From IMG/VR virus record IMGVR_UViG_3300046777_001575, positions 1-64,000 of that record: a stretch of DNA of 64,000 bases. The stretch is one strand, 5' to 3'. Position 1 is the first letter of the stretch, and the number at the start of each line of letters is the position of its first letter. Under the pieces are notes generated by a model that ran no database searches, was not told the origin of the DNA, and saw only the letters and a list, made by a program, of their open reading frames with translations. This stretch comes from a virus. Below are positions 1 to 64,000 of this stretch, piece after piece. The translations under genes were made by a program, and so were the position numbers.

Positions 1-493
1 TACCTTTGCCAGATGCTTTTCTATATTCAAAACCTTCATTCATCATTGTTTTTATTTCACCAATGAGTTCTTCTCCTTGCCAATCAAGCATAACATCTCC
101 ATAGCCAAAAATTGGAGGATCCTCATGCTTGATCTTAAATTCTGTTGTAGACTCATTGTTATCGTCACGATAAATCTTAGCAACACCAGAGTTCATCATT
201 GCTGCCTGAATTCTTGCATGCGATAAAGTTCCAGCAGTCATATTTGCAGCAGCGTATGCATCTGCATTGTCTTCAAAAACTTGACCATCAAAAGCAAGAT
301 ACCAATATCTTGCACACTCTCCGTGCCCATAGGCAATTGTTGAAGGTGCAAATGTTTTCTTAGTTGTATGCTTGTCTACACGATTAATGGTATAGCCCTC
401 TTTAATTTTTGCTTCAAGAGCAGCAATGTCCATAGAGTGAACTGGTTTTTCTTCTTGCTTTATCATAACTGTATGTAGTAAATTTTTTGTCAT
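1..493 (-). CDS. Cas4-like / PD-(D/E)xK exonuclease (partial, runs off the window start)
   Basis: Not in ORF track. Manual translation from ATG at 493: MTKNLLHTVM...TFAPSTIAYGHGECARYWY...GTLSHARIQ...IFGYGDVML...LIGEIKT, matching phage Cas4-like nuclease motifs. Confidence 0.7.
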   Translation of the reverse strand, partial: MTKNLLHTVMIKQEEKPVHSMDIAALEAKIKEGYTINRVDKHTTKKTFAPSTIAYGHGECARYWYLAFDGQVFEDNADAYAAANMTAGTLSHARIQAAMMNSGVAKIYRDDNNESTTEFKIKHEDPPIFGYGDVMLDWQGEELIGEIKTMMNEGFEYRKASGKG

Positions 494-527
494 TATTTCT
501 CGTTTCTATTAGTATAAGTATAGCAGA

Positions 528-833
528 TTAGCGGGTGATATACTTTAGTGCAGAAACAAGATTATTGATAGACTCTGCTGCAGTATAATAAAGATTTTTC
601 TTGCCACGATCTGATTTGTCAACATTGGCCATCCAAGTTGCCTTGAAAGCCATCTTTGCTGCAATAGCCTGTAGTCTTACAATTTCTACAGTAGCAACAT
701 TTAGTGGAATATCTGGCTTAACAATTATTTTGGCAATAAATGTAAGCGCTGTGGTAAGTTCCTCATCTTGCATATAGTCTGCAATTTCTGCCAAACCATT
801 TACCATTTCAATGGTAGTATTTTCGTTTTGCAT
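528..833 (-). CDS. Hypothetical phage protein (helical)
   Basis: 101-aa ORF with AAGGAA RBS, inside the replication module. Confidence 0.6.
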   Translation of the reverse strand: MQNENTTIEMVNGLAEIADYMQDEELTTALTFIAKIIVKPDIPLNVATVEIVRLQAIAAKMAFKATWMANVDKSDRGKKNLYYTAAESINNLVSALKYITR

Positions 834-845
834 TTATTTCCTTTT

Positions 846-1538
846 TTAGTCGTTGTCGGTTGTGTTTGTTTTTTTAAGGTTGCTTTCTTTTGTAAAAAAG
901 TCTTCATTGTATTTTGCAAATATAGGATCTGCTTGCCAGCGCTTTAATCTTTCTTTTCTTTTTTCTGGATCACGAGCAGCAAAATTTAACTTTTCAAAAT
1001 CTTCTCTTGTTGAAAAGTGCATTGTTAAGACTTCTGTTTTATCTCCATCGTTAAACAAAACAGGCTCTCTCCAGTGTACTTGACCTGCGCCCCAAAATAC
1101 AAGCAGATCACCGTACTCAAGATTAAAACTTTCATTTTCAATTACTATTGGCCAATCAATATTTTTTTCTAACTGATAATCCATAGTTAGTTTAGAGAAA
1201 TAATTGTCTGAATCATAATGAACTGGTAATTTTGGATTTGATTCAGCGCTATGCTCTTTACTATAACTCAAGTAACTATTATGAGACATAAAAACATTTT
1301 CTCCAACTAAGTTGGAAGCAAAAACTTCAAGTTTTTTCTGGATTGTTGGTGGATACATCACCTCTATCTGCATTCTAGCCAACTCCCCTAAAACAAGTGG
1401 GGAATAAAAATTGCCTAGGTCTGTAGCAGCCTTTTGATATTTTATGATTGCTTTTATAACTTCTACTTCCTCATCAGTAAAAAAGTTTTTAATGATATGA
1501 GGAACTATCTTATTTTTTGGTTCATGTCCTGTGTTCAT
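846..1538 (-). CDS. Putative 2OG-Fe(II) oxygenase-like protein
   Basis: LPVHYD...DWPIVIE...LVFWGAGQVHWRE gives an HxD...H triad plus Arg. Start moved to ATG 1538, 6 nt after TATAAT. Confidence 0.65.
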   Translation of the reverse strand: MNTGHEPKNKIVPHIIKNFFTDEEVEVIKAIIKYQKAATDLGNFYSPLVLGELARMQIEVMYPPTIQKKLEVFASNLVGENVFMSHNSYLSYSKEHSAESNPKLPVHYDSDNYFSKLTMDYQLEKNIDWPIVIENESFNLEYGDLLVFWGAGQVHWREPVLFNDGDKTEVLTMHFSTREDFEKLNFAARDPEKRKERLKRWQADPIFAKYNEDFFTKESNLKKTNTTDND

Positions 1539-1545
1539 AATACTA

Positions 1546-1833
1546 TTATACACCATCCTCTAGAAGTTGTTCTAAAATACTCATTTCAATTATGGCAAGT
1601 CTAACCTTAGAGTTGCCCTCGCCCATAACTACAACTATGGCTGGGTCTTTTCCATTCTTTATAGCATCTGTAGTAGCCTTTGCCCAAACCTCTTTATTTA
1701 ATGTAAAAGACTTCCCAACTTCTTTAAAATCTACAACAAAGTTTTTCCAAGAAGCATCACCTTTTTGGGTATTGCGACCAGAGTTTTTGTGTTGTTTGGC
1801 ACCTATTCTATTGGACTCACTCTTTTCCGTCAA
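1546..1833 (-). CDS. Holliday junction resolvase (Hjc-like)
   Basis: E...GAKQHKNSGR..KGD...VVDFKE nuclease pattern; lies near the RecA-like gene. Confidence 0.65.
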   Translation of the reverse strand: MTEKSESNRIGAKQHKNSGRNTQKGDASWKNFVVDFKEVGKSFTLNKEVWAKATTDAIKNGKDPAIVVVMGEGNSKVRLAIIEMSILEQLLEDGV

Positions 1834-1993
1834 AATCGCTCTTCTTTCTTTTTCCTAAATAAACTTTCGTCAAATGCTTATCTTTACACATCCAACTTAA
1901 CATTTGCTGATCTGCATAACATCTCAATGTTGGAACAATTGCCTTACATGTATGACATACCCACTGGCCATGATAGATAGTGAAATTAGCCAC
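1817..1993 (-). CDS. Small zinc-ribbon protein, 58 aa (not in ORF track)
   Basis: GTG start overlaps the RecA stop. MANFTIYHGQWVCHTCKAIVPTLRCYADQQMLSWMCKDKHLTKVYLGKRKKSDFDGKE contains CxxC...CxxxH. Confidence 0.65.
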   Translation of the reverse strand: MANFTIYHGQWVCHTCKAIVPTLRCYADQQMLSWMCKDKHLTKVYLGKRKKSDFDGKE

Positions 1994-2996
1994 TTAGTCT
2001 AGTCTTGATTGATTCTTGCAAGTCAAGATCCTCTCTTACACGATTAACAAATGCTTCTTTACCCTGTACCTTTGTGCCGTCAGGAAGTATGTACCAGGCC
2101 CCTGTACGTTCTACAATACCATTCAGTTCTGCTGTAGTAACCAAATCACCAATGGTATCAAGACCAATGTTATCACCTCTGAAATAAAAATCGTACTCAC
2201 CAGACTGGAACCCTGGAGAGGTTTTTGAGAATTGAAGTTCCCACTTAATAGTTCTACCAATCTTTTCTTCAATTAATTTATCGCCCACTTTTATCTTTCC
2301 CTTAATTGCTTGATTGTCCGACTCTGAAGAAAAGAGTTTAATAATACATGAGGAATAAAACTTAGTAGCCTGACCACCAGAAGGCTGCTGGCTAGTATAC
2401 ATAGCATTGATATTGTTACGAGACTGAGAAATAAGAACAAGCAGAGTTGGCTTAACCTTATTGTTTGCATAGTTAAGCATTTTCCATGCGTTACTAAAGT
2501 CACGAGACTCTGCTCCAATCTGCTTTGTGTTTTCCAAAGCCTTCATTTCATCAGTGTCCTTTTCAAAATAAATTGCAGGAAGCATTGATGTAATAGAGTC
2601 TACCACAATTAAATCAACACCAGCATTCATAAGCCCAACGCCTACATCTACCATATCACTAATAGTTCTTGCTTGTGAATAGATTAGTTTTTCTGGGTCT
2701 ACCCCAAGTTGTCTAGCCCAATCTTCAGAGTATGACATTTCAGAGTCAATCCAAGCACACAACTTTCCTTCTGCTTGTGCCAATGCAATCATTTGTAGAC
2801 ACATAGAAGACTTTGCAGAAGATTTTGATCCCCAAATAAGAACCTGTCTTCCATAAGGCAGACCTCCGCCTAATGCACGGTTTAAACCAAAACTAGGTGT
2901 GGGCTGGTATTCATAGTTTACACCGACACCAGTTCCTAATCTCTTTCTCAACTTGGGATCAAGTTGGGCTAATGCTTCTTCTACGCTAACTGACAT
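1986..2996 (-). CDS. recA: RecA/UvsX-like recombinase
   Basis: LNRALGGGLPYGRQVLIWGSKSSAKS (Walker A variant), WIDSE, LIVVDS (Walker B), SQSR, GGQATKFY, GAWY. Confidence 0.9.
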   Translation of the reverse strand: MSVSVEEALAQLDPKLRKRLGTGVGVNYEYQPTPSFGLNRALGGGLPYGRQVLIWGSKSSAKSSMCLQMIALAQAEGKLCAWIDSEMSYSEDWARQLGVDPEKLIYSQARTISDMVDVGVGLMNAGVDLIVVDSITSMLPAIYFEKDTDEMKALENTKQIGAESRDFSNAWKMLNYANNKVKPTLLVLISQSRNNINAMYTSQQPSGGQATKFYSSCIIKLFSSESDNQAIKGKIKVGDKLIEEKIGRTIKWELQFSKTSPGFQSGEYDFYFRGDNIGLDTIGDLVTTAELNGIVERTGAWYILPDGTKVQGKEAFVNRVREDLDLQESIKTRLSG

Positions 2997-5900
2997 GTAC
3001 ATCCTCCAATGTTACTGTTCCGTCCTTAGTCTTTCCAAAATCAAATTTATAATATTTTCCCTCTTCAATATGCATATACGCTTTTGCAAATGATGTTGGA
3101 AATACTGTAATCGAGTGAAGATCTCTCTTAGTATCTGCAAGCGTAAGCGATGCCATCTTCTTACCAGTCTTAGTAACTCTTGGTTTAAATGAAACAACAA
3201 ACATTTCATCATCTTTATAAGGCAATTGCTTATAACTCAAGAACCTAACAAGGGCATGGGACGATTCCTTTATTTCGTCAGACGGTATGAAAGATACAAT
3301 CCTGTTATCATTACAAAGGACCAAGTAAGAACGACCCGTCTCAATAGTTGTATTTTCATCATCAAATATACCAACACTGCCAGTTTTGTCCAAAATTTCA
3401 ACTCGTGACCATCCTGTTCCTCGCTTAATCGATTTTACCATACCCATAAAAATGTATGAGCCCTTTTCTTCAAAGTCAACAATGTCCTGAATAAATGCAT
3501 AATAGTGAGAAGGAATTGTAATATTAAACTCTGGAAGGTTTAAGTATTCATATAGATTCTCTTTAATTTCTTGGTCATTTCTAGGATTGTCTGGAAATGT
3601 TGCTGCACCAATTGCTTTTAGTGCTTGTAGTGCACGAGAGTTTACTCCATTTCCTTTTGTAAAGGTAAATTCTTCAAGTTCTTTGTACGAACTGAATGGT
3701 CGTGCAGATATGTATCTTTCACCAATCTTGTCAGATATGAACTTGATAGCACTGAGTCCAAACCGAATACCTTTACCCTCAATTTTAAAATCGATATCCG
3801 AATCGTTAATGTGAGGTAACTTAATGCTAATGCCCATTCTTTTTGCTTCAATAAGATATTCAGTTCTTGCATCTTTATCCTTTTCATTTTTTAGCACTGA
3901 GTACATAAACTCAAGTGGATAATAATATTTTAACCATGCTGTCCAGTATGACAATGTTGAATATGCTACGGCATGTGACTTGTTGAATGAGTACCCTGCG
4001 TGAGCCTCAAAGTCATGCCATAAATCACGAGCAAGGTTGGGTGAAATAAACTTAGATGCACCCTCTACGAATTTTTCTTTAAACTGATCAAACTCTTTAG
4101 CATCTTTTTTCTTTCCAATGATTTTTCTAACTTTATCTGCTTCCGACATGGACATACCGCCAAGGTGTACGCATGCTTGCATAACTTGTTCCTGGTAAAG
4201 AATACAGCCATATGTGTCCTCCGTAAACTCTTTTAGTACTTGGTGAGTATAGGCAATGTTTTGACGACCATGCTTGCGATCAATATAATCTTTACCAATT
4301 GTATTCATCGCACCTGGACGAACAAGAGCATTTGATGCAGCAAGTTCTGCTAGATTTTTTACACCCATCTTTACAAGAAGGTTTGTGTATGGCGCTGCTT
4401 CACATTGAAACACGCCCTTTGTATATCCGTCTGATAACATCTGATATACATTTGCATCATCCATATTGATCTTAAGAAGATCAATTTTTTTACCATCTCG
4501 CTCTTTAATTATATCAATTGTATTCTTAAGAACAGACAAAGTTTTAAGACCTAAAGCATCAATCTTAATTAAGCCAATTCTTTCGGCTTCTTCCATATCA
4601 ACCCCAACAACAGGAATTCTTTCGTCTGATCCTGTAGAAGATCTTGTTTCAAGTGGTGCATACCTAAAGATTGGTTCCTTTGCAGTAACAACTCCAGCAG
4701 CATGGATACCAGTGCCACGGATACGTCCACGAAGTTGTTCTCCATAGACTTCAACTTCTGGATACTTCTCACGAAACTCGTATGTTGATTTTGCTGTACA
4801 AAAATCATCCCACGAATCTACGGTCTTTAAAACCTTATTAACATCTGACAAAGGAATATTTAATACTCGTGCAACATCTCTAACAATTCCTTTACCAGTA
4901 AACTCAAGGAAGGTAGCAATAGATGCAACATGTCGGTACTGTCTAACCAGATAGTCTTTTACTTCCTCACGACGAGTATCTTGAATGTCTGTATCAATAT
5001 CTGGAAAGTCATTGCGCTCTGGATTAATAAATCGGAAGAACAAAAGATTATGTTCAATAGGATCGATGTCTGTAATCTTTAATGCATAACAAACAAGAGA
5101 ACCAGCAGAAGAACCACGACCTGGACCAACCATAATTTCTTCCTTTTTGGCCCAGTTAATCATGTTACTTACAACAAGAAAGTATGGGGCAAACTTTTTA
5201 TCCTTAATAATTTGCAATTCTTCTTCAAGCCTATCAAGATATTCTTTATTCTCTGATAAGCCTCGTTCTGCCAAACCTTCCAAAGCAACCTTTGCAAGTT
5301 CTTTGTCAGGGCTTTTATATTGTACTGGAAGAAGGTTCAATCCTTCTTGAATTCCATAGTCCCCTACTGTATCTGCCAATAGGAGTGTGTTTGAATATAT
5401 ATCTGGTCTATCAATACCCTGCGCTTCCATGGCTGCTTTAATTTCTTCATATGAAAGAAGATGAATCTCAAACTTATTAAAAGACATCTGTCTGTCTTCA
5501 CCGTATAGGTAGTCAAGGCGCTCCATCATATTAGTTTTTTTCTTTGACTTTTCGTATGTGGCTTCTTTGTTAATCTTGCTATGTGTATTCATGAGTAACT
5601 TAAACTCTTGAATTTCTTTTTGTGACGGATCAACATGGTGGCAGTCTGGAGTGACAATGACATTAATGCCAAACTCATCTGCAAGTTCAATTAAATATTT
5701 ATTAATGTGTGCTTCATTATGAGGCATAACCTCAATGTAGTAGTCGTCATTAAAGCGTTCTTTGAACCAAGAAATATACTTCTTAGCAAGAGCAAATTCC
5801 TCTTCCTCTAGTGCTTTAACTAAAACACTACTTGGACATGCAGAAGAAACAATAATTCCCTCTTTATACTTTTCTAATATACTAAAATCAAATCTTGGCT

Positions 5901-6261
5901 TCTTAAAGAAGCCATCTGTCCAAGATAGTTCACTAATCTTGTTTAAGTTTTCCAAACCAATTTGATTCTTGGCTAGAAGGATAATGTGATTGTAGACAAG
6001 ATCTTGTTGACCTTCTCTTTCAGACTTATCTCGTGTATCAGATATGTCTGCACACATGTATCCTTCTAGACCTAGAATTGGCTTAATGCCCTTTGCTTTT
6101 GCAATACGGTGCAGTTCCCTATGCCCAGATAAAGTACCGTGGTCAGTGATGGCAATCGCTGGCATCCCTAACTCAACTGCACGGTTCACGTATTCTTCTG
6201 GAGTAGCAACACCATCAAATAATGAATAGTGTGTATGGACATGTAAGCCTACGTAGTTCAT
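2986..6261 (-). CDS. dnaE: DNA polymerase III alpha subunit (family C)
   Basis: PHP motifs HVHTHYSLFDG and AITDHG; GPGRGSSAGSLV, PDIDTD, GIHAAGVV, KIDALGL, YSFNKSHA. Confidence 0.97.
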   Translation of the reverse strand: MNYVGLHVHTHYSLFDGVATPEEYVNRAVELGMPAIAITDHGTLSGHRELHRIAKAKGIKPILGLEGYMCADISDTRDKSEREGQQDLVYNHIILLAKNQIGLENLNKISELSWTDGFFKKPRFDFSILEKYKEGIIVSSACPSSVLVKALEEEEFALAKKYISWFKERFNDDYYIEVMPHNEAHINKYLIELADEFGINVIVTPDCHHVDPSQKEIQEFKLLMNTHSKINKEATYEKSKKKTNMMERLDYLYGEDRQMSFNKFEIHLLSYEEIKAAMEAQGIDRPDIYSNTLLLADTVGDYGIQEGLNLLPVQYKSPDKELAKVALEGLAERGLSENKEYLDRLEEELQIIKDKKFAPYFLVVSNMINWAKKEEIMVGPGRGSSAGSLVCYALKITDIDPIEHNLLFFRFINPERNDFPDIDTDIQDTRREEVKDYLVRQYRHVASIATFLEFTGKGIVRDVARVLNIPLSDVNKVLKTVDSWDDFCTAKSTYEFREKYPEVEVYGEQLRGRIRGTGIHAAGVVTAKEPIFRYAPLETRSSTGSDERIPVVGVDMEEAERIGLIKIDALGLKTLSVLKNTIDIIKERDGKKIDLLKINMDDANVYQMLSDGYTKGVFQCEAAPYTNLLVKMGVKNLAELAASNALVRPGAMNTIGKDYIDRKHGRQNIAYTHQVLKEFTEDTYGCILYQEQVMQACVHLGGMSMSEADKVRKIIGKKKDAKEFDQFKEKFVEGASKFISPNLARDLWHDFEAHAGYSFNKSHAVAYSTLSYWTAWLKYYYPLEFMYSVLKNEKDKDARTEYLIEAKRMGISIKLPHINDSDIDFKIEGKGIRFGLSAIKFISDKIGERYISARPFSSYKELEEFTFTKGNGVNSRALQALKAIGAATFPDNPRNDQEIKENLYEYLNLPEFNITIPSHYYAFIQDIVDFEEKGSYIFMGMVKSIKRGTGWSRVEILDKTGSVGIFDDENTTIETGRSYLVLCNDNRIVSFIPSDEIKESSHALVRFLSYKQLPYKDDEMFVVSFKPRVTKTGKKMASLTLADTKRDLHSITVFPTSFAKAYMHIEEGKYYKFDFGKTKDGTVTLEDVHVS

Positions 6262-6262
6262 A

Positions 6263-6919
6263 TTACCAATCAGCGTTGGTAGATGAAGTTACGGATGGGC
6301 CATCAAAACCCAAATAGTATGCTTCTTGTTCAGCATAAGGAATCTTCTTTAGTGCTGACTCAAGTGGGTAAGGCTTAATATCTCCCCAAGCAAATGGCTC
6401 CTTATCTGGAGCAGATGGAATAAGAGTGTAATTAGTTTCAGTTCCCTGACCATTACGCTTTAACTTCCATACTACGTTTGAGATGCTTCCTGTTTCAAGT
6501 GCATACTCACGAATTGTATTAAATGATGACTGCTTGCTGATACCCATTGACCAGATAGCAACATATGGTGCTTCAATACCGTCATCAACTAGGACGTTGC
6601 AGTAAAAGCGAAGACGGCCACGCCATCCAGCCTTTGGATCTTTTCTGTGCATTTCTTCTGCCCAGTCACGACCTTCTGTGTCCATTGTGTCTACAGCCTT
6701 GCGCTTATAGTCCTTTGGATTTACGTGTTCCTTTACAACAAGTGCAAGACCACGATCTGCACTATAGTTTGCAGAGTCTTCATCAAGTTCTTCAATGAAC
6801 CTAATCTTTACCGATTGTCCATCAGCAAGTTTTAGCCACTTAACCTTTGGACCATCATTTTCATACTTTGGCTTATCGAGCAGGGCGTTAATGTTTTTTA
6901 GTCCCTTTACTACGCTCAT
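6263..6919 (-). CDS. Single-stranded DNA-binding protein (gp32-like, putative)
   Basis: Lies between primase and polymerase; KLADGQSVKIRF, KRNGQGTETNYTL, short acidic/aromatic C-terminus; strong AAGGAG RBS. Confidence 0.65.
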   Translation of the reverse strand: MSVVKGLKNINALLDKPKYENDGPKVKWLKLADGQSVKIRFIEELDEDSANYSADRGLALVVKEHVNPKDYKRKAVDTMDTEGRDWAEEMHRKDPKAGWRGRLRFYCNVLVDDGIEAPYVAIWSMGISKQSSFNTIREYALETGSISNVVWKLKRNGQGTETNYTLIPSAPDKEPFAWGDIKPYPLESALKKIPYAEQEAYYLGFDGPSVTSSTNADW

Positions 6920-6942
6920 ATTATTCTCCTTTGTTTGTTATA

Positions 6943-7887
6943 TTAGTTTAGCATAAGAGATATAGATTTGTCAAACTGAAATTCTAACTTAGCAAGTTCT
7001 TCGTCTGACATATCGCCTATATCTTTATATTGTTTGTTTAATGTAATAACGGAAACACGACTAGAAAGTTTTGTGACTATCCTATCTTTCATGTTTCCTC
7101 CTGCCTCATCGTTATCTGCAACAACAATAATGTTATTGAAATACTTCTGAAGCAATTCTATTTGTGTGCTGGATACATTTGCACCAAGTGTTGCAACGGC
7201 TGGAAGACCGACCTGATCAAGTCTAATAGCGTCAAATGAAGACTCCACTACATAGACTCTATCTGATTTCTTTACACGATGTAAATTAAAAAGGGTCTTG
7301 CTTTTTGGAAGCCCTGGAGTATTTTTAAAGTCTTTACCCTCAATAGATCTTCCAACAAACCCCAAAGGTATTCCGTCTGGACTATGAACTGGAACAGTAA
7401 CCATATCCTGTTTATCCGAATATCCCAAAGAAAATTTAATGCATGATGGCTTTATAATTTTCCTATATGCAAAATAGTTTTTTGCCCTTTCAGAACTAAC
7501 TAAATTATTGTGTAGCCTTTTAATAATTAGTTCATCAAATGGCTTGTATGTTTCTTCTTTTATAAGAACACGATCAATTTCTACAGCAATATTACTTTCT
7601 TTTTTCTTACTATTAATAAATCTGGCAGCCTCAAAATATGTTCTTCCAGAAGTATGCATCACTAGTTCTGTAAGGTCTGCAGATTTTTGACAAGAAAAAC
7701 AAAAAAACATTCCGCTATCCTTTTGTACTTCACCCGCTGGTGTTCTATGATTATTATGAAATGGACAAAAGATCATAAAGTCTGCATCAAGTTCAGACTC
7801 TATTGTTATACCAGATCCTGTAAGGACTCGCTTGACTTGTTCTGCGGAATAAGTATTGGATTGGTTCCGTCTATTCCTGCTATCCAT
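6943..7887 (-). CDS. DNA primase (zinc finger + TOPRIM)
   Basis: CPFH...CFSC zinc finger; VVESSFDA and ADNDEAG TOPRIM motifs; KDIGD. Confidence 0.92.
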   Translation of the reverse strand: MDSRNRRNQSNTYSAEQVKRVLTGSGITIESELDADFMIFCPFHNNHRTPAGEVQKDSGMFFCFSCQKSADLTELVMHTSGRTYFEAARFINSKKKESNIAVEIDRVLIKEETYKPFDELIIKRLHNNLVSSERAKNYFAYRKIIKPSCIKFSLGYSDKQDMVTVPVHSPDGIPLGFVGRSIEGKDFKNTPGLPKSKTLFNLHRVKKSDRVYVVESSFDAIRLDQVGLPAVATLGANVSSTQIELLQKYFNNIIVVADNDEAGGNMKDRIVTKLSSRVSVITLNKQYKDIGDMSDEELAKLEFQFDKSISLMLN

Positions 7888-8150
7888 TCGCTCTTCCTTT
7901 TCCCTGCGTAAACTGCATGTATCGATAATTCAAATTCAAAAAAGTTCTTTATCTCATTATACCTTATAGTGAAATCTGGGTCAAGATCAATTCTTGGAAC
8001 ATACCCACTTAATCTCATTTCTGATATTAATAATCTTATATACTCCTCTTTAAGCCTTCCGATCATTGAGTCGTCATAAATTATTCCGTCAAGGCAAAAG
8101 CGCTTAATTGACTTATGATGATATGAGCCATTGGCACCTTTTTTTGACAT
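7806..8150 (-). CDS. Hypothetical protein
   Basis: 114-aa ORF between helicase and primase; TATAAT lies 5 nt upstream of the ATG. Confidence 0.55.
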   Translation of the reverse strand: MSKKGANGSYHHKSIKRFCLDGIIYDDSMIGRLKEEYIRLLISEMRLSGYVPRIDLDPDFTIRYNEIKNFFEFELSIHAVYAGKRKSEWIAGIDGTNPILIPQNKSSESLQDLV

Positions 8151-8162
8151 ACCATATTATAA

Positions 8163-9383
8163 CTACTTATCTTCAAAATCTTTATACCTGTAATATCCCT
8201 TATCAAAATCGCACTGAACTAAGAAATCACCCATAAAGCCGTTACGATTCTTACGAAATGCACATTCAATGATATCGCTATTAGTTCCACGACCCAATGC
8301 AAGCACCCAGTCAGCATCATAAGCAATCTGTCTAGACCATGCCGTTTGACCCAATGTAGGTACTGTAGATAGATCGTTAACATCATCTGGGGTAGCAGAT
8401 GAAATAGCAATAATTGGAACTTCTTCGCTAATAGCCATAAGTTTAAGTTCACGAGAAAGATTCTTCATTCGCACTGTTTCATTATCTGACTTTTGATTAG
8501 GAGCCATCAACTGAAGGTAGTCTACGATTACAAAGTCTGGCTTATATTGATCAATCTTTCCACGAAGAACTGATGGGTTTATCTCACCACCACTATCATT
8601 TGAGATAATGTGAAATTCTGATTTGCCAGCAAGATTCTTTGCATGCCAATCTTTTAACATGTCAATTTCAATCTCACCATTGCTAATTTTTCTATGAGAC
8701 CAACGACCTTCACCCATAATTGTAAATACACGATTGCGTACCTCAGTCTCTGACATTTCAAGAGAAATCACCATTGGAGACTTTCCTTGTTTCCATGCCT
8801 GAACAGCAAAGTAAAGAGCAAGCCATGACTTACCAATTCCTGGGTATGCAAGAAAGACCCCAAGTTGTCCAGGCATAATTCCAGAAGGTAAATAGTTATC
8901 GAATCCTGGAAGTCCTGTTTTAATTCCAGCAAGTCCTAGTGACTGCTGCTTCTTGACATTTTCAAAGTAAGCAATTGCAGACTCAAGATCTGTTACATCG
9001 ATATCACGAATTGCTGCAGTATTCTTTTTTAATTCTGAAGTTTTTGTAATTAGGTCATTAAGAGCGACTGTCCCGTTATTATTCTGAATCTCAGAGGCTG
9101 CGGACCGAAGAATATCTTTTAGGCTATCTGTTAGATACTCACCTTGTAGTTCTTCTAGGTGGTGCTTTGTTGCACCAACGCCCTGTACTGGCTCAAAATC
9201 TCTAAATTTTTCAGTAACTAGTTCTGCTGGAGGAAGGACAGAGTTGTTTTCAAAATATAGCCTGACAAAGTTCCAGATATCTCCATGAGTACGTAGTAGG
9301 TTGTCTACATTTGCCTGAAGAAGAACATGGATCTGTTTATCTTGCAAAACAGCAGTTAATAGTTTTGCTTCTGTATTATTCAC
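8163..9383 (-). CDS. dnaB: DnaB-like replicative helicase
   Basis: AYPGIGKS Walker A, ISLEMSE, VIVDYLQLM, SRELKLMA, IAYDAD, KNRNG. Confidence 0.93.
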   Translation of the reverse strand: MNNTEAKLLTAVLQDKQIHVLLQANVDNLLRTHGDIWNFVRLYFENNSVLPPAELVTEKFRDFEPVQGVGATKHHLEELQGEYLTDSLKDILRSAASEIQNNNGTVALNDLITKTSELKKNTAAIRDIDVTDLESAIAYFENVKKQQSLGLAGIKTGLPGFDNYLPSGIMPGQLGVFLAYPGIGKSWLALYFAVQAWKQGKSPMVISLEMSETEVRNRVFTIMGEGRWSHRKISNGEIEIDMLKDWHAKNLAGKSEFHIISNDSGGEINPSVLRGKIDQYKPDFVIVDYLQLMAPNQKSDNETVRMKNLSRELKLMAISEEVPIIAISSATPDDVNDLSTVPTLGQTAWSRQIAYDADWVLALGRGTNSDIIECAFRKNRNGFMGDFLVQCDFDKGYYRYKDFEDK

Positions 9384-9684
9384 TCAACCACTCCTTAGCC
9401 ATTCTTCTACGCTCTACTCTTTCTTTATCGTCTTGCTGCTTATCTAATCTTGCTTGTAATATTTTTTCTGTATTGTACGCAAAGTAATTCCAAGAAGGAG
9501 ACTGAGCAACACTAAAGTAATACTCCAAAAGATCATAACATGCTCCTATTCCATACGACTCAATTAGTGCATCTGAAGCCCATTGCTCTACGTTAAGGTT
9601 TAAAGATGGCTTTTGTTCATACTTTGCAGTATGGTGCTTGCTATATCTTGAAAGCAAAGCCATACGGTCTTTGCGTTCAGCCAT
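9376..9684 (-). CDS. Hypothetical protein (possible helicase loader)
   Basis: Overlaps the helicase start; function inferred from position only. Confidence 0.5.
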   Translation of the reverse strand: MAERKDRMALLSRYSKHHTAKYEQKPSLNLNVEQWASDALIESYGIGACYDLLEYYFSVAQSPSWNYFAYNTEKILQARLDKQQDDKERVERRRMAKEWLSE

Positions 9685-9893
9685 TACTTCTCTTCAGCCT
9701 CACTTTGTGCTTCAAGAATTTTTGATGTTAGTTTATCTTCAACAAACTTATACACACGCTCAAAAGCCTGTTCTGTATTCTCTCCATCACGCTTTGAGTC
9801 TACAACACCAAGGTCTAGCCTTAGTGATTGAAAATTTCCTAGATTAAGTGTGTATCCAAGTGTTACAGATACCTTTGTTGGTTCATTTTCCAT
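9684..9893 (-). CDS. Hypothetical phage protein
   Basis: KVSVTLGYTLNLGNFQSLRLD...FERVYKFVE; start likely MENEPT. Confidence 0.55.
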   Translation of the reverse strand: MENEPTKVSVTLGYTLNLGNFQSLRLDLGVVDSKRDGENTEQAFERVYKFVEDKLTSKILEAQSEAEEK

Positions 9894-9907
9894 TTCTATA
9901 CCCTTCA

Positions 9908-10450
9908 CTAAATAGATTCATTCCAAATTGGAACAAACCGACCATCTTCTGTTTTCCTATATGTAAGTATACCATCGCCCATTCTGCGTGTCAACTCTTG
10001 CCTAGTAGGAGTAATATCATTTGTAATTAATTTATCTTTTCTTGGTCTTCCAATATGGTATGTAGCAAGTATATCACGAATCTCTCTGACTTGCGATTCA
10101 GAGTAATACGATCTTACCTGAAAGCCTCTAGCGCCACCCTTTTGAGAACCCGTAGGGAATGGAATGATTCCTCTTTTCATTAGTGATGGCATATACTTTT
10201 TATGACGATTAACTAATTCAGCAGTCTGACCGACGGTATAAGCCCTTTCTCTCTTATTTTTAAAATCACTAATTAAACAACTTTCAATTTGATCCTTAGT
10301 AATATTATAAACAGACATTATTCCATTAGAATGATTATAATGATGAATTCGAACAAGGCTCCCATTAAGAAACCAAACCTTTTTATTACCTGGTATTACA
10401 GGTGACTCATTGTATTTTTCGCTCTCAATAGTTCCCTTTTTAGTAACCAT
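9908..10450 (-). CDS. HTH (MerR-like) DNA-binding protein
   Basis: YTVGQTAELVNRH...LMKRGIIP...RSYYSESQV resembles a MerR/excisionase winged HTH. Confidence 0.6.
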   Translation of the reverse strand: MVTKKGTIESEKYNESPVIPGNKKVWFLNGSLVRIHHYNHSNGIMSVYNITKDQIESCLISDFKNKRERAYTVGQTAELVNRHKKYMPSLMKRGIIPFPTGSQKGGARGFQVRSYYSESQVREIRDILATYHIGRPRKDKLITNDITPTRQELTRRMGDGILTYRKTEDGRFVPIWNESI

Positions 10451-10587
10451 TGCCCCTCCGAAGTATGACTAGGTGGATGAAAAAAAACTCTAAGCCCACA
10501 ACTTATACAGTATATCTCTAGATGATTAAGTTCAGTATACTGTCTATCTACGAACATTCTTCCATTACATTTTTTGCAAGATATCAT
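10396..10587 (-). CDS. Small zinc-ribbon protein
   Basis: CKKCNG...YCISCG. Confidence 0.6.
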   Translation of the reverse strand: MISCKKCNGRMFVDRQYTELNHLEIYCISCGLRVFFHPPSHTSEGQWLLKRELLRAKNTMSHL

Positions 10588-11030
10588 TAGTTTGGTATTC
10601 CGACTATGATTAAGTTAATACCAATACTTGTATCTCCGCCACTATTAAATTTTACTGTCCCCTCTACCCTTGAAGTTGATATGCTGTTAATTGTTACCAT
10701 AACATCTTTTCCAGCATCTGTACTTCCAATGTTTATTGGGGTTGCAGTTACAACTGGTGCAAATTTAAAGTCTGTTCCAAAATCATAAAAAAATGGTTTA
10801 GAAGATCCTGCAGTCTGTGTTGTGCTTGTTGTGACCTGTACATAACCACCTATTATACGTGCCTCTGATGCCTTTACGCTTTGCTTTCCTGATGTTGGCG
10901 TATCTACTGTTACATACTTGTATGCTGATGGTGATATTTGAGTTGATAAATCATTAATAGCCTTAACAATCTGATAGATATATGTTACATCTAGTGGTTG
11001 CCCTCTTTCGGGCACAGGTAAAATAGACAT
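10587..11030 (-). CDS. Minor tail/structural protein
   Basis: Last gene of the tail module; beta-rich C-terminus (FKFAPVVTAT). Leaderless start MSILPVP at 11030. Confidence 0.55.
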   Translation of the reverse strand: MSILPVPERGQPLDVTYIYQIVKAINDLSTQISPSAYKYVTVDTPTSGKQSVKASEARIIGGYVQVTTSTTQTAGSSKPFFYDFGTDFKFAPVVTATPINIGSTDAGKDVMVTINSISTSRVEGTVKFNSGGDTSIGINLIIVGIPN

Positions 11031-11037
11031 AATACAA

Positions 11038-11469
11038 TTATACCAGAGACCTAACCCCAGAATCATAAACCTTAAGAGTATTATTAATCACTGGATTTAT
11101 TGATGCTGCCTGGACTAGAACCCTAACAGAAGATGTTCCAGTTTTTAAAAATGAATATGTGTTGCTATTAGCAATTCCAATATTTGAGTATTCTGCGCCG
11201 TCAAAAGAAACAAATATATCATATTTATCTTCAGAAGAAAAATTTGATGACTTAAACCAGTTGACAATAATTGTATTTCCAATAATATTGAGGTCACCAG
11301 AAACAGTCTTTATTGGCTCATTATCAACAAAAAATGACTGAGACCATGGAGATTTTCTATTTTTGTCTTCTGAGACTAGCCTAAACCTTATGATTCTTTT
11401 GTTATCAGATGTTGTTTTTCCTAATAGTTCTTTTTTTACAACAATATTTTTTATTCCTTGATCTGCCAT
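11038..11469 (-). CDS. Minor tail protein (Ig/FN3-like, putative)
   Basis: TAATG-coupled in the tail operon; beta-sandwich-like pattern (VNW...YDIFVSFDG). Confidence 0.5.
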   Translation of the reverse strand: MADQGIKNIVVKKELLGKTTSDNKRIIRFRLVSEDKNRKSPWSQSFFVDNEPIKTVSGDLNIIGNTIIVNWFKSSNFSSEDKYDIFVSFDGAEYSNIGIANSNTYSFLKTGTSSVRVLVQAASINPVINNTLKVYDSGVRSLV

Positions 11470-12836
11470 TATACTACATCCAAACCAAATCTAAATTCAA
11501 TATAGTTTGTTGTATTAGCAGATTTAATGATTGTTCTTGCTTCTGGAGTTTTTACAACTGTGTACCCAGTTAATCCATAAACAGAGTTATTAGATGTAAC
11601 ATTTTCAAGTCTAAGACCATCCAAACAAACATAAAAGTCTGATGTTGGTGTTGTGCTGCCATCTTTTATAACACACGCATAGATTCTCACAGTATTTACT
11701 TCAGACCAAGAAAACTCTGAACTTTTTTTCAATTCCTGAAGTTGCTTAGATACGACAAAATATCTATTTGTTGCAAAATTATTTGCTGTATCATCTACAA
11801 CTGCTTCAAATGTTGCCCACTTGCCATTTTTAAAAGTTCCCGTTGATGAGAATTCAACAATAAGTCTTACGGATTTTGGAAGCGTATTGGCAGATCCAAC
11901 TTTGTTTACAACAGAAAATGCTAATCTTAATTCGTCTGTTGGTGAATTTTTACTAAAATCTACAGAAGAGTTTGTTAACTGTATAAAGTTTGATCCACTT
12001 TCTGCTACTAGACTACCATCCTGACCTATTGTAATATTTGCATTATTTCCAGATATTGCAAAAATATTATTTAAAAATCGACATCTTTCATATCTCTGAA
12101 CTCGATTTGAATTTGTAAAAATTTTATTATCTGCATTTGTTTGAAATACTGGATATACTTGATTGATAATGTTTGTATCAACATCATTAATTAAGTATCC
12201 AGAAGAAACAAATTTATCTAAAATATTAGCACTAGAAGAAACAGTAAAAGATGTTGCTGTTGGAACTGTTGCAATAGTTGCATCTGTCATATTAAATGTG
12301 GATGGCGCAATTCCAGATATAGATATTTTTGTTCCTATCGTAAGACCATGTTCTGCGTCAGTTGTATACGTTATTGTAGATCCTGAAGGTGTTGCTGAAA
12401 CAGATATAGCATTAACTATTTTAACAACACGGTCATCTAAGGGTTCATAAATTGAAGGAATTTCTGCTGCTTGTGATGAATACTTCCAAGGCTCTGACTC
12501 AGAAAAAGAATACACAGTTTTGCTATCAAATGCTCCTGCAGAAGGATTTGAGGCTGCAGAGAATACACCAACCTCTGTAATCTCGTATCTTTCTTGAGTT
12601 GGCAGTTCTGCTGTTAATACAACTTTAGAGACACCATTATCATCTACAAATCCACGAGAAATAATTGGAACTCGAAACATTTCAAAATCAAGAGAAGATT
12701 TATTAGAATAGTCACCCAAAGTTCCATCTGAAAGTATTGGCTTTGCTCCACACCCAATTGCTATATGAGAGGCATACGACGATGTTTGCCCAACAAGATA
12801 CTTTGCTAAAATATTTTTTCCTATATTAGTTATCAT
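11469..12836 (-). CDS. Minor tail protein
   Basis: N-terminus MITNIGKNILAKYL...HIAIGCG...ITEVGVF is typical of tail collar/baseplate proteins. Confidence 0.65.
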   Translation of the reverse strand: MITNIGKNILAKYLVGQTSSYASHIAIGCGAKPILSDGTLGDYSNKSSLDFEMFRVPIISRGFVDDNGVSKVVLTAELPTQERYEITEVGVFSAASNPSAGAFDSKTVYSFSESEPWKYSSQAAEIPSIYEPLDDRVVKIVNAISVSATPSGSTITYTTDAEHGLTIGTKISISGIAPSTFNMTDATIATVPTATSFTVSSSANILDKFVSSGYLINDVDTNIINQVYPVFQTNADNKIFTNSNRVQRYERCRFLNNIFAISGNNANITIGQDGSLVAESGSNFIQLTNSSVDFSKNSPTDELRLAFSVVNKVGSANTLPKSVRLIVEFSSTGTFKNGKWATFEAVVDDTANNFATNRYFVVSKQLQELKKSSEFSWSEVNTVRIYACVIKDGSTTPTSDFYVCLDGLRLENVTSNNSVYGLTGYTVVKTPEARTIIKSANTTNYIEFRFGLDVV

Positions 12837-13381
12837 TAACTTCCTCCATTGTATATTGTATCATCAAAGATAGACCCACTTGTTAAGATTTGAACTTCTG
12901 CCTGTTCGCCATCCTTTAAGTTTATAAGATTTATTACTAGGTCCCCCGTTATCGGGTCTATATATATTGATTTACAGTTTGGCACCTTGGTCCACTTAGT
13001 TTTATCTGGCTCGTCAGCATTTTCTATAAGGTCATAGCCATTACCACATACTGGCAAGTGATCCAAAATAGAAAGTGATAGCGACTTAAAGTAGGAGTCT
13101 GAAGACTGAAGACGAAGAACATTGTTTGGATTGTATTGTAAATATAGATCGGATAAATTTTTTATTGGGTTATATATTATTTTTTGACCATTAACAATAT
13201 CGTGCCTAGAGATTGTTGCAAGTTCTTGTCCGCCTATATCTTCAAATATAAGGTCTGTCATTATGTCAATAGACATAACGTCGTCATCTTTAATTATTAG
13301 ATCTGGCGTAGCAATTTTTACCGCATTACTATCAATTATTGTTTTTGGTTCTGGAATATTTGGAACTGCATCTGTTGTCAT
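12836..13381 (-). CDS. Minor tail protein (putative)
   Basis: TAATG-coupled within the tail operon. Confidence 0.5.
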   Translation of the reverse strand: MTTDAVPNIPEPKTIIDSNAVKIATPDLIIKDDDVMSIDIMTDLIFEDIGGQELATISRHDIVNGQKIIYNPIKNLSDLYLQYNPNNVLRLQSSDSYFKSLSLSILDHLPVCGNGYDLIENADEPDKTKWTKVPNCKSIYIDPITGDLVINLINLKDGEQAEVQILTSGSIFDDTIYNGGS

Positions 13382-16300
13382 TATACTACCTCACTTAAAA
13401 AGACTGTCATTTCTGGACCATTAGAATTTTTTAGATAGTCAATATTGTATACCACAAACCTATTTGAAGAAGAAGATGCCATATGTATTCCATTTTCCTC
13501 ATAGTCTAAAGTAACTATATCTCCCAATTGTAGTGTTGGAATTGGGAATATTTTAACACCTATAGACTTTCTTGGTTTTGTTATTTTTTCAACAAGCCAG
13601 GTCATTAAACTATGTGCTTCATCATAAGACTGAATATAGGGAGCATTTAGAGAAAAATCTTTTTTGCCATAGGTCATCCTGCTTAATTTGATGTCTTGAT
13701 AATCTTGTTTAAATTTATATGGATTGGATATTAGTTTGTCAGCAACAAACTGTGGATTTGAGGTTAGGCTATTTTTATTAAAATAGTCATCAACAGTTAA
13801 TCTATTTTCAGATTCTTGTGTAAATGTTACTCCCTGTATTCTTAAATAATTACCAGTTGTTTCATCTAAACTTATTGCTGTATCTGTTGCATTAAATATA
13901 ATAAATTCTGCTCCATACGATCCCGCCCTAAATCCAGAAACTACATACCCTTTTAGTTTATTAAATGTTGGAGATATTTTTGCAGTTAATGCTGGGAAAG
14001 CCTTGTCATATTTACATTTAAATGTTGCTGCTTCACGCATTATGCTTCCAAATTCTTCAAAAAATATATTATATTTTGGTGCTTCAGACTCGCCTATTCC
14101 AGAAAGATAAGTGTTTTGTATTAAACCGCTTATGGCATATTTTCTGAAAGACTCATTTACATCAATATCGGAATCTCCAAATATTGAATCAACTGGAGCA
14201 CCTAAAGAAAATGTTGTATTTTGTGAATAATTATTACATAAAGCATAAACATTTTCAAACATAATCCTTGAAGATCCTCTTGTAAAAAGACCAATTCCAG
14301 AATAAACTGGTAATGGATCTGAATCATCAACTGTTTTAATTATTTTACCATTTAGATATAAATAAAATCTTCTAACTTTTCCAATATCTTGATACTCAAC
14401 TGCAAGATCATATACTGTTGGATTTTCTTCTGCTACAATTCGTGCTTGACCAGTAAACTTTCCATCGTCTACTGTTATTTCACCAAGACCTTCCCATAAC
14501 TTAACTGGAACTGCTTTACCATTATCAGACTTAATCTTATAAAAGAAAACATTGCTAACACTTTCTCTTTCTTCTTGAGACAAATTTCCCATACCAAGTG
14601 CTGCAATTTCAAAATAATACCCAACATTTGTTGATGAATTTAGCATAAACGCAATGCCACCAGACCCGCCAGATATATTAATATTTTTATCTGGCGTACT
14701 ACCATTTACGACATAGTAGGTTGCGGAACCATTTGATGTTTGGCCCCTGTCTGTACTATTTTCAATTTTACCCACAATTCTCATTCTTGTGCCAAAATGT
14801 TTGTATTTGTTGTCGTCTAAAGACTTATGCACATATGATATAAAATTTCTTGGCTTTTCTTTAGTAGTAAAGTTTGGTCCAGTCAGAGATAATGCTGATG
14901 ATTGCAGAGTGCCACTTTGAACTGGTGTTGATGTACTGATCTCTCCTAAAAATGATGTAGACATAAAGTTTTTAATAATTCCACTTCGAGAAGATGTTCT
15001 TGCAAGAGCATCTGAAGATATTCCAGAATCAGTTAATTTGCCAGAACTAGAAACAGTTGTTGCTGGCAAAGTTAAATCTTTTTGAAATAGGTATTCGGAT
15101 GACATATAGCATCCTTTTATGTTTTCATCAGATTTCCAATAGTCTGAAATTCCAGCATTATGCTCGACTATTTTAGTTCCAAACTGACCACGACCATGTT
15201 TTTGAACTTCGCCATTTTGTAATTTGATCACTCCATTTTGCTCAAAATATTTTGGCTCAGAATATATTCTAACAAGACCAGTAGGATATATTTTTCCATT
15301 GAATGGAAGTTTAGAAAAATAGTTTTGATATTCTTCTGTTGATGTTATCCAAACATTTCCAAATCCAGAAACATTATACTGAACTGCATCATATTTTATA
15401 ATTTCTCCCTGTGAATAAAAGTATCCATTATATCTTGTAATCCAGTAGGCTGCCTCTCCAAGACTAAATGTATTGTTTATTAAAATATTATTTTTAACTG
15501 CAGGAACATCGGCTGTCAAATTTGAGTTAAGAGGAATTGCACTAAGAACATAAGCAGACTGATTAGCGACTTCGTTGTTAATAGATTTTGTGTTTTGAGT
15601 TCCAGAAACTTCCCAAAGAAGCGCTGGCTTATATGTATAATATCTTTCATTATCAACAAGGCTTGCCTGCCTAATAGATCCTATCGATCTTTGTATATGC
15701 CTTGTAGTATAGTTAATTGCTCCATCGTTATATACAGAGTTTTCTTGTGTTGAAACAGAAATTATGTTTGAAAGTTTTGGCTTGTTTGTTTTATTTTTAA
15801 CTTCAGAATCAGTAATAAAATCTTTTGTTCCTTGAAGTGCAAAATCGGTAGGTCTTTCTTTTTCAGATGGCATTATATAGTTTTTACTCATCATAACAAA
15901 ATTATTATATTCATCAAAAAACATAGCAGTTTGTGTTGATATAGCCAAATCTTGTAGAACTTGAGCAACGCTATTTTCTGGAGCAACAAAGAAGTATGGA
16001 ATAATTATTTCTTTTTCACCTGGAACTCTTTTAAAAGTATAGTTAGAAAAACCAATATGATCTAAAAGCAAAGACACTGCAGAACTAACAGATACCTCTG
16101 TCATCAAAATTTCTGGCGCAGTTATTGATTCAAGATACCAATACAGATCTCTTAAATTTATCGATACACTCTTTGTCATTAAGTCTTGTTTTGGGAACGC
16201 ATCAGCATAAAGAGTTTTGATTGGAACATAATAGTCCCAGCCATTAACATCAGCAATAACCTCATGGAATCTAAACTTTATATGCCTTGCAATATATTTA

Positions 16301-17670
16301 GATATAATACTGTTTGTATTATTTGGGTTAAATGCTTGATCGTAGTCAAAGATACTAATGTTGCCACTAGACGCAATTAGTTGACCAACTGGTAATCCAG
16401 AAACTCCCAAGTCTGAAGCGCTTTTGGTTATTGAATAATCTAGTGTCTTATCAGAAATATTCATTATAAGTCTTGGAGAAATTTCAATAAGATCAAACGT
16501 AGAATCTTTATTTTGCATAGTATCAACAACAATTCTAATGCCATCAATATATTCAAACTCTCTAAATTGTGGCTTGTTATCAATCGATCTAATAAAAATA
16601 TCTGGTGAGGTAGCATCAGTAATAAAGTTAGTTAACCTATCAACTGTTTCATCTTGAATATACCACCCATACTTCGGTGTAATTATTGTATAGTCTGTCC
16701 CGTTCCAAATATGAAACTTTCCAATGTCATTTATATTTTCTTTAATAAGATATGCGTATCCAATTACAGATTCCTCTGGTCTTAAAGATATACTTGAATA
16801 TGTTTCTGCAAAAACAAAAGTAGATCTCCATTCGTCTGGAATAATAAGACCATATGCAATTTCTACATATCCATCACTTTTAATTATTGAAGATCCATCT
16901 ATTCTTCTAGATGCTGAATTAAACGATATTGTGTCTTCCCAATTACCATTTTTTAAAAGTTGAATTTTCCATTTACTAGGAACTTTTTGGTTAAGTTCTC
17001 CAAAAAATGGATCTGCAAATGTTCCTGTAGGTGAAGAGAATGGCCCCAAGTCTTCAGTTCCAATATGTGTTTGCATTTTTACGACTACTCTATTTACTGG
17101 AATTTTTTCTTTATACACTACAAACGGACACGCATCTTCTATATAATTTTGAGAGCCACGAACATTCGATGCTATACCATATTCTTGGCCATTCTCAGTT
17201 CTGTAAGATGTCCAATATTTAAATTTATCATTTTTATCTGGCATATAATATCTAGGTCTATCTGCCATAACTATGTTTGGATGATGAAGTTTTCCATTTT
17301 CAAAAAATACAGCCTTGTTAATTCCAGATCTTGGTCTAAACTGTTCAAAACATGCTTCTAAAGAATATAAGGTTTGTGTTTTTTCTTTTTTAGTTAAAAT
17401 AGTTGTTGGTGTATCTTCATTATCAAATGTTCCATCAACCAATACATCAGCGTCAGTTGCTCCTGTATAAAAATTTCCAGCATCATTTATATCAAAACTT
17501 GTTGGAAGAGATGAGTAAATTGATGATATTTGATTAGGTCTATATCTATAATTTCCAACATGCTTTATATTGGTTGGTATATTCATGTTCCATTCTGCTG
17601 TAATTATTGACTTGTTTTTTACTGTGGAAGAAGTCTCTAAAAATGATTGAAGTTCCTTGTCTACAAACAT
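13381..17670 (-). CDS. Large tail-tip/hub minor tail protein (1429 aa)
   Basis: Second gene after the tape measure; C-terminal PTLQLGDIVTL tail-tip motif. Confidence 0.7.
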   Translation of the reverse strand: MFVDKELQSFLETSSTVKNKSIITAEWNMNIPTNIKHVGNYRYRPNQISSIYSSLPTSFDINDAGNFYTGATDADVLVDGTFDNEDTPTTILTKKEKTQTLYSLEACFEQFRPRSGINKAVFFENGKLHHPNIVMADRPRYYMPDKNDKFKYWTSYRTENGQEYGIASNVRGSQNYIEDACPFVVYKEKIPVNRVVVKMQTHIGTEDLGPFSSPTGTFADPFFGELNQKVPSKWKIQLLKNGNWEDTISFNSASRRIDGSSIIKSDGYVEIAYGLIIPDEWRSTFVFAETYSSISLRPEESVIGYAYLIKENINDIGKFHIWNGTDYTIITPKYGWYIQDETVDRLTNFITDATSPDIFIRSIDNKPQFREFEYIDGIRIVVDTMQNKDSTFDLIEISPRLIMNISDKTLDYSITKSASDLGVSGLPVGQLIASSGNISIFDYDQAFNPNNTNSIISKYIARHIKFRFHEVIADVNGWDYYVPIKTLYADAFPKQDLMTKSVSINLRDLYWYLESITAPEILMTEVSVSSAVSLLLDHIGFSNYTFKRVPGEKEIIIPYFFVAPENSVAQVLQDLAISTQTAMFFDEYNNFVMMSKNYIMPSEKERPTDFALQGTKDFITDSEVKNKTNKPKLSNIISVSTQENSVYNDGAINYTTRHIQRSIGSIRQASLVDNERYYTYKPALLWEVSGTQNTKSINNEVANQSAYVLSAIPLNSNLTADVPAVKNNILINNTFSLGEAAYWITRYNGYFYSQGEIIKYDAVQYNVSGFGNVWITSTEEYQNYFSKLPFNGKIYPTGLVRIYSEPKYFEQNGVIKLQNGEVQKHGRGQFGTKIVEHNAGISDYWKSDENIKGCYMSSEYLFQKDLTLPATTVSSSGKLTDSGISSDALARTSSRSGIIKNFMSTSFLGEISTSTPVQSGTLQSSALSLTGPNFTTKEKPRNFISYVHKSLDDNKYKHFGTRMRIVGKIENSTDRGQTSNGSATYYVVNGSTPDKNINISGGSGGIAFMLNSSTNVGYYFEIAALGMGNLSQEERESVSNVFFYKIKSDNGKAVPVKLWEGLGEITVDDGKFTGQARIVAEENPTVYDLAVEYQDIGKVRRFYLYLNGKIIKTVDDSDPLPVYSGIGLFTRGSSRIMFENVYALCNNYSQNTTFSLGAPVDSIFGDSDIDVNESFRKYAISGLIQNTYLSGIGESEAPKYNIFFEEFGSIMREAATFKCKYDKAFPALTAKISPTFNKLKGYVVSGFRAGSYGAEFIIFNATDTAISLDETTGNYLRIQGVTFTQESENRLTVDDYFNKNSLTSNPQFVADKLISNPYKFKQDYQDIKLSRMTYGKKDFSLNAPYIQSYDEAHSLMTWLVEKITKPRKSIGVKIFPIPTLQLGDIVTLDYEENGIHMASSSSNRFVVYNIDYLKNSNGPEMTVFLSEVV

Positions 17671-18308
17671 TATACTTCTTCCAAAGTTACAGAGACATTC
17701 CAGTAGTCAAACTTTGTTCCTCTTTTTTCAACTGAGTAATTAAAATTACTAATAAACATTTCTATTAGTTGATTATACTGTCTAAGACGATCATACGGGT
17801 CTGGCTGACCATTAAAAACATCTTTTTTGTCATACGCAAGAAAAACCCAGAAAGAGTCTTTATGATTTTCATACCACTCAAGCATATCTGCTCCACCTGC
17901 GCCACCATCTGTTGTATATGATGTATGTGGCGATATGCCAGTTTCTGCATTAAATGCTGGAATATTAGAATGAGATCTAGACGGAATCATATTCCAACTG
18001 GTACTAAGTTTTAATTTATCTGCAATATGATAGGATCTCATTCTTCCATTAATCATTCTTTCACGCTTTTCAATACGTTCATCTGAAAACTCTAATGGTG
18101 ATCTGTTGTCATCTGTTAAAATTAAAAACTGATTAATTAGTGTGTCGTCTGGTTCACCAGTTGTATCTGCACCAACTTCTAACCCATATGGAACATATAA
18201 CTTATTAATTATGGTGCCTGAATTTTCAGACCAAAGCATACCACTAGGTCTACTATATCTTTTTCTTCCTTGGATATAAGAGTACCTTGGATCAATTTCG
18301 TCTGCCAC
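17670..18308 (-). CDS. Distal tail-like minor tail protein
   Basis: Immediately after the tape measure; [21 protein letters not shown]. Confidence 0.65.
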
Positions 18309-21300
18309 TTATACCAATCCCCCTAATTCTTCTGTCTTCTGTTTGTCTAATTGTTGACATTACTGCCTGTGCAATCTCGTTTGGATTAGCATCTGTCTTT
18401 GCATTAACAGTTAATGTATATGTATTATTATACACTGCTCCCCCTGGGTTTTTACCACTATTCATTGCTCTGAGAGTATCAACACCATGTGTATCGACTG
18501 CATACTTACTCATTATAAATTCTCCTGGAGTTAACATTGCTGGGATAGTATCTGTTCCTCTTGCAAAACCACCACTAGCAAAATATTTAGGAGGTACTAT
18601 TCCACCCATGCTAAAACCAAATCTACCAAACACGCTCTTTAAAGCATTAGTTACTGTTGCAACAGGTTTTGTAACTATATTTTTTACTGCTGATGCAACA
18701 TTGGATACCCCAGTTGCAACTGCCTTGGCTACTGTAGAAACAGTACTTGCAACTGTTTTTACTACCGCAGTTGCTGGCTTTGTAACTGCTGCTACAACCT
18801 TTGCAATTGGCTGATTTACACCTAAATTCCACCCAACAGAAGGAACGGATGTTGTTTTTGTTAATGGGCTTCCACCAAGTGGATTAAATGTAGGGGTTGT
18901 TGTTGCTGTAGGCTTAGGAGTAGGTACTGGATTTGGTGTTGGATTTGGTGTTGGATTTGGTGTAGGGGTAGGATCTGGTGTAGGATCTGGCTTTGGTGTA
19001 GGGGTAGGGTCTGGCTTTGGTGTAGGGGTAGGGTCTGGGGTCGGAGTAGGCTCTGGTGTTGGTTCTGGTGTAGGCTCTGGTGTAGGGGTAGGCTCTGGTG
19101 TACCAGATGTTGCTCCAGTGATTGCATCATTGCCACTTGACTGTTGATTATTATATGCCTGTATTAATTTGTCTTGAGTATTTAAAGCAAGTTGCATTGA
19201 CTCTATAAACTGCTTACTTCTTACCATAGCAAGATCTACCTGATTTTTAATTGCTTCCCAAGCATCTCTTGTTTTTCCAAGAACAGTTAAATTTTCAATA
19301 TCAGTTTTTAATTGAATTTGTTTTAAACGAATAAATTCTTGAGCAGGTTCTATCTTCTTTTCTTCTAAATCAAATATCTCATTTTGCAAATCTTTAATAT
19401 CAGACTCAAGTTCTTTCCTAGTTCTATATGTTTTTGTAACTGGGTCATAGGCTTTTACTGAGTTGAGTTCATACTGTCTAGATTGCTCTAATGCTTCTCT
19501 CTGCTTTGTTACAGCATCAGCAGCCTGCTGTGCTCTCATTTCTTGTGCAGCCCTTGCCGCTGCTGCTATATCTCCAGATGTTAGAGCCTCAGCAAGTGTT
19601 AGTTGGCCTCTTTGCTGATTAGCAATAGCAGCATTAGCCTTTTCAACATCGTCTAGTGCTTTGATTCTTTCATCATATTTTTCATTAATTTTTTGCTCTT
19701 GATCTTCAATAGCCTTTAAGGATGCTTCCTTATCATCAATTTTATATTGAATTCCAGCAATAGTATTTTGTGCTTCCTCAATTATTTTATTGCTTTCTTT
19801 AGTGTCTAAATTAAACTTTATTTGAAGTGCAGTTTCTTCAACATCAAAGGCCTCCATAGCGTTACTAAATCCTTGATCAAACATGTCTTGCATAAACCCA
19901 ATAGTGCTCTTTAGTTGATTTAGTCTTTCATTAAAATCACTCACCATCTTATTTAGTTCATTTTGTGCAGCAATAATTTGTGCTCTATCTGCACCCTTAC
20001 TTATTAAACTGTTTATTCTTGATTGTTGAGCAGCAATAGCATTTTCCATTGATCTTAAGTTTTCATCAGAGCCAATTGCAAAAGCAGTTTCTGAACTGTA
20101 TTGTTGTCTAATTCTATTTTCTTGAACTCTATCTTTCTTAAATTGAGCAATGTCTGTTTTTATTCCTGAAACTGCTGCAGCCTTTTCTTGTGCAATAGTT
20201 AATGCTTTATATTTTGCTATAAGTGATTTTAAGGTTTTATCGTTAACCCCATTTGCAATTGCTGCTGCAATTGTTTTATCAGAAATTAATTCGTATGCAT
20301 TGGCAACTGGCACTCCAAGTTTAGACAACTTATCGAATGCAATAGTTTGATTTGATAATGCTTTAGACTCTTCTTCCATGCTAGAATTAAAATCTCCCAT
20401 GGTGATTGAATACAAAGCCTCTTGAATATTTTTAGCATCTCTTTTTAGTGCAATAATATTTCCCTTGTTGTCAAACTTAAACAAAGAATTTTTTCTCTTT
20501 TCATATTCTTTTGGATCCATGCCAACAATTAGTTCAATAAGGTCCTGACTTCCACCTAGTGCTCGAATATCATTTTCTATACCACTAAATACATTTATTG
20601 TCTTGCTGCCTCCAAATAATTTATCCAATGCCTTACGAGAAGCAGACCAGCCTTCTGTAACTTTGATTTGATTCATTCTTACATCTCTAAGTTTCTTTAC
20701 AAGGTCGTCAAGTGGAGAAGCCTCAACCTTGCTTCCTCCACCAGTATTGCCACCTGTTGGAGCATTTGTATTAACTTGAACATTATCAACAACAGCCTTG
20801 TTTCCTTGAGCCTCTATATATTTTTGTACAATATAGGATTTGCTTCCAGTAATACCAGCACCACCTCTTGGGCCAGTTTCTTTACGCCAAGCCTTGAAAT
20901 CTTCGCTTTCAAGTATCTGTGGTTCTGGAACATTAATTAATGTAGAGATAGTAGTTGTATAAACTTTTTGCTGATCTTCAGTTAGAGTATTGAAATATGC
21001 TTCATCAAATGCTGCAGTTCCCTTAACCTGTGGCATAATTTCATAAACAATTTTTGCTGTTAAATCTTTGCTTCCTTCAATGCTGTCAAGCATTTTGTTT
21101 AGTCTGTCGTATGCTTCTTTATTCTTTGGATCTATGTAATAACTTACCATTACATCTGATGGTATAACAGCATTAAGATTATTTAACTTAATTATATTTT
21201 TTGTAAAATCAAGAGCATCTGAGTCTTTTTCAAATGCTTCTACCTTAGTAATAAATTTTGTTTGTACTGTTTTATTGATTTTATTGTCTGCACCAAGAAT

Positions 21301-24300
21301 ATTTTGTGCTGCAACACCAATTGACTCAGAAGTTGCACCACTAAACTTTGTAATAATATTCATCATCTTTGGAGCAATATCTTTATTGTCTGTTGCTAAC
21401 TGAAGAAGGCTTCTAAACACTGCTGGAGGTATATCGCCACTTGCCATCTTTGCCTGAATCAAGAACTCTTGTCCACTATCAATAGCACCAGACTTTCTCA
21501 AATCTCCTGCTTGCTGATTAACAACATCAAGATAAGCCAATTGATTTGGATCATTCTTATATTTTGCAGTAGTAGCCTTTTTCATTCCAGACATCATTGC
21601 TTCTTGAAGTCCTCCAGCACTATTGTACTGGCTAACAATGTCTCCTTGCAATGCTGCTTGGGCACCTGTTAGTTTATCTCTTTCTTTGATATACCTGGTT
21701 TGCATTTCATTGGCTTCATTAATTTTACCCTGCAACTTTAACTCTTCAATTTTCTTTTGATAATACATATCAAATGAATCAAGCATTTGCTTGTTTTGCT
21801 CCATAGCAATTTTTGCATCAACTGCATATGCTGCTCCTAAAGTCCCTGCTTGTTTTGTAAATTTCTTTGATGCAAAATAGCCTCCGATAGCACCTGCTGC
21901 TGCACCAATTCCTCCACCAATTATTGCTCCAACAACGTTTCCAACTACTGGAACAGCGGTACCAATTGCTCCACCAATTGCTGCGCCTGCTGCTGCTCCT
22001 CCAAGAGCAGAAGCACCTATTCCAACCTTTTGCATTGTTTTTTGTCCAGCAAGTTTGGTTATAGGATTTGCATTTTGAATATTTGAGATACTGCTCTTCA
22101 TATTCTTAGAATTTTCTTGAATCATTTTCATTCTAATTTCAAGCGGCTTATCTAAAAGGTTTTCTCCATTAGGTCCTAGAAGACTTTCTAGTTGAGCAAT
22201 AACCTTAAGACCAATTGACATGTCTCCTGCTTGTCTTGCAGCATTCATTGCTAAACTCTTTGCCTGACCTATATCCATAGCACCTGACATAATTGCAGAA
22301 GATAACTGACTGCTCAAATCTTTTACTGCAACATTTCCCTTGCCTGCAGCATTTTGTTCAGCAATTCTCTTTGTTAATGCTTTACCTTCTGCAGTCTGAG
22401 TAAATGCTTCTCCATACGTTGTCTTTCCTGTTGCTGGACCAAGCATTGAAAAAGAGTTTTTGCGTCTCAGGTCCATTTGTTCAGATGCTGTTACTTTACC
22501 ACTAAACTTTGCTATTTCATTAATTGCAGAAGTTGTTCCTTTAAACTTTTCGCTTTCTTCCAATACCTTTTTCTGTGCTCCGTCAAATGCCATTCTTAGC
22601 GCAACAAAGGATCCAACTGTTGCTGCAAGACCAATTGCTAGTGCTGCTGCTGGACTCTTTAGCATTGGCAAAATCATTGACAATCCCATTAAAGGCATCA
22701 TAACCTTTTGTGATATTTCTCCAACTTTGCCTGGGGCCATAGATCCAATCATTGCTGCTCCAGAAGCAATTCCTACTGCTCCCCCAAGACCCATCCCTGG
22801 TCGTTTACCTGCATCAATTCTTGCTTGTCTTTTTGCTGCTCTATTTTCAGCAAACTTAGTTAATCTTCCCATTGGCGTTCTTGCTTTTGCTTCTGCTGCT
22901 GCTCTTGCATCAATAATTGATTGCTGGTATGCAACCTTTGCAGCCAACTTACTTCTTTTTTCTTCTAATGCTGCTTGTTTTCTTCTTCCCCGCATAACTG
23001 GATCAATTGGTCCAGTAGTTCCATACATAGCAGTTTTGTTTGCATTAATTCTTGCTTGTGTTCTTGCTTCTGCTCTTTGTCTTTTTTCAATTTGGCGACG
23101 TAAAGATTTTGCATCAGCATCTATTGGTCCTGTTCCATACAACAATGTTCTTGATGCTGCTGCTGCTGATTGAGAAAGAGTTGTTCCGATTGTACTACCA
23201 ACAGATCTTGCTTCTGCAATAGATCCTCTTGCTCCATCTATTAATGCTGTTGCTACTGTGCTCCTTGCTTCTGGTGCATCGGATTTTCCACGCAAGACCA
23301 TAGGCTTTTGACGAATTTTTGGCTCTGTTGATGCTGGGGCTAGTCTTGTATCCTTTGTACTTCCAGTAGATGACTTAACTCCAGCAGGCTTACTTGTTGT
23401 CTTTGGTTTTTTTGTTTTTCCAGTTTTTGGATCTTCTACTACTTCGTCTGGTTTAATTAAAATAGATGTATGAAGTTTGTGTATTTTTTTCCAATCAACC
23501 TTTTTACCTTCTCTAAGTCTATCGACCATTGCTTGATAATATGGTCTTTCTTCTGGACTAAGGTCCATAGTTGCTAGTGTTTTTTCTAGTTTAGGTAAAA
23601 CTCTATCAATTTCAGCATTCATTGCATTGTGATATTCTTGAGCAGTCATCCCCTTTGCAATATCTGCTGTTGCGTTTCCAAACCAGAATGGAGATTTTCC
23701 TGCTGCAGGGCCCTTAACACCACTCAGGTTTATTTTTGCCATCTCTTCCATTGAAGGAAGATTTTTTACAAAGTCTCTCTTGCCAGATGCTCTATCAAAT
23801 ACTCCTGCTGCTCCAACATCTGCAATAACATTTCCACCTAAGTTTCCAGCCTTTAGGTCTTTGTCTATTCTAAGGTTTGCTGCTACAAGTTGTCTAAAAT
23901 ACTGTTCTTTTGTAAAGTTCTTGCCCATCTTTGAAGAATCAAACCTTGCATCATATGGAGACTCTAATACAATTATCTTTCTCTTACCGCTTGGGTCTGT
24001 AGGATCAATCATTGTCCTTACAGTTTGTTTTGGAGCATCTAGTCCATGAACATCACGAGCAATTTGAGTTGCTCTTTGTTCTGCAAGTGCTCCCTTTTCA
24101 TCAAGCATAGGCTTAACAAATACTCTTGATCCATCTGGCTTTTCATATAGTCCACCTAGGCCACTAACAGGGAAACTGAATCCAGTAGTTGGAGAGATCT
24201 GTTTTCCAAAGTCTGTTGGAGATAACTTGCCAGACTTGGTTTTTGCTGCCTCTTTTGCAATATCCTTTAGTATCTTTACATTCTTTGCTTGGCTTGGGTT

Positions 24301-27240
24301 TGCTGCTCTTTTTGCTGCTTCATCACTTCTGCGCTTAGATTCTTCATCTTGGCTTATTGATACACGATGACCAGAGCCAAGTCTGTTCATATTTACAACA
24401 GTTCCATCATTAAGTGTAACAGTTGAAGATCCAGTCTTAACAGCCCCACTCTTTTTGCTTACTCTTTCTTCAATAGTAAATGATTTGATAAGTCCCTTTT
24501 CAACTGCATTACTAAGAATCTTTCTGCTTTCTTCTGGAGTTGTTCCAAGACCTTTTCCAAGCAAGAACTTTGTAGATGTTTGATACAACTTTTGAGCATC
24601 CCTATATACAGTGCTTGAAGCAATCTCTGGACGTTCTGCTGGAATTCTCTTTGTAAAAATGTCACGAACTAAATTATCATTTACTCCTTTTATCTTCCCA
24701 TCTGCAAAATCTTGTTTAATTATTTCAATTATTGCACGATCCATTGCCTCAACACTTGCTGCTGGAAGTCTAGAAGGGCTCCACTTTCCTGGACCAAGTT
24801 TTTCCCACTCGGCTATAAATATTTTTGGATCTACACCTGCACTAGAAGTCATAGACTTATTTAAGTGCTCTGGGAAAGTAAATGCAAGTTTATGAAGTGT
24901 GGCTGTTGTTGCTGGAAGACCCTGTGATTTTAAAATTGCTTCAAGTGCTCTAAGTTTACCCTTTTGATCATCAGACAGAAACGCATTATCTCTTATGATG
25001 TCAGAAATAAGTTTTTGTTCACTCTTTCCACCAACGTGTGTGATATTTGTTTTTGTTGCTACATCTACTCCAGTGCTTCCCTCATTAAATCCCTGTACTT
25101 TTCTACCTGCAACCAATTGTGCAATCATTGGTCTGTTTGCTGGATCTTGTGCTGATTTTGCTGGAATAACTGCTTCTCCAGGTGTAAGCATTGTTGGAAC
25201 AGAGTCGGTATTACCGCTTCCTGGAACTTGCGTAGTTCCTGTAGAATACTTCTTTAGTCCTGGACCCTTACCTCCACCTTTAACTGGACCCGTGAAGCCT
25301 ATTTGTGCTGCAATTGCTCTCTTATATGCTGATGCAAGTGAGTTAACTGCTGCTGCCTCAGAAGTAAATGTTTGTTGAAGTCTTTGATGTACTTGGTCAA
25401 GGGATGCAGCAACTGCTGATGCTTCTAACTGCTCTTTAGTTAGATAAGATGTTTGTTCTCCTAAAATCTTGCTTGTATTTCCAGTTTTGTTATACATTGA
25501 CTTCATGCTTGCAAAAAGTTTAATAATGTTTGCAGCAGCGTTTGCTATCAAACCAAATGTCATAAGGAGAACTGGACCAATTCCAGCAACTGCAACAGTT
25601 AAAATAGTAATAAACTTCTTTGTTCCATCTCCAAGGTTGTTAAACTTATCAAGAACTTTGCCAACAAACTCAACTATAGGGGTAAGTGCTTTTAAGAATT
25701 GTTCTCCTACTGGAGCAAGAGAAGTTTTAAGATCTTCCATAGATTTCTTAAACTTATATGTTGTTGTATTTTGAATCTTATCTAATTCTCGCTGTGACAA
25801 GATAGCAAGTTCTTCTGTAGTTGCCCTTGTTAGACCTAATACTCTTTGCGCTTGTGTACCTTGCGCTGTTACGTTCTGAAATAATGTAGATAGTCTTGAG
25901 AACTGGAACTTACCAAACAACTGTTCAATAGCACGAGCACGATTAAGTGGATCTAAGGTATCTAGTGCCTGTGCAAAACCAACAACAGTAGCCTTTATGT
26001 CTCCCTTATTTGCTTCAACAATGCCACGAATATTAACACCAAGATTTCCAAGCATCTTTGCTGCTTTATCAGATGGATTAATTAATGATGCAAGACCAGA
26101 CTTTAGTGCGTTAGCACCTTCTGATGCGTTGATTCCACCTTCCTTCATTGCTGTAAGGAAGAATGCCAAATCTTCTACATCTCCACCAAGTTGCTTAACA
26201 ACTGGACCAGCCTTTGGAATTGCAACTGTTAAGTCTTCAATTGATACAACAGTTTGGTTTTCAACTGCGTTAAGAAAGTCAATTTTCTTTGCAAGATCTG
26301 CTGAGGCAACACCAAACGCATTTGTTACCGATATTGTTGTTTCCAATGCCTGTGTTTGTTCAACTCCACCAAGAACTGCAAGCCTTGTTGCCTGTGCAAC
26401 CTGTGCAGTTAGTTCTGCCCCCATCTTACCCATTGCTGCTGCATCTGCAGCCATCTTCATGGTGTCTTCAACTGCAACTCCATACTTGGTATATTCTTTA
26501 GCAAGAGTTTGAATCTGCTTTATCATTGCATCTGTTTCTTCTTGCGTTGTAAACATTTCTCCGTATACACGCTTGAATCTGATTGCTTGCTCTTCAAGTT
26601 GCATAAATGTCTTTGAAGCCTGTGCTCCAAGCATTGCCAATGGGACTGTGAAACCAACCATCAACTGACGGCCAGCCCACTGTGTATTCTTACCAAAATT
26701 TAGAAGATTTGTGGATCCTTGTTTTAATAGTTGATTAAGGAGTTGCTGTCTCTGTGCTGCGATTGCTGTTTGAGTGCCTAGATTCTTCATATCTAGGGTA
26801 AGAGGTCTTACAGCGATTGCCTCTAATGCACCATTTGCACCACGACCCAGTTTAATATACTGTGTCTGAATATCTTTTACACGCTCTCGTGCAACCTTGT
26901 TTATTGTTTCAAACTCAGACCTAAATAGTCTTCCAAAGGTTTTTGTGGCTGCTCCAGTGTATCTAAAATATTCTCTGGATGTTAACTTGTTACGTTCTAA
27001 CGCATCAGTAAAATGCTCTGTGCTTGTTGTTACTTGTCGCATAGATGCCTGGAATTGTCCAGTAGCATTTATTGCGTTCATCAAGTTTTTTGCTTGATTT
27101 GCTGATACTGCTGCTGCTGCAGTACCAGACTTTGCCATTTGTGTATGGAAGGCTGATATTTGACGTTGTAGAAGTTTTAGACTTGCTAAAGCATCCGACG
27201 TATCAATATTTACATTAATATTGGATTGAATATCAGCCAT
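18292..27240 (-). CDS. Tape measure protein (2982 aa) with internal kinase-like domain and Pro/Thr tract
   Basis: Very long Ala/Lys/Gln-rich helical ORF following the tail chaperones; tape-measure core near the N-terminus; Gly-rich hydrophobic segments. Confidence 0.93.
18900..19102 (-). repeat. Pro/Thr tandem tract ([14 protein letters not shown]) in tape measure
   Basis: Degenerate repeats such as ggtgtaggggta and ggtgttggattt on the + strand. Confidence 0.9.
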
Positions 27241-27258
27241 CCATTAACACCTCGTTAT

Positions 27259-27585
27259 TTAGTTGTTTGCAAGATTGCCTAGCAAAGTTGCGTCAGAAAG
27301 TTTAATTCCTGATGCTTCTTCAACAATCTTGTATACAGTTGGAAGATCTAGATTTTCTTCTAAGGCTTCCTTGTCTTCCGCCAATTCTGGCTTGTACTGT
27401 TGCATTGCGATTTGTACACAGTCCATGAGCAAATCCATAGACTTTTCGTTATCTTCTGCGACCTTTGCAATATCTTCAAACTTCTTCATAAATGGACGAA
27501 GTAGAGAGATCTTTAGTGGTCGGACCTTGACTTTTGTACCGTCAATTAGTGTTACTGTCTTTTCTTCTGTTGTGGCGGTTGCCAT
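27259..27585 (-). CDS. Tail assembly chaperone (short, G-like)
   Basis: Directly upstream of the tape measure; AAGGAGG RBS; paralogous to the N-terminal half of 27644-28321. Confidence 0.75.
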   Translation of the reverse strand: MATATTEEKTVTLIDGTKVKVRPLKISLLRPFMKKFEDIAKVAEDNEKSMDLLMDCVQIAMQQYKPELAEDKEALEENLDLPTVYKIVEEASGIKLSDATLLGNLANN

Positions 27586-27643
27586 CTATTCCTCCTTATA
27601 AGGTTTAGTCAATTATACCATAGGACAGGCTTATTTTTTGTTA

Positions 27644-28321
27644 TTAATAACTTTCATAATCAAGACCCATTCCTATACCAAAACCAGCCTTTTCTGCATT
27701 TTTACCTTGTAGGGCAAGTATGTCATTTCCATCACTCACTGCACCCTTGCTAAAAACCCTGGCTTTCATATCTTCCCATGCATTGCTATTTCCAGAATTT
27801 TTATCTAAATCTACACCCTGCATAGCAGCAGAAAACTTTTTGTCAGAATAGTCTAGTTCTCTTTTAATTTGTAATGTAGCGGTCAACTCTTGCATTGATA
27901 AAGAAGACTCTAATTCTTCATAATCTTTCCATATACCAAGCAAAAAAACCTCGGACTCTAATTTAGCCAAATCCAATGTCTCCCAACTGGATCCACTTTC
28001 TACCGCTTGAGATTTTACTGTATCTTCTGACTTTTCATTAATTTTGATTCCTGCTGCTATATCAATAATTTCATATATTGTAGGCAAATCAAGATTATCT
28101 TCTAATTGCTCTATTGTTTTTATTGATGGATAGTATTGTTGCATTGTAACAAGAGCACATTCAGCCAATATAGCAATTGACTCATCATCTGTTTTTGCTT
28201 CTTTAATCTTTTCAAATGTTTCTAAAAACTCTCTAAGATATTTTATTTTTAAAGGAGCAGCAATAATTATGCTGTCATCTATTAAAGATATTTTTTTAGT
28301 ATCGTATATTTTAGTTGCCAT
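27644..28321 (-). CDS. Tail assembly chaperone (long, GT-like)
   Basis: Between major tail and tape measure; N-terminal ~100 aa align by eye with the short chaperone. Confidence 0.7.
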   Translation of the reverse strand: MATKIYDTKKISLIDDSIIIAAPLKIKYLREFLETFEKIKEAKTDDESIAILAECALVTMQQYYPSIKTIEQLEDNLDLPTIYEIIDIAAGIKINEKSEDTVKSQAVESGSSWETLDLAKLESEVFLLGIWKDYEELESSLSMQELTATLQIKRELDYSDKKFSAAMQGVDLDKNSGNSNAWEDMKARVFSKGAVSDGNDILALQGKNAEKAGFGIGMGLDYESY

Positions 28322-28334
28322 TATATAAGTATAT

Positions 28335-28372
28335 CAAACAGAAAGGCCCAACCCCGAAGGATTGAGCCTCTC
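28335..28372 (-). terminator. Rho-independent terminator after the major tail gene
   Basis: Minus strand GAGAGGCTCAATCC-TTCG-GGGTTGGGCCTTTC-TGTTT (UUCG tetraloop). Confidence 0.85.
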
Positions 28373-28387
28373 ATATATTAAGTTGTA

Positions 28388-29044
28388 TTATGCTGTTAGG
28401 GAACGATCTACGATCTTTCCGTATGACGCATTGTCGTTTGGAAGAAGACGGAATGATACTTCAAACATTGAAGCCTCATCACGCTTTGCTGATACTGTAA
28501 CATTCTCAATTGAGAGTGCACGGTATGCAACATAGATTCTTTCCTTTGGCTCTAGAGAAGAACCAGAACCTGGTCCTACTGCTACGAGTCCACGCTCTAG
28601 CGGAACGTCACCGATATCACCAGCAGACATCTTGAGTTGTGAAACTCCTGATGCTGTTGTTAGATCTGAGTCGTCTCCAGCAATTGCTACTAGAAGATTT
28701 TCTAGTGTTGCTTCTGCGAATGCAGTGTTTAGATTAACTGTCATACCTTGCTTGAACAAACGAGCAACGTCGAGAAGTTGGTCTACTGCTACTTCACCGA
28801 AATCAGGCTGGAATGCGAGTTCCAAACCATTTGATGTGTATCCTACGTTGGTATAGTCATTATTTGATGACAATGTATCCTTGTAAGATGTTGTGGATGC
28901 TGTGAATACTGGAAGATCTGCTGATGCTTGAGTATCAGTAATTGCTCCAGTTAATGCTTCGTATCCAATTGGACCTGCATCATGTGTAAAAAGTGCTGCT
29001 GCACCCACGATGATGTTACTACTTGAACCACGGCTGTATGCCAT
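28388..29044 (-). CDS. Major tail protein
   Basis: NIIVGAA...VGYTSNGLEL...VDQLLD...AFAEATLENL; position, followed by a terminator. Confidence 0.85.
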   Translation of the reverse strand: MAYSRGSSSNIIVGAAALFTHDAGPIGYEALTGAITDTQASADLPVFTASTTSYKDTLSSNNDYTNVGYTSNGLELAFQPDFGEVAVDQLLDVARLFKQGMTVNLNTAFAEATLENLLVAIAGDDSDLTTASGVSQLKMSAGDIGDVPLERGLVAVGPGSGSSLEPKERIYVAYRALSIENVTVSAKRDEASMFEVSFRLLPNDNASYGKIVDRSLTA

Positions 29045-29109
29045 ATATTCTCACCTCTTTCATTTTATTAAAAGGGGGTTTGTTTCCTCATCATAATTAT
29101 ACTACCCTT

Positions 29110-29640
29110 TTATGATGGATTTATTGGATGCCAGTCATAGTCGATAATGATCTTATTCCCCGCATAAGTACGGGCTGTACCAAAGTCAATAATATCTCTT
29201 GCTTCCTCAAGTTGATATATCTTAAAGTTGTGGAAAAACAGTGGTTTAGACTCATTTGACCAAAGGGCCTCATTTTGTGCTGCCCACTCATTTATATCTT
29301 TTGCAGAATCATCTGCATTGTCCAATAAATCACTTACCATTTGCTGTATATAAACCATCTGCTCAGATGGACTCCAACCTTTACTTACATTTCCTGTAGC
29401 ATAAAAATAGTACAAAACTTGTTCACATTTTATGTATGGAAATGGAGTTCTTCTCATTCTAAACATTCTGTCATATACTCCAAACAGTCCATTTGTATCT
29501 GGAAAAGTTTGAGTTAGTGAGTCAAGATCTGTTGGTAGTGTTGGAAAAAAATAAGTTGTTTCGTCTGTGCCAAACCTTTCATCAACTTTTGATGCCAAGT
29601 ATTTATTAATTATTGTTGGGGGATGATGTACTAATGCCAT
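29110..29640 (-). CDS. Tail terminator / head-tail joining protein (putative)
   Basis: Synteny: directly upstream of the major tail gene. Confidence 0.55.
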   Translation of the reverse strand: MALVHHPPTIINKYLASKVDERFGTDETTYFFPTLPTDLDSLTQTFPDTNGLFGVYDRMFRMRRTPFPYIKCEQVLYYFYATGNVSKGWSPSEQMVYIQQMVSDLLDNADDSAKDINEWAAQNEALWSNESKPLFFHNFKIYQLEEARDIIDFGTARTYAGNKIIIDYDWHPINPS

Positions 29641-30314
29641 TATGCACCTACCCCTGCATTAGCAATCCAGCGATAGCCAGTTGATACGCCCTTTGTCTTA
29701 CCCATCTTTTTGCCTGCTTGCAAATTCTTTTTATATACTTGTGGGTTTTCAAGATACTGTGCGATTCCACTTACTCTTAAGAATGCTTGAGAAAAATATC
29801 TATTAAAGAACATATCAAACACTTTTTCAAAACCACCCTGAACTTCTGTTCCTCCAGGATTTAAAACTTCTACTGGTCCCTGTGTAAATACTGTCTCTCC
29901 ATTTTCTTCAAATGCTAAAACTTGTGCAGTTCTAGGTCTTATTGTGACTGGTATCCCCTGTTCCATAATTCTAGCCTTATCATAAAATGGTGTTCTAGAA
30001 CCATTTTTAATTGATGTTGATTGACTAAACGAAGACTTAAAAGAAAGGCCTAGATTGCTGGTTGTATAAGATATATCATATAGTCTTGCGCTTGGACTTC
30101 CTGTTTGGTTCCACTCATATATATGATGTAGCATATCTGGGTTAACTCTTGCATTTGAGTCAATAAATTCTTTCATTAATTCTACCGTTTCCATTCCTAC
30201 TGTTTTTAAGAATATAGTTTTTCCTCTTTGAATACCATCTAAAAATCCAATAGAGTAGTCAACAATGTTACTCATTTCCTTCTTAAACTGGTTAGAATTA
30301 AATACGGCTCTCAT
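29640..30314 (-). CDS. Neck/tail completion protein (putative)
   Basis: Synteny within the head-tail connector block. Confidence 0.5.
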   Translation of the reverse strand: MRAVFNSNQFKKEMSNIVDYSIGFLDGIQRGKTIFLKTVGMETVELMKEFIDSNARVNPDMLHHIYEWNQTGSPSARLYDISYTTSNLGLSFKSSFSQSTSIKNGSRTPFYDKARIMEQGIPVTIRPRTAQVLAFEENGETVFTQGPVEVLNPGGTEVQGGFEKVFDMFFNRYFSQAFLRVSGIAQYLENPQVYKKNLQAGKKMGKTKGVSTGYRWIANAGVGA

Positions 30315-30760
30315 ACGTCACCTGTTTGATTTTCTGACCTTCTGATTACTACGTTATAGGACTCAACTACTCCAAATGGTCCAACAAAAGGCTCGTATGT
30401 GGCTATTTCAAAGAGGGTCCCCTTACCAGATCTTGGACCAGAGGTCTCCATATAAACAAGGTTACCGCTTTGATCTCTGATATCTGTTATTAAGATATTG
30501 GTTAGAGAATTTTTGTTATCACGAGAAGATATTCGAATATCTGATTTTGTTCTGCCAACTAAAATTGAATTCTGTGTTATATTTACGTTTGGCTTTACTT
30601 CTTCTTTAAAAGCAGATCCGCCAGATGAAAATGTGCAAGCAAACACTCTATCTAAAACCCATTGCTTTTTTATTGCACCGTAGTTGCCTTGTTCTACTAT
30701 AGGATGATAAACTGATGCTTGAAGCGGATACATGAAGTCTGGGGTTTCGCAAACAACCAT
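30311..30760 (-). CDS. Head-to-tail stopper (putative)
   Basis: Synteny, size and beta-rich pattern. Confidence 0.55.
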   Translation of the reverse strand: MVVCETPDFMYPLQASVYHPIVEQGNYGAIKKQWVLDRVFACTFSSGGSAFKEEVKPNVNITQNSILVGRTKSDIRISSRDNKNSLTNILITDIRDQSGNLVYMETSGPRSGKGTLFEIATYEPFVGPFGVVESYNVVIRRSENQTGDV

Positions 30761-31641
30761 TATAAAACTCCAATTTTTGTAATAGACTTATTATACTTTG
30801 AGAGTATTTTGTCTACAATTATATTTCCTGTCCCCTGGAAAATACCTTTATCAAACTGAATTCTATATTGATCAGTATTGTATGAAGTAACAAATCTCTT
30901 GTAATAGTCTAACTTTCCACATTCAATATCATGAATCAGCATCTCTGTTGCTCTAACAATGTCTGATGGCACGGTAGTGTATCCATGCTCTACTACAATT
31001 CTATAGTCCCAAGTATTTCCAAACCCTCTGTACACAAACTGTGGGTCAAGTGAGTCTGAAGATGCTGCTGGTAAAACCAGTGGAGCAGATTCAGCACGAT
31101 TAATATTGTCTATTGATTTTTCAACAATTGCTGTTTTGTCTGATGTGACCTCAAACTCTCTATCTGTTACTAATTTGTTATTTTCATATACTGACAAAAC
31201 CTTCTTTACGTCATCCCATATTGGTAAGTAATCTGATCCTGTTCCTGTAAAATGTAAAACCTTTTTCTTATAATAAAATCCTTCTGGAACTATTGAATCA
31301 ATTATTGCTCTTGCAATTTCTTCATTATCAGCGTATGAAGCAATTTCTGATGCAGTACTTGCTTTATTGTTTGGATTAACATATGGCCTGGTTACCTCAT
31401 ATGTGTCATCAAAAATAATTTCATCTAAAACTTTAATTTCTACTCTATACTCAGAGTCATATCTTCCAGGTAGATTGATTGTAATTGTATCTCCCGTCGA
31501 TAGTTCTTCAAACTCTAAAGTAGAAAATGAAAGGTCCGCCATATCAGTTACCAAAACTGTAACATCTTTATCTGTAATAGATGCAGGGATAGTGTAAGTA
31601 ACTGGTATGTCTGCGTATGGCGGAACTCTCAATATATCCAT
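30760..31641 (-). CDS. Head-to-tail adaptor
   Basis: ARAIIDS...GYTTVPSDIVRATEML...VDKILSKY adaptor-like motifs. Confidence 0.7.
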   Translation of the reverse strand: MDILRVPPYADIPVTYTIPASITDKDVTVLVTDMADLSFSTLEFEELSTGDTITINLPGRYDSEYRVEIKVLDEIIFDDTYEVTRPYVNPNNKASTASEIASYADNEEIARAIIDSIVPEGFYYKKKVLHFTGTGSDYLPIWDDVKKVLSVYENNKLVTDREFEVTSDKTAIVEKSIDNINRAESAPLVLPAASSDSLDPQFVYRGFGNTWDYRIVVEHGYTTVPSDIVRATEMLIHDIECGKLDYYKRFVTSYNTDQYRIQFDKGIFQGTGNIIVDKILSKYNKSITKIGVL

Positions 31642-31644
31642 CTT

Positions 31645-32070
31645 TTATTGCCCAAAAGCCTTCTTGACTTCTTCTGGTGTAGCAATACGAACATGTGATC
31701 TTGTTAGCCACTTGTCAGCCTGTTCCTTGGTAACGATGTTGTAGCCTTTAGAAATTGCTCCAACCTCTTCCCAGCGAACACTCTTAGTTGAATGAATTGC
31801 AACCTTTTCTGAATTATCAACTTCTGGCTTGATTTCTTTCTTAGGACCATCTGCTGCCATTGACCCAATAGCACCTGTTTGTGTAAAGCCTAATGATTGA
31901 ACTGGCTCTTTTACTGCTGGTGCTTCAACTGCTTTTTCGGCAATTGGTTCTGGTGTAACTGCTTCAACGGCTGGCTCTGCTACTGACTCTGCTGGTGTTT
32001 CAACTACTGGAGTTTTAGCAGGCTCTTGCTGTTTTGCTATATATTCTGATAACGGACTATTATTTTCCAT
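31645..32070 (-). CDS. Hypothetical capsid-associated protein with E/P/A-rich linker
   Basis: Follows the major capsid gene; GGAGG RBS. Confidence 0.5.
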   Translation of the reverse strand: MENNSPLSEYIAKQQEPAKTPVVETPAESVAEPAVEAVTPEPIAEKAVEAPAVKEPVQSLGFTQTGAIGSMAADGPKKEIKPEVDNSEKVAIHSTKSVRWEEVGAISKGYNIVTKEQADKWLTRSHVRIATPEEVKKAFGQ

Positions 32071-32106
32071 TGTATCCTCCTTGTTTGTATTATATCATTA
32101 AAGTAT

Positions 32107-32143
32107 TAAGGGGGACAGGAGAGTGAACTCCCGCCCCCCATTA
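32107..32143 (-). terminator. Hairpin terminator after the major capsid gene
   Basis: Minus strand GGGGGGCGGGAG-TTCA-CTCTCCTGTCCCCC; the U-tract is weak. Confidence 0.7.
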
Positions 32144-32160
32144 AAGGTACTGTTTACAGA

Positions 32161-33294
32161 TTATGAATCTGAAGCAGCGTCAGCGAATGCAATTGCATCC
32201 TCTTCTTCCCATTGAATACCAAAGCGGACGAATACTGTGTATTCAATTGTGTCCTTCTTTGCTACGTATTCACGGTTTACAGTGATATCTCTTTGGAATC
32301 CCCATACACGGTTGGCAGGGAATGTCAAATCGATATAGCCTGCTGGGTAGTAAGGAACTTCCTGAACTTCAATTCCGAGAACACGAGTTGTACGTGCTCC
32401 ACCGAATGTCTGTCCGATACCATCGAGGTATGATTGACGATTTGCCTGAGTGCTTCCTGGAACCTGTCCAGCAAATGCCTCAGCAACTGCGTCAGCAAGT
32501 GTACCGTTGTTCTTAACGATTCCACCGAATGCGTCAGTACCTGCATAGAACTTAAGATTGTTCTTAAGTGCACGGTACTTACGTGGCATTGCATTGATGA
32601 TGCCCTGCATTACATCAGGTGTCCAGGCATTGTTTGATACCTCTACAACTGACTCATGTGCATCTCCGTTTGTCTTTACCTTGTTGATAAAGCCTGGCAT
32701 GATTGACAAGAATGCTCCTGTCGCACCATCACCATTGATAGCGAGATCTTCGATATCATTTGCGAATGCGTTGGTCATCAAGCGTACCAAGTGATCTTCT
32801 AGAGCGTCACCTTCTACACCATCTTCCAATGATTCTGCTGTTACTTCCCAATCAAGACGAATCTTCTTGGTAGTAAGTTCGACCTTAGAGAATGTTGCAC
32901 CTGTGTTTGTGTAGTTGCCAACTGCTTGCGCTGCTGCACGAATTACACGCTCACCGACGTTTACCTTCTCAAGTTCCATTGAGTTAGCCTTCATTGTTAC
33001 ACGACGGCCATCCTTTGCTAACACTGTAGCGTCCCAAACATAGTCGATAAAACGACGTGCCTGCTCGGGGCGCAAAATTCCAGAAGCCGCTGAACCACTA
33101 GGGTTAACAGCGTTTGCTCCGCTTGTAGATCCAAGAGTTGCTGTTGGAATATTACCAAGTGTGTTTGCACCTGGATCTGTTACTCCACCAATTCCACCTG
33201 ATGCGAAAGCACCTTGACCCTGGTAAAGACCTGGTGTAGTTCCACCTAGATCTCCACTAGCGCCTGGCTGGTTTTTGATTATTTCTTCTGACAT
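32161..33294 (-). CDS. Major capsid protein (HK97 fold)
   Basis: GILRPEQARRFIDY, ELTTKKIRLDWEVTAESLED, FANDIEDLAINGD; GGAGG RBS before MSEEIIK. Confidence 0.92.
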   Translation of the reverse strand: MSEEIIKNQPGASGDLGGTTPGLYQGQGAFASGGIGGVTDPGANTLGNIPTATLGSTSGANAVNPSGSAASGILRPEQARRFIDYVWDATVLAKDGRRVTMKANSMELEKVNVGERVIRAAAQAVGNYTNTGATFSKVELTTKKIRLDWEVTAESLEDGVEGDALEDHLVRLMTNAFANDIEDLAINGDGATGAFLSIMPGFINKVKTNGDAHESVVEVSNNAWTPDVMQGIINAMPRKYRALKNNLKFYAGTDAFGGIVKNNGTLADAVAEAFAGQVPGSTQANRQSYLDGIGQTFGGARTTRVLGIEVQEVPYYPAGYIDLTFPANRVWGFQRDITVNREYVAKKDTIEYTVFVRFGIQWEEEDAIAFADAASDS

Positions 33295-33317
33295 ATTGTC
33301 ACCTCCTAGTGATTTGT

Positions 33318-34649
33318 TCATTTGAATAGATCGGCTGTTTTGAGGAAACTACCGCCCCATAGGGATTTTTCAACCATTTCAGGTTGAGACTGAAAGATAT
33401 CGCCGATATCTCCAGACTTTCGGAATGCGGTGTCTGCTTCCACAGCGTCTACTCGTTTTCCAAATTCATTAAACTCATTTGTTACTGATGCAATATCTTT
33501 TGCAACGGCTGCAAATGAATCCTTTACTACATCAACATCTACCTTTGAAGACTTAAGAAGTTCTACTTCTGCTTGCAAAGATTTTACTGTTGACAATAGA
33601 TCGCTAAAGGCTGATGTTAGATTATTCTTGATTTCTGCAATTGCTTCAACAACTACATCATCTGACTTAGATACATCTGCGCTTGCGTCTGCTACCTTTT
33701 CAACTGCTTCTGCAACTGGTGCATTTTCAGTATTTTCTACAACTGCTTCTTCTGACTTTACAACTTCTGCTGTTTCAGTCTCTTCTGCTTTTGCTACTTC
33801 GGTAACTTCTTCAACCACGGCATCTGCCTCTGGAGCGACCACAACATCTTCAACTACATCTGTCTTTTCAACTTGTGTCTTTGATTTTGTCATATGTTGT
33901 ACCTCCTTGTTAATCTTAGAAGTATTAATGCCTTTAGCACTATCAACTAAGAATTTTATCATTGTTGTTTTTTCATCATCCGTTTTTTCAACGAACCCTA
34001 TGTTTTCCATCTGCTCTCCAGTAATGGGGCTAAGTTCTGACTCGTTTTCAGATGAAATTACAATTCCATTTTCCTTATCATAAAAAACATTTTCTAATAC
34101 TGTTGTATCTGCTTTAATTACGTCAACACCGTCAACCTTTTCTACAGATACAATATTTGCAAACTGATTTGCTGGGGAATCTACAAGACTCAACTCAACC
34201 AAATCATAATCTTTAATAATTCTAATCTGTGAGTCTGATTTTTCATCATAACCATCATCCCACTTATTCATACGACCACCAATAGAAAATCCTGTTAGTG
34301 TGCCGTCCAAAACCTTTTCCCATGTATCTTGTGCACCCTTTGAAACATATGCAGATACAAAAACACCTTTATAAAATTTCTTTGATTCTGGATCAAAGTA
34401 CTTATCTTCTTTAAAGTTAATCATTTTTCCAACTGCTAATGGTTGGTGCATTTCACGAATATTACCACGGAACTTTGCAAATGCATTCATAGACGCTTCA
34501 GAAGTTACAATGTCGTTTTGCTTGTCAAGATTATCTAGAGATGCAAAACCAGAAACAATGCGTCTTTCCTTGTCTACCTTACTAAAAGGCATCGAAAGAC
34601 GAAGATTTTCCCCATCTGAATTCCAATGGGCTTTTGATATATTGCTCAC
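33318..34649 (-). CDS. Prohead protease fused to acidic scaffold-like domain
   Basis: IVSGFAS..LDKQND, IREMH, GFSIGG, ELSLVDSPAN, followed by a long E/V/A-rich coiled coil. Confidence 0.88.
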   Translation of the reverse strand: MSNISKAHWNSDGENLRLSMPFSKVDKERRIVSGFASLDNLDKQNDIVTSEASMNAFAKFRGNIREMHQPLAVGKMINFKEDKYFDPESKKFYKGVFVSAYVSKGAQDTWEKVLDGTLTGFSIGGRMNKWDDGYDEKSDSQIRIIKDYDLVELSLVDSPANQFANIVSVEKVDGVDVIKADTTVLENVFYDKENGIVISSENESELSPITGEQMENIGFVEKTDDEKTTMIKFLVDSAKGINTSKINKEVQHMTKSKTQVEKTDVVEDVVVAPEADAVVEEVTEVAKAEETETAEVVKSEEAVVENTENAPVAEAVEKVADASADVSKSDDVVVEAIAEIKNNLTSAFSDLLSTVKSLQAEVELLKSSKVDVDVVKDSFAAVAKDIASVTNEFNEFGKRVDAVEADTAFRKSGDIGDIFQSQPEMVEKSLWGGSFLKTADLFK

Positions 34650-34705
34650 CACTATATTATATACCCTCTTTTTTCATATCTTGAATACTGAGATATAGAT
34701 AACGA

Positions 34706-35287
34706 CTAATTTCTCCACCCTGGTCTTGCAGCCCTGAATAGCGCATTAAGAGATTTTTCACTCATCTGAAATAGCCCCTTTGATATACGCATATATTCGC
34801 TATCTTTTTGTGCTAGATGAACAAAAAGAAGGGTTAGGTGATCATCTTCACTAGAAGAGGGAAAGTCTGGTCTTCCATGTACTTCCTCTTCACCCTTAAT
34901 AAAAAAGATAGAGTTTGGTACATTGCTAAAACTTTCACCATTAATAATCAATGGCCAATCGATAGTGCCATCAATAACCATGTCCATTACCCACTCGCCA
35001 GTAGTTATATCTTTGTGTTCTCTAAGTTCTGGAACTAGACCATCTTTAATTCTGTAGTCAACTATTTGACTGTATACGATTTCTAGTGAGTCATCTCCAG
35101 TTTCTTTCTTTGCTATATTTAAAAACATTGTACTAAACTCTTCTGGCAAAAAGACTACCTTGTAGTACCTAGTAAGTTCTTCACCATAAGACCAAGAACT
35201 CATATCTTTTTTTTGATCTAAAACATATGCTTTTATTTTGTCAAAAGTTTCATTATCAAAAAAATTATTTTTATATATAGATCTCAT
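34706..35287 (-). CDS. Putative 2OG-Fe(II) oxygenase-like protein
   Basis: LREHKD...DWPLII...KGEEEVHGR; paralog of 846-1538 and 54525-55064. Confidence 0.6.
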   Translation of the reverse strand: MRSIYKNNFFDNETFDKIKAYVLDQKKDMSSWSYGEELTRYYKVVFLPEEFSTMFLNIAKKETGDDSLEIVYSQIVDYRIKDGLVPELREHKDITTGEWVMDMVIDGTIDWPLIINGESFSNVPNSIFFIKGEEEVHGRPDFPSSSEDDHLTLLFVHLAQKDSEYMRISKGLFQMSEKSLNALFRAARPGWRN

Positions 35288-36879
35288 TATGATGAAGACC
35301 GACCCTCACCCTTTGGATTTCTTCCAGATACAGTTGAAGTACTGTCAGAATTATTATTTGTTCTTTCTGCATCTCTTGCTCTTGTAGTATTTGCCTCTGC
35401 TGCGGTAGTTGGTTTAATATCTAACACTTCGTCTCCGCCTTCTCTTTGTGGCATGTCCAAAATTACTCTTGCCTCATTTGGAGTTATGATTTGATTCTTG
35501 ACATATCTTTCAAGAATTTGAGATTGTGCAATTTCATCAGTAAGTGTTAATTCGTTGAACACAAACTCAAGAATGTCTGTTTTTTCTCTAATGATTTTAT
35601 TGATCATCTTTTCAAGTTGTCGTTGTGCTGGTCTAGCAACCTGTTCCTTAAAGGTGCGATCCTGTGCAAGTGCTGCTGCAATAGAACCAGAATCGCCACC
35701 TCCAAGTTTAGACAGTGGCACTTGATGTGCTACTAGGATGTCATCACGGTTTTGTTTACGATACTCTTTAAATGAGCCGTCTTGTATACCGTCTTCGATG
35801 GGATCCATTTTAAATTCAACTTTATTATTTTCGCTATCTCCTGGAAGTGGAATATATAGCGTTCTGTGCGATTGCCCTCTAAGATTTGTTTGTAAGAACC
35901 TAAACATCTTGTCTTCTGCATCTCCAGAAAGTTTTGCACCCTTTAATGTTACAACATATCTTGGTACTGCCTTGTTAGCAAAATAATCAATATTGTACTG
36001 TGAAGCAAGTGAGTCTCCATGTAATGAGTTAATAGCCGACATGATGTCAGGAACTCCATAAAATGTATTAAGAGGTGAGTATTGCTTAAAGTGAATAATT
36101 TCATTTGGTCTTGAATCAGTTGTTAAAGGATTTGGATTCTTTGCTCCAAAGTTACGGAAGTAAACAATCTTGTTTCCAATGATCTGTACGTAACCATCCT
36201 TGAGTCGTCTTACTCGCATTGTAGTTGCTGGTATATGTCCAACATATCCTATCTCACCACGAATAGTTCTACCAATTTCTAGATAGCCATTTCCTGTTGA
36301 CTGTAGGTCTGTATAAACCTTTTCCATTGTTGCTGTAAATGAGTCGTCATCATTAAGAGATTCTAACCAATCACGCATTTCAATCTTTGCTCGTTCGATT
36401 CTCTTTCTGGCTTTTTGTGTTGCGCTATTATCTTCTGCTGACTCAAGCCTCATGAGGGTTCTTTGAGAAACCTTAAACTCGTATCCAAGTCCAACAATGT
36501 TTTCTACCTTTGCGTCAATAGCAGCATGATTAGCAAAAGATGTATCGTAGTAGTTTGCCAATTCATAAAGATTCCATGGTGGCGTAATGACATCAAACAT
36601 TCCATAGCCGTTTACATATACTAGCCCTGGATTTATCTCTTTTGACTGTGCTCCATCAATACCGCTTTTTCCAGCAAGTGCTGCTGTTGTATATTGAGTT
36701 GTTGGCTGTACCATCTTTGATGAAAGCCTAGAGGTTCTTCTTTTAAAGTTTGCATCTAGACCGTCTAAACTTTTTAGGGTTTCCCAAGTTCCAGTAAAAG
36801 GATCTGACTTTGCAAATGGGTCATCTTTCTTAATTGCATCATCAATTTTTGCACTAATCACATATTCATTATCTTCCAT
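35287..36879 (-). CDS. Portal protein
   Basis: HAAIDAKV..IVGLG, GNGYLEI, EIIHFK, YGVPD, ILVAHQVP, ITPNEAR. Confidence 0.92.
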   Translation of the reverse strand: MEDNEYVISAKIDDAIKKDDPFAKSDPFTGTWETLKSLDGLDANFKRRTSRLSSKMVQPTTQYTTAALAGKSGIDGAQSKEINPGLVYVNGYGMFDVITPPWNLYELANYYDTSFANHAAIDAKVENIVGLGYEFKVSQRTLMRLESAEDNSATQKARKRIERAKIEMRDWLESLNDDDSFTATMEKVYTDLQSTGNGYLEIGRTIRGEIGYVGHIPATTMRVRRLKDGYVQIIGNKIVYFRNFGAKNPNPLTTDSRPNEIIHFKQYSPLNTFYGVPDIMSAINSLHGDSLASQYNIDYFANKAVPRYVVTLKGAKLSGDAEDKMFRFLQTNLRGQSHRTLYIPLPGDSENNKVEFKMDPIEDGIQDGSFKEYRKQNRDDILVAHQVPLSKLGGGDSGSIAAALAQDRTFKEQVARPAQRQLEKMINKIIREKTDILEFVFNELTLTDEIAQSQILERYVKNQIITPNEARVILDMPQREGGDEVLDIKPTTAAEANTTRARDAERTNNNSDSTSTVSGRNPKGEGRSSS

Positions 36880-36881
36880 AA

Positions 36882-37268
36882 TTATTCCTCATCACCATAT
36901 AGAGCAATAGTATCTTTTGCTGCTTGAACCGCACCCAGATCATTAAGATTTGGAATTAGTCCAGACTTCATTCTGTCAACCTGTTCTGAATACTCTTCTT
37001 CAGAAACTCTTGTTAGTCCTGGAACAAATACACAAGTTCCATCTCCTGGATCTCCATAGTGCATTGCTGCCTTTTTTAATTCTGCTATTCTAGAAATATC
37101 ATTTTTATCTGAAGGGATATTCAGCACAGAACCATTACCATCTGTAAACCATTTACCATTTGCTTTTTTGTAGACATAAAGTCCCCAGTCATAGTTTTTT
37201 TCAATGACCTGTCTTCGAACATTTTTTACAATTGGTTGACCAGTTTTTGGGTCTATTAATGAATCCAT
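36882..37268 (-). CDS. Hypothetical protein upstream of portal
   Basis: Leaderless start 7 nt after TGGTATACT. Confidence 0.6.
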   Translation of the reverse strand: MDSLIDPKTGQPIVKNVRRQVIEKNYDWGLYVYKKANGKWFTDGNGSVLNIPSDKNDISRIAELKKAAMHYGDPGDGTCVFVPGLTRVSEEEYSEQVDRMKSGLIPNLNDLGAVQAAKDTIALYGDEE

Positions 37269-37286
37269 AACTATAAGTATACCATA

Positions 37287-40200
37287 TTAAACTGGATCAA
37301 CAACTACTTGGCTCCAGTTTACGTCAGAATATCCAGTATATCTATAGTTTCCAAACCTTAAAACCCTGCTATCGTCTACTATAATCTTGTTTGTTCCTGT
37401 ATAACTCTTATAAACTTCTGCTGGGTTCACACCATAGTAACTTGTTTCTGATAAGACCAGAACCTTGTTCCAATTAAATGATCCGACATTCCAGAACTTC
37501 CAGTCCAAATCTGTCGCATTAAGCACCTTAACCCTAAACCAAGGCCTTTCAGAAACATTCTGAACCTCTTGCAAATTTGTTGACTGATAGAATGAAATAT
37601 TGTTAAATAGCAATGGGCCAGTTAGTCTTATTGCTCCTTCAAAATATGAAAAATCTAAAATATTTGCAAAACTAATGCCAATAAATCCCCAGTCTTGAAG
37701 TGTAATTACTGGTTCTTTTACTATCTTGCCGTTCCAGTAAAACCCTATGCCATCTTGTATTAATCCAGTCTTAGAATTAATTGCATAAATTTTTGCTCTT
37801 CGTCCGCTAGGATCGCAAGCAACAAGATAAAACTTTATATACGAATCACGACTTTCTATTTCAAAAATTTGTGTTGGTGCATATGGGAAATAGTCACCAT
37901 CAAACCTAACAGCAAGTTGCATTGCAATAACCTTAAAACCATCAGATCTACTACTATTAACTGGAATCATAAGACCTCTATTTATTAGTGGATCATATTT
38001 TCCTTTTAACTGAATACCACTTGTTTTTGTTAAATAAAGATATGGAGATGACGCATTATAAATTGAAAATGGATTATCCTTTTTAAAATTATAATATATG
38101 CCAGTTTTTGTATATGGGTATATTGGTGTTCCAAATCTAGTACCAATTGGGCTTGCATCTGATTCATTAAGTGCCTGAGAACAATAAGATAAATTTTTTA
38201 TATTTACATTATTTATTTCAGAATTTTTTACATTTATATCTATATGCGTTACTATTGACAAATCATTAAAATCAACTCCAGAGGGTGGATAGATGATCAT
38301 ATTGTCTACAACCTCATACTTTGTTGTCATCCAATCTGAACCTGGAATTAGTACACCGTCTCTTGATGGTCTTTCTATTTTTGTAAAATAAGAAGATGGC
38401 GCATTTGCCCCAAGTTCTGTATATTGAAAGGTTATGTATGTTTTTACAAGTGCCCCGTCAGTATCATATCTATAGTCTTTTGAAATTTTATTTTTTAAAT
38501 CTTCATAATCATTATATCCAGTAAACAAATAATTATCTAAAGATTCATAGGTTCTTTGTATTGGGGATCCATACTGATTAGCAAGATCTTCATATGTCCA
38601 AGCAACTGGACTAGTCTCTATTGCAATTGTTTTTGTTGGAATTGGATAATTAATATTAAATTGAATAAAATCAAGATCAAAATATTGATCGCCTCTTTGA
38701 TCAAGAACAGACTCTGCAAAATACGTTAATGGCAGATTATCTTCCCAATATGCGTTTGATGCAACAGCAAGTGTATACTTGTCAAACAAGATATCGGGAA
38801 TCAGGGTATAACTTGCAGTATGCTCAACTAAAAAGTCTTCCTCTAAAAGAATAACTCCTCCACCAGAAATTGCTCCTGGGGATGTATCTGTTGTCCCTCC
38901 GTAAGGTGGCAAAGATGTGGTATCAATTCCTGCATCAATATCTACTATTTCATTATTTTGATAGGCAAAGAATAAATCTTCGTTTAACTTTGGAACCCCA
39001 ACCTCATTAAATAAGTTTTTAATTTTTTGAAAATTATATTTAGTTGCAAATCCAACATTGTAAATTTTTCCATCAAATGTTGCAGTGTTTGTTTTATCTC
39101 CACCAACGTACATTCTTAAATCTGAATAGGACCCAAAAAAATCTGATACAGGATTTCCAAAAACTTCTACAAATCTAGGGATATTAATACCTGCCTCAAA
39201 GAACTCATTGTTGTTTAAAATTTCAGAAGAATATAAGATTTCTGATTGTCCATTTATGCTTATAATATATTTTAAAACATTATTTTCTACCTGTATCTTA
39301 AAATAATTAGAAGTATTTTCTTTTTCAATTTTAAAAAGTATTTGTGGGCCTATTACACTACCTTTTAATTGAAAACATCCATAAAATGCTGAAACTGGAG
39401 TTTTTAAAACATCAAAATTTTCAAAAAATAAATATCCAGATACGTTATTCCACAAAGTATTTGGCTTAAATGAAAAATATTCTCTATTATCATAAAAAAA
39501 GTTTGAAGCATCTTCTACTAAATTAGCAACCCTATTATCTTCAAACAATTCTAACTCTGTTTTAGAAGAAAGAAAAACTTTTGGAAGTGGATGAGATATT
39601 ACAGAAAGTGATCTATTTGATGTTGACATATTATCATTAAAACCCTGATTCCAGGAACCTATTTTAGGATAAGAATAATTTGCAGTATAATCTGCAAAAG
39701 AGTAGTCAATTGCAACTGACGTACCGCTATATGCTGTATTTATATTTTCTGGAACCTCAACACCCTGGCCAAACACATACCGTCTTTTTGCAACTTGGCT
39801 AGGAACCAAATATGGGTATATTCCAACACAGTCTACGTCTATTGGAGATACATCATCATAAGCATAAAAGCCAATCCAGTCTTGATCTTTGTTGTCGGTA
39901 TTTAGTTTTGATGGCAAGTTTGCAGAATCCTGTGAATATGGAATTGATATAACCTCTTCTCCATTAATTAAAAAGGATGCATTGTCTTTTCCAATCTTTA
40001 AATGAACAAGCATTGGCCTTGTCCACTCTCCAATATAGTTTGTTTTATACTCATTTCCAATTTTTAATCCTACAGAAGGGCCATCCACATAAACTCCATC
40101 TGTTGAACCAATAGGACCAATTATTCTTTTCCTAGTATTTGTGTAAGAGTTTATTCGAATCCATGTTTCAAGTGTATATTGTTTAAATTGTCCTAAAGAA

Positions 40201-41027
40201 TTTAACATTCCAGCACCAGGAATAATTAAAGAAGGTTTTCCATTATTTTCAAATAAAGTTGTGTGCCCAGAAGTTCCATAAATCAGTGGTATACCAGCAT
40301 TTTTTGCTTTTATCATGTTATCAGAAACAAGATAATAGGCATTTAATTCTTGAAGACCATAGCATTTAGCAATAATCCCTTTGTGTGGAGACAAAGCAAT
40401 TGTTGATGGAATATCTATAACGCTAGTTCCTAAAGAACTTGAAGCAAACTCTTCTGACCATTGGCCAAGAGTTATTCCGTTGACTCTAAATGCATGCTCT
40501 TCATTTTTATTTTCAACATATGTAATTTCAAATACTACCCTAATATTTGAGTCATCTGGTGGCGCATCAAAAGTTTCTGATATAAAAATCCATTTATTGT
40601 TTACAACTGTATCAAAATTTTTAAGATGGGTGACGGTTTGATCACTTGTCGTATCTACATATTCATACCCAATTGATAAACTTGTAATATAGGAACTTTC
40701 TGAATAAAAATAACCACCTACACAAAATGTTTTTAGGTATTTACTTAAATCTTGTATGTTAATTAACTCTTGGCTTTTTGCAGTAATTGTTGTTGTTCCA
40801 TCTAATGAACCAGTTGCAACAATTCTACCAACATAACTATCAATAAACGGTGTATCAGAAGTTTTGGTATATGCGCTTGCCAATCCACCATTTATTGACC
40901 AGTTAGAAAGATTTCTTTGTGACTCTGATATTAAAGAAATATAGTCTGCTCCATCATCAAGAGCCCATAGCCCAATAGGATGTTCTGCAAACACCTTTTC
41001 TGCATATAAGTTTGATAGAGTAGACAT
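37287..41027 (-). CDS. Large virion protein with LamG/ConA-like domains
   Basis: AEHPIGLWALD N-terminus; YTLETWIR...HLKI...FLINGEEV LamG-like pattern. Confidence 0.6.
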   Translation of the reverse strand: MSTLSNLYAEKVFAEHPIGLWALDDGADYISLISESQRNLSNWSINGGLASAYTKTSDTPFIDSYVGRIVATGSLDGTTTITAKSQELINIQDLSKYLKTFCVGGYFYSESSYITSLSIGYEYVDTTSDQTVTHLKNFDTVVNNKWIFISETFDAPPDDSNIRVVFEITYVENKNEEHAFRVNGITLGQWSEEFASSSLGTSVIDIPSTIALSPHKGIIAKCYGLQELNAYYLVSDNMIKAKNAGIPLIYGTSGHTTLFENNGKPSLIIPGAGMLNSLGQFKQYTLETWIRINSYTNTRKRIIGPIGSTDGVYVDGPSVGLKIGNEYKTNYIGEWTRPMLVHLKIGKDNASFLINGEEVISIPYSQDSANLPSKLNTDNKDQDWIGFYAYDDVSPIDVDCVGIYPYLVPSQVAKRRYVFGQGVEVPENINTAYSGTSVAIDYSFADYTANYSYPKIGSWNQGFNDNMSTSNRSLSVISHPLPKVFLSSKTELELFEDNRVANLVEDASNFFYDNREYFSFKPNTLWNNVSGYLFFENFDVLKTPVSAFYGCFQLKGSVIGPQILFKIEKENTSNYFKIQVENNVLKYIISINGQSEILYSSEILNNNEFFEAGINIPRFVEVFGNPVSDFFGSYSDLRMYVGGDKTNTATFDGKIYNVGFATKYNFQKIKNLFNEVGVPKLNEDLFFAYQNNEIVDIDAGIDTTSLPPYGGTTDTSPGAISGGGVILLEEDFLVEHTASYTLIPDILFDKYTLAVASNAYWEDNLPLTYFAESVLDQRGDQYFDLDFIQFNINYPIPTKTIAIETSPVAWTYEDLANQYGSPIQRTYESLDNYLFTGYNDYEDLKNKISKDYRYDTDGALVKTYITFQYTELGANAPSSYFTKIERPSRDGVLIPGSDWMTTKYEVVDNMIIYPPSGVDFNDLSIVTHIDINVKNSEINNVNIKNLSYCSQALNESDASPIGTRFGTPIYPYTKTGIYYNFKKDNPFSIYNASSPYLYLTKTSGIQLKGKYDPLINRGLMIPVNSSRSDGFKVIAMQLAVRFDGDYFPYAPTQIFEIESRDSYIKFYLVACDPSGRRAKIYAINSKTGLIQDGIGFYWNGKIVKEPVITLQDWGFIGISFANILDFSYFEGAIRLTGPLLFNNISFYQSTNLQEVQNVSERPWFRVKVLNATDLDWKFWNVGSFNWNKVLVLSETSYYGVNPAEVYKSYTGTNKIIVDDSRVLRFGNYRYTGYSDVNWSQVVVDPV

Positions 41028-41064
41028 TATAAGTCTATTTTACCATAGAAGACTTCTTATTTTT

Positions 41065-41559
41065 TTAATTTTTAGGAACCCACAACTTCTCACTACCCTT
41101 ATTGTGATACCTAGCCATCACAAATAGTAAGTCTGAAAGTCTGTTCAGATATTTTGCAATATTTGTATTTATACCATCTATTTTCCAAACCTGACGCTCT
41201 GCTCTTCTAACAATAGTTCTGGCGTTGTGCAGTGGCCCAGTAGGTAATATAAAAGAGTGCAGCGGTTCTAAATATTTATTATAATCATCTATAATATTTT
41301 CTAAATAGATAACTCTTTCTTCAGAAATTTTTATTGTTAACGCTCCAGCAAGTTCTGCACCTAAGTCAAAAAGATCACTTTGAATTCTATCTGTAATATC
41401 ATTATGAAATTCGATTGCCATACCGATAGCAGAATTTGCCTCATCTATCACACCAATAGCCTCTATCAGGTCGCTACTTTTGTCTACTATTTTGTTGTTG
41501 GCGGTTGATGTTTTTCCACCGTCCCCTGTTTTTGTATAAATACGAGTTAGATGAACCAT
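41065..41559 (-). CDS. pduO: ATP:cob(I)alamin adenosyltransferase (PduO type)
   Basis: IYTKTGDGGKT, GVIDEANSAIG, IQSDLFDLGAEL, FILP, ARTIVRRAER, YLNRLSDLLFVMAR. True start is MVHLTR at 41559. Confidence 0.93.
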   Translation of the reverse strand: MVHLTRIYTKTGDGGKTSTANNKIVDKSSDLIEAIGVIDEANSAIGMAIEFHNDITDRIQSDLFDLGAELAGALTIKISEERVIYLENIIDDYNKYLEPLHSFILPTGPLHNARTIVRRAERQVWKIDGINTNIAKYLNRLSDLLFVMARYHNKGSEKLWVPKN

Positions 41560-41723
41560 TAGTGTCCCGTCAAAGATCTCCAAATATCAATAGTCATCTG
41601 GTTTGCTATATATAGTGCACAAATATTTATAACTAGTTGAAAAATATATTCAATAGTTTTTGGTTTCTTTTTTTGCAAAGGAAACTGTATTACATTATTT
41701 AAATTTTTATATGCTAGTTTCAT
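41559..41723 (-). CDS. Small membrane protein, 54 aa (not in ORF track)
   Basis: MKLAYKNLNNVIQFPLQKKKPKTIEYIFQLVINICALYIANQMTIDIWRSLTGH; ATGA overlap upstream and TAATG overlap downstream. Confidence 0.65.
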   Translation of the reverse strand: MKLAYKNLNNVIQFPLQKKKPKTIEYIFQLVINICALYIANQMTIDIWRSLTGH

Positions 41724-42175
41724 GGAAACCTAACCTTGCCATTGTCAGCAAACACTAAGCCAATGGAGTCTCCTGGATTCAAATATTGTTCATTAATTGC
41801 AAGTTGACCCCAGCCCCACTCTTTAGTAGGGAAAGGCAAAAATTGTTTTTCTTTAATAATAATTGCCCAATATGCTTTTTCTGATGGCATTCCGTCGCAT
41901 GGCTCAATTGTTGCATTTGGCAAATTGTTTACTCGACAAACAACAGCGTCACCCCATCTTTTTGTACCTTCTATTGTTAAGCCAGCCTGTTTTAATAAGT
42001 CTAAGGCAATAATTTCTGTAGAAGATTCTACGCATTGATTTGACTTTGTATTATTATTTAATGAGCCGTAATCAATATATAAATTAATACACTTACTGTC
42101 TTCATTTGTTACAAGAGGCAGACCAAAGAATGCCAGTGTAATAATGACTATAGACATTAATGTTTTTTGAATCAT
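41720..42175 (-). CDS. Membrane-anchored DUF4430/transcobalamin-C-terminal-like protein (putative B12-binding)
   Basis: N-terminal TM/signal, then ALDLLKQAG...VVCRVN...YW...W.....INEQYLNPGDSIGL (beta-grasp-like pattern); sits between nrdJ and pduO. Confidence 0.55.
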   Translation of the reverse strand: MIQKTLMSIVIITLAFFGLPLVTNEDSKCINLYIDYGSLNNNTKSNQCVESSTEIIALDLLKQAGLTIEGTKRWGDAVVCRVNNLPNATIEPCDGMPSEKAYWAIIIKEKQFLPFPTKEWGWGQLAINEQYLNPGDSIGLVFADNGKVRFP

Positions 42176-42177
42176 TA

Positions 42178-44208
42178 CTATCCAATCTTTATTTCGCAAT
42201 AATCAGTAGTGCAGTAAGCCTCACCTTGTGCTTCTAGATTATCTACTCCGTCGTAAATAGCACTAAAGTCAATATGCTTCAGTTTACCAATATAGGACTC
42301 ATACTCTTCTTCAGTAATTTGAGTGTATGGCTGTTGTGGATAAACAGTATTTCCCATTGGCAGAAATGAGACTGCCTTTAATTGTCCCTCGTACATATGC
42401 AGTGCTGGGACAACATGCTTTGACTCTGTTTCCTTATCAAATGAAAGTGTTACAGAAACACCATTATCAGACCAGTACTTCTGAGCAGTTGCAGCAAGTG
42501 CGATCTTTTCAAATAGGGTTACATCCTTTTCAGATCTTGGGTGACCTGACTTGATTGGGAAGTATACGACTGATGTGTTTGCTGATACTACGTCATCTTC
42601 GATTGTGTACCCTGCTGCTTTGAACAAGTGCATCATTGGATCTGTGTTTCCAAATCGAACTGCACGAAGGAAGAAGTTTCCTCCAGGTCCCCAGTGAACT
42701 CCAGGAGTTGCGCCAGAAAGAATTGAAACTGATCCTGATGGCTTAACTGTTGTTACACGAATTGATTCACGAACACAAAGCCATTCTGAATATGAGTGAT
42801 CATATTTACGAATTGTTGTGTATCCTTCGTCCATCCATTCACGAACCGTTGGCAAACCTTTTTGATCAGCAAATGATGCAATGCCAGTAAGTGATGTACC
42901 AATACGACGATTGCGCTGCATGATGCCATTAGTCTGTTGCCAGTGTGTTGGAACGAGTGTTACAGTCTTTCCATAAAGATATGCAAACTTCAGGGTACGC
43001 AGGAAGTCCTCCTTGGATTCATGACGATTCAGGTGCACTTCTACAAGTGTACACAATTCGTATGATTCCAATGGCTGCTCCGCACATGGGTTAAATCCCA
43101 TCACACGATAATCTTTACCGTCTGGCGCATCCTTTAGTCGTCCATAATTACGAGCAACATCAAGCCAGATAAAACCTGGTTCTCCATTTTCTGTAATCAA
43201 ATCTACATAGTCTTCATACTTAGTCCCCACCTCTGCTGAGATAGAGTTATTAGACATCCAAGCCCAACCTGGATTTTCTGGGTCAAAAGAATTGCGCTCT
43301 GGAAACACTTCTGCATTCTTAAGATTCATGAATGCTTGGTCACCTTCATTTCCTAAAGCAAGGGTTGCAGAACGACGAACATTGCCAGATACTACACAGG
43401 TACCAATTAGGTTTACTAGGTCTACAATGGCACGAGAATCTAGTGTTTCACCTGCTCTGGAGCCGATTACACGGTCTATCTGATCATGCAACTTAATAAG
43501 AGGTGCAGGTCCCGATGCAACGCCACCAAAACCTTTAATTGGTGCTCCAAGAGGTCTAATTAAGTCATAATTAAACTTTTGAATACTTTGATTTGGTCTT
43601 AGGTAAGAGTTAATTAAAAGTCGTACCGACTCCACCCAACCCTCACGAGTGTCTGGAATTTCAAAGATCTCTTCTGGCTCCGTCGGTGTATAGATTGCAA
43701 AATTCTTATCCTGTCCAACAGTGTCAAAGCCTACACCAATGCCAAGCATTAATGCATCCATCACCCAAGCAAATAAGGCTCCTGGATCATTTTTATCAAG
43801 ATCTTTTGTTGAAACCATTGCACAATTTTGTAGTGCTGCTGAGTTCTTCTTTTCCATAGTCATAGGAGTTCCAAATGCCCACATGCCACGACCTGGTGGT
43901 GTCCACTTTAACTCAAACATTCTCTGGAATGCTTCCTGTGCTGACTTCTGAGCCTTATAGTCATTCCATGGCAAACGATTTTCCTTAGCATGATTCTTCT
44001 GTACGGAATACATACCCTCGATTACACGACGACAAACTTCGTGCCATCTTTCCTTAGTTCCATCTTCCTTCATTCGAGAATATGTACGAATAAAAGTAAT
44101 CTCTCCAAGTGAATTTTCTGCTGCATCTTTGAATCCAAATGGGCTTTCTGCATTCTTGTACTTTTCTACAAAATCCTCTGGAAGTTTAAAACTAAAAAAA
44201 TCTGACAT
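42178..44208 (-). CDS. nrdJ: Class II (AdoCbl-dependent) ribonucleotide reductase, RTPR-like
   Basis: TFIRTYSR, PPGRGMW, LQNCA, VVSGNVRRSA, GFNPCAEQPLESYELCTL, TTVKPSGSVS, C-terminal CTTDYC. Confidence 0.93.
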   Translation of the reverse strand: MSDFFSFKLPEDFVEKYKNAESPFGFKDAAENSLGEITFIRTYSRMKEDGTKERWHEVCRRVIEGMYSVQKNHAKENRLPWNDYKAQKSAQEAFQRMFELKWTPPGRGMWAFGTPMTMEKKNSAALQNCAMVSTKDLDKNDPGALFAWVMDALMLGIGVGFDTVGQDKNFAIYTPTEPEEIFEIPDTREGWVESVRLLINSYLRPNQSIQKFNYDLIRPLGAPIKGFGGVASGPAPLIKLHDQIDRVIGSRAGETLDSRAIVDLVNLIGTCVVSGNVRRSATLALGNEGDQAFMNLKNAEVFPERNSFDPENPGWAWMSNNSISAEVGTKYEDYVDLITENGEPGFIWLDVARNYGRLKDAPDGKDYRVMGFNPCAEQPLESYELCTLVEVHLNRHESKEDFLRTLKFAYLYGKTVTLVPTHWQQTNGIMQRNRRIGTSLTGIASFADQKGLPTVREWMDEGYTTIRKYDHSYSEWLCVRESIRVTTVKPSGSVSILSGATPGVHWGPGGNFFLRAVRFGNTDPMMHLFKAAGYTIEDDVVSANTSVVYFPIKSGHPRSEKDVTLFEKIALAATAQKYWSDNGVSVTLSFDKETESKHVVPALHMYEGQLKAVSFLPMGNTVYPQQPYTQITEEEYESYIGKLKHIDFSAIYDGVDNLEAQGEAYCTTDYCEIKIG

Positions 44209-44297
44209 GTGTTTCGTCCTTTCTAAAACGGAATAGAGTTAATTATAGCAGAGTTTTATTAAAAGTAAAACTCTACCTAAATGTATTGTTGAGAGTT

Positions 44298-45011
44298 TTA
44301 TTTAAAAGTTTTCTTTTGCCAAAACTTAAGTCTATAACCATTTTGAAAAGTAGATCTAACCTTATTACTTTGTTCTTCTACTTTTTTTGTTGAGAAGTTT
44401 TTGTCTAATTCCATGACCCAATCTTCTCTTTTAAATGGAAAAATTTGAGACATTGGCGTTCCCTGCTTTATGGTTCCTTTAAAATTCTTTTTTATTAAAA
44501 AAGAAAGATGTCCATCAGTAAAATAGTTATCAGTATCAACTACAGCATCTATAGCCTTTAGTGGTGATGGTGGTTGGTGCATTGGGCTTGTAAAAAATGT
44601 GCTATATCCAGCACTAGTTTGTACCATCCAAGTAGGATGAATTCTTAAAATTTTATTGCAATAGATATCGCTATCTATCGGCAAATGAGATACCTGTTCT
44701 TGTGAATGTTCACTTATTAATAAGGAGTAATACTTGTTCATGGCAGCAGGAAGTTGAATGTTAACATTTCCATCAGTTGTGTCTATATATATATCACATG
44801 GTACCTTTAGAAGATATCCCATTGCCATTGCATCAAAAAACGCTTGACATTTTTTTACTGTTAACCTCATGACACCCTTGTCAGGAACATCGCTACCTGA
44901 AATTGCAGGTTGCTCTTTATACCAAGTCGGAATATTTTTAGTTGCCTGCTCTGGTTCTGGAACAATATTAACTAATTGAGGATACATTTGAAGAAATCTA
45001 ACAGTGTTCAT
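44298..45011 (-). CDS. Phage protein of unknown function (beta-barrel, possibly a tailoring enzyme)
   Basis: IPTWYK, TVKKCQAFFDAMAMGY, WMVQTSAGYSTFF..P, VVDTD, IKQGTPMSQIFPFKRE; has its own TGATATAAT promoter. Confidence 0.5.
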   Translation of the reverse strand: MNTVRFLQMYPQLVNIVPEPEQATKNIPTWYKEQPAISGSDVPDKGVMRLTVKKCQAFFDAMAMGYLLKVPCDIYIDTTDGNVNIQLPAAMNKYYSLLISEHSQEQVSHLPIDSDIYCNKILRIHPTWMVQTSAGYSTFFTSPMHQPPSPLKAIDAVVDTDNYFTDGHLSFLIKKNFKGTIKQGTPMSQIFPFKREDWVMELDKNFSTKKVEEQSNKVRSTFQNGYRLKFWQKKTFK

Positions 45012-45043
45012 ACAAGCCTTTCTTTTATATTAATTATATCATA

Positions 45044-45457
45044 TTAAAGGGTTTGCCACAATGTTAGATCCTGTAATCCTAAAAGATAACTTGGAGCAAC
45101 ATAGAAATACAATAACTCCTCATCATCCTTTACAAATGTTGAGTTGTCTACTCCTTCGGACATTATTAAAATATTTTTAGAATTTGGCTCAACTACAACA
45201 AACTGGTCTTTAATATAAATATTTTCAATAATAGTATTTTTTTTATTTGTATATATTTTACCATAAAAAGACAAACTTTTATTAAATCCAGAAGTAAATT
45301 TTACTCCATTATGCTTATATAATATTTTTTCATTAGAAAACAAAACTTTATAGTCTTGTTTTTCATAATTTATATTATTTTCTTTACACATTTTTTTTAC
45401 TAGTTTATTAATAGATAATTCTACGCTAGTCTCTATATTATCAACAATGTATTTCAT
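45044..45457 (-). CDS. Hypothetical protein (very AT-rich)
   Basis: ATGA-coupled to the GNAT gene. Confidence 0.5.
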   Translation of the reverse strand: MKYIVDNIETSVELSINKLVKKMCKENNINYEKQDYKVLFSNEKILYKHNGVKFTSGFNKSLSFYGKIYTNKKNTIIENIYIKDQFVVVEPNSKNILIMSEGVDNSTFVKDDEELLYFYVAPSYLLGLQDLTLWQTL

Positions 45458-45963
45458 CTTCTTGAAACCATTCTACCAAAAAAAATATATGGATATATTG
45501 GTTGATCAAATAACTCTTCTCTTAAATCCAATGCTTCTTCTACTGGGGTATCTTTAATACGATCAGTATTTAAAGCAGCAGAAAACAATCTGTTTCCACT
45601 TTCTGGACCATAGTCGTGTTTTAAATTTTTGTTAAATAAAAAATATAGTAATTTTGCACCGTAAGCCAATGCTGCCTTACCTACACCATTATTCCTATAT
45701 ATTGGCGATACATACATTCTGTCTGTAAAAACATCTCCAGAATCATCATGTTTTTTCCATGTTGCGTATACTCCTGGGTAATCATTTAAAATATAGTCTC
45801 CAACATAAACAGACCCGCTTGGATATTTGTCATTAAAGTATACTATTGCTATTCCATCTATAGGGATTTTTCCTTCAAAGAATACATAGTGTACCCATCC
45901 ACCTTCAAGTTCTTCTGGGTGCTTAAGTTCTTTAAAACCAGAAGTGTCTATACGCTCAAACAC
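45454..45963 (-). CDS. GNAT-family acyltransferase
   Basis: DRMYVSPIYRNNGVGKAAL matches acetyl-CoA binding motif A; also GNRLF. Confidence 0.7.
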   Translation of the reverse strand: MFERIDTSGFKELKHPEELEGGWVHYVFFEGKIPIDGIAIVYFNDKYPSGSVYVGDYILNDYPGVYATWKKHDDSGDVFTDRMYVSPIYRNNGVGKAALAYGAKLLYFLFNKNLKHDYGPESGNRLFSAALNTDRIKDTPVEEALDLREELFDQPIYPYIFFGRMVSRR

Positions 45964-45978
45964 AGAAAACTATTCTGA

Positions 45979-47220
45979 TCAGTATCCATCATAGACCAAG
46001 AAATGGTCTGTGTAAAACATATCATATGGTTCACAGTTAATAGAGATAACCTCATGTGGAAGGTTTGAAAGGATGAACTCGGTTACTGGGGTCCATGTGT
46101 TAGTATCTGTTGACCATAGTTCGTCTGTTTCTAATACATCTGCAGCCATTATAATTCTGGCAACACCATCTCTTTTTATAAGCATACCGTGATTTGCTGA
46201 ATAAAACTCTCCGTTTAGAGATACGGCTTGCTCTGCTGTACGTGATCCTATATTTACAATTGTTGTTACCTTATCAGGAACCATCTGAAGATCGGATGGA
46301 TTACGGCTCCAATTAGCAACATCTTGTAGTGTAAAGTTAGATCCTAATCCAGGAATTTCTGTAGAAACAAGTTGATCCCCAACCTTAAGAGTTGATGCCT
46401 GTGTATATCCATTTGTAGTTAAAACTAGTGTATACATACTAACAGATTTACCTGCACCGAATGCTCCGAATGCTGAGAAAGCACCGAAAGCACCGAATGC
46501 TCCGAATGCTGAGAAAGCACCAAAGGCACCGAAGGCTCCGAATGCTGAGAAAGCACCAAAGGCTCCGAAGGCACCAAAGGCACCAAAGGCTCCGAAGGCA
46601 CCGAAGGCACCGAAGGCTCCGAAGGCACTAAATACTGTTGTAACTGATCCAGACTGACTAGAAGTTTGTGAATTACCATTTGCATTTGTAGCATATACAT
46701 TATATGTCTGTGCAGTACCTTGCTCTTGACCAACATCTACAGATGTTGAAGATGTATCTCCTGATTTTCCATCGTCAGAACTCCAACGATAATTAGTAAT
46801 AGCCTTACCACCATTTGCTGGGGCTGACCATGAAACGGTATCTACACCTGCTGAAGGAGATGATGCTGATGGAGCACTTGGCGTTGCTGGGACAGTTGTA
46901 ACTAACACAGAAGATGATACTGAAGAATATGGAGATTCTCCACTAGCATTGATGGCCTTAACTGTAAAGGTATAGTTTGTGTTAGATGACAGTCCTTCTA
47001 TACGAACTGGAGAAGAAGAACCTGTTGCAGTATGACCACCACTAGATAGCACTGTATATGATGTTGCTGCGTATACACCTGATGGGGTAAACGCTACATC
47101 TACTGCGCCATTGTCATATGCTCTATTTGTTCCAACATCTGTTACTGATGTTATTGTTGGTGTTCCTGGGGCCAAAAAGTCATTGGCTCCTTGACTCATT
47201 CTGCCTGCTTGCTTTGACAT
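45979..47220 (-). CDS. FN3-FN3-(F[G/S]A)20-Hint domain protein
   Basis: Two FN3 domains (GLSSNTNYTFTVKAINASG; VSWSAPANGG..ITNY...YNVYATNANG), a tripeptide tract, then a Hint domain: SVSMYTLVLTTNG...LKVGD, SANH, VISINCEPYDMFYTDHFLVYD. Confidence 0.8.
   Translation of the reverse strand: MSKQAGRMSQGANDFLAPGTPTITSVTDVGTNRAYDNGAVDVAFTPSGVYAATSYTVLSSGGHTATGSSSPVRIEGLSSNTNYTFTVKAINASGESPYSSVSSSVLVTTVPATPSAPSASSPSAGVDTVSWSAPANGGKAITNYRWSSDDGKSGDTSSTSVDVGQEQGTAQTYNVYATNANGNSQTSSQSGSVTTVFSAFGAFGAFGAFGAFGAFGAFGAFGAFSAFGAFGAFGAFSAFGAFGAFGAFSAFGAFGAGKSVSMYTLVLTTNGYTQASTLKVGDQLVSTEIPGLGSNFTLQDVANWSRNPSDLQMVPDKVTTIVNIGSRTAEQAVSLNGEFYSANHGMLIKRDGVARIIMAADVLETDELWSTDTNTWTPVTEFILSNLPHEVISINCEPYDMFYTDHFLVYDGY
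46453..46632 (-). repeat. 20 x F-(G/S)-A tripeptide repeat (9-bp units with synonymous variation)
   Basis: 180 nt of ttc/ttt-ggt/gga/agt/tca-gcc/gct/gca units on the minus strand. Confidence 0.95.
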
Positions 47221-47243
47221 ATCTTAATCTCCCTTAATTTGTA

Positions 47244-48941
47244 TTATGCTGATAAATCTCCGAAGACTAGCCATCCACCTGGTGTCTTCATTGCTGTTGC
47301 AACTGAATTAGTTGTTCTAAATTTTAATCCAGGGGTTCCAACTACGCCATTGCTAGAACTAAACTGTGCCCCAGTACCAGACTCTTGGTAAAAGTCAATT
47401 GACTGTCCAGTTGAGTATCCTGATGCAGGAAGTGTAATAGTTACGGCTCCTGTTAGTGGGACAAATTTGTCTGCTTCTCCTGCTGCAAGTGTTGCAGATG
47501 ATGAGATTGCTGTTGCAAATGTTGTAATTGAAGGAACTCCAACCTTTGTCTGTGTACCGTCTGAAAACACTATACCAGATGAAGGAGTTACTGTCGTTGC
47601 CTCAAGTGCTCCAACCGCAAGGGCATCAAGTGATCCTTGTGTAAAGTCAACTGTTGTTGCTGGCTCTGTTGTTACATCCTTAAACAACTTCCACTTAGAG
47701 TCAGATACGTCTCTTACGATACCTGCGTGATAGCCAGTCTGACCATCATTGTAGGCAACTACAAGACCAAGGTCAACTGTGTTTGCTGCATTTTGATGAG
47801 CAAGTTGAACCATATTGTCTTCAATCACAATAGATGTTGCTGAGGCATTAAAACTTCCACCATTAACTGTTATATTTCCATCAACAACAAGGTTGCCGTC
47901 AATTTCCATATTTCCAGTAAATGTCTGATTTGCTGCATTTTTGTAAGCCAACTCTGCAGTATTTGTAATGCCATGTACGTTCTCTGTTAGAGATGCGTGG
48001 GTGTTAACAGAAGTATCTACATAACTTGTAGTTGCAACTGTGTTATCTATATCAAATCTATTGTCAACTGAATTCCAATCAATTCCTGTACCAGCAAGAG
48101 TTGATTGGTCTACAGTTGCACCGCTAATAGCGTTTGTCAAATCTGTTTGTGTTACAAGAAGTGATGTATCTGCAATTCCATGGACATTGGTTTCATCTAG
48201 ATTGTGAACTGAGATTTTATCGTCTGCTGCTTGTCCTGCTGCTGTAATTGCTTCAGTTTTTGCTGTATCAATTGCTGATGCTTGTGCTGCAGAAACTGGC
48301 TTATATTCATCTGCTGTGTCGTCTACATTTCCAAGTCCAACCATGGCCTTAGTAATACCAGAAACTGTTCCTGTAAATGTTGGTGACTCAATAGGTGCTT
48401 TAAGACCAAGTGCTGTATTTACATCTGCAGTTAATGCTAGTGCTGATGTATCTGCAATCCCGTGAATATTTTCTGTAAGATTCTTATGAGCCAAAACACT
48501 GTTATCTGCATATTCTTTTGTTGCAATTTCTGCAGTATCTGCAATGCCGTGAACATTTATAGTATTTTGTGTATGAGTTAAAAGTGACTGTCCAAAGTAA
48601 TCTCTTGCTTCTTGAAGAGCCCCTGTAGCAGTAACATTTATAAGATCAACTCTTTGATTTGTTGCGTATAGTGACAAAAAGTCAGGATTGTCACCAAGTG
48701 CTGCTGCTAACTCATTGAGTGTATTTAAAGTTTCTGGGGCTGCATCAATAAGATTATTGATTGCTGTCTCAAGTTCTGCTGCATTAGCAAAATATTGTAG
48801 GGCAGACCATGTGGATGTTCCATTTCCCATCTTAAATTTATTTGTGTCGGTTTCAAAACCGATCTCACCTGCTGCCAAAACTGGATTTGCAGCCGTCCAT
48901 TGGGCTGCAGTACCTCTGCGCTGTTGCATTCTTGTTGCCAT
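47244..48941 (-). CDS. Tail fibre-like protein with Mtd_N/hyaluronidase-like N-terminus
   Basis: MQQRRGTAAQWTAANPVLAAGEIGFETDT; APETLNTLNELAAALGD; four H-x7-HGI(A/T)(D/N)T repeats. Confidence 0.8.
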   Translation of the reverse strand: MATRMQQRRGTAAQWTAANPVLAAGEIGFETDTNKFKMGNGTSTWSALQYFANAAELETAINNLIDAAPETLNTLNELAAALGDNPDFLSLYATNQRVDLINVTATGALQEARDYFGQSLLTHTQNTINVHGIADTAEIATKEYADNSVLAHKNLTENIHGIADTSALALTADVNTALGLKAPIESPTFTGTVSGITKAMVGLGNVDDTADEYKPVSAAQASAIDTAKTEAITAAGQAADDKISVHNLDETNVHGIADTSLLVTQTDLTNAISGATVDQSTLAGTGIDWNSVDNRFDIDNTVATTSYVDTSVNTHASLTENVHGITNTAELAYKNAANQTFTGNMEIDGNLVVDGNITVNGGSFNASATSIVIEDNMVQLAHQNAANTVDLGLVVAYNDGQTGYHAGIVRDVSDSKWKLFKDVTTEPATTVDFTQGSLDALAVGALEATTVTPSSGIVFSDGTQTKVGVPSITTFATAISSSATLAAGEADKFVPLTGAVTITLPASGYSTGQSIDFYQESGTGAQFSSSNGVVGTPGLKFRTTNSVATAMKTPGGWLVFGDLSA

Positions 48942-48997
48942 ATTTTATTTCTCCTTATGGGGTCTGCCCAATTTCTTATCTTATTATAACATCAATT

Positions 48998-49453
48998 TTA
49001 ATTGAAGTTATCTGTTGCACTGCCTCCGTCAAACACAACTGTCCATTCTGTTGTAGAAGGCCCTCCTGCATCTAGTCCTATTCCGAGTGGGCTATTAAAA
49101 GAACCACCTTCATAGAATTGAGACACTATGAATCCAGTTCCGTCAATTGCTGTATCGTGAATATGTTGTGGAAGATTATTTGTATCATCAATAGTTGCTT
49201 GGGTATACCAAACTCCGTTATAATAAAAATTAACCCTATTTGTTGAGGTATCTAGCCACTGTGATCCATTAGTTGGTGAAGAAGGAGCAGTTGTGCCTAC
49301 AGCCATAGACAATGTTAAAGAGTCTACATACTCCTTGGTTGCTGCATGTGAAGCAAGAGTTGGTTCTCCTACTGTTACTGCGCCTCCGAATGTTCCGCCG
49401 TTTGCTACGATCAGTCCATTCTTGACCTTGAAGTCTTTTTCTACTGTTGCCAT
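48998..49453 (-). CDS. Short fibre/virion protein
   Basis: HAATKEYVD, APSSPTNGSQWLDT; N-terminus paralogous to 49493-51139. Confidence 0.65.
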   Translation of the reverse strand: MATVEKDFKVKNGLIVANGGTFGGAVTVGEPTLASHAATKEYVDSLTLSMAVGTTAPSSPTNGSQWLDTSTNRVNFYYNGVWYTQATIDDTNNLPQHIHDTAIDGTGFIVSQFYEGGSFNSPLGIGLDAGGPSTTEWTVVFDGGSATDNFN

Positions 49454-49492
49454 TTACTACTCCTTCTTCCAACTATTTTTATTTTTTAAAAC

Positions 49493-51139
49493 TTAGTCAT
49501 TGTAAGCAAGCAGTGTTGCTGCTACAAGAACTTCTGAATTATTGTTTGCTGTTGTTACGTTTAGGTTATACGCTGATTGTCCATCCCAAACAACAGTTGC
49601 TGTTGCAAGTGGATTTTCTGAGGTATAAATTGTTCCGTACTCAACAACTGCAACATTGTTACTTGCATCTGTTGTTGCAAGAATTTCAGTTACATGAGAG
49701 AAAGATCCACTAATTACACGAACAAGGTACTTTGCGCTGCCCTTATTTGTTGCAAATGAGTGAACTGTTGCTGTTGAAGCAGTTGGAACATTTGTCCAAG
49801 TTGCTTCTTCACGACGAACCCAAGTAATATCAACAGATTCTGGCTGAATGTTTGAGCCAGAGACTGCATCAAGTGCTCTTTGTTCTGTGAAGTAAAGATT
49901 TGTTGTACCTTCAGTTAGGTCATCAGTATCAGAATCTGCAACACCGTTTTCTGCGGTAATTGTAAGACCACCATTACCTGTACCAGTAATTGTGATATTT
50001 GTTAATGTTGCAGTTGTAAGAAGTGCTGCTGCTGAATCCTTAGCACGAGCATCTGTGAAGTATTGACTTGAACCTTCTGCAACATCGTCTGTATCAAGAT
50101 TATCAATACGAGTATTTGTTGCTGAATCAAGTCCAGAAGCATATCCTTCTGCTGCAGTTTGTGCTGCTGATGCTGAACCTGCTGGATCATAGTTTCCTGC
50201 AAGTCCATCAGCATAATCTTCAGCATTTGACTGTGCTGTTGATGCTGCTGTATCTACATAAGCCTTAGTTGCTGCTTCAAGATTATTTACTGGGTCTGCA
50301 TGAAGAACAAGAGCACCAGTCATGGTGTCTCCAGCCTTTGCAACCTTTTCTCCTACTGAGGTAGCAAGGTTTGCTGCAAAGTTAGCGTCATCGCCAATTG
50401 CTGCAGCCAATTCATTGAGTGTGTCAAGAAGTGCTGGTGCAGAATCTACAAGATCTGCAACCTTTTGATCAGCATAAGCCTTTGCATCTGATTCTGCTGT
50501 ATCAGCATATGATTGATATGCTGTGGTAATAGCAGCCTCACGAGTGTCTGTGTATGCTTTAGCAGCATTAGCCTTTGAGGTAGCGTCTGCTGATGCTGTA
50601 GCCTCTGCTGCAGATTGAGCATTTGCTGCTGCACCTGCTGCATCATACCATGTGTCTACTACAAATCTATCAATTCCAACAAAAGATATAGCATTTGGTC
50701 CAGTACCAGGATAAACTTCAAGACCGCTAACTGAACTATCTCCGATTGCTCCATGTGTATTTACAGAAATCTCTCCATTTACAATATCAATACCCAATCC
50801 TTCAGAAAATGCTCCACGAGCACGAGTATCTGTGTAATAAAGGTTGTTTGAACCCTCTGAAAGACTGTCTGTATTATGATTTGAGATGTCAGAAACTGTA
50901 CCTGTTACATCACCAACAAGATCTGCTGTAATTGTGCCTGCAGCAAAGTTGCCTGAGCCATCACGCTTTACGACCTTATCTGCTTCATTTGCTGAGGTGG
51001 CTGTACCACCAATTAAATTGACGACATAATTTTGATCGTCTTGCTTTTTTGTAAGAATATCATAGCCATTAACTGTAGCAGTTGTACCTTCAACGACGAG
51101 ACCACTCTTAATCTTAAAGTCTTTATTTACTGTTGCCAT
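49493..51139 (-). CDS. Tail fibre-like virion protein
   Basis: Three TDxxxEG...Y(Y/F)T repeats, AKAYTD coiled-coil repeats, APALLDTLNELAAAIGD. Confidence 0.75.
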   Translation of the reverse strand: MATVNKDFKIKSGLVVEGTTATVNGYDILTKKQDDQNYVVNLIGGTATSANEADKVVKRDGSGNFAAGTITADLVGDVTGTVSDISNHNTDSLSEGSNNLYYTDTRARGAFSEGLGIDIVNGEISVNTHGAIGDSSVSGLEVYPGTGPNAISFVGIDRFVVDTWYDAAGAAANAQSAAEATASADATSKANAAKAYTDTREAAITTAYQSYADTAESDAKAYADQKVADLVDSAPALLDTLNELAAAIGDDANFAANLATSVGEKVAKAGDTMTGALVLHADPVNNLEAATKAYVDTAASTAQSNAEDYADGLAGNYDPAGSASAAQTAAEGYASGLDSATNTRIDNLDTDDVAEGSSQYFTDARAKDSAAALLTTATLTNITITGTGNGGLTITAENGVADSDTDDLTEGTTNLYFTEQRALDAVSGSNIQPESVDITWVRREEATWTNVPTASTATVHSFATNKGSAKYLVRVISGSFSHVTEILATTDASNNVAVVEYGTIYTSENPLATATVVWDGQSAYNLNVTTANNNSEVLVAATLLAYND

Positions 51140-51158
51140 TTTTTATATCTCCTTTTAT

Positions 51159-51605
51159 TTATGCCTTAAGTCCCATACGTGCAAAACGTACAGTGACTGG
51201 CTTGATCGCAGGATCTGGAGTGACTGTCAAAGCCACGGTATTTCCAGTGCGAGAGACATTAACGGTGCCAATATTCCCATCATTGTCGATTGTTCCATAT
51301 TCGCTGACTGATACATTTGTACCGTCAACGAGAATTGTCATTTCAGTTGCGTAGAACTTATTGTCCCCTGCTGTAGTCTTTGATATTGAAATAATATACT
51401 TGACCATACGCCAAACTGTAGCATCAAAGTTATCAATTACAGTTACGTTCTCAATACCAGTGATTGTATTTTCATTATTTCCTGCTGATCCCAAGTCTGT
51501 TGACTGAGATGACAGGGTGTCAATTAAATCTTCATAGTTTTCTTGAGTAGGTCTATCTCCTGTTTGAAATAGGCTCTTAACTCCTGGAATTGATATCTTT
51601 GCCAT
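51159..51605 (-). CDS. Virion protein paralogous to the C-terminal domain of 49493-51139
   Basis: FQTGDRPTQENYEDLID; KYIISI...TEM...EYGTI. Confidence 0.6.
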   Translation of the reverse strand: MAKISIPGVKSLFQTGDRPTQENYEDLIDTLSSQSTDLGSAGNNENTITGIENVTVIDNFDATVWRMVKYIISISKTTAGDNKFYATEMTILVDGTNVSVSEYGTIDNDGNIGTVNVSRTGNTVALTVTPDPAIKPVTVRFARMGLKA

Positions 51606-51638
51606 ACTGAGATTATAGCATGTATTTTAATAATATAA

Positions 51639-51863
51639 TTAAAGAATATAGTTACTATACCCAATAACCTGTAAAGGAATTCCTGGAGTATTTCCCAAGC
51701 CAATAGCCTGTATTTGAAGTGCTGTAAACCTAACTCTAAATGGCAAGATCTCTTTAATTACTGATTGGCGAGTAAAGTCTTGTATTTGTATTTCTGGATA
51801 ATCAATAGGAAATATTTTTTCTGTCTTATTTTTTAAATTATCAAGGATTACTGCTGTTGCCAT
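51639..51863 (-). CDS. Hypothetical protein
   Basis: TAATG-coupled ORF. Confidence 0.5.
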   Translation of the reverse strand: MATAVILDNLKNKTEKIFPIDYPEIQIQDFTRQSVIKEILPFRVRFTALQIQAIGLGNTPGIPLQVIGYSNYIL

Positions 51864-52273
51864 TAATCTGTTACATCTTCAAGGATCTTCATGCTACCCT
51901 GGCAAACTGTCCATACTCTTGTTGGGTCTGATACTTGAATATCAAAGATGTCTCCTGTTTGAAGTTGTGCCGACTCTTCTGCCGTAAGCCAAACTGTGAA
52001 CTCTCCAACCAAATCATCTTCATCTGCCCTTGGAGTTATATTCATAACAAGCACAGCATCATCAGTAATAATTCCTGGCTTTGTGTTTGGTCTTTTAATT
52101 TTCATTGCAATATCCCACTCAGATCCCTCGCCTTTTAGAACAAGTGGTTGTTTAGCATCATCTGTTACATAAACCTTAAAACCAGAAGTATCTCCACGAA
52201 CTACAGTCCAAATAACTGTTGGTGGTTTGTTACCGATATCGTATGATGTTTGAGATCCTCTTTGAATAGCCAT
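51863..52273 (-). CDS. BppU-N-like virion adaptor protein (putative)
   Basis: WTVVRGDT...FDIQV...WTVCQG; paralog of 61991-62392. Confidence 0.5.
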   Translation of the reverse strand: MAIQRGSQTSYDIGNKPPTVIWTVVRGDTSGFKVYVTDDAKQPLVLKGEGSEWDIAMKIKRPNTKPGIITDDAVLVMNITPRADEDDLVGEFTVWLTAEESAQLQTGDIFDIQVSDPTRVWTVCQGSMKILEDVTD

Positions 52274-52285
52274 AATGTTATTATA

Positions 52286-52864
52286 TCACGACAAACCGTC
52301 TTTGAGTGCTCCCCATGTACCATTGCCTTTTGTTTGAACAACTATCATTCCACCATTTGGCTTTGTTGCTTTAATTGCAAGCACCCCTACATATCTTGCT
52401 GGACCAGTTGCTGGACGACCTGCGACTAAATTTCCAAGATTGTCTACATAAATTTTTGTTCCAGCAACAACATCGCCAAAACCTGTTGTATTCATTTGTA
52501 TAATTCCAGAAACTACCGCAATACCGTCACCGCCAGTAGCACTTGAAGGTAGCATATCTGATTGCAATAAACCAAGTATCGGAAAATCTGGGTTATGATC
52601 AGGACTTGATGGATTATATTTTTGCACAAGTGGTTTTAATTTACCATCATGAGAAGTGCTTCCAGAAATAAATACTGGAGTTCCTGCGGGTAGTGCAATA
52701 GAAGAACTTGCATTTCTTACAGGAGAAGAAACGCTTGTCATTCCTAATGGTGGCAAAATATCATTTAAAGCATCAACTAATACTTTAAAGTCTCCGTGTA
52801 CATTAACTGGATCAGATGCAATAGGATATTTCATATTAGGATAATTAGATGACTGGTTAGGCAT
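52286..52864 (-). CDS. Virion structural protein (putative capsid decoration/fibre)
   Basis: YPIASDPVNVHGDFKVLVDA N-terminal anchor; AGTPVFISG, GTKIYVD. Confidence 0.5.
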   Translation of the reverse strand: MPNQSSNYPNMKYPIASDPVNVHGDFKVLVDALNDILPPLGMTSVSSPVRNASSSIALPAGTPVFISGSTSHDGKLKPLVQKYNPSSPDHNPDFPILGLLQSDMLPSSATGGDGIAVVSGIIQMNTTGFGDVVAGTKIYVDNLGNLVAGRPATGPARYVGVLAIKATKPNGGMIVVQTKGNGTWGALKDGLS

Positions 52865-52890
52865 AATCTTTATTATACCACCCTATAAAG

Positions 52891-52920
52891 TTGACTTTTG
52901 GCCAAAATTTGTGTTATACT
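52891..52920 (+). promoter_or_regulatory. Sigma70-type promoter
   Basis: TTGACT-18 bp-TATACT with extended TG, upstream of the + strand lytic transglycosylase gene. Confidence 0.75.
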
Positions 52921-52967
52921 TGGTAGTAACACCTACCAAGGTGTTATTGTTTTCTAAGGAGGAAACT

Positions 52968-53531
52968 ATGATTAAATTTATCGAAAGAAACAAAGAGATC
53001 ATTAGCACACTCAGTATCGTGGTATTAGTTAGTGTTTTTTCAAATTCTGCTAATGCTTCTGTAGATCTTGATACTAAAAACAATCTTAGCCTGGAACAGG
53101 CTCAGACTGAAAAGACTACCTCGAAAGAGGTTTTTTTGGTTTCTAAGGCCAAAAAGTTGGAGAGTTTTGAAAACAAGACATCTCTTACAGACCTAGAACT
53201 AAAAGAACTGCTTTCTCTGGTTGGCTTCAAGGGTAGAGACCTTGTTGTTGCCTGGGCAGTAGCAAAAAAGGAGTCTAATGGTAGACCATTGGCATTCAAT
53301 GGAAACCACAAGACTGGAGATTCATCCTACGGGATGTTTCAAATTAATATGATAGACAACCTTGGTCCTGACCGTAGAACCAAGTTTGATCTTGATTCAA
53401 ATGCTGAGTTATTTAACCCCGTGAAGAATGCAGAGATTGCATACTACATGACAAACGGTGGAGAAGACTGGTCTTCTTGGAAGGGTATAACCCCTAAGAC
53501 CAAGTACTGGATGACTAAATTTCCTAATTAG
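52968..53531 (+). CDS. Secreted/anchored lysozyme-like lytic transglycosylase
   Basis: GGAGG RBS then MIKF; N-terminal signal/TM; AVAKKESNG (catalytic Glu), SYGMFQIN, NAEIA, WSSW. Confidence 0.8.
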   Translation: MIKFIERNKEIISTLSIVVLVSVFSNSANASVDLDTKNNLSLEQAQTEKTTSKEVFLVSKAKKLESFENKTSLTDLELKELLSLVGFKGRDLVVAWAVAKKESNGRPLAFNGNHKTGDSSYGMFQINMIDNLGPDRRTKFDLDSNAELFNPVKNAEIAYYMTNGGEDWSSWKGITPKTKYWMTKFPN

Positions 53532-53540
53532 TATATAAAA

Positions 53541-53578
53541 ATAAATTACCCCCTAGAGAAATCTGGGGGGTTTATTTA
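53541..53578. terminator. Bidirectional terminator between convergent genes
   Basis: AAATTA-CCCCCTAGA-GAAA-TCTGGGGGG-TTTATTT. Confidence 0.8.
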
Positions 53579-54528
53579 TCTCTTCTTGGTGGCATTCCAT
53601 ATCCACGATTTTCTATAACAACATGAGAAGAATAGTTAGGAATAAAAGTTAAATATTTTTTAGAAAGTCCAGTAAGTTCACAAAACTGCTGGACTTTTTC
53701 TTTTGGTATATCTAGCATACCTGACATTAATAAGGACAGCCTATCTGTTGATTCTTGCACATGGCTCCAATAAACTTCTTTTCTATCATCTGCCCATGGA
53801 CGTAATGTTTCTCTTGTAACGGTTCCATTTGGCTGCTTATGAGACTCATGGTGAAAAACATCTCTAGTTCCTATTGAATATATTTCCCAATTTGCTGCAA
53901 AAGTTCTTAATGATAAACAGATTTCCTCGGTATTAAAAGATTCTTTTTTTGATATTCCAACCTCGTCAACCCATTTTTTGGGAGCAAAAAGATAACAACA
54001 GGTTGCCCAATATGACCTTACTATTTCATTATTTTTTAAAACACTATACCCTGGAAAACTAAAACCAGGAATAAACTCATTATAGTGGGAGGCATATTTT
54101 GAAAAAGTATCAACACCAAAATCAACTGAATTATCCGACATAAGTTCATAATTTGCTGGAGCATAAGCAATTATAATATTTTTACCTAAAGAGTTTATTT
54201 CTTTATATCTAGTACAAGCCAAATCATCCCATCCAAAAGACGCATAGGTATGAGAATCAAACTGTATAAAAAAATCATACTCCAGGTCAATCTGTATTGC
54301 TAAATTTCTAGCCCAACCAAGTCCACCTCTATATTTAGAAATATCATAATGCAAATACCTAATTTGATTTGAAGGTATAAAAGAAAAATCAAAAGTTTCA
54401 GAATCTTCAGAAACTAAAGAGAAAAACAATCTATCTTTATATTTGGCCTCCTGCCACAGTGATTTGATTGTTGTATAAAATTCTGGATCACAATAATTAA
54501 CAACACTAATTAATATTTTTTCGTTCAT
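53572..54528 (-). CDS. GT60-like glycosyltransferase (Skp1-hydroxyproline GlcNAc-transferase-like)
   Basis: ILISVVNYCDPE..TTIKSL...A....RLFF, RGGLGWARNLA, FFIQFDSH...GWD, EE..LSLRTFAANWEIY, FH match the Gnt1/PF11397-type pattern. Confidence 0.8.
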   Translation of the reverse strand: MNEKILISVVNYCDPEFYTTIKSLWQEAKYKDRLFFSLVSEDSETFDFSFIPSNQIRYLHYDISKYRGGLGWARNLAIQIDLEYDFFIQFDSHTYASFGWDDLACTRYKEINSLGKNIIIAYAPANYELMSDNSVDFGVDTFSKYASHYNEFIPGFSFPGYSVLKNNEIVRSYWATCCYLFAPKKWVDEVGISKKESFNTEEICLSLRTFAANWEIYSIGTRDVFHHESHKQPNGTVTRETLRPWADDRKEVYWSHVQESTDRLSLLMSGMLDIPKEKVQQFCELTGLSKKYLTFIPNYSSHVVIENRGYGMPPRRDK

Positions 54529-55064
54529 TTTTTCTTTCTTATGTGTGTCTCTAGATATTCTGGTCCCTCAACAAAATACCAATGATCTGGTTCTGCAAAA
54601 TGAAAAAAAACCATAGCAACATTATTGTTGCTTGGATTTGGAAAATCTTCTCTCCAGTGTTCTTGATCATTTCCATAATAAGCCAACGCTTGATTTGGCT
54701 TTAAAGAATATGGAACGCCCTCAACAAAAAGGGGCCAGATTTCTTTTTGATATACACATAAGTCTAAAGTATATGTGCAAGCGTTATCATCCTTGTGTCT
54801 ATACAGACTAGCATCTGGGCCTTCATAGTGTGCAAACAACGAGTATGTTGGTAATAAGTTTTCGCTTTTAAAAATTTTTCTAGCAATAGGAACCAGTTTA
54901 ATTGATATTTCTTTTAAAATTGGCAAAGATTTTTCAGAAGCAATATACCTAGAAAACCCATTCTGATATTCAAGACTTTTTGGATCAGGAATAGAACTTA
55001 TTAAATTATCGTAATCTATTTGATTTAAAACATTCTCTATGAGAATAGGATTTTGAATATTCAT
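54525..55064 (-). CDS. 2OG-Fe(II) oxygenase-like protein
   Basis: LYRHKDDNAC...WPLFVE...YYGNDQEHWRE...VFFHF. Confidence 0.75.
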   Translation of the reverse strand: MNIQNPILIENVLNQIDYDNLISSIPDPKSLEYQNGFSRYIASEKSLPILKEISIKLVPIARKIFKSENLLPTYSLFAHYEGPDASLYRHKDDNACTYTLDLCVYQKEIWPLFVEGVPYSLKPNQALAYYGNDQEHWREDFPNPSNNNVAMVFFHFAEPDHWYFVEGPEYLETHIRKKK

Positions 55065-55645
55065 TTAATCCAACTTGCTACAGCATATCTTGTTCCATCA
55101 GTAACTTCTGAAACTGAATGATTATATACATATGTTGATGGGAAAATTATCATTTCATTTGCTTTTGGTTTATATGATATCTCAAATCTTGGAAAGTTTA
55201 TTTCTCCACCAGTATAATTATCGTTTAAATAGTAAACACTAGAAAGTCTTCTATGGTATTGTGGATGATCATCTATATGATTTGTAAAATATTGACCCTT
55301 TCCATATTTTAGAAGTTGATAATTGTCGTGATCAGAAAAATAAACTCCGTAACTAGCCATATATTCTTTTTCTGCAACAACCAAAGTGTTATAAAATAGG
55401 TTAGCAATATTTTTCTGAAATGCATCTACAAGTGTTGAATACTCTTCATCTATACCATTAATAAACGGAACAGATATAGAACTTGTGTTTCTTACTTTTG
55501 TATCTACCCCGCCAATAACTGTTGCAGAAAACCACTCAATACCAGAAGATGTCATTCCTTCTTCTATATCGTTCACTAAATTTTCATGACCATCAATTAG
55601 ATCAGAATAAACAACTATGCCTGGAGCAATTTCTTTTTTTACCAT
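55061..55645 (-). CDS. Prolyl 4-hydroxylase-like 2OG-Fe(II) oxygenase
   Basis: QLLKYGKGQYFTNHID, RRLSSVYYLNDNYTGGEINF, IIFPS, HSVSEVTDGTRYAVASW. Confidence 0.85.
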   Translation of the reverse strand: MVKKEIAPGIVVYSDLIDGHENLVNDIEEGMTSSGIEWFSATVIGGVDTKVRNTSSISVPFINGIDEEYSTLVDAFQKNIANLFYNTLVVAEKEYMASYGVYFSDHDNYQLLKYGKGQYFTNHIDDHPQYHRRLSSVYYLNDNYTGGEINFPRFEISYKPKANEMIIFPSTYVYNHSVSEVTDGTRYAVASWIK

Positions 55646-55885
55646 TTACCATTTCCCTATCGGACAAAAAGCCTTTTCAAGTTTTGTTTTTGCTTTCATA
55701 AAACAACCACACTTTTTACATTGTGTTGTTAGTTTTATTAACTCTGGGCAACTTTTGCAAAGACTATATCTTTCTGCTGCTTTTTCTTCACTTGCCCATT
55801 CAGTGTTTGGATTAACAAGATCCCAGGGACGAACCTGTCTCTGTTCATTGTTTTGTTTACTTTTATACTCTTCCCATTTATTCAT
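55646..55885 (-). CDS. Small Cys-rich protein (CxxC..CxxCGC..C)
   Basis: RYSLCKSCPEL...QCKKCGCFMKAKTKL...CPIGKW. Confidence 0.7.
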   Translation of the reverse strand: MNKWEEYKSKQNNEQRQVRPWDLVNPNTEWASEEKAAERYSLCKSCPELIKLTTQCKKCGCFMKAKTKLEKAFCPIGKW

Positions 55886-56271
55886 TCGTATTGCCCTGGT
55901 AGTTTAAATGTATCATCTAAGAACTTCCATCCTACTGTAACAATTCTTCCATACTCATGACCATCGTCAACATTGATAGCCTTTGCATCTGAAAGCAAGA
56001 TAGAGTATAACATTTCATCACATAAAATTGTTTCTACAACTTCATTGTTTTTAATAATATTTACTGTATATGAACCAGTTTGTTCGTCAATGCTATTTTC
56101 TGTAAAACTATCTGCAGAATAAAGCATTGCTCCAATATTAGAATCAACAACATCAATATGAACAACTTCATCACCAACAACATATGCTATAGCCATTCCT
56201 GCAATATTGTTTGCTAATTTATTTTGTTTGTCTTCTGCTGTTACCCATTTAACATCCTTATAATTAATCAC
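55882..56271 (-). CDS. Hypothetical protein, first gene of the tailoring operon
   Basis: GTG start with AAGGAG RBS; ATGA-coupled to the next gene. Confidence 0.6.
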   Translation of the reverse strand: MINYKDVKWVTAEDKQNKLANNIAGMAIAYVVGDEVVHIDVVDSNIGAMLYSADSFTENSIDEQTGSYTVNIIKNNEVVETILCDEMLYSILLSDAKAINVDDGHEYGRIVTVGWKFLDDTFKLPGQYE

Positions 56272-56297
56272 AAATATCTCCTTATTTCTCTAATAAT

Positions 56298-56326
56298 ATT
56301 CTATCATAAAAAGACTCTACTGTCAA
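56298..56326 (-). promoter_or_regulatory. Near-consensus sigma70-type promoter for the oxygenase/GT operon
   Basis: Minus strand TTGACA-17 bp-TAGAAT with TG extension. Confidence 0.8.
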
Positions 56327-56328
56327 AA

Positions 56329-59300
56329 CTAGCACGAGGATAGGCTTCCAAGCGGATCACATGCTCCTGGATACATGCAGTATGGAGAAGGAAGGTTGGC
56401 GTAGTCAGACTGGCTACATGTACGATTTGAACTTGCTGGTGGAGTTGGGGTAGGAGCAGGTGGTGTTGGTGTAGGAGCATAATCTCCCTGACAAATATTT
56501 GGACATGATCCTGGAGTTATACACCATGTTCCATTGCCATAGGTTCCACATGCACCACCATAACTTACGCAAGTATTGCAGTCAGCAGTTGGTGTTGGAG
56601 CAGTTGGTGTTGGTGCAGTTGGTGTTGGAGAACAGTTTGTAGACTGGCAAGCAGGGAAGTCCCCAGTTGTGTATATACATTGACGTGAGTAGCCAGTACC
56701 AGAACCAGAATTATCATATCCTGGAGTTGTATATGAACAGTTTCCTGTTCCACCGCACTGATAACTTTCAGTACACTTCCACTGTGCAGTTACTGCAGTT
56801 GGTGTTGGAGCAGTTGGTGTTGGTGTTGTAGGAACACAACCATTAGTTTGATCTATATTTGGACAAGAACCTGGAGTTACACATGTTCTATAATATTCTG
56901 AACCAGAAGGGCATCCAGAATTTGGTCTTGTTGCATATGATCCATCAGCATATGGAGAATAAGTATTACATGTGTTACAGTCAACTGTTGGAGTTGGGGC
57001 AGTTGGAGTTGGGGCAGTTGGAGTTGGGGTAGATCCACACAAAGACTGAGCATTGGCCAATGCAGTTTGATAATTTGTGGTTACTCCTGATTCAGTACAT
57101 CCTGTTGCACTTTGATATTCTGCTCTAGCAGTATTGCTATTTGGACCATCAATTACTTCTGGGAGACCATTACAGCATCCATAAGCATAATAGAATGTTT
57201 GAGTTGGTGTTGGGGCAGTTGGGGTTGGGGCAGTTGGGGTTGGTGTTTGAGAATATTGATATACAGTTATTCCAGCATTAAGACCACAAATATCTGTTGT
57301 TCCTCCAGCAGGACTCTGAGAAGCAACAGTTCCATTATTTTGTTGAGTTGCACCAACTGTTGTATAATCTAAGTATTCAAATAACCATCCAGAAGCAACA
57401 ATTGCATTTCCTGCAGCAGATTCTGTCATTCCTACAACATTAGGTAATGTACAATTTGCAGGTGGTGTTGGGGTAGGAGCAGGTGGTGTTGGTGTTGGAG
57501 CAGGTGGTGTTGGGGTAGGTGTAGAAGAACATCCTGTTGGTGCAGGTCTTGCAGATACTATTGAGCAATCAATCTTTGTCGCTCCTATTCCACTAAGCAA
57601 GTTTGTGTATACTGAACAAGCCTCATTTATATTTGTTGTCAAAACATTGTTTGCATCAACTGTGTATGATTCTGAATATGGCTGACCGTCAAGGCAATAT
57701 GCAAGATAAACTGTTCCAGGGTTTACAACTGGAACTGATGGGCATCCGCCACCATATCCAAGAAGAGCAACTATTTGCTCACTAGTTAACGATGGATTTG
57801 TTGTTGTTCCAACAACTACAGTTGAACTTGCTGTCGCTGTTCCATATGCTCCACCTCGGCTACCAACGATTACTGGATCGCAATAAGTATAAATGTTATA
57901 TGTTCCTGGGGTTGGTGTTGGTGTTGGGGCTGGATCATTTATACAAGAAACACCCAAACTGGTATACAATGGAGAAGATGCTGTTCCCTGTACACATGTA
58001 AAGTTAGTTGCTCCATTTTGACTTAAACTATTTCCAATTCCAGTACATGCTTCATTTACTGATGTATATCCACCATAAGATATGTCCATACCAGAGTATC
58101 CGTTTATGTATCCACTGCTATCACAATATGCATAGGTTATGTAGATTGGTCCTGATGTTGGTGTTGGTGTTGGTGCTGGAGTTGGTGTTGGGGAAGCACC
58201 AGGAGTTGCAGCAAATGTTATTGATCCTGTAGAACTTTGATATCCAGCACGGGATGCAGTTATATATACTGTATAAGATTGGTTTGGTGTTAGACCGCTA
58301 ATATTAAATTCTTCTGGAAATTCTTGATTCTGTGTTCCTAAAGAAGAAGAATAAGAGTTACTATAGTCGTGATTGGTTATAGTAACATTTGCATAAACGG
58401 AACTAGGATAAACATTCCATCCTGTTGTATATGTAAGTGTTGGCGTTGGAAGCGTTGGCAATGTTGGTGTAGGTGTAGGGGCAGGTGGTGTAGGTGTAGG
58501 GGCAGGTGGTGTAGGTGTAGGGGCAGGTGGTGTAGGTGTAGGGGCAGGTGGTGTTGGTGTAGGGGCAGGTGGTGTAGGTGTAGGGGCAGGTGGTGTTGGT
58601 GTAGGAGCAGTTGGTGTAGGAGCAGTCGGTGTTGGTGTTGGGCTTACTATGTTAAGTAAATTTCCAAAAAAAAACCATGTATCTGAGCCTATCTTTGAAA
58701 GAGTTCCTTTTGAGTACTGACCATCCAAAGAACGAACATTTGATTTGCTATTAAGAAATACCGAAGAATCTTCTTCAGTAATTGTCGTAAGTGCTGTACC
58801 TATTTGAATTATGTCAACAGAATAACCTACAGGAATTTGTACTGAAGAATTTTTTGGAAGAGTTAGAGTGTTTGGAGTAGAAGTAGATAGAAGAATAGTT
58901 TTTCCAATATCTTCTGCAGAGAGTGTAAAACTTTCTGTTTTTGTTATTACTGTTCCAGTGTTTGCAAGTGCTGGATCCAAGTCAAATCTTAAATCTACAG
59001 AATTCCAATCAATACCATTTCCAGCAAGATCTGAGTATGCTGATGTTGCTCCATTAATACCATTAGTAACTGCTGTATCAACATATGCTTTTGTTGCTAG
59101 ATTTGCAGTGTTAGCAATACCATGAACATCTGTAGTCTTTGCGCTATGTGTTGCATCTGCATCTACAAGATTTTGAAGGTGTTTTGCAATAGATGGGTTT
59201 ACTAGGTTTGCAGGATTTACATTTGCGCCATCATAGGCATATGATCCATAGTGATAAAGCCGTAGGGCTGCCTGAATATCTGCAGCATCTGAAAGACCAG

Positions 59301-59361
59301 GCACTTTGGTAGGGAAAAGCCCAGTGCCATTGACGGTATTATCAATATTTTCTGCTGCCAC
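56329..59361 (-). CDS. Pro/Thr-rich, Cys-rich fibre-like virion protein with PASTA domain (1010 aa)
   Basis: Fibre anchor shared with 47244-48941; PTPTPPA linkers; FN3-like domain; PASTA (LPNVVGMTESAA...GTVASQSPAGG); many Cys modules. Confidence 0.8.
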   Translation of the reverse strand: MAAENIDNTVNGTGLFPTKVPGLSDAADIQAALRLYHYGSYAYDGANVNPANLVNPSIAKHLQNLVDADATHSAKTTDVHGIANTANLATKAYVDTAVTNGINGATSAYSDLAGNGIDWNSVDLRFDLDPALANTGTVITKTESFTLSAEDIGKTILLSTSTPNTLTLPKNSSVQIPVGYSVDIIQIGTALTTITEEDSSVFLNSKSNVRSLDGQYSKGTLSKIGSDTWFFFGNLLNIVSPTPTPTAPTPTAPTPTPPAPTPTPPAPTPTPPAPTPTPPAPTPTPPAPTPTPPAPTPTPTLPTLPTPTLTYTTGWNVYPSSVYANVTITNHDYSNSYSSSLGTQNQEFPEEFNISGLTPNQSYTVYITASRAGYQSSTGSITFAATPGASPTPTPAPTPTPTSGPIYITYAYCDSSGYINGYSGMDISYGGYTSVNEACTGIGNSLSQNGATNFTCVQGTASSPLYTSLGVSCINDPAPTPTPTPGTYNIYTYCDPVIVGSRGGAYGTATASSTVVVGTTTNPSLTSEQIVALLGYGGGCPSVPVVNPGTVYLAYCLDGQPYSESYTVDANNVLTTNINEACSVYTNLLSGIGATKIDCSIVSARPAPTGCSSTPTPTPPAPTPTPPAPTPTPPANCTLPNVVGMTESAAGNAIVASGWLFEYLDYTTVGATQQNNGTVASQSPAGGTTDICGLNAGITVYQYSQTPTPTAPTPTAPTPTQTFYYAYGCCNGLPEVIDGPNSNTARAEYQSATGCTESGVTTNYQTALANAQSLCGSTPTPTAPTPTAPTPTVDCNTCNTYSPYADGSYATRPNSGCPSGSEYYRTCVTPGSCPNIDQTNGCVPTTPTPTAPTPTAVTAQWKCTESYQCGGTGNCSYTTPGYDNSGSGTGYSRQCIYTTGDFPACQSTNCSPTPTAPTPTAPTPTADCNTCVSYGGACGTYGNGTWCITPGSCPNICQGDYAPTPTPPAPTPTPPASSNRTCSQSDYANLPSPYCMYPGACDPLGSLSSC
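58441..58642 (-). repeat. (PTPTPPA)n tract with 21-bp tandem units
   Basis: Tandem ggtgtaggtgtaggggcaggt units on the + strand. Confidence 0.95.
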
Positions 59362-59380
59362 TATAGATCACCCTGTTTCA

Positions 59381-59977
59381 TTATACCACCGTAATAAAGA
59401 GATGAACATATTTTGGACCAGACATTGCGACCCATTCTCCATCTAGATATTCTACACCCTCTATTTCAAGTGGTAGGGCAATAAATCCCTGAGTTGTATC
59501 TACTTCTTTTATAATTAAGTTTGTTGCTAACGGTCCAGCAGTTTCTGGTGATGAGATACTGTATTGAACGCTAAATCTTGACGAACTAATAGTTCCTTCT
59601 GCTAAATCATATATGCTTGCAAGGTTTATTGGAGCAATTGTTAGTTTACCATTTACTGGAGTTAAAGGACCTTTGGTTTCAGAATAAAAGTTTGTTTTTA
59701 AACTAAGCATTGGTGTCCACTGTGATCCAGTTGCTGTTGCTACTCTTTGAAAAACAGTCTTATATGTTGGTGAAGATGGACTATAGTCAATTGCAATATC
59801 TAATGGCTGAATGTCTTGTACTATTACCTTATGAACATTTATATCTTGTGGATTTCCAAGTGATCCAACAATGATACTTCCACGGTCACCTGTTGGACCA
59901 AAATCTAAATCCAAACTAATTGTTTCTGGTCCACCAAAAACAGTTAAGTCATCATTTGATAATAGTATGTCTGCCAA
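59381..59977 (-). CDS. Virion structural protein (putative)
   Basis: GPTGDRGS collagen-like remnant; located in the fibre block. Confidence 0.5.
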   Translation of the reverse strand: MADILLSNDDLTVFGGPETISLDLDFGPTGDRGSIIVGSLGNPQDINVHKVIVQDIQPLDIAIDYSPSSPTYKTVFQRVATATGSQWTPMLSLKTNFYSETKGPLTPVNGKLTIAPINLASIYDLAEGTISSSRFSVQYSISSPETAGPLATNLIIKEVDTTQGFIALPLEIEGVEYLDGEWVAMSGPKYVHLFITVV

Positions 59978-59979
59978 TG

Positions 59980-60420
59980 TTATGCTCCAGTTACCTGATC
60001 AGTAATTGTTATTTTGCCAGTTAGTAGTGTGTGAACTAGTGGATAAGATTCTGGATTTCCTGCAGCGCCTGCTGGCTTTACCACCTCTACGTCATAAACG
60101 TATTCTGTTCCTGCAACTAGCGTTGTTGAGTCTTGCGGTCTAATTGCACACCTTACATGTGTTCCATCATCCCAAATTCTTGCATAGCAATTTATTTTAT
60201 TGGCAACTCCAGCAGTTCCTCTTGCTGTAGATATTGTAAATCTTGCACTATCATATGGGGCAATTGTATCAATTACGCCGTCTATTGTACTAGAAGAATC
60301 TGAGTCAATCTGGTAAGATGACAAATTAAAAACCGTTCCATCATTCTTTTTCGGGTAAATACGAAATTCAAAGGTATCACCCTTATAGTAGTTAAAGTCA
60401 TAAGTCGCTGGAAATGCCAT
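59980..60420 (-). CDS. BppU-N-like virion protein (putative)
   Basis: YYKGDTF...YVYDVEV...TLLTGKITI. Confidence 0.5.
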   Translation of the reverse strand: MAFPATYDFNYYKGDTFEFRIYPKKNDGTVFNLSSYQIDSDSSSTIDGVIDTIAPYDSARFTISTARGTAGVANKINCYARIWDDGTHVRCAIRPQDSTTLVAGTEYVYDVEVVKPAGAAGNPESYPLVHTLLTGKITITDQVTGA

Positions 60421-60427
60421 GGTTTTA

Positions 60428-61159
60428 TTATACCACGCTGACGTATACAGAATTGAAAATTACTGATGCATCAAAGTCTGTTCTTATCTGGGGGACGGCA
60501 CCATTTCCCCACATGTCTTTATCCTCTATAAAGATTTGCTGAGTAATAGAAAGTATATAAGTTCCTTGATATTTAAATGACCCTATTAACTGAACAAATT
60601 CTTTATCTTTGCTTGGAAAATAGGTTCTTATCCAAACCTCTGTATTTGATGTATGGGTGGTTAGTTCAAAGTTATAGGTTACAAATACCTGAGATCCTTC
60701 TTTTATACCGTGAAAGTTTAAAGCCCTTTGATTACTATTCCAGAGACTTGTACATTCCGCAGGAAGATATGTTTCATTTTGTCTTTTTCCTTTAGTATCA
60801 AGAATAAGAGTTACCCACCCATCATCTCCTTGAGTAATACCCAACTTTATTGGTTTATCGAGCATATTAGTATATGATGCCCAGCCAGCCTGCTGACCAG
60901 CGGAAGATAAAGAACTTAATCCATCTTTTCCAGAAGGTCCTTGAGGACCTCTTGGCCCCTGCTTACCCTCTGGGCCTGGTTCTCCCTGCTTACCATCTTT
61001 TCCATCTCTGCCTGCAGGTCCTTGAGGCCCAACTGGTCCAGGAACTGGGAGGAAAGATAATGTATTTTCCGATGAAACACTAGTTTTATTTTGCTCAACT
61101 TGTGCAGCATAAGATGTTTTTTTTGCGCTAGGAAAATCCATGGATTTAGAAACTGCCAT
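60428..61159 (-). CDS. Collagen-like (Gly-X-Y) fibre protein
   Basis: PGPVGPQGPAGRDGKDGKQGEPGPEGKQGPRGPQGPSGKDG. Confidence 0.8.
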   Translation of the reverse strand: MAVSKSMDFPSAKKTSYAAQVEQNKTSVSSENTLSFLPVPGPVGPQGPAGRDGKDGKQGEPGPEGKQGPRGPQGPSGKDGLSSLSSAGQQAGWASYTNMLDKPIKLGITQGDDGWVTLILDTKGKRQNETYLPAECTSLWNSNQRALNFHGIKEGSQVFVTYNFELTTHTSNTEVWIRTYFPSKDKEFVQLIGSFKYQGTYILSITQQIFIEDKDMWGNGAVPQIRTDFDASVIFNSVYVSVV

Positions 61160-61176
61160 AGGAGCATTATCTCATA

Positions 61177-61623
61177 TTATTCACAAATATAAGAAAATGA
61201 CATATGAAATTTATCATTAGTATCTAAAATAAATGGAGAATTATGATCAAATGGCTCATCAAGTGCACTTGACTTTAAGTTCCAAACTGTCATACCAATA
61301 CTTCCAGGTGATAAATGACCTTTAATACTATAATGATCAGTAGCACCATTATTTGCATGATGAATTGATCCACCATAAACATCTGTATGATACTTTGATG
61401 CTATTGGCAGTGTCAATGAATACTGCCCAGTTCCAAAATTAGTAACAGTTGTAAATAATACATCTATCTGCACAGTTACTAAATTACCAATTTTAATGTA
61501 AGAGCCAGTTGCTGGTGTTCCAGTAAATGTTAATCCTGTAGCAGACCATATCGGATTATACGAATTAATTTTTGTAGTAAGTCCTCCGACATCTCCGAAG
61601 GCGGGATGTGTAAAACGTGCCAT
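61177..61623 (-). CDS. Fibre/receptor-binding-like beta protein
   Basis: GSYIKIGNLVTVQI...GQYSLTLP. Confidence 0.55.
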   Translation of the reverse strand: MARFTHPAFGDVGGLTTKINSYNPIWSATGLTFTGTPATGSYIKIGNLVTVQIDVLFTTVTNFGTGQYSLTLPIASKYHTDVYGGSIHHANNGATDHYSIKGHLSPGSIGMTVWNLKSSALDEPFDHNSPFILDTNDKFHMSFSYICE

Positions 61624-61904
61624 TATGAACCACTTTCAAGACTTGTTCTTAATACTGCTAATTTCATTTCGTTTACAGAAGATATTGCATATAGAGCATC
61701 TTCGCCAGGTAACTCAAAAGAAATAGAATGGTTTGGCATAATTCTAAATCCATAGGATAAAGATGTAACATCTTCGGCCCCAATGTATATGTATCCAGAG
61801 TCATTTACATTTTGCAATGTTATGTCCATGCCAGAATGAGAACCATTTGGGGTAAGCCTTGTTGCTTCTGTGTTACTAAGAGTTCTTAGTACATGCTGTG
61901 TCAT
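61623..61904 (-). CDS. Small beta-rich virion protein
   Basis: LQN...IYIG...GFRIMPNHSISF...LYAIS. Confidence 0.5.
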   Translation of the reverse strand: MTQHVLRTLSNTEATRLTPNGSHSGMDITLQNVNDSGYIYIGAEDVTSLSYGFRIMPNHSISFELPGEDALYAISSVNEMKLAVLRTSLESGS

Positions 61905-61991
61905 TTATTTACCTACCTTAAAGGTTTTATTTTTTATTTTAATTGTTGATGGGAGTTGTGGTTTTGGTGATGAAACCTTAATTACTGCCAT
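61905..61991 (-). CDS. 28-aa basic micro-ORF (not in ORF track)
   Basis: MAVIKVSSPKPQLPSTIKIKNKTFKVGK; TAATG overlap upstream and stop directly abutting the next ATG. Confidence 0.55.
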   Translation of the reverse strand: MAVIKVSSPKPQLPSTIKIKNKTFKVGK

Positions 61992-62392
61992 TATAGACTC
62001 CCAGTGACATCGCCAATTACAGATATAGTTCCAATAACTGGAGTCCAAATTGTCGGTCCATCCATATTAACATTTGGTCCATCAATAGTTACCTGAAGAT
62101 CAAACATTAGTTCAGCAACTATACTCTTATATCCACTGCCCCAAAGTTCTGTTATTGAGGCTGGAGCCATAATGTCGACATACCCTGCGCCAGGAGTTAC
62201 CTCTAGTTCATCCAGGAAATCTGTTTTTGAATCATAACTTGTTGCTTTATAGGTCCAGTCAGAGGTATCAAAATATGTAGTTTCATCATCTTCTAAAAAT
62301 TCAATACGAAGCGGAGAGGTATCTCCTCTGACTACATTCCACTTGATAGATACTGGATCTGCTCCAAACACCTCTGGGCCACACATACTCAT
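61991..62392 (-). CDS. BppU-N-like virion protein, paralog of 51863-52273
   Basis: WNVVRGDTS...FDLQV...WTPVIGTI..IGDVT; leaderless start 7 nt after TGGTATAAT. Confidence 0.55.
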   Translation of the reverse strand: MSMCGPEVFGADPVSIKWNVVRGDTSPLRIEFLEDDETTYFDTSDWTYKATSYDSKTDFLDELEVTPGAGYVDIMAPASITELWGSGYKSIVAELMFDLQVTIDGPNVNMDGPTIWTPVIGTISVIGDVTGSL

Positions 62393-62410
62393 AATCTTGA
62401 TTATACCATG

Positions 62411-62466
62411 AAAATTGACTAATACCAAGGTTGGTGGGTATAGGACAAACCAAGGTATTAGCCAAT
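62411..62466 (-). ncRNA. Candidate ~55-nt hairpin small RNA
   Basis: TGGTATAAT at 62473-62481, then stem UUGGCUAAUACC/GGUAUUAGUCAA followed by UUUU. Confidence 0.4.
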
Positions 62467-62736
62467 AATAAAATTATACCATAATAGACAAAAAGGACAT
62501 GATATTAAAGTTTACCAAATTGTTACAATTGATAATGTCCGTTTTGTTACTTTTAAGATGAAATGCCAGGATTGGGATGGTGTATACTTAAATATATATA
62601 AGAAAAGAAATATCCTTATAGTTTTAAAAACTATCTTATATATAATATATAGGAGAAAAATGAGAAAAATAGTTAATCGAATTAAGTTGTATTTTATCAA
62701 AAGAAAAAATAAAAATCAAAGATATATCTATTAAAA

Positions 62737-62991
62737 TTAAATTTTGTTTTTTGATATATATTCTATAAGTATATCGTACATGTGGTCTAGTTTTCGACTC
62801 ATATCTTTTCTTTTTTCGTCTGCGTCATTAATACGATTTTCAAGCCTATTAACCTGGTCTTTTAGCGATGATCCAGAATTCGGTTTAAGTTCGCTTAAAT
62901 AATGTTTTACAAGCCACTTGATTCCAAAAGCAATTGATGATACAATTGTTAAAATGGCTACAATTAACGAAGCCCAATCTTGTACGGTCAT
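62737..62991 (-). CDS. Small membrane protein (holin-like), TM + coiled coil
   Basis: WASLIVAILTIVSSIAFGIKWLV...ELKPNSGSSLKDQVNRLE. Confidence 0.6.
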   Translation of the reverse strand: MTVQDWASLIVAILTIVSSIAFGIKWLVKHYLSELKPNSGSSLKDQVNRLENRINDADEKRKDMSRKLDHMYDILIEYISKNKI

Positions 62992-63020
62992 GAAAATATT
63001 ATAAGGGGTATTTTAACAAA

Positions 63021-63791
63021 ATGAAAACAGACATACTTGAAACATTAGAGCATTCTAAGAATTTAATAATATCCCCTGATATGGATGGTTTTATGACCGC
63101 AAAATTAATAGAGCGTTTTAACGGTTCGCAAATAGTAGGTTCGTATGATAAAAATATTTTATGTCTCGCCGACGGGATAAATCCAGAAGAGTGCTTGTTC
63201 GTCGACTGCGACATGAATCGTCAAGAGTATGTATCTTTAGGAAACCATATGCGGTTATTAAAAGACAATATGTCAGTTGAGTCATTCAATCCGAATGTGC
63301 ACTTCGGCGTTTCGACATATAGCGACAAGTTTCCTTTCGCAACCGCTTTTTTGGTTTCGTTCGCAACAGAGGTTCAAACCTCCAATTCTGACCTAATACG
63401 CATGGCCTTTGCTGATTCAACTCTCAAGAACATGGAGAAGTATGAGCCTAACATGCGAAACTGGTCAAAACGGATGGATCATGATGCAGTAAAGTACATA
63501 ATAGACAATTCGGACATTGCAAAATCAAATGATGCACAGGCAAGGTTTGATTATGTTGATCAAGCATTTGTATCAAAACGTTACGGCAAGGAAAGATATT
63601 TGGATACCCTAAATAAGGCCCTAGAAGCGCAGGGGATGAAGTTTCAAACCCTAACTAAGGGTATTAAGTACATATGCGATAAAGTTGGCATAGAAACCCT
63701 TATAAGGTATAATAGAGATATAATCTCATATGCCGAGATATTTACAGGAGAATATTCTGTTACTTACGACCAAGAAAAGGAATGGGTATGA
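63021..63791 (+). CDS. DHH-like phosphoesterase (putative)
   Basis: IISPDMDG (DxDG motif), LFVDCD, GNH, ADS; the DHH signature is degenerate. Confidence 0.45.
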   Translation: MKTDILETLEHSKNLIISPDMDGFMTAKLIERFNGSQIVGSYDKNILCLADGINPEECLFVDCDMNRQEYVSLGNHMRLLKDNMSVESFNPNVHFGVSTYSDKFPFATAFLVSFATEVQTSNSDLIRMAFADSTLKNMEKYEPNMRNWSKRMDHDAVKYIIDNSDIAKSNDAQARFDYVDQAFVSKRYGKERYLDTLNKALEAQGMKFQTLTKGIKYICDKVGIETLIRYNRDIISYAEIFTGEYSVTYDQEKEWV

Positions 63792-63973
63792 CAAAAGAAG
63801 AAGTTATTCAAACAATGATTGATACAGTAAATGTTTATAATATTAATTTAATGAAGCAAGCCAAGATGAGCGAAGATGAAATTACAAAAAATATTGACGG
63901 ACAGTACCCCGCACTTCACTACATGTTTACTTTAATATATGATGATCTTGAAGTTAAGGATGCTTTTAAGTAG
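63782..63973 (+). CDS. Hypothetical protein
   Basis: Overlaps the upstream stop; ~63 aa. Confidence 0.5.
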   Translation: MGMTKEEVIQTMIDTVNVYNINLMKQAKMSEDEITKNIDGQYPALHYMFTLIYDDLEVKDAFK

Positions 63974-64000
63974 AATCTGAAAAAAATTATTTGCCACAAC

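Follow-up and report, generated by a model that had tools for sequence, protein, structure and literature searches.

Results

A giant tape measure protein carries a predicted kinase-fold module

The window, by which we mean the whole 64,000-nucleotide stretch of viral DNA analysed here, encodes a giant tape measure protein (TMP) on its minus strand. The genes and features that concern us are given below, with residues numbered along the TMP.

27259..28321, minus strand: two tail-assembly-chaperone-like genes, directly upstream of the TMP gene; both match phrog_10504, and two annotated chaperones hold the same position in Streptomyces phage Coruscant
18292..27240, minus strand: TMP gene, 2,982 aa, one open frame without a stop; assigned from profile matches and gene order
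25510..25620, minus strand: hydrophobic, transmembrane-like segment, aa 541-577, N-terminal to the kinase module; from a Kyte-Doolittle scan
25165..25203, minus strand: first copy of the motif xPxMLTPGE, aa 680-692, where the conserved N-terminal block of the TMP ends
24346..25044, minus strand: separate conserved module, aa ~733-965, preceding the kinase module; many invariant residues in the alignment
23446..24216, minus strand: predicted atypical kinase-fold module, aa ~1009-1265; from an AlphaFold model, its structural neighbours and 166 related clusters
22585..22683, minus strand: hydrophobic segment, aa 1520-1552, C-terminal to the kinase module; from the same scan
21880..22020, minus strand: Gly-zipper hydrophobic segment, aa 1741-1787; weak match to Pfam Gly-zipper_Omp (E 0.0011)
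18511..18549, minus strand: second copy of xPxMLTPGE, aa 2898-2910, near the TMP C-terminus

The identity of the TMP is confirmed by its matches to PF10145 (1.6e-24), TIGR01760 (6e-31) and phrog_10030 (1.8e-100), all confined to aa 1-675 in its N-terminal part, together with a gene order that is the same as in Coruscant: major tail protein, two chaperones, TMP and minor tail proteins. The protein thus has the core profile of its class, and its gene has those for tail assembly chaperones on one side and those for distal or minor tail proteins on the other. Independent assemblies tile positions 22600-25100 without indels, and 34 of the 40 listed strain differences are synonymous, the sole one inside the kinase module being S1228T; hence, the reading frame is real. 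The preponderance of synonymous differences would also count as evidence of selection, in favour of the main reading proposed below.

The module at aa ~733-965 is common to only some of the relatives that bear the kinase. Its predicted model has a pLDDT of 77, and its comparison with the PDB gave no clear structural match (best Z 5.5 over 52 residues). A nucleotidyltransferase fold was considered for it on the strength of several weak matches, which at Z 3.4-3.6 are too little for naming.

The kinase module itself, whose boundaries were set from relatives that share this part only, comprises ~260 residues and sits 34-42% along the TMP, between hydrophobic segments. A kinase-like domain embedded in the TMP had originally been predicted at 23470-24200, which corresponds to TMP aa ~1014-1257; the single 2,982-aa open reading frame, the TMP profiles and the translation, in which all five of the named motifs are found, bear this out.

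The active-site residues are intact and nearly invariant

The motifs of the module are the following.

24145..24165, minus strand: Gly-rich loop SGLGGLY, aa 1026-1032; from translation, before and in model strand 36-39
24109..24123, minus strand: VFVKP, aa 1040-1044, with candidate ATP-binding Lys K1043; from translation, in model strand 45-50
24070..24090, minus strand: ALAEQRA, aa 1051-1057, with candidate helix-C Glu E1054; from translation, in model helix 54-69
23842..23865, minus strand: catalytic-loop-like DKDLKAGN, aa 1126-1133 (D1126, D1128, N1133); from translation, straight after model helix 117-130
23812..23820, minus strand: DFG-like DVG, aa 1141-1143 (D1141, G1143); from translation, after the D..N loop

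Conservation was assessed in 130 cluster representatives with 30-66% identity to the domain of the window, and the catalytic residues were assigned from motif order, the secondary structure of the model and this conservation. K1043, E1054, N1133 and D1141 are each present in all 130 representatives and D1128 in 129, so the putative catalytic residues of the original prediction are indeed conserved. In the Gly-rich loop, G1030 is found in 130/130 and Y1032 in 126/130; D1126 is kept in 124 and G1143 in 127 of the 130, and K1130 of the DKDLKAGN loop is not conserved across the set. The five motifs follow one another in the canonical order (Gly-rich loop, Lys, helix-C Glu, D-x4-N, DxG) on the predicted secondary structure. 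This order, taken with their near-invariance in the 130 representatives, places the motif set beyond chance. By motif order and conservation, the whole catalytic set of the protein-kinase-like (PKL) superfamily is present, with the Lys assigned to strand beta-3, and an intact set of active-site residues is well supported.

The predicted fold is closest to CotH

The AlphaFold model of the module (pLDDT 84.9, pTM 0.84) has the two lobes of the PKL fold, namely an N-lobe with a beta sheet and helix C and a helical C-lobe. In a structure search independent of Foldseek, all 50 of the matches listed are kinase-like. The top neighbour is CotH (5jda, Z 12.0, 219 residues aligned), followed by CtkA at Z 10.3, PI4KII-alpha and MavQ at Z 10, and HipA and LepB at Z 9.5. 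Realignment of the Foldseek matches agrees, with kinase-like folds in all 50 of those listed, and 67 chains reach Z >= 8 in these two comparisons. Foldseek's own top PDB matches are likewise all kinase-like, and the six at E <= 0.001 are WNK3, CtkA and p38. Among predicted viral structures in BFVD, the closest (E 1e-5 to 1e-4) include large proteins named ADP-ribosyltransferase, portal or head-morphogenesis. Some of these viral neighbours come from Mycobacterium and Gordonia phages.

We therefore hold a kinase-like fold of the module, as modelled, to be very probable, and the good confidence of the model and the uniformly kinase-like neighbours among the solved structures listed answer the original question of whether such a fold would be predicted at all. 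The modelled fold appears nearest to that of CotH and then to those of CtkA, PI4KII, MavQ, HipA and LepB. The former label of the domain, "HipA/PI3-4K-type", comes close: CotH is on top, with CtkA, PI4KII, MavQ, HipA and LepB behind it, although by sequence the module falls in none of these families.

The module forms a sequence family of its own

Searches of the module against Pfam, PHROGs, NCBIfam and the PDB (phmmer and profile) gave no meaningful match. The same is true of tblastn against 50,697 GenBank phage records (no match at E <= 1e-3, cultured phages included) and of megablast with the structural module. Among Hanks kinases (PF00069/PF07714), no kinase family was matched at E <= 1 by the TMP, the domain or 22 members of the family.

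Membership of the families suggested by the fold was considered in turn. CotH (PF08757) has no match at E <= 10 across the 78-kb record, while control genomes were matched, and none at E <= 1 in the 22 members. For HipA, there is no Pfam match (HipA_C), and hhalign against HipA of E. coli K-12 gave a probability of 0.6% with an unrelated stretch aligned; with a query alignment as little diverse as this one (Neff 1.8), a very remote kinship with HipA may yet exist. Neither PI3K/PI4K (PF00454) nor LepB_N (PF18640) is matched at E <= 1, and the resemblance to PI3K/PI4K and LepB is limited to the fold (Z 8-10) and to protein-atlas leads. In the atlas, LepB_N and PI3_PI4_kinase clusters are among the nearest named clusters, which we treat as leads only. 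The kinase group of polyvalent proteins was compared by its published description: the module keeps helices 170-264 after DxG, has an R-x-D-K-D loop without His, and has no conserved Gln in strand 94-101. Judged by sequence, the module would thus be an atypical member of the protein-kinase-like superfamily that makes up a family of its own.

The module is a heritable but optional cassette

The family comprises 166 sequence clusters, nearly all of them within proteins of 2,000-4,400 aa. Free-standing homologues of 130-844 aa were not found; sequences in that range are fragments on short contigs only. Among 72 close relatives of the TMP, 42 have the module and 30 do not, and its presence or absence changes only three times on a tree of the N-terminal part, as against ~23 times when the labels are shuffled. 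The module is hence a heritable, optional cassette. The kinase part also recombines independently, and we conclude that the cassette, while heritable, is mosaic and dispensable, and that its place is the variable middle region of giant TMPs. Since 30 close relatives are without it, neither tail assembly nor DNA entry depends on it.

Relatives that lack the kinase have shorter, unrelated sequence in the same slot. Neither eight such alternative sequences nor the flanks of the module in the window have a Pfam match, and the alternatives read as ordinary, mostly helical TMP sequence. The suggestion of other toxin domains taking this slot in relatives is therefore not borne out.

Phage and host

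The phage is related to the Stanwilliamsviridae of Streptomyces, and its group is a large set of uncultured freshwater siphoviruses; the phage comes up again in the freshwater metagenomes of more than ten studies. The stretch was also found as contigs in two metatranscriptome libraries, where the presence of a contig is not equivalent to transcription. The host is probably a Gram-positive actinobacterium. As for direct clues, the 72%-complete record has no tRNA gene and no WhiB. A search of genome contigs returned two hits, in MAGs labelled Bifidobacterium and Acidimicrobiaceae; at 37-41% GC, these contigs probably belong to phages and were binned with the MAGs, which makes them weak evidence of the host.

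Discussion

TMPs are usually regarded as rulers and pore formers, at times with cell-wall hydrolases. To our knowledge, the sole proven TMP-borne enzyme that works in the cytoplasm is the RNA polymerase of phage P23-45, and our literature search brought up no direct report of a TMP with a kinase. What the module does was considered here from its predicted active site, its place in the virion and its distribution among relatives.

An active kinase is the most likely prediction, since the full phosphotransfer set is kept: the Gly-rich loop, K1043, E1054, D1128 with N1133, and the metal-binding D1141. Going by sequence and model, the module is probably an active ATP-dependent phosphotransferase. 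Lying within the TMP, it is incorporated into virions and would exit the tail together with the TMP at infection. A folded module of ~28 kDa, present with at least three copies of the TMP, should not fit the lumen of a siphovirus tail tube, so that non-native storage and later refolding would be required. We propose that the module is kept unfolded or extended in the tail tube, that it would regain its fold close to the hydrophobic segments of the TMP, on the cytoplasmic side of the membrane, and that it may then phosphorylate a host target ahead of any phage gene expression. Our analysis shows the TMP context, the predicted fold, the conserved residues, the cassette behaviour and the wide occurrence of the module; that it is catalytic, that it reaches a compartment with ATP, and what its substrate would be, we infer. 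The original prediction also saw an injected effector that would act on host proteins or lipids, in anti-defence or takeover; the fold and the catalytic residues bear out its structural half, and its functional half would be of this inferred kind. Location is a caveat to delivery: the module lies between hydrophobic segments, so the side of the membrane on which it ends up after ejection matters, and a kinase outside the cytoplasm would have no ATP. We put action in the newly infected cell at slightly under an even chance, and the reading as a whole, an active TMP-borne kinase including its delivery to the host, strikes us as evenly balanced.

Known systems lend precedents to parts of this proposal. 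In lambda, labelling from the cytoplasmic side reaches the TMP during injection (PMC13190303). The Thermus phage P23-45 has an RNA polymerase fused to its TMP, which is found in virions and is active at the very start of infection (PMC10770324). As in our case, an enzyme that requires the cytoplasm is encoded within a giant TMP, although there it is a polymerase of demonstrated activity at the N-terminus, whereas here it is a predicted kinase fold at 34-42%, flanked by hydrophobic segments. Kinase domains have been predicted in the polyvalent proteins of phages and plasmids (Iyer et al. 2017, PMC5512222). These, like the kinase folds fused to MuF, ART or portal proteins in BFVD, resemble our module as protein-modifying enzymes in a large virion protein that is delivered with the DNA. 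The carrier is different, however, for here it is a tape measure, a term with 0 mentions in PMC5512222. The polyvalent kinases also lack the C-terminal subdomain, have an insert with their His...Asp pair, and conserve a Gln in the final N-lobe strand (PMC5512222), whereas our module, as modelled, would keep the helical C-terminal part and has an R-x-D-K-D loop. Finally, lytic transglycosylases serve as cell-wall hydrolase domains in enterococcal TMPs (PMC10194240). TMP hydrolases are likewise optional embedded enzyme modules used at entry, yet they act on peptidoglycan outside the membrane and need no ATP, while a kinase fold implies a site in the cytoplasm or at the membrane face.

CotH of the Bacillus spore coat (PDB 5jd9/5jda, PF08757) aligns over 218-219 residues with an rmsd of 4.0-4.1 at Z 12.0; it has no sequence relation to the module (9-10% identity in the structural alignment), and it is a free-standing cellular protein, unlike a module that is part of a virion protein. 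It is an atypical kinase within a large protein assembly (PMC7821199). PI4KII-alpha/beta, the N-terminal lipid kinases of Legionella MavQ and LepB, H. pylori CtkA, and HipA/HipT share the fold (Z 8.7-10.3 over ~185-215 residues) and the arrangement of D-x4-N plus DxG, and several of them are delivered effectors or toxins; they differ in that the module has no Pfam match to them and in that none of them lies inside a phage structural protein.

CotH has structural proteins as its substrates and is also a component of that structure (PMC7821199); by its example, the enzyme could work late in the producing cell, before or during tail assembly, on the TMP, the chaperones or other virion proteins, rather than as an injected effector. 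The full-length TMP is at that stage in an ATP-rich cytoplasm, and in the subclade of the window, Lys, Ser and Thr abound in the linker that follows the kinase. As a built-in substrate, however, this linker fails across the family, the Ser/Thr enrichment after the module not being general (median 0.113 versus 0.131 for whole proteins); moreover, the 30 close relatives without the module build tails, and the placement of an enzyme inside an ejected protein is better explained by delivery. We consider a role in assembly to be unlikely. A lipid or small-molecule kinase in the manner of PI4KII, MavQ and LepB would be delivered by the TMP all the same, and by modifying a lipid of the membrane where entry takes place, such as actinobacterial phosphatidylinositol, it would aid pore formation or DNA entry. 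PI4KII-alpha/-beta, MavQ and LepB score Z 9.5-10.2, at most 2 units below CotH, the atlas leads include LepB_N and PI3_PI4_kinase, the module lies between membrane-type segments, and the host hints point to actinobacteria. Yet PF00454 and PF18640 are unmatched at E <= 1, the top neighbour CotH is a protein kinase, as are CtkA, HipA and Fam20C, similarity of fold cannot tell the substrate, and the lipids depend on a host that is itself only deduced; we judge a lipid substrate to be quite unlikely.

Kinase folds with other chemistries exist, such as SelO for AMPylation and SidJ for glutamylation. The module might accordingly carry out chemistry of this kind, or serve as a nucleotide-binding structural scaffold in the TMP; SidJ does appear far down the Foldseek list, and no sequence model of a proven kinase matches. 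Against this, the canonical phosphotransfer set, of which pseudokinases usually lose a part, is essentially invariant, with the catalytic Asp and its Asn among the residues kept, and all of the high-scoring neighbours are true kinases. A module that is not a phosphotransferase is very improbable in our view. Returning to an injected kinase, one specific form of it would have the enzyme sit at the cytoplasmic mouth of the DNA-entry pore and phosphorylate a membrane component within seconds of adsorption, which would open the route or disarm defences that act at injection. Candidates for that component are host proteins that form or guard the way in, and lipids, for example actinobacterial phosphatidylinositol. 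We offer this as a long shot.

If the module is inactive or serves in assembly only, what is left is an atypical kinase family that is new and unusually placed. Otherwise, the virion may bring a ready-made kinase into the host, which bears on the first seconds of siphovirus infection and on where the TMP finally comes to lie. Most members of the phage group have the module, and the group itself turns up repeatedly in freshwater metagenomes around the world. Should the pore-mouth form hold true, it would be the first demonstration that a signalling-type enzyme acts from a TMP, and it would add a new layer of conflict between phage and host in some of the most abundant freshwater phages. Taken together, the occurrence of a conserved kinase-fold module with an intact site in 166 clusters suggests that TMPs serve generally to carry effector enzymes made in advance.

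A predicted kinase-like fold within a giant tape measure protein

The IMG/VR record is 78.5 kb long and estimated to be 72% complete; the window covers its initial 64 kb and has a GC content of 36.6%. The features needed here are as follows.

18292-27240, minus strand: tape measure protein (TMP) gene, a single open frame of 2,982 residues
25165-25203, minus strand: first copy of the motif xPxMLTPGExxI (aa 680-692), which closes the conserved N-terminal block
24346-25044, minus strand: second conserved globular module (aa 733-965), just N-terminal to the kinase module
23446-24216, minus strand: kinase module (aa ~1009-1265)
18511-18549, minus strand: second copy of xPxMLTPGExxI (aa 2898-2910), close to the C-terminus

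TMP models match the N-terminal 675 residues (PF10145, 1.6e-24; TIGR01760, 6e-31; phrog_10030, 1.8e-100). Upstream of the gene lie those for the portal, a protease, the major head protein, an Ig-domain protein and two chaperone-like proteins, and minor tail protein genes lie downstream. The gene order around the TMP is the same in the Streptomyces phage Coruscant, which has a TMP of 2,133 residues and, in the position of the Ig-domain protein, its major tail protein. The position of the gene fits a tape measure. Given that residues 8-622 span nearly the whole of phrog_4704, a TMP family of 625 positions, the giant protein looks like an ordinary TMP plus an extension of ~2,280 residues. A 1,246-aa ORF (37287-41027, minus strand) closely precedes the portal gene, separated from it by a 128-aa ORF, and gave zero matches in a Pfam and PHROG scan.

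The original prediction had placed a kinase-like domain of HipA/PI3-4K type at 23470-24200; these positions map to TMP residues ~1014-1257, and all five motifs that it quoted are found verbatim in the translation. Pfam, PHROGs, NCBIfam and PDB sequences all lack a match to the module, whether searched with the single sequence, with a 22-member profile or with each member alone. AlphaFold2 modelling of TMP residues 995-1274 from a 22-row alignment (A1) gave a mean pLDDT of 84.9 and a pTM of 0.84, and three concordant searches of solved structures bear out the predicted kinase-like fold. The top Foldseek rows against the PDB are solely kinase-like (WNK3, CtkA, PI4KII-alpha and HipA; E 3e-4 to 1e-2). 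An independent structure search returned kinase-like folds in 50 of 50 rows, led by CotH (Z 12.0, rmsd 4.1, 219 residues aligned) and followed by MavQ and PI4KII-alpha (both Z 10.0), CtkA (9.4), Fam20C (9.3), HipT (8.8) and HipA (8.7). Realignment of Foldseek's matches agreed and added the LepB N-terminal kinase (Z 9.5). The CotH match, at Z 12 over 219 of ~260 residues, exceeds the tool's stated background of Z 7-8; a stronger argument is how consistent the list is. By predicted fold, then, the module resembles the atypical kinases of the CotH, PI4KII, CtkA and HipA neighbourhood, while by sequence it belongs to none of these families.

Conservation of the putative active site

In the model, the Gly-rich loop leads into strand 36-39, K1043 lies within strand 45-50 and E1054 within helix 54-69, D1128-x4-N1133 immediately follows helix 117-130, and D1141-V-G comes after two short strands (residues with a letter are in TMP numbering, ranges in model numbering). 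The motifs thus sit on predicted elements in the canonical kinase order. Conservation was scored over 130 domain-covering representatives, one per 50%-identity cluster, which are 30-66% identical to the window's module.

Table. Conservation of motif residues (representatives keeping the residue)
K1043: 130/130
E1054: 130/130
N1133: 130/130
D1141: 130/130
G1030: 130/130
D1128: 129/130
G1143: 127/130

Hence the proposed catalytic residues K1043, E1054, D1128, N1133 and D1141 hold in at least 129 of the 130, whereas the lysine read as part of "DLK", K1130, is unconserved. For this reason, the catalytic-loop-like stretch is of the D-x4-N type found in atypical kinases rather than the Hanks HRDLKxxN type.

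A family apparently confined to tape measures

An exhaustive HMMER search over 1.84 billion cluster representatives yielded 166 with E <= 1e-3, including 140 at <= 1e-30. Almost without exception these are 2,000-4,400 residues long, and the short matches are fragments on short contigs. The domain's position varies (~370, 500, 730-770 and 1000-1390, with one each at ~2,200 and ~2,850), and in other members a motif related to xPxMLTPGExxI, VGExGPELFVP, comes immediately after it. No free-standing form was found in a profile search of proteins of 130-844 residues, and the domain occurs in 0 of 50,697 GenBank phage records at tblastn E <= 1e-3, so that no sequence similarity to the module is detectable among these cultured phages. 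Within the sensitivity of these searches, the module represents a kinase-fold family specific to tape measures and known from metagenomes alone.

IMG/VR contains at least 598 relatives of the N-terminal 600 TMP residues. The TMP frames of the best 80 (67-100% identical) were each scanned with the domain HMM. Among the 72 TMPs, including the window's, in which its state could be judged, the domain is present in 42 and absent from 30; TMPs with it are mostly 2,900-3,670 aa long, and those without it 2,340-2,885 aa. In a tree built from the N-terminal block, domain presence requires only 3 changes versus ~23 with shuffled labels; all 36 members of one clade (support 96) carry it, and the sister clade, of five, does not. 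In pairwise comparison, the TMPs are collinear to residue ~725-845 and then differ across a variable slot, until similarity resumes at ~1,335-1,405. The module is therefore an optional cassette in the window's genome. Since some kinase-bearing relatives match the window at residues ~1009-1290 only, with different preceding sequence, the module is also a recombination unit of its own. In relatives that lack the kinase, the slot gave no Pfam match and looks like ordinary TMP sequence; the suggested swapping of this slot for other toxin domains was thus not seen.

The second globular module is common to only some kinase-bearing relatives. Many of its residues are invariant (THxGGKS, SQG, W..G..KW, GxGLG, NMNRxGxG), and its model has a pLDDT of 77; its solved-structure matches include none that is clear (best Z 5.5 over 52 residues), with several weak nucleotidyltransferase-fold rows (TglT, MenT1, OAS1, URT1; Z 3.4-3.6).

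Host and natural occurrence

In its portal, the phage shares 47% identity with Streptomyces phages of the Stanwilliamsviridae, and in its TMP N-terminus ~31%. A further feature bears on the host.

56329-59361, minus strand: tail-fibre-like protein of 1,010 aa, with a PASTA domain at aa 638-689

This domain scores 24.9 bits, just above the curated cut-off of 23.2. PASTA modules bind peptidoglycan and are typical of Gram-positive bacteria; the presence of one here hints that the host is Gram-positive and that its peptidoglycan is exposed. Among 185,579 species genomes there are only two matches, MAGs labelled Bifidobacterium and Acidimicrobiaceae, and low GC suggests that both are binned phage contigs. 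Neither a WhiB gene nor a tRNA gene was found in the record. The host is likely an actinobacterium. Other proteins encoded in the window include a GlcNAc-type glycosyltransferase (53572-54528), a collagen-repeat protein (60428-61159) and an fn3-domain protein (45979-47220), all on the minus strand, as well as a DNA polymerase, DnaB-like helicase, primase, RecA and ribonucleotide reductase for replication.

Another IMG/VR contig (L002/L026) encodes a 99%-identical TMP of the same architecture. Twenty public runs from 13 studies contain a 978-base stretch at 62-100% of sampled words; they are labelled freshwater, aquatic, riverine or plankton metagenomes, with one soil. Two are metatranscriptome libraries, although presence there does not show transcription because the data are contigs alone. 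Contigs from four runs together tile 22600-25100, with neither indels nor joints. Among the strain differences listed, which are the best-supported only, 34 of 40 are synonymous, and S1228T is the sole non-synonymous change within the module. The module has 5 listed differences in ~730 bases, and the basic linker after it (aa 1382-1533; 22642-23095, minus strand) has 23, mostly synonymous, in ~450 bases; this roughly 7-fold higher density in the linker is approximate, as it counts best-supported differences only.

A possible role as virion cargo

Siphovirus TMPs are metastable in the tail tube and are ejected into the envelope upon infection (PMC10770324); that of lambda is biotinylated during injection by a cytoplasm-side biotin ligase (PMC13190303), and that of P23-45 contains a functional RNA polymerase which transcribes pre-early genes (PMC10770324). 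Iyer et al., in work that makes no mention of tape measures, predicted that "polyvalent proteins" delivered by virions carry kinases, ADP-ribosyltransferases and nucleotidyltransferases (PMC5512222). Among the predicted viral structures of BFVD, those nearest to our model (E 1e-5 to 1e-4) include large proteins annotated as ADP-ribosyltransferase, portal or head-morphogenesis protein, some of Mycobacterium and Gordonia phages. An atypical kinase fold of this kind is predicted for the BFVD entries A0A6B9L6W7, A0A6J5PWC9, A0A6J5S481, A0A6J5MJB0, A0A6J5N2Y3, R4T6E8, L7TJZ0, A0A4D6E245 and A0A5Q2F0H9. These phage proteins are mostly large (490-1,479 aa); some bear the name ADP-ribosyltransferase, portal, head-morphogenesis or PI3K/PI4K-domain protein, and their sources include Mycobacterium and Gordonia phages and haloarchaeal tailed viruses.

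From TMP ejection, the lambda labelling, the P23-45 polymerase, the polyvalent kinases and the BFVD fusions, we infer by analogy that the module is ejected virion cargo which may act as a kinase near the membrane. Hydrophobic segments flank it at aa 541-577 and 1520-1552. Once ejected, it would refold near the membrane, draw on host ATP and phosphorylate a target ahead of phage gene expression. A weak point of this reading is the storage of a 28-kDa domain within a narrow tube. There are three rival readings: the module may instead act, CotH-like, within the producing cell, its substrate may be a lipid, as for PI4KII, MavQ or LepB, or its chemistry may be other than that of a kinase.

The enzymes already known within TMPs are hydrolases and one RNA polymerase, and kinases have already been predicted in virion-delivered phage proteins; a tape-measure-specific family, conserved and with a kinase fold, did not turn up in the literature searched.

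Follow-up and report, generated by a model that had tools for sequence, protein, structure and literature searches.

The closest known arrangement to the locus described here is the nrdJ-cbrS-cbrT-pduO cluster of Lactobacillus delbrueckii, in which CbrT imports vitamin B12 (2018, PMC5997447). In L. rhamnosus, a DUF4430 gene neighbors rtpR (PMC9963975). Bacterial transcobalamin-like SLBB proteins encoded in CbiO/CbiQ operons have been predicted to be B12 scavengers, and CbiO/CbiQ-type modules also serve cobalt uptake (PMC1796856). Among viruses, cobS and cobT genes and RTPR-carrying virioplankton have been described (PMC10547690; bioRxiv 10.1101/655167), and a boost of B12 uptake during infection has been suggested, without genetic evidence (PMC10547690).

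Here, a window of 64,000 nucleotides from the 78.5-kb IMG/VR virus record IMGVR_UViG_3300046777_001575 was analyzed. Four consecutive minus-strand ORFs between positions 41065 and 44208 of this window, nrdJ, TCL151, tm54, and pduO, form a cassette that resembles the Lactobacillus cluster: a B12-dependent reductase, again of the RTPR type, two small uptake-related genes, and PduO occupy the same four slots in the same order, and both clusters share a logic of use, uptake, and activation. The third slot differs, holding a single-pass peptide in the phage and the six-helix ECF S-component CbrT in Lactobacillus. Furthermore, the phage cassette is viral with its nearest cellular relatives in the actinobacteria, whereas the Lactobacillus cluster belongs to the Lactobacillales, and TCL151 has no DUF4430 HMM match. 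Like the viral cobS, cobT, and RTPR genes, the cassette represents a viral investment in B12-dependent dNTP synthesis; however, cobS and cobT act inside the cell on corrinoid remodeling, whereas the cassette adds a predicted extracytoplasmic capture protein. We came across no report of such a protein combined with an adenosyltransferase in the literature that we searched on viral cobalamin genes. We consider it probable, though by no means settled, that the four genes form an operon with which a freshwater siphovirus, most likely one infecting Nanopelagicales (acI), supplies coenzyme B12 to its own reductase. It would then provide the missing genetic evidence for viral B12 uptake, with user, activator, and surface capture module in one virus.

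Layout of the cassette and identity of its outer genes

The phage identity of the record is supported by other genes of the window, which encode a portal, a prohead protease, a major head protein, and a tape measure of 2982 aa, along with a DNA polymerase and a DnaB helicase. Tail-fiber-like genes surround the cassette. Coordinates of the cassette features are collected in Table 1. The genes are closely coupled, with a 2-nt gap between nrdJ and TCL151 (TAG-ta-ATG), a 4-nt overlap between TCL151 and tm54 (ATGA), and a 1-nt overlap between tm54 and pduO (TAATG). Upstream of nrdJ, ~35 nt from its ATG, lies a candidate promoter (TTTACT, a 16-nt spacer, and TG-n-TATAAT), scoring 10/12 with the TG; the count of sigma-70-type sites in the region was not above shuffle expectation, and the site is considered a candidate only. 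The sequence AAAGGA just 5' of the nrdJ ATG is a likely ribosome-binding site. An Rfam search of the whole window returned no riboswitch and no other match, and the nrdJ leader is too short to fit a riboswitch. RNA libraries from three studies yielded contigs that map to TCL151, three of them without a mismatch, and one further contig, ~93% identical, covers tm54, TCL151, and the 3' end of nrdJ. These contigs are weak evidence of expression and cannot prove transcription.

Table 1. Features of the cassette, with positions counted from the first letter of the window
Feature	Position	Strand	Description
nrdJ	42178-44208	-	676 aa; RTPR-type class II reductase; Pfam, PHROG, NCBIfam
TCL151	41720-42175	-	151 aa, ATG at 42175; membrane anchor or signal plus transcobalamin-beta-like ectodomain (model)
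tm54	41559-41723	-	54 aa; single-pass membrane peptide
pduO	41065-41559	-	164 aa, ATG at 41559; PF01923, TIGR00636
Candidate sigma-70-type promoter, extended -10	44242-44269	-	Best-scoring site in the region

Family matches identify the nrdJ product as a monomeric class II AdoCbl-dependent ribonucleoside-triphosphate reductase of the RTPR type. It matched the Pfam domains RNR_Alpha (PF17975; 9.6e-32) and RNR-II_ins_dom (PF21995; 2.1e-14), PHROG 367 (1.1e-142), and, as a marginal pass, the NCBIfam RTPR model TIGR02505 (340.8 bits against a cut-off of 340.05). Its translation contains an NPCAE radical loop with a partner Cys 11 residues further along, and a C-x4-C pair at the C-terminus, which we take to be the catalytic residues known from L. 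leichmannii RTPR. The pduO product is likewise assigned by family match as a PduO-type ATP:cob(I)alamin adenosyltransferase, with no assay data on its activity. PF01923 matched over model positions 1 to 170 of 171 (1.9e-45; 155.4 bits, cut-off 24) and TIGR00636 scored 149.9 bits (cut-off 108.45). Residues 7 to 17, YTKTGDGGKTS, align with acI PduO and fit the N-terminal ATP-binding motif (T/S)-K-x-G-D-x-G-x-T; overall, the phage protein is 47% identical to PduO of Ca. Planktophila. A 172-aa form with a TTG start, given by the ORF tool, is less likely, and the ATG start is preferred because that form opens with the family-typical MVHLTRIYTKTGD. The preliminary description of this DNA had named both enzymes and the close coupling of the four genes; the junctions are confirmed in the sequence, the RTPR model and the class II insertion domain were both matched for nrdJ, and the two full-length adenosyltransferase models lie above their cut-offs for pduO.

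TCL151 and the tm54 membrane peptide

TCL151 begins with a short basic stretch followed by a hydrophobic segment at about residues 5 to 22, consistent with a membrane anchor or signal sequence, and lipoboxes are present in its high-GC relatives. From these sequence features, without a dedicated signal-peptide predictor, the protein is predicted to be secreted or surface-exposed, as are members of the transcobalamin-like SLBB clade. Four cysteines of the ectodomain (C29, C48, C80, and C93) are invariant. No match to TCL151 was found in Pfam, PHROG, or NCBIfam, and PDB sequences searched by profile gave no match either. DUF4430 (PF14478; gathering score, 23.8 bits) did not match TCL151 or 25 close relatives up to E 10 and touched 3 of 67 wider relatives, all below the cut-off (best E 0.0033, 18.3 bits). 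A profile search gave 335 matches, among them lipoproteins of actinobacteria and long proteins that, like transcobalamin, carry alpha/alpha-toroid domains; remote relatives gave single sub-threshold matches to Cobalamin_bind and to DUF4430.

An AF2 model of TCL151, calculated from a 67-sequence alignment, reached a pLDDT of 90.1 (~97 over residues 30 to 150). In this model, a helix at residues 57 to 63 is followed by a beta-hairpin with strands at 68 to 71 and 75 to 82; a two-strand hairpin after the helix defines the transcobalamin-like clade of SLBB beta-grasp domains (Burroughs et al. 2007, PMC1796856). TCL151 is predicted by the model, in the absence of an experimental structure, to be a beta-grasp core with the transcobalamin-clade hairpin insert. 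A structure search performed without Foldseek, comparing the model with 48,161 PDB representatives, gave Z of at least 8 for five chains only: bovine transcobalamin (2bb6; Z 11.6, rmsd 2.4 over 93 residues), the human transcobalamin beta domain (5no0; Z 10.9; see also 5np4), the DUF4430 protein 3u7z (Z 10.9, rmsd 2.7 over 94 of 96 residues), haptocorrin (4kkj; Z 10.8), and intrinsic factor (2pmv; Z 10.7). The next fold reached Z 6.6. Foldseek placed the same protein set on top (ranks 1 to 19, probability 0.98-1.00), with a target-normalized TM-score of 0.67-0.69 for 3u7z, and a weaker first model also gave the same top set.

The preliminary description had called this protein DUF4430/transcobalamin-like, proposing an HMM comparison with DUF4430 as a check and an unrelated fold as one refuting outcome. 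The fold half of that label stands, since the model matches transcobalamin-type beta domains over 93 to 96 residues well above any other fold; the Pfam half does not, as the HMM check fails, and the relation to DUF4430 and transcobalamin is one of fold and superfamily only. Compared with the transcobalamin-type beta domains, TCL151 is 11-19% identical, has no HMM-level match, and carries two extra Cys pairs and an N-terminal anchor helix. Its affinity may be low, because transcobalamin grips its ligand between alpha and beta domains and TCL151 consists of the beta-like part only, with no alpha domain. A common fold with transcobalamin does not prove a common ligand, and with no cobalamin-binding data TCL151 remains a predicted corrinoid-capture protein.

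The presumed partner of TCL151 is the tm54 peptide, in which a basic N-terminus precedes a single hydrophobic helix and the C-terminus ends in an invariant DIWRSLTGH tail. The peptide recurs in 79 of the 80 viral loci with a length of 43 to 54 aa and matched nothing in Pfam, NCBIfam, or PHROG; such a micro-peptide has no described counterpart. The codons of the tail vary at their third positions while the residues are fixed, and the peptide is therefore under purifying selection at the protein level. In 14 acI loci, a collinear host counterpart of 51 to 57 aa, ending in ...AWRxWG-AC or -GH, lies directly 3' of the TCL homologue, and W48 and R49 of tm54 are invariant in phage and host peptides. 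That tm54 acts together with TCL151 is inferred. A role for tm54 as an ECF S-component like CbrT was rejected, as a 43- to 54-aa peptide with one helix contrasts with ~180-200 aa and six transmembrane helices. TCL151 and tm54 have two transmembrane helices in total, and it is unlikely that two single-pass proteins form a B12 channel alone.

Cellular homologues, riboswitches, and transporter context

B12 is scarce in natural waters, few microbes make it, and many others are limited by it; acI are the most abundant freshwater bacteria. In Nanopelagicales (acI), we found a two-gene operon, for which no paper describing it was found, comprising a TCL homologue and the membrane peptide in the same order and with the same tight spacing as in the phage. 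The phage TCL profile matched the cellular profile with an hhalign probability of 100 (E 2e-39). A cobalamin riboswitch was observed directly upstream on the same strand in all 14 acI-type loci with the operon (RF01482 at 52.6-63.7 bits in 13 loci, gathering score 50; RF00174 at 43 bits in L093), ending ~50-110 nt before the TCL homologue gene. It was the only cobalamin riboswitch found in the three acI genomes searched, each of which encodes its own PduO. In the two genomes with a single RNR match, B12-dependent NrdJ was the only RNR detected (one of the two was classified, as NF005122 at 1571 bits). The preliminary suggestion of a B12-limited host is sharpened by this result, in that the only ribonucleotide reductase detected in these two genomes of likely hosts depends on B12.

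The Nanopelagicales copy stands alone behind its AdoCbl riboswitch, whereas the phage copy has no riboswitch and lies between nrdJ and pduO; in addition, phage TCL151 lacks a ~10-residue insert that the Nanopelagicales protein carries before the fourth Cys. The middle genes of the cassette are not a phage invention; they are a host operon copied into a virus, without the riboswitch. The inference that the phage infects Nanopelagicales rests on gene similarity only. Because it is the only B12-riboswitch unit found there and the only detected RNR is B12-dependent, the cellular two-gene unit is a strong candidate for the B12 acquisition route of these dominant, hard-to-grow lake bacteria.

In Microbacteriaceae, the TCL homologue is followed by a gene fusing a membrane domain to two CbiO/ECF-type ATPase domains and then by a 6-TM protein, and metH adjoins this operon in the two loci examined. 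In a Nocardioidaceae locus, a CbiQ gene follows the TCL homologue. The homologues of both families head ECF-type (CbiO/CbiQ-like) operons, whereas in the phage and in acI loci no such transporter gene but only the micro-peptide follows. An ECF S-component of the Microbacteriaceae type was not seen in the phage or in the three acI genomes, and the importer is unidentified. With no transporter partner found and so few membrane helices, TCL151 and tm54 could instead retain or sense B12 at the membrane, as a store, an envelope chaperone, or a signal input, without importing it, the phage gaining from NrdJ and PduO alone. We regard this as quite improbable, since ECF-type importer operons begin with these homologues in Microbacteriaceae and Nocardioidaceae, and repression by an AdoCbl riboswitch is typically seen with genes for uptake or synthesis. 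The association of cellular TCL relatives with CbiO/CbiQ genes or fused alpha/alpha toroids is as reported previously (PMC1796856).

The ligand could also be another tetrapyrrole or metal, such as heme, cobalt, or cobinamide-type precursors only, rather than complete B12. An ECF-linked transcobalamin-like alpha/beta pair of L. sakei has been proposed for heme uptake (bioRxiv 10.1101/864751). The title of PDB entry 3u7z names a putative metal-binding protein, CbiO/CbiQ-type modules take cobalt as well, and the B12 contacts were not compared residue by residue. However, an AdoCbl-class riboswitch controls the host operon in 14 of 14 loci, metH adjoins the Microbacteriaceae operon, and in ~80 loci the phage genes have a B12 user on one side and a B12 activator on the other. 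Moreover, even a corrinoid precursor such as cobinamide would amount to a B12 supply. We therefore consider a different ligand unlikely, without dismissing it.

In the B12-supply reading that we favor, the surface-anchored TCL151 ectodomain would bind cobalamin or another corrinoid outside the membrane and, together with tm54, would hand it to the unidentified host importer; this binding, the hand-off, and any increase in uptake are inferred. PduO would adenosylate the imported cob(I)alamin, and the AdoCbl so formed would serve NrdJ in making dNTPs for phage DNA; that the phage benefits is likewise inferred. The host would repress its two-gene operon through the riboswitch; the phage copy, without a riboswitch and with an apparent promoter of its own, would therefore be expressed whatever the B12 status of the cell. 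A bolder version, which we offer as tentative and rather doubtful, is that the TCL-like protein and ~50-aa peptide form an unrecognized B12 acquisition system, self-sufficient or of the adaptor type, and constitute the only B12-riboswitch regulon of acI; phages would have taken the system over without its riboswitch, forcing continued B12 import for viral dNTPs. If true, viruses would directly shape B12 traffic in lakes.

Conservation of the cassette in viral genomes

Viruses with B12-dependent reductases are widespread. We found 135 viral relatives and fetched 80 IMG/VR loci with TCL151; a search of 50,697 GenBank phage records gave no relative. In 79 of the 80 loci, TCL151 is accompanied by the small ORF and pduO, and in 75 by nrdJ, in the same order. 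The exceptions to the four-gene order are loci at contig ends and one lineage (L077/L079) with other genes upstream instead of nrdJ. The order is kept even where identity falls to 27-64% for nrdJ and 46% for pduO, and the arrangement is far beyond chance. A synteny survey had been proposed as a check in the preliminary description, and the four-gene order proved conserved in essentially all loci fetched. Its reading of the module as capture plus activation gains support from four independent lines, namely this synteny, the TCL151 fold, the host riboswitch, and the ECF context, with binding and uptake remaining inferences.

Some phages are known to block nutrient receptors with membrane lipoproteins of their own, as T5 does with Llp acting on FhuA. 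By analogy, the surface-exposed (by sequence) TCL151 and its partner, encoded among tail-fiber-like genes, might serve conflict between phages or between phage and host, for example by masking or remodeling a host B12-uptake component that serves phages as a receptor (superinfection exclusion) or by withholding B12 from neighboring cells. This appears highly improbable: translational coupling to nrdJ and pduO has been kept in lineages that otherwise diverge strongly, the architecture is close to that of a host operon whose role is plainly B12-regulated, and L077 and L079 retain TCL, tm, and pduO together even without nrdJ upstream.

In the L006/L007 lineage, the N-terminus of pduO closely resembles that of the acI host, which suggests repeated exchange with hosts. 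In a quick tree, the viral TCL proteins formed a single group, which fell with the Nanopelagicaceae clade (97 SH-aLRT) and not with that of the Microbacteriaceae. The host-type character of the middle genes, together with the acI-like pduO of L006/L007, would also fit passengers caught with host DNA and without phage function, an explanation to which we give practically no credence. The viral proteins form one old clade and are intact down to 51% identity among all 135 relatives, with invariant cysteines and purifying selection on the peptide tail; the opposite of a dN/dS near 1 or of frequent disruption is seen in related phages.

Organization and distribution of the phage cassette

The source record of the window is a 78.5-kb IMG/VR virus. 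The window codes for a portal, a prohead protease, a major head protein, a 2982-aa tape measure, a minor tail protein, a DNA polymerase, and a DnaB helicase; the phage is a large siphovirus. The cassette consists of nrdJ, the genes for a 151-aa membrane-anchored protein (TCL151) and a 54-aa membrane peptide (tm54), and pduO. The preliminary description had read this as a module that captures and activates B12 to supply a B12-dependent NrdJ, and its four-gene arrangement is borne out by the ORFs and by their junctions, which read, from nrdJ to pduO, TAG-ta-ATG, ATGA, and TAATG. The promoter-like site ahead of nrdJ is only a candidate for the promoter of the cassette, and no riboswitch was found within the window by Rfam.

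Features of the window and of related loci
Feature	Location	Strand	Remark
237-aa gene	44298-45011	-	directly upstream of nrdJ
Promoter-like site	44269-44242	-	extended -10, immediately ahead of nrdJ; AAAGGA precedes the ATG
nrdJ	42178-44208	-	first of four consecutive ORFs
TCL151	41720-42175	-	second ORF
tm54	41559-41723	-	third ORF
pduO	41065-41559	-	fourth ORF
1246-aa protein	37287-41027	-	directly downstream of pduO, upstream of the portal gene
Viral locus L006	2980-6111		cassette with divergent reductase
Viral locus L077	4995-6105		TCL, peptide, and pduO
Cellular locus L089	7755-8650		acI-type operon, Ca. Planktophila sp. BS7
Cellular locus L105	7950-11094		Microbacteriaceae, fused protein
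Cellular locus L121	7698-10905		Microbacteriaceae, fused protein

The neighboring 237-aa gene matches PHROG 7084 (3e-40) and, weakly, DUF6065; since just 2 of the 80 related loci have it ahead of nrdJ, it lies outside the cassette. On the other side, the 1246-aa protein has no PHROG match, is kept at 39-51% identity in 58 of the 80 related viral loci, and is probably structural.

A word-indexed search returned 170 close relatives of TCL151, all of about 150 aa and all without Pfam domains, and at least 135 relatives are present in IMG/VR. Of 80 viral loci that were fetched, 79 had tm54 and pduO and 75 had nrdJ, always in the same order, which was kept even where nrdJ was 27-64% and pduO 46% identical to the genes of the window. 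Contig ends account for all of the absent genes except in the viral loci L077 and L079. By tblastn, TCL151 had no match in GenBank phages (50,697 records); PduO relatives there were few and mostly on short unannotated records. DNA nearly identical to the stretch was found in freshwater, riverine, and aquatic metagenomes from 9 studies dated 2017 to 2025 (runs X1-X20), so this phage lineage is widespread in fresh water.

Part of the same stretch also occurs in RNA libraries of five further studies. RNA-library contigs from three studies fall on TCL151. Three of these contigs match the window exactly; another comes from a relative with about 93% identity and runs from tm54 through TCL151 into the end of nrdJ. 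Neither pduO nor tm54 was fully covered in the two best runs; such gaps between contigs prove nothing. These contigs are compatible with expression of the cassette but are not proof of it.

Predicted fold of TCL151 and conservation of tm54

TCL151 begins with a short basic stretch, followed by a hydrophobic segment and a domain with four invariant cysteines, an order that fits a putative extracytoplasmic protein with an N-terminal anchor. Searches of Pfam, PHROGs, and NCBIfam gave zero matches for TCL151 and tm54. The preliminary description had suggested comparing TCL151 with the DUF4430 model, and this comparison failed: TCL151 and 25 relatives had no Pfam match, DUF4430 included, even at E 10. 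When PDB sequences were searched with profiles of 26 and of 67 family members, matches were likewise at chance level only.

The likeness appears at the level of predicted structure. A first AlphaFold model, built from 26 sequences, had a pLDDT of 73 and matched beta domains of the transcobalamin type at a Z of about 10; a second, from 67 sequences, had a pLDDT of 90.1 overall and about 97 over the domain. When the second model was compared, without Foldseek, against 48,161 PDB representatives, only five chains reached Z >= 8: bovine transcobalamin (Z 11.6, rmsd 2.4, 93 residues aligned), the human transcobalamin beta domain (Z 10.9), the DUF4430 protein 3u7z (Z 10.9), haptocorrin (Z 10.8), and intrinsic factor (Z 10.7). 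The next-best fold, a generic beta-grasp, scored Z 6.6. With Foldseek, the same proteins filled ranks 1-19 at near-certain to certain probability. The model also contains a hairpin inserted after the helix, the insert by which Burroughs et al. (PMC1796856) recognize the transcobalamin-like clade among SLBB domains. On the basis of this insert, the modeled TCL151 is predicted to belong to that clade at the fold level, outside the Pfam DUF4430 model.

An exhaustive profile search extended the family to 335 proteins. Its distant members form two groups, one of actinobacterial lipoproteins of 160-230 aa and one of long proteins with additional alpha/alpha-toroid domains, a fold shared with the alpha domain of transcobalamin; the long proteins gave one Cobalamin_bind and one DUF4430 match, both below threshold. 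The nearest named clusters in the ESM Atlas carried DUF4430 (17% of members, high score) and PF28005 'SCO2322' (27%, marginally lower score). Both are leads only, and no paper mentioning SCO2322 was found in a literature search.

The last nine residues of tm54, DIWRSLTGH, are fixed across 51 distinct viral sequences, while third codon positions vary. That this conserved end might instead serve pduO as an RNA or ribosome-binding signal was considered and dropped: only synonymous third positions vary, and the constraint is therefore on the peptide. Judged by its sequence, tm54 is a real gene. Its charge is basic ahead of the helix, which suggests an inferred topology in which the N terminus is cytoplasmic and the conserved tail, like the TCL151 domain, faces outward. 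Prediction of a complex between the two proteins, with their own alignments, scored nil in both runs and speaks neither for nor against binding.

Host operons and the proposed use of corrinoid

The strongest new evidence is the host context. A first profile scan of contigs with the phage alignment found no cellular TCL relative; a later scan of species-representative genomes with a four-sequence alignment of intermediate relatives found 54 cellular loci. Phage and cellular profiles align with a probability at its maximum (E 2e-39). Fourteen loci are of the Nanopelagicales (acI) type (L082-L091, L093-L095, and L097), including Ca. Nanopelagicus, Ca. Planktophila, and SCGC AAA027-J17. In all 14, a same-strand riboswitch precedes the TCL homologue, which is followed after 9 nt by a membrane peptide of 51-57 aa ending in ...AWRxWG. 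The riboswitch is of the AdoCbl class in 13 (52.6-63.7 bits) and of the Cobalamin family in the other (43 bits). At the one locus inspected for it, L089, the gene after the peptide is on the opposite strand, and the operon there is therefore just TCL and peptide. In three acI genomes, neither Rfam model detected any cobalamin riboswitch other than this one.

The same genomes carry their own PduO, 47% identical to that of the phage. Two of them each gave a single ribonucleotide reductase match of about 935 aa, and the one classified is a B12-dependent NrdJ (NF005122, 1571 bits). With the phage protein as query, no reductase of the monomeric, AdoCbl-dependent ribonucleoside-triphosphate type (RTPR) was found in five host genomes. 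Phage NrdJ itself matches the monomeric RTPR model TIGR02505 only marginally (340.8 bits; cut-off, 340.05); it also matches the class II insertion domain PF21995 and PHROG 367, and its translation shows radical-loop and Cys motifs. The predicted identity of phage PduO is clear-cut (PF01923, 1.9e-45; TIGR00636, 149.9 bits against a cut-off of 108.45).

In two other actinobacterial families, the homologue adjoins genes of transporter type. In Microbacteriaceae (Aquiluna, Pontimonas, and others) it is the first gene of an operon, followed by a protein that combines a membrane domain with two ATPase domains of CbiO/ECF type and then by a six-helix membrane protein. At L105 and L121 (Aquiluna, Pontimonas), the membrane domain of the fused protein is short and EcfT-like and carries an ARRLRG motif, the six-helix protein (P0271) belongs to no Pfam family, metH lies convergently downstream in both, and no riboswitch was found at gathering score. 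This operon resembles an ECF-type importer that is dedicated to B12 and has an external binder. In Nocardioidaceae, a CbiQ gene follows the homologue; a CbiO/CbiQ transporter context was the basis of an earlier B12 scavenging prediction (Burroughs et al., PMC1796856). A search of acI genomes with the Microbacteriaceae six-helix protein found nothing, which in draft genomes does not show absence, and CbiQ matches were sporadic.

The closest known arrangement to the cassette is the nrdJ-cbrS-cbrT-pduO cluster of L. delbrueckii, in which CbrT is a proven S-component for B12 and cobinamide (PMC5997447); in L. rhamnosus, a DUF4430 gene adjoins rtpR (PMC9963975). Gene order and logic are alike in the phage and L. 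delbrueckii, as is the RTPR-type reductase. However, the third phage gene encodes a one-helix peptide whereas cbrT encodes an S-component, and TCL151 lies outside the DUF4430 model, its relation to CbrS not being established. Heme rather than corrinoid has been proposed as the ligand of a related Lactobacillus system and could be what a TCL151-type module takes up, but the AdoCbl riboswitch and the nrdJ, pduO, and metH neighborhoods point to corrinoid.

In the most likely scheme, the phage has the B12-regulated surface module of the host in a form without the riboswitch, placed between the genes for using and for activating B12 and probably driven by its own promoter, and during infection the module would be made whatever the AdoCbl level of the cell. 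TCL151, with tm54 as its presumed partner, would bind corrinoid at the membrane and hand it to an importer of the host, as yet unidentified, and PduO would adenosylate the corrinoid for the phage RTPR. The logic of capture, activation, and use in the preliminary description is supported by fold, host riboswitch, transporter context, and synteny, without the DUF4430 sequence match; binding and uptake remain inferred. Papers on RTPR-encoding viruses speculate on enhanced B12 uptake but report no uptake genes. The cassette represents a new viral variant of the B12 salvage cluster, and it exposes an uncharacterized host system, the acI operon of riboswitch, TCL, and peptide; no description of either was found in the literature.

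Lineages of the viral and cellular genes

In a quick tree, all viral TCL proteins form one group, which shares a clade (support, 97) with the Nanopelagicaceae clade and is separate from that of the Microbacteriaceae; root and direction of transfer are not established. The L006/L007 viral lineage has the cassette with a reductase just 27% identical to NrdJ of the window, and the N terminus of its PduO closely resembles that of acI hosts, which hints at repeated gene exchange between cassette phages and hosts. In L077 and L079, TCL, peptide, and pduO stand together without nrdJ, with a thioredoxin-like protein and others upstream; the three-gene unit can therefore move or persist alone.

Two lake-metagenome bins titled Bifidobacterium, L091 and L092, both have TCL-family genes. 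The label of L091 looks wrong, since this bin carries the riboswitch operon of acI type and falls within Nanopelagicaceae in the tree. In L092, on a long branch, riboswitch and peptide are both missing, and three tRNA genes lie close by; the contig may be viral or mis-binned.

Follow-up and report, generated by a model that had tools for sequence, protein, structure and literature searches.

A divergent Hint domain behind a Phe-Gly-Ala repeat in a phage fibre-module protein: a candidate self-removing C-terminal cap

Introduction

Hint domains have been described as inteins of replication enzymes, as the processing domains of Hedgehog proteins, and as BIL/pretoxin modules of bacterial surface proteins. 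What would such a domain do at the end of a protein from a phage tail-fibre block? The question is raised by a gene of an uncultured lake phage. It lies in a 64,000-nucleotide stretch of DNA, referred to here as the window, and closes the tail-fibre block. A first-pass annotation, made from the letters alone, had read its product as an FN3-(FGA)20-Hint protein in which an activated ester, formed behind the repeat, would either release the upstream part or couple it to a partner. We followed this reading with structure prediction, profile comparison and a survey of relatives.

Results

Layout of the gene and its product

The features of the gene are collected in Table 1. The FN3 part scored 33.4 bits in two stretches against the Pfam fn3 cut-off of 25, and its fold in the AF2 model agrees. 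The 3' end of the gene reads GGA TAC TGA TCA GAA TAG, with the TGA stop at the Gln position of the GYQ[T/I]E found in relatives. The tail of the window's protein has been shortened by a stop codon and the gene is still kept. The first-pass annotation had placed the Ser codon correctly at 46444-46446, and it had also correctly put the end of the protein two residues past the Hint domain (G412, Y413, then TGA). Promoter-like and terminator-like sites around the gene were in no excess over shuffled sequences.

Table 1. Coordinates of the gene and of the features of its product in the window
Feature	Position	Strand	Basis or remark
Whole gene, FN3-FN3-(FGA)20-Hint, 413 aa	45979..47220	minus	final gene of the tail-fibre block
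Shine-Dalgarno AAGGGAG, 8 nt upstream of the ATG at 47220	47229..47235	minus	sequence
FN3 domain 1, ~residues 20-108	46897..47163	minus	Pfam fn3 E = 5e-8; AF2 beta-sandwich, pLDDT >90
FN3 domain 2, ~residues 112-195	46636..46887	minus	second fn3 stretch; AF2 beta-sandwich, pLDDT >90
(F-[G/S]-A)x20 aromatic low-complexity tract, residues 197-256	46453..46632	minus	predicted disordered as monomer
Predicted scissile junction Lys258|Ser259; Ser259 is Hint position 1 (nucleophile)	46444..46449	minus	conservation, intein alignment
Predicted Hint (BIL-type) domain, residues 259-411	45988..46446	minus	AF2, Foldseek, VIA, profile vs PDB
Block B, Ser341-Ala-Asn-His344, aligned with intein Thr(B:7)-x-x-His(B:10)	46189..46200	minus	conservation, alignment to 9hth
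Blocks F/G, V391-D411	45988..46050	minus	residue-level HMM alignment to 9hth, 2lwy, gp41-1
Tail Gly412-Tyr413 and TGA stop	45979..45987	minus	read from sequence

The C-terminal domain has a predicted Hint fold

By its predicted fold and by profile comparison, the C-terminal 155 residues are a real but divergent Hint (intein/Hedgehog-type) domain. The AF2 model of the domain shows the horseshoe-like all-beta shape of Hint domains, with a pLDDT of 89.8 and a pTM of 0.82. Foldseek against PDB gave 41 matches at E <= 1e-3, Hint domains without exception, with E = 1e-7 for the BIL2 structure 6y75. VIA gave Z scores of 17.0 to Tetrahymena BIL2 (6tmm), 16.8 to the C. thermocellum BIL (2lwy) and 16.1 to Hedgehog (1at0). 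It placed 29 chains at Z >= 8, all 32 chains at Z >= 5 were Hint domains, and the next unrelated chain had a Z of 2.4. The family profile matched the BIL 2lwy in PDB with E = 2e-7. At E of about 3e-6 it matched gp41-1 over block A and 9hth, the Ser1-type Aes123 PolB1 intein, over block B through F/G, both matches being significant. AF2, VIA and the profile thus all return the Hint fold that had been expected for the last ~155 residues.

The alignments also place the catalytic blocks. In structure alignments with several inteins, chain residue 1 falls on Ser259 (residue 10 of the Hint model) and the last residue on Asp411. The S-x-x-H of the window falls on the intein T-x-x-H, and in the profile-to-PDB alignment on 'tADH' of 9hth. 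The stretch 'VISINCEPYDMFYTDHFLVYD' aligns to the intein block F/G string VYDIEVDGNHNFFGNDILVH, which is followed by Ala in the N159A construct 9hth. The last strand 'FLVYD' aligns to the intein 'ILVHN' of block G, in a comparison made with inteins. The block assignments of the first reading hold, since Ser259, S-x-x-H and blocks F/G all sit on their intein equivalents.

Family databases gave less. Pfam, NCBIfam and PHROGs had no name at threshold for the C-terminal domain. PT-HINT (PF07591) reached E <= 1 in only 2 of 32 members, the best value of 0.13 being far under threshold, and, unlike in a Pretoxin-HINT architecture, where a C-terminal toxin module follows, no module lies C-terminal to the window's Hint domain. 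An identity with DUF6717 was dropped because the match was weak (E = 0.026-0.17) and occurred in just 1 of the 32 members.

N-terminal catalytic residues are invariant and the splicing residues are lost

Ser259 is present in all 126 unique aligned relatives; the most distant family members have Cys at this position. The block B His and the block B Ser/Thr are likewise found in 126 of 126. Among the 69 representatives with a resolved domain N-terminus, position 1 is Ser in 59 and Cys in 10, and nothing else. At the other end of the domain, four intein positions have changed: Ser393 stands for the F:4 Asp, Asp400 for the F:13 His, Tyr410 for the G:6 His and Asp411 for the G:7 Asn. In the FN3 subgroup Asp411, Gly412 and Tyr413 are each at least 90% conserved. 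The motif 'INCEPYDMF[FY]T' is invariant within the near family, and a family-specific insert between blocks A and B carries the invariant Trp304. Distant members grade into a canonical L-[T/S]-H-N ending.

Judged against class 1 inteins, the window's protein has an acceptable terminal Asp411 but Tyr410 in place of the His that precedes the terminal Asn/Asp/Gln. It has Gly412 where Cys, Ser or Thr would be the +1 nucleophile, and a variable FN3-repeat protein where the host would be conserved. The C-terminal His-Asn of type A BILs is Tyr-Asp here. The general features of BILs are present, namely a +1 Gly, a variable N-terminal cargo (two to four FN3 domains, PASTA or unknown) and hypervariable repeats. 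A class 3 intein with Cys396 as its nucleophile was rejected, as Cys396 lies on a core Val position three residues after F:4, and F:4 itself is Ser393.

On these residues canonical splicing by the window's protein is excluded, because Gly stands at +1 and Tyr at the penultimate position. Since the residues of the N-terminal acyl shift are invariant, autoprocessing at ...FGAGK|S is then the most likely activity to be predicted.

The picture differs across the family. Raw counts of endings are 48 for His-Asp|Ser and 36 for Tyr-Asp|Gly, and some of the 48 sequences of the His-Asp|Ser sister subgroup have C-terminal extensions of 18-96 residues. It is documented that Asp can stand in for the terminal Asn and is able to cyclise (PMC4031507). 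Judging from its endings, the His-Asp|Ser half of the family looks splice-competent. On the tree, the penultimate His and the +1 Ser show only 4 changes, with 1 supported independent pair. The first-pass annotation had described the terminal His-Asn as lacking. The residues are indeed not His-Asn; the positions, however, are not empty but are taken by Tyr-Asp. Its view that no Asn means no C-terminal chemistry is fair for a Tyr-Asp|Gly member and too strong for the family, because Asp can cyclise and about half of the members read His-Asp|Ser.

The Hint domain is a removable cap among homologues

Homologues of the FN3-repeat part were compared at ~40-85% identity (108 proteins and 80 loci). 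A Hint cap is present in 72 of the proteins and 43 of the loci. About 33 proteins and 32 of the 80 loci are uncapped and end just past the repeat. At these uncapped loci no Hint domain was found in any frame within 1.5 kb downstream, with the contig extending >4 kb beyond. In one case (P0249), 66% identical in the FN3 part, a Peptidase_S74 domain (E = 7e-12) begins right after the repeat. The capped, uncapped and S74-capped forms of these homologues indicate that the Hint domain is therefore a removable cap; relatives without it show dispensability, not cleavage. Twelve of the 32 uncapped genes end in ...[R/G/W/F]-Tyr-stop, which is the context before Ser1 in the Tyr(-1) Hint subgroup, so that the natural uncapped C-terminus matches the predicted cleavage site. 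In some uncapped relatives a small Cys-rich knob takes the place of the Hint domain.

Where the Hint domain is present it is terminal. Behind it, the median tail length is 4 residues, and 61 of the 67 tails do not exceed 20 residues. The tail varies in length and in sequence among relatives.

The repeat and the collagen reading

All 20 units of the (F-[G/S]-A)x20 tract keep to the pattern exactly, and units 1, 10, 14 and 18 are the ones with Ser. The DNA of the tract is an imperfect 9-nt repeat (77% matches) nested in five copies of a 36-nt unit (85% matches). Codon-pair differences between units are 262 synonymous vs 64 non-synonymous, the latter all G/S. The tract has a pLDDT of 22-28 in the AF2 monomer model. 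Orthologues have F[GS]A repeats, [FY]xFxP repeats or both; wider relatives have FFPP, NPGF, GFYH or poly-Pro. An aromatic/proline repeat stands consistently in front of the Hint domain across the family.

Every third residue is Gly in 16 of the 20 units; in some relatives this holds for every unit. This could be read as a collagen-like triple helix of (Gly-Ala-Phe)n, for which the Hint domain would be the trimerising, registering propeptide. A weak Pfam Collagen match (E = 0.33) would fit, and so would gp108 of Dickeya phage AD1, which has true collagen repeats together with a terminal Hint domain. We consider this reading highly improbable. Orthologues that are 50-60% identical carry [F/Y]-x-F-x-P pentapeptides, with a Gly-every-third fraction of 0-0.13, or mixed units, and the repeats of the wider relatives named above stand in its place. 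The window's own tract has four Gly-to-Ser interruptions, and its low pLDDT, from a monomer prediction only, also speaks against a helix. As a conserved feature of the repeat, a collagen triple helix is ruled out by the orthologue comparison, in which Gly at every third position is not conserved.

Distribution and genomic neighbours

The survey gave 111 clusters at 50% identity, with 61 IMG/VR loci reached through the Hint domain and 80 further loci reached through the FN3 part, of which the 43 noted above are Hint-capped. The FN3-repeat-Hint architecture is common in uncultured phages. Cultured phages are reached only by divergent family members, in jumbo phages; in a tblastn search of 50,697 cultured phage records, neither the window's protein nor its Hint domain alone found a match. 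A pattern-limited search of 185,579 species genomes gave no relative.

Of 57 related loci, 52 have a fibre gene with an Mtd_N domain immediately upstream. A GNAT-like gene is adjacent downstream in all 49 loci that have it, and it is absent from two subgroups. Its Pfam GNAT matches are under threshold and it has no sequence match in PDB. A functional coupling to this gene is unsupported, given the two subgroups that do without it and the origin of all the loci in one phage lineage.

Our search of the literature on Hint/BIL domains in phage fibres returned just classical terminase inteins or unrelated work, and no publication was found on the FN3-repeat-Hint architecture or on the Hint domain of this family.

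Discussion

A self-removing cap as the favoured reading

We favour the view, which we hold to be reasonably probable, that the window encodes an appendage protein of the fibre module, the precursor of which bears a C-terminal Hint cap that removes itself. We infer the following course for the cleavage and when it happens, for what becomes of the ester and for the role of the repeat. The precursor would fold, and Ser259 would then attack the carbonyl of Lys258, aided by Ser341 and His344. This N-to-O acyl shift would leave an ester; hydrolysis would be the simplest way to resolve it. What remains as the mature product is probably FN3-FN3-(FGA)20-Gly-Lys, ending in a free C-terminus, and the 155-residue Hint part would be discarded. 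The working part would be the Ig-like FN3 pair with its flexible, Phe-rich, uncharged tail. The role of the Hint domain would probably be limited to synthesis or assembly, for example by holding a sticky repeat soluble or masked until it is placed.

Several lines of evidence are consistent with this reading. In the model, the Hint fold is predicted at high confidence and the best structural matches are BIL domains. Ser1, B:7 and B:10 are invariant and position 1 is always a nucleophile. The terminal position of the Hint domain, the Tyr-Asp|Gly ending and the interchangeable cap among homologues also appear to support it. Against it, F:4 Ser, F:13 Asp and G:6 Tyr are off the class 1 intein norm, and these three assisting positions make the rates, and even activity, uncertain. 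The near invariance of Asp411 is not explained by the self-removing cap, as canonical C-terminal chemistry looks lost.

Alternative fates of the ester and of the domain

The ester at Ser259 might be used for acyl transfer instead of hydrolysis, with a specific nucleophile attacking it and the product becoming covalently attached. We regard this as unlikely. The nucleophile could come from an amine on a second virion protein, from the host envelope, from a lipid or from a small molecule, and the attachment would resemble the cholesteroylation of Hedgehog or the conjugation that BIL domains mediate in the BUBL proteins of Tetrahymena. The wider version, in which the Hint ester joins the Phe-rich tail to an amine of a virion protein or of the host cell wall, or to a lipid hydroxyl, and the His-Asp|Ser subgroup splices onto short C-terminal peptides, is to be held just as doubtful. 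If true, it would be a phage-encoded protein-ligation device of the Hedgehog/BUBL kind acting on virion appendages. The best structural match is indeed the BIL2 of BUBL, and the ester chemistry is common to Hedgehog and BIL domains (PMC4031507). The insert between blocks A and B with Trp304 could act as a binding element, and Asp411 is conserved without an obvious role. Close homologues, however, have no Hint domain or have the hydrolysis-only Peptidase_S74 cap, so that an activated C-terminus is not needed for the job of the protein. There is no region like the sterol-recognition region, only two residues following the Hint domain, and no conserved partner gene was found, the GNAT-like gene being missing in two subgroups. 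Of the two outcomes put forward by the first-pass annotation, simple release of FN3-FN3-(FGA)20 is thus favoured and coupling is weakened, on the basis of the Hint-less and S74-capped homologues.

A retained, non-catalytic Hint domain, serving as a distal binding or oligomerisation knob on a flexible stalk, is distinctly unlikely in our view. Four residues of the canonical assisting or terminal set differ (F:4, F:13, G:6, G:7), the conserved 'INCEPYDMFFT' surface and two invariant Trp could form a binding site, and the Cys-rich knob of some uncapped relatives stands at the same place. Yet Ser1, B:7 and B:10 are invariant, and a position 1 restricted to Ser or Cys over ~100 clusters at 50% identity is hard to account for without catalysis. 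The cap is also exchangeable for a known self-cleaving domain or for nothing. Ligation in the style of type A BILs would have Asp411 cyclise and free Gly-Tyr, whose amine would attack the ester to give FN3-FN3-(FGA)20-GK-GY; here this would amount to splicing without a +1 nucleophile. It seems to us very unlikely. Asp can replace Asn, and type A BILs ligate their flanks without a side-chain nucleophile (PMC4031507). The conservation of Asp411, Gly412 and Tyr413 in the FN3 subgroup and the sometimes extended His-Asp|Ser sister subgroup would also fit. On the other side, the window has neither the penultimate His nor the F:13 His that aid cyclisation, and cleavage products outweigh ligation in BILs (PMC4031507). 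The tail is freely truncated and variable in length and sequence, and the functional result would be barely distinct from plain removal.

Significance

A large clade of phage Hint domains, unrecognised by Pfam and capping fibre-module proteins, would bring a second type of self-removing C-terminal domain, besides Peptidase_S74, into the maturation of phage fibres. With Ser at F:4, Asp at F:13, Tyr at G:6 and Asp at G:7, the catalytic make-up of these naturally occurring Ser1 Hint domains is unusual. They could help in working out how cleavage at the N-terminus becomes separated from splicing, and perhaps serve as cleavable tags. The constant pairing of Hint domains with Phe/Pro-rich disordered repeats raises the question of what role 'sticky' tails have on the virions of abundant freshwater phages.

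Comparison with known systems

BIL domains (2lwy; Tetrahymena BUBL BIL2, 6tmm/6y75) are the closest both structurally and by sequence. They share with the window's domain the Hint fold, the position-1 nucleophile, the block B motif, the lack of a +1 nucleophile and variable surface-type host proteins rather than conserved enzymes. For BIL domains, cleavage and not splicing is the expected output (PMC4031507, PMC7765530). The two differ in the nucleophile (Cys in BILs vs Ser in the window), the ending (His-Asn vs Tyr-Asp), F:4 (Asp vs Ser) and F:13 (His vs Asp). Unlike BILs, the window's family is always at the extreme C-terminus, is phage-encoded, stands behind an aromatic/proline repeat and has Pfam Hint matches under threshold. 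Class 1 Ser1 mini-inteins (Aes123 PolB1, 9hth) and the cyanophage-like gp41-1 are alike in fold and profile matches. They differ in having a conserved host, a C-extein and a +1 nucleophile; the window's Hint domain has neither of the last two, and would therefore not splice.

Hedgehog/Hog proteins (1at0) also carry the Hint fold (Z = 16.1) at the C-terminus, and work at the N-terminal junction only, where the upstream cargo is freed through an ester or thioester, as is predicted for the window's domain. The window's protein differs in having just two residues after the Hint domain in place of a sterol-recognition region, and its Hint-less orthologues argue against an obligatory transfer step.

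In cultured phages, terminal Hint domains are found in the jumbo phages Dickeya phage vB_DsoM_AD1 (gp108), the Erwinia pEa_SNUABM phages and Phage NCTB, whose protein is annotated 'tail protein, contains intein domain'. These distant relatives are annotated as virion structural or tail proteins. Like the window's gene they lie beside tail-fibre genes, and they have a tail of ~10 residues after the Hint domain. They are 23-28% identical to divergent family members and undetectable from the window's own domain. They differ in their canonical residues (Cys1 ... T-x-x-H ... His-Asn) and in lacking an aromatic repeat before the Hint domain; in Dickeya AD1 the collagen repeats are far upstream of the Hint domain.

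Peptidase_S74 (PF13884) resembles the window's domain in its position at the C-terminus of fibre proteins and in its presumed self-removal at a Ser. It is of an unrelated fold and family, and Pfam gave no S74 match for the window's protein. S74 domains drive trimerisation. In Nup98/Nup145, disordered Phe-Gly-rich repeats stand before a domain that cuts itself at a Ser through an N-to-O acyl shift. The likeness of this arrangement to that in the window is an analogy only. The autoproteolytic fold of Nup98/Nup145 is unrelated, and the protein is eukaryotic and specific to the nuclear pore.

Domain architecture and predicted fold

The product of ORF 45979..47220 has the FN3-FN3-repeat-Hint architecture that the first-pass annotation had read from the sequence. 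Its two FN3 domains are recognised by Pfam (fn3, E = 5e-8), and the AF2 model of the whole protein shows them as two beta-sandwiches (pLDDT above 90). The proposed (FGA)20 tract was found as an exact run of 20 F-[G/S]-A units, and the Ser codon that had been taken as the start of the C-terminal domain holds its place. We assign this C-terminal domain, from its modelled fold and its sequence, as a divergent bacterial intein-like (BIL) type of Hint domain. Fold, sequence and register are three independent lines that establish the Hint identity.

The fold check that had been proposed for the last ~155 aa gave a Hint fold with AF2, Foldseek and VIA-align. With an alignment of 32 homologues, the AF2 model of the domain reached pLDDT 89.8 and pTM 0.82. 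All Foldseek matches in the PDB were Hint domains, with Tetrahymena BUBL BIL2 the best (E = 1e-7), followed by the C. thermocellum BIL 2lwy, the Ser1-type Aes123 PolB1 intein, and then many mini-inteins and Hedgehog. In a VIA-align search of 48,161 chains, made independently of Foldseek, Z was 17.0 to BIL2 (rmsd 2.2 Å over 137 residues), 16.8 to 2lwy and 16.1 to Hedgehog 1at0; the first unrelated chain had Z = 2.4. The domain-only profile (alignment A2) matched 2lwy (E = 2e-7), gp41-1 (3e-6) and 9hth (4e-6). Against this protein every Pfam Hint model scored worse than E = 1, and weak matches to Hint_2 or PT-HINT (E = 0.08-0.13) were confined to 2 of the 32 homologues.

Features of the Hint-capped gene, its product and its surroundings
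Feature	Position	Strand	Remarks
Hint-capped gene	45979..47220	minus	413 aa; closes tail-fibre block
(F-[G/S]-A)x20 tract	residues 197-256		exact
C-terminal domain	from Ser259 (codon 46444-46446)	minus	155 residues
Intein position 1	Ser259		usually Cys/Ser
Intein B:7	Ser341		usually Thr
Intein B:10	His344		usually His
Intein F:4	Ser393		usually Asp
Intein F:13	Asp400		usually His
Intein G:6	Tyr410		usually His
Intein G:7	Asp411		usually Asn
Intein +1	Gly412		usually Cys/Ser/Thr
GNAT-like gene	45454-45963	minus	169 aa; GTG start 15 nt after TGA of Hint gene
GlcNAc-type glycosyltransferase (PF11397, E = 5e-16) and 2OG-Fe(II) oxygenase (PF13640, E = 3e-19)	53572-55645	minus	
Fibre-like protein, Pro/Thr-rich	56329-59361		1010 aa; beside glycosyltransferase and oxygenase

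Register and catalytic positions

Structural alignment with several inteins places chain residue 1 on Ser259 and the last residue on Asp411. In HMM alignments S-x-x-H falls on the intein T-x-x-H, and vysincEPydmFFTenmLvyd falls on VYDIEVDGNHNFFGNDILVHA of 9hth, whose final A is the N159A construct mutation. The Ser in place of Cys1 and the block B motif were read correctly at first pass; the terminal His-Asn, noted there as lacking, is replaced by Tyr-Asp. Ser1, the B:7 Ser/Thr and the B:10 His are invariant across 126 unique family sequences; of the 69 representatives with a resolved domain N-terminus, 59 have Ser at position 1 and 10 have Cys. The +1 nucleophile and the His residues at G:6 and F:13 are lost in the window's protein, and Asp411 is kept and conserved in the family. 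The positions recognised as assisting are B:7, B:10, F:4, F:13 and G:6, and a terminal Asp is a documented substitute for Asn that is able to cyclise (PMC4031507). Distant family members have canonical L-[T/S]-H-N or V-Y-N ends, so Tyr-Asp is a derived form of His-Asn. Two end states were counted: His-Asp|Ser in 48 sequences, some of which continue into true C-terminal extensions (18-96 residues), and Tyr-Asp|Gly in 36, the group of the window's protein. On the tree, the co-occurrence of His(G:6) with Ser(+1) traces back to very few changes.

Capped and uncapped homologues

An FN3-only search (residues 1-196) gave 108 further homologues at 50-85% identity. The Hint domain is present in 72, and about 33 stop a few residues past the aromatic repeat, several of them on 69-118 kb contigs. 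One (P0249) runs from FGFVPNWY|SDERVKQDIEDL into Peptidase_S74 (E = 7e-12; 45.9 bits vs a cut-off of 22; profile positions 1-57 of 58). Peptidase_S74 acts in phage spikes and fibres as an intramolecular chaperone that cleaves itself. At the DNA level, 43 of 80 IMG/VR loci are Hint-capped and the gene runs off the contig in 5. In the other 32 the gene terminates once the repeat is complete; their contigs continue for >4 kb, and the first 1.5 kb encodes no Hint in any of the frames. Some Hint-less orthologues (L099, L107, L112-L122, L137-L142) have an FFPP-type repeat ending in a small Cys-rich knob, with 4-8 Cys in ~25 residues.

The motif [R/G/W/F]-Tyr-stop closes 12 of the 32 uncapped genes, and the Tyr(-1) Hint subgroup has the same context before Ser1 (e.g. 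GGFRWY|SIGSQT). Thus the natural C-terminus of the uncapped forms coincides with the predicted scissile bond. At the other end of the domain, the window's gene has TGA where relatives carry the Gln of GYQ[T/I]E, so the residues that follow the Hint are dispensable. Together with the presence, absence or S74 swap of the cap, these ends suggest that the working protein is the FN3 domains plus the repeat with a free C-terminus. Judged from these homologues, the Hint is a cap that can be dispensed with, or exchanged for a domain with known self-cleaving activity.

Proposed mechanism and alternatives

Of the release or coupling proposed in the first-pass annotation, release is favoured: the Hint cap most likely removes itself. 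An N-to-O acyl shift at Lys258-Ser259 would form an ester, which would then be resolved, most simply by water, to release FN3-FN3-(FGA)20-GK. A partner might instead receive the acyl group, as happens with Hedgehog and BUBL. Such ligation is the less likely outcome, given that Hint-less and S74-capped orthologues exist and that neither a recognition region nor a constant partner gene accompanies the domain. Ligation of the Gly-Tyr dipeptide in the style of a BIL-A domain is chemically conceivable but would be functionally trivial. Retention of the Hint as an inactive knob would not readily explain why position 1 is strictly Ser/Cys. The observation made at first pass is thus confirmed, and its interpretation is supported only in part, self-removal being more probable than ligation.

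The repeat tract

In the FGA tract it is the peptide sequence that is maintained. Nine different 9-mers encode its 20 units, and codon-pair differences between units are 262 synonymous vs 64 non-synonymous, all of the latter Gly/Ser. Its DNA has an imperfect 9-nt period within a 36-nt higher-order unit (TRF). As a monomer the tract is predicted to be disordered (AF2 pLDDT 22-28).

For the 69 representatives whose upstream sequence was long enough, we compared the 40 residues before Ser1 with the rest of the same protein. F/Y/W make up 22% vs 9%, F/Y/W/P/G 57% vs 27%, and entropy is 2.86 vs 3.42 bits (paired Wilcoxon p ~1e-9 to 1e-12, descriptive only as the proteins are related). The unit varies with lineage (FGA, [F/Y]xFxP, FGFSP, NPGF, NEPAF, FFPP, GFYH, poly-Pro). 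Among orthologues at 50-60% identity, some have tripeptide repeats, some pentapeptide repeats and some both; the conserved property is therefore an aromatic/proline-rich flexible tract, and a collagen helix was rejected as that property. We would guess that the cap aids solubility or masking of the Phe/Pro-rich tract during assembly.

Genomic neighbourhood

The source record is an uncultivated 78.5-kb IMG/VR virus (completeness estimate 72%). The window encodes a portal, maturation protease, major head protein, DnaE-like polymerase, very large tail proteins and a tail-fibre block. In the tail region, one ORF (18292-27240, minus strand) encodes 2982 aa, with a 1429-aa minor-tail-like protein (phrog_10359) directly downstream. 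The Hint gene starts 23 nt after the stop of a 565-aa Mtd_N-domain fibre gene and is preceded by a strong Shine-Dalgarno sequence; promoter-like and terminator-like sites around it are no more frequent than in shuffles.

An Mtd_N fibre gene lies directly upstream in 52 of 57 related loci. The GNAT-like gene is directly downstream in 49/49 loci where present, PASTA-type subgroup included, and is missing from two subgroups (L022-L026 and L052-L060). It matches Pfam Acetyltransf_7 and Acetyltransf_1 below threshold (E = 0.002-0.004) and no PDB sequence. The contigs all come from a single phage lineage, so the conserved gene order argues only weakly for functional coupling. The glycosyltransferase and oxygenase genes are 6-8 kb from the Hint gene, and 30 of 61 related loci have an oxygenase homologue within 8 kb of it. 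Pro, Lys and Thr are absent from the FGA tract, which contains only 4 Ser and is therefore not an obvious substrate.

Relatives and known systems

The Hint-capped architecture is widespread in uncultured phages. Searches with the Hint domain gave 31 clusters (word-indexed), 111 cluster representatives at 50% identity (exhaustive) and 61 IMG/VR loci. A pattern-limited scan of ~185,000 prokaryote species genomes found no relative of the domain, and the window's own sequence matched none of 50,697 cultured phage records. In the literature searched, which was limited in coverage, we found no paper on Hint-capped phage fibre-block proteins. The Hint is almost always terminal, with a median tail of 4 residues (<=20 in 61/67). 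A sister subgroup (P0021-P0031, L028-L053) has an N-terminal PASTA domain instead of FN3, NPGF/NEPAF repeats and a Thr-His-Asp|Ser-x-x-Ile end with a 4-residue "C-extein", which looks splice-competent. Five proteins (P0107, P0136, P0061, P0078, P0068) have Leu-Val-His-Asp|Ser followed by acidic C-terminal extensions of 32-96 residues, helical-looking by eye; these may splice genuinely or cleave at their C-terminus.

Divergent members P0138 and P0067 match cultured jumbo phages at 23-28% identity (Dickeya phage AD1 gp108, Erwinia pEa_SNUABM phages, Phage NCTB, Salmonella Sen-NF, Alcaligenes Afa-NA1). Phage NCTB (LT598654) has several Hint-bearing genes in one tail module (L063:4496-6477). A tail protein annotated as "containing an intein domain" is followed by an "intein domain protein" of its own (153 aa), and a 1304-aa "large intein domain protein" lies 1.4 kb past that. 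The 1108-aa P0098 ends in two tandem Hint domains recognised by the family HMM (residues 770-925 and 950-1100), an arrangement that recalls the BIL-X-BIL layout of BUBL proteins. In the cultured jumbo phages the Hint likewise ends a "virion structural" or "tail" protein adjoining tail-fibre genes, and it has Cys1, T-x-x-H and His-Asn with a tail of ~10 residues.

Follow-up and report, generated by a model that had tools for sequence, protein, structure and literature searches.

A lake phage of actinobacteria very probably decorates its own fibre with enzymes of a swappable tailoring cassette

Introduction

Does a bacteriophage modify its own fibre with protein-modifying enzymes of a eukaryotic type and, if so, on which residues? 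The question is raised by a locus in IMG/VR record IMGVR_UViG_3300046777_001575, of which positions 1 to 64,000 were analysed (the window, 64,000 nucleotides); the source is an abundant, uncultured phage of actinobacteria, from a lake. An earlier note on this DNA had proposed that a proline-rich fibre is hydroxylated and then given GlcNAc on hydroxyproline, after the Skp1 pathway of Dictyostelium and Toxoplasma, where the prolyl 4-hydroxylase PhyA is followed by Gnt1, a member of CAZy family GT60 (PMC6939170). The enzyme identities, their physical and evolutionary linkage to a linker-rich fibre and the idea of self-modification with eukaryote-type enzymes are supported, whereas the sequential route is less well supported. 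New here is the comparative result, missed in the earlier note: the GT60-type gene is only one interchangeable allele of the locus.

Organization of the locus

The fibre gene and the five-gene operon that directly follows it lie where they had been placed, with all genes on the minus strand. In order after the fibre, the operon encodes an unknown protein, a six-cysteine protein, a PF13640 enzyme, a second 2OG oxygenase and a PF11397 transferase. The features are as follows.

60428..61159, minus strand: collagen-like (Gly-X-Y) structural protein, seen in translation; context only
56329..59361, minus strand: beads-on-a-string fibre protein, 1010 aa, presumed substrate (ORF, phrog_16053, PASTA)
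56298..56326, minus strand: promoter-like site, TTGACA-17-TAGAAT with TG, 11/12 matches (consensus scan, pattern match only)
55882..56271, minus strand: unknown protein, 129 aa, first gene of the operon (ORF)
55646..55885, minus strand: small six-Cys protein, CxxC-x9-CxxCxC-x12-C, DUF6171-like (PF19668, phrog_13558)
55061..55645, minus strand: prolyl-4-hydroxylase-type 2OG-Fe(II) oxygenase, 194 aa (PF13640, 2.6e-19)
54525..55064, minus strand: second 2OG-oxygenase-fold protein, 179 aa, unclassified family (AF2 fold, conserved HxD...H)
53572..54528, minus strand: PF11397/GT60-type polypeptide glycosyltransferase, 318 aa, last gene of the operon (PF11397, AF2 fold)
53548..53571, no strand assigned: GC-rich hairpin, likely a two-way terminator (terminator scan)
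52911..53531, plus strand: conserved SLT-type lysozyme gene (PF18896, 6.3e-16)

Three junctions in the operon are 4-bp start/stop overlaps, including that between the glycosyltransferase (GT) and 179-aa oxygenase genes, and one is a direct adjacency. The promoter-like site sits in the 57-bp gap separating the fibre gene from the operon, while the hairpin separates the convergent GT and lysozyme genes and forms the downstream edge of the cassette. An operon with its own promoter-like site and terminator would, as far as pattern scans go, count for a tailoring unit. The lysozyme gene, relatives of which are carried by at least 594 viral contigs, marks the constant right-hand border of the variable cassette. 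The arrangement is not due to chance: dozens of related viral contigs share this gene order, the GT being as little as 43% identical. The 129-aa protein has no match in Pfam, PHROG or NCBIfam; its orthologues are confined to three related loci (L019, L020 and L073), and unrelated small ORFs fill its position in relatives.

The fibre and its linkers

In profile searches the fibre matches phrog_16053 (tail fiber, 3.5e-7) and PASTA (2e-5). An N-terminal fibre-attachment part without cysteine is followed by linkers set between small Cys-rich modules and one PASTA domain, and the cysteine count is even in each of the modules between linkers. The nine Pro/Thr linkers, which confirm the described Pro-rich fibre, comprise 184 residues in all (86 P, 65 T, 26 A and 7 S), are of PTPTPPA/PTPTA type with PTP and TPT as the commonest tripeptides, and correspond to tandem repeats of 15 and 21 bp in the DNA. 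The linker map holds no SPPPP within the window for the Ser-Pro(3-5) extensin motif, and the analogy to extensins drawn earlier fails at the motif level because Ser-Pro4 repeats are absent there.

The glycosyltransferase

The GT60-like identity proposed for the GT is supported by PF11397 (59.6 bits against a cut-off of 21, 4.7e-16), a family carried by all 119 full-length homologues found; the GT60-type assignment is defined by this Pfam threshold and by fold. The predicted structure, a GT-A fold (AF2, pLDDT 91.3), has GT27 polypeptide GalNAc transferases as its closest solved folds (Foldseek E 3e-10), with a VIA Z of 19.5 to mGalNAc-T1 (260 residues, rmsd 3.4) and 19.1 to TgGalNAc-T3; the next family, SpsA, reaches 17.0. 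The GT carries the YCDPE, ARNLA and QFDSH motifs, and these are conserved in an alignment of 38 homologues, where D91-x-H93 and H230 are invariant, matching the DxH metal motif and distal histidine. The enzyme is a single domain lacking a C-terminal ricin-type lectin domain, the feature that parts GT60 from GT27 (PMC8724618). Enzymes of GT60, a family related to GT27, transfer alpha-GlcNAc to polypeptides (PMC8724618), and they include both Thr-specific mucin-type enzymes and the hydroxyproline-specific Gnt1 (PMC6939170; PMC8724618). The nearest non-phage relatives of the window-type GT are giant proteins that combine four PF11397 domains, two PF13640-type domains and a peroxiredoxin in one chain.

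The oxygenases and the six-cysteine protein

The P4H-like identity of the 194-aa enzyme is likewise supported (PF13640, 70.4 bits against a cut-off of 27). In the family alignment H123-x-D125 and H176 are invariant; ten positions past H176 the consensus has R as the basic residue, outside the columns conserved at 90% or more. Every PDB match listed for the family profile is a prolyl hydroxylase or PKHD-type hydroxylase; they include Bacillus anthracis P4H (1.5e-9), PBCV-1 vCPH (4.9e-7), PHD2 (3e-6) and Dictyostelium PhyA (1.1e-5).

The 179-aa protein, also described earlier as a 2OG oxygenase, adopts the expected double-stranded beta-helix fold (AF2, pLDDT 93.4), with H90-x-D92, H136 and R138 invariant among homologues. 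Its family is unclassified, since no sequence match was found in Pfam, NCBIfam or the PDB. PBCV-1 vCPH (PDB 5c5t) is the best Foldseek match (4.6e-7), narrowly ahead of many other 2OG oxygenases, and VIA Z scores are 16.4 to 6n1f (rmsd 2.5, 159 aligned), about 15 to PHD2 and 14.3 to vCPH. Because these fold matches are tied across several families, the protein is not assignable to the prolyl hydroxylases.

The small protein matches phrog_13558 (1.3e-13) and scores 26.1 bits against PF19668 (cut-off 27), a family to which the homologous N-terminal module of a fusion in locus L071 scores 27.9 bits. All six cysteines are invariant in the alignment. The protein is nearly universal in the cassette, and in other phages its module is fused N-terminally to PF11397 transferases (P0114/L071 and L074).

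Variation of the cassette among related phages

The stretch from fibre to lysozyme is a mosaic, hypervariable tailoring cassette. The nearest relative, L073, carries the same fibre and oxygenases, with the window-type GT (GT60a) replaced by another GT-like gene and an NAD-dependent sugar epimerase; the flanks of this swap are 96% and 86% identical, and homology to the window stops at 53531 and restarts at 54555. Alleles elsewhere include GT61, O-FucT-like and two further PF11397 subtypes, epimerases, a nucleotidyltransferase, a methyltransferase and a radical-SAM enzyme.

A linker-rich protein homologous to the fibre lies directly upstream of the cassette in all related loci with at least about 3.9 kb of upstream DNA except L071, where a protein with poly-Thr/Ser linkers, overlooked by the Pro-based pattern, lies just upstream. 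In a sample of loci anchored on the lysozyme gene, a recognisable GT was found in 26 of 29 cassettes with linker-rich fibres, and a GT or oxygenase in none of the four with linker-free fibres. For the association of linkers with GTs the hypergeometric probability is about 9e-4, a value that ignores relatedness among loci that are not phylogenetically independent and come in many cases from one lake time series.

The anticipated co-occurrence of a P4H, a GT60 enzyme and a Pro-rich fibre held for the linker fibre and GT but not for the P4H, an optional member. The PF13640 gene is absent from cassettes that keep a GT at L003-L018, L021-L027, L039 and L044-L047, many of which also retain the fibre and the second oxygenase. 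Apart from L006, all GT60a cassettes with sufficient upstream DNA have this second oxygenase next to the GT, and in nearly all cases the two genes are translationally coupled. Four loci have PF11397 subtypes without a local oxygenase (L071, L074, L080 and L112). Cassettes of this kind belong to phages with 4-10 PF13640 paralogues elsewhere or to incomplete contigs, so that they may still depend on an oxygenase.

The linkers vary as well, with PTPTPPA, AVTP, (PT)n and poly-T motifs among relatives. Threonine is found in the linkers of every linker-bearing fibre of the lysozyme-anchored sample, at 16-52% of linker residues, and linker proline drops to 10-12% in the poly-Thr types (L080 and L142). 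At L080 and L071 a PF11397 enzyme accompanies poly-Thr, Pro-poor linkers without a local oxygenase. Across the same sample, the presence of an oxygenase bears no relation to linker proline content. At the distant loci L053-L069 the linkers are PAPAPAP or poly-Pro and poor in threonine, and the P4H, the second oxygenase and the GT are all present.

What the cassette modifies

Because related phages exchange these enzymes as cassettes, self-decoration of the fibre is very probable, whichever residue is the acceptor. That the phage glycosylates the fibre linkers is likely. From the observed gene identities, folds, linkage and swapping we infer a substrate, donor sugar, acceptor residue and benefit, in a fuller account that we offer tentatively, as falling a little short of probable. 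On this account the five genes make up a late tailoring operon whose products would chemically modify the Pro/Thr linkers of the fibre protein encoded just upstream, acting in the cytoplasm of the host as virions are assembled or earlier. The PF11397 enzyme, a putative soluble relative of mucin-type polypeptide HexNAc transferases without their lectin domain, would attach its sugar, which is probably GlcNAc, through an O-linkage mainly at linker threonines. In parallel, the two 2OG oxygenases may hydroxylate linker prolines as an optional decoration, with hydroxyproline as a possible further sugar acceptor, and the six-Cys protein is probably a partner or targeting module of the transferase. 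The predicted product is a glycan-shielded, stiffened, protease-resistant linker, and the enzyme set as a whole would represent one allele at a recombination hot spot through which phages living side by side come to carry different glycans.

A strict hydroxyproline route, in which prolines of the PTPTPPA linkers are converted to 4-hydroxyproline by one or both oxygenases and then receive GlcNAc from the GT60-type enzyme, as happens on Skp1 through PhyA and Gnt1, is on balance rather unlikely. Gnt1 is itself a cytoplasmic, hydroxyproline-specific GT60 member (PMC6939170), and phage assembly is cytoplasmic too. The overlap and persistent adjacency of the GT60a and 179-aa oxygenase genes, together with the giant PF11397-PF13640 proteins, fit a hydroxylation-dependent acceptor better than threonine, and these natural fusions keep the route alive. 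The hydroxylase matches of the P4H-like family and the Pro-dominated, Thr-poor linkers at L053-L069 point the same way. However, an obligatory pairing of GT and prolyl 4-hydroxylase, as in a Skp1-type pathway, was not found: the PF13640 gene is frequently missing, the second oxygenase has ties to several families, and PF11397 subtypes occur beside poly-Thr linkers and without local oxygenases. Linker proline does not track the oxygenases, and Ser or Thr is the acceptor for the majority of GT60 and GT27 enzymes that have been characterised (PMC8724618; PMC3769586).

We regard it as improbable that the enzymes modify another phage protein, such as the collagen-like protein (as a P4H target) or capsid and tail-tube proteins. 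The collagen-like gene is found three genes upstream of that for the fibre, the P4H-like family has as its best PDB match the B. anthracis P4H, deposited as a procollagen-proline dioxygenase, and mycobacteriophage glycosylation reportedly targets capsid and tail-tube proteins. Yet the collagen-like gene is kept with or without a P4H gene or GT, even in the cassette-less L103, and cassette presence follows linkers in the adjacent fibre.

Action on the host, whether on an envelope glycan or on a protein such as a translation factor, as an aid to takeover or a block to superinfection, is quite improbable. GT-plus-epimerase sets of phages often alter surface glycans of the host, EF-Tu can be a hydroxylation target of bacterial P4H homologues, the second oxygenase has among its fold matches the solved P4H-EF-Tu complex of Pseudomonas putida (4iw3), and many further PF13640 paralogues lie outside the structural region of these phages. 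Against this reading, the operon sits inside the tail-fibre block, after the fibre gene in all relatives, all its proteins appear soluble, the GT fold is of the polypeptide type, and the cassette co-varies with fibre linkers.

DNA hypermodification, by a TET/JBP-like dioxygenase making a hydroxymethyl base for a GT to glycosylate, has precedent in DNA-modifying phage pairs of 2OG dioxygenase and GT (bioRxiv 10.1101/2023.12.21.572611) but is very unlikely here, given that the 78-kb record lacks a C5-cytosine methyltransferase (PF00145), the GT is a PF11397 enzyme with a polypeptide-GalNAc-transferase-like fold, its alternative alleles include the protein O-GT families GT61 and O-FucT-like, and the locus lies in the fibre module.

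Comparison with known systems

The proposed self-decoration of the fibre linkers has partial parallels. Like the Skp1 pathway, the phage pairs a soluble P4H-type oxygenase with a PF11397/GT60-type transferase, here encoded together and presumably cytoplasmic. Unlike that pathway, which modifies a single proline, the proposal involves no Skp1; linkage suggests as presumed target a repetitive linker of the virion, with candidate sites in the hundreds, relatives can do without the P4H gene, and the module adds an unclassified second oxygenase and the six-Cys protein.

GT60/GT27 mucin-type initiation (Trypanosoma cruzi and Dictyostelium GT60) is similar in that the phage GT fold is nearest to GalNAc-T1, GalNAc-T2 and TgGalNAc-T3, the DxH and distal His motifs are shared with GT60 without a ricin-type lectin domain (PMC8724618), and substrate regions are rich in Thr and Pro (PMC3769586). 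Unlike the Golgi enzymes, the phage-encoded GT would work in the bacterial cytoplasm, and its gene is coupled to oxygenase genes and can be exchanged for genes of unrelated GT families.

A virus-encoded P4H is also found in chlorovirus PBCV-1, whose vCPH, thought to act on Pro-rich viral repeats, is the best Foldseek match of the 179-aa oxygenase and ranks second for the P4H-like family profile. PBCV-1, unlike the phage here, is a eukaryotic virus, and its P4H is not known to share an operon with either a GT60 gene or a defined fibre gene.

Mycobacteriophage virions, according to a citing article, are glycosylated by phage-encoded GTs (Freeman et al., 2023, reference 80 in PMC12582341). The likeness lies in an actinobacterial phage with GTs encoded near structural genes; in mycobacteriophages the glycans are on virion proteins. 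Those enzymes reportedly belong to other GT families and modify the C-termini of the capsid and tail-tube proteins. We know of no hydroxylases, PT-linker fibre or hypervariable cassette described for mycobacteriophage glycosylation.

Secreted actinobacterial proteins such as Cellulomonas cellulases, from the same phylum as the host, also have PT linkers between small modules. These are mannosylated during secretion by a membrane enzyme (Pmt, GT39), unlike the phage linkers, for which a soluble enzyme of an unrelated family is proposed to act in the cytoplasm. Glycosylation shields such secreted linkers from proteolysis, and the O-glycosylated PT linkers of actinobacterial cellulases serve as a model for the shielded, stiffened and protease-resistant linker predicted for the fibre.

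The fibre protein and its operon

The presumed substrate is a tail-fibre-like protein, followed on the same strand by five genes that encode an unknown protein, a six-Cys protein, a P4H-like oxygenase, a second oxygenase of 179 aa and a glycosyltransferase.

56329-59361, minus strand: fibre gene, with a 1010-aa product
53548-53571: hairpin that ends the operon and faces the convergent SLT lysozyme gene

Residues 1-239 of the fibre resemble the N-termini of adjacent tail-fibre proteins (phrog tail fiber match). Beyond residue 239, nine Pro/Thr linkers totaling 184 residues (86 P, 65 T, 26 A, 7 S) separate small modules, each with 2, 4 or 6 Cys, and there is one PASTA domain. The 57-bp gap between the fibre gene and the operon holds a strong candidate promoter-like site, and the operon genes overlap by 4 bp at three junctions and abut directly at the fourth.

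The IMG/VR viral contig measures 78.5 kb, of which the window covers 64 kb, and its completeness is estimated at 72%. Its portal protein shares 47% identity with portals of large Streptomyces siphophages, and a complete relative (the record behind locus L096) is 118.8 kb with direct terminal repeats. The structural region also contains a 2982-aa open reading frame (18292-27240 (-)). Searching isolated phages with the region (megablast) gave no match, and tblastn with the transferase recovered Xanthomonas phage XacN1 alone, at 21% identity. A scan of 185,579 cellular genomes with motifs of the phage family found no relative, although these motifs are narrow and more distant cellular homologues could therefore escape. 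Among metagenomic viruses the module is abundant, with at least 130 transferase clusters, and the phage group itself numbers at least 594 contigs.

Identity of the enzymes

The earlier note assigned a GT60-like transferase, a P4H-like 2OG-Fe(II) oxygenase and a second 2OG oxygenase, and family and structure searches bear out all three. The transferase scores 59.6 bits against PF11397 (cut-off 21), and residues D91-x-H93 and H230 are invariant across 38 homologues. Its AlphaFold model (pLDDT 91) is predicted to be closest in fold to mucin-type polypeptide GalNAc transferases, with Foldseek E-values of about 3e-10 to GalNAc-T2, T1, T10, T12 and TgGalNAc-T3, and VIA-align Z-scores of 19.5 and 19.1, the next family lying two units lower. 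GT60 enzymes are polypeptide α-GlcNAc transferases, related to GT27 and without the lectin domain; among them are Gnt1, which is specific for Hyp, and mucin-type enzymes specific for Thr (PMC6939170, PMC8724618, PMC3769586). By profile, the nearest non-phage relatives are giant metagenomic proteins (P0122-P0125, 1641-2461 aa) with four PF11397 domains together with PF13640 and PF13661 oxygenase domains; two of the four also contain an AhpC/TSA peroxiredoxin.

The 194-aa P4H-like protein belongs to PF13640 with an intact HxD...H triad, and every PDB match listed for its family profile is a prolyl or PKHD-type hydroxylase. NCBIfam gave only a sub-threshold PiuC-like match, and the designer PPR proteins that headed the phmmer matches were rejected as an artefact of a short N-terminal repeat. 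The 179-aa protein has no family match by sequence, and PDB sequence searches with it or with the transferase, as single sequence or profile, returned nothing useful. Its model is confidently predicted to adopt a 2OG oxygenase fold, with H90, D92 and H136 invariant. The structural neighbors of this model are tied over several families of oxygenases, and the fold therefore does not indicate the protein's substrate. Prolyl-hydroxylase-like PF13640 paralogues also occur in arrays of 6-10 per phage genome (loci L068:3668-9670 and L048:5186-10118, and the records behind L074, L112 and L096); in L068 and L048 a PF11397 gene stands immediately upstream of the array.

The remaining small protein (79 aa) is DUF6171-like with six invariant Cys. 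There are hints in the sequences that this module may be related to the Cys-rich beads of the fibre, or may target the transferase to them. The six-Cys module is also fused N-terminally to PF11397 transferases (L074:9669-10856 (-), L071:8749-9957 (+) and P0114). Three transferase-bearing cassettes lack the six-Cys gene; the fibres are Cys-free in two (L096, L125), with L006 as the exception.

A mosaic cassette linked to linker-rich fibres

By profile search, the window-type transferase is found in 69 viral loci, almost always with the six-Cys and 179-aa oxygenase genes ahead of it. The earlier note proposed a check on whether P4H, GT60 and a Pro-rich fibre occur together, and they do so in part: wherever at least about 3.9 kb of upstream DNA is present, the next protein upstream is rich in linkers and usually in Cys (L071 excepted when a Pro-based pattern is used), but the PF13640 gene accompanies only about half of the 69 loci, and some linkers are poly-Thr. 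The Pro-based pattern is blind to (AVTP)n and poly-Thr, and L071 has a protein with poly-Thr/Ser linkers just upstream of its fusion gene. Distant loci (L051-L069) carry an extra 242-aa gene between the second oxygenase and six-Cys genes (L053:7996-8724 (+)), with a weak DUF6065 match (E 0.0045).

A second search was anchored on the conserved lysozyme gene, giving a sample not selected for the transferase (the best 80 of at least 594 relatives). In these loci the stretch between fibre and lysozyme genes is hypervariable. The nearest relative, L073, is 96% identical to the window DNA through the end of the lysozyme gene and again 86-93% identical from the 179-aa oxygenase gene onward, and in place of the GT60 gene it has a different glycosyltransferase-like gene and an NAD-dependent sugar epimerase/dehydratase. 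Other alleles include two more PF11397 subtypes (one of which carries the six-Cys module as a fusion), a cupin-bearing GT61, HtrL/YibB, a weakly matching O-FucT-like protein, epimerases, a nucleotidyltransferase, a methyltransferase and a radical-SAM/SPASM enzyme.

Linkers in this survey were called with a composition-based detector. Among the 33 complete cassettes, which are related to each other, come in many cases from the same lakes, and were classed by our own ORF calls and phmmer with representative queries (Pfam checks on the representatives), 26 of the 29 with linker-rich fibres contain a recognizable transferase, while all four with linker-free fibres carry neither transferase nor oxygenase. 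This association is our strongest evidence that the cassette works for the linkers of the fibre and that its role is glycosylation, and we consider it probable that the linkers are what it decorates.

Which residue carries the sugar

Our preferred reading, to which we give slightly less than even credence, is that the sugar goes mainly onto Thr and that prolines are hydroxylated as a second decoration in parallel. The two linkages differ chemically, as alkaline beta-elimination frees sugar from Thr whereas sugar on Hyp withstands alkali (PMC6939170). Most characterized GT60 and GT27 enzymes act on Ser/Thr (PMC8724618, PMC3769586), and the alternative cassette transferases, as members of Ser/Thr O-glycosylation families, are counted for Thr. 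Every linker-bearing fibre surveyed has Thr in its linkers (16-52% of linker residues; motifs include PTPTPPA, AVTP, (PT)n and poly-T), and Pro drops to 10-12% in the poly-Thr types. PF11397 genes adjoin such Pro-poor linkers in L080, L142 and L071, and have no local oxygenase in L071, L074, L080 and L112. The argument that the transferase works without an oxygenase is weakened because some genomes whose cassettes lack one carry 4-10 PF13640 paralogues elsewhere, and the other such contigs are incomplete.

A strict route like that of PhyA and Gnt1, with GlcNAc added to Hyp after prolyl hydroxylation, is in our view rather unlikely, even though translational coupling ties the window-type transferase to the 179-aa oxygenase, the GT60 precedent from the cytoplasm acts specifically on Hyp (PMC6939170), PAPAP or poly-Pro linkers occur at some of the distant loci, and the nearest non-phage relatives fuse PF11397 with PF13640-type domains and, in two cases, peroxiredoxin. 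Set against these points, about half of the transferase loci lack a PF13640 gene. Among these related loci, oxygenase presence showed no association with linker Pro content or PP dipeptides.

Other possible targets

That the cassette acts on host molecules seems improbable, as this leaves its co-variation with the fibre linkers unexplained. The collagen-like Gly-X-Y structural protein (60428-61159 (-)) is a poor correlate as enzyme target because it is conserved whatever the cassette. It is kept throughout the phage group, and some relatives have a second, longer collagen-like gene beside the first (L112:15762-16775 (-)). DNA hypermodification by the operon is very unlikely, with no PF00145 in the 78-kb record and a transferase predicted to fold like polypeptide GalNAc transferases.

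Novelty and meaning

Viral P4H is already known from PBCV-1. To our knowledge, virion glycosylation has been found in only a few cultured actinophages, and we know of no demonstration of prolyl hydroxylation of any phage protein. Virion glycosylation as such is already known from mycobacteriophages (cited as ref. 80 in PMC12582341). Full-text literature searches for PF11397/GT60 or P4H cassettes in phages turned up nothing beyond a list of viral auxiliary genes that names GT60. New here are the clean cassette swap, the range of transferase families, and the tie between linker presence and cassette presence. The cassette finding is well supported by sequence comparison, and the mechanism is proposed.

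More tentatively, the fibre of abundant freshwater actinophages might be a glycoprotein resembling mucin or extensin, made in the cytoplasm of the bacterium by a recombining "glyco-tailoring island" (eukaryote-type protein O-glycosyltransferases of the GT60, GT61 and O-FucT-like families with prolyl hydroxylases, sugar-nucleotide and radical-SAM enzymes). Hyp- and Thr-linked linker glycans would then differ from one co-existing phage to another, as a surface in an arms race. If so, the island would be to these viruses what O-antigen loci are to bacteria, and the protist GT60/P4H pairing could have had its evolutionary reservoir there. From the mosaic nature of the cassette, the glycans of the fibre may be under diversifying selection in lakes, which would change how dominant freshwater phages are understood in their host range, the stability of their particles and their decay. 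The module is compact, well defined and very common, and its repeat peptide, two oxygenases and single transferase form a set that is directly testable. Its enzymes could serve as tools for modifying recombinant repeat proteins in the bacterial cytoplasm, by O-glycosylation or by proline hydroxylation.

Variation among fibres and cassettes

In some homologues of the fibre, aromatic linkers built of FTFTPV or FFPPAF repeats replace or accompany the Pro/Thr linkers (L102:10119-11849 (-), L074:10920-12695 (-)); L102 has the six-Cys gene alone, with no transferase. The richest cassette (L098:7356-13198 (-)) combines P4H, the second oxygenase, PF11397 subtype b, a second glycosyltransferase-like gene, a methyltransferase and two epimerases, which suggests that it could assemble a multi-sugar, methylated glycan; its fibre has 341 linker residues in 845 aa. 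In other fibre-tailoring cassettes (L080:11374-12378 (-), L081 and L109), a radical-SAM/SPASM enzyme is encoded beside the six-Cys gene, which suggests that the Cys-rich modules of the fibre may be cross-linked in a RiPP-like manner.
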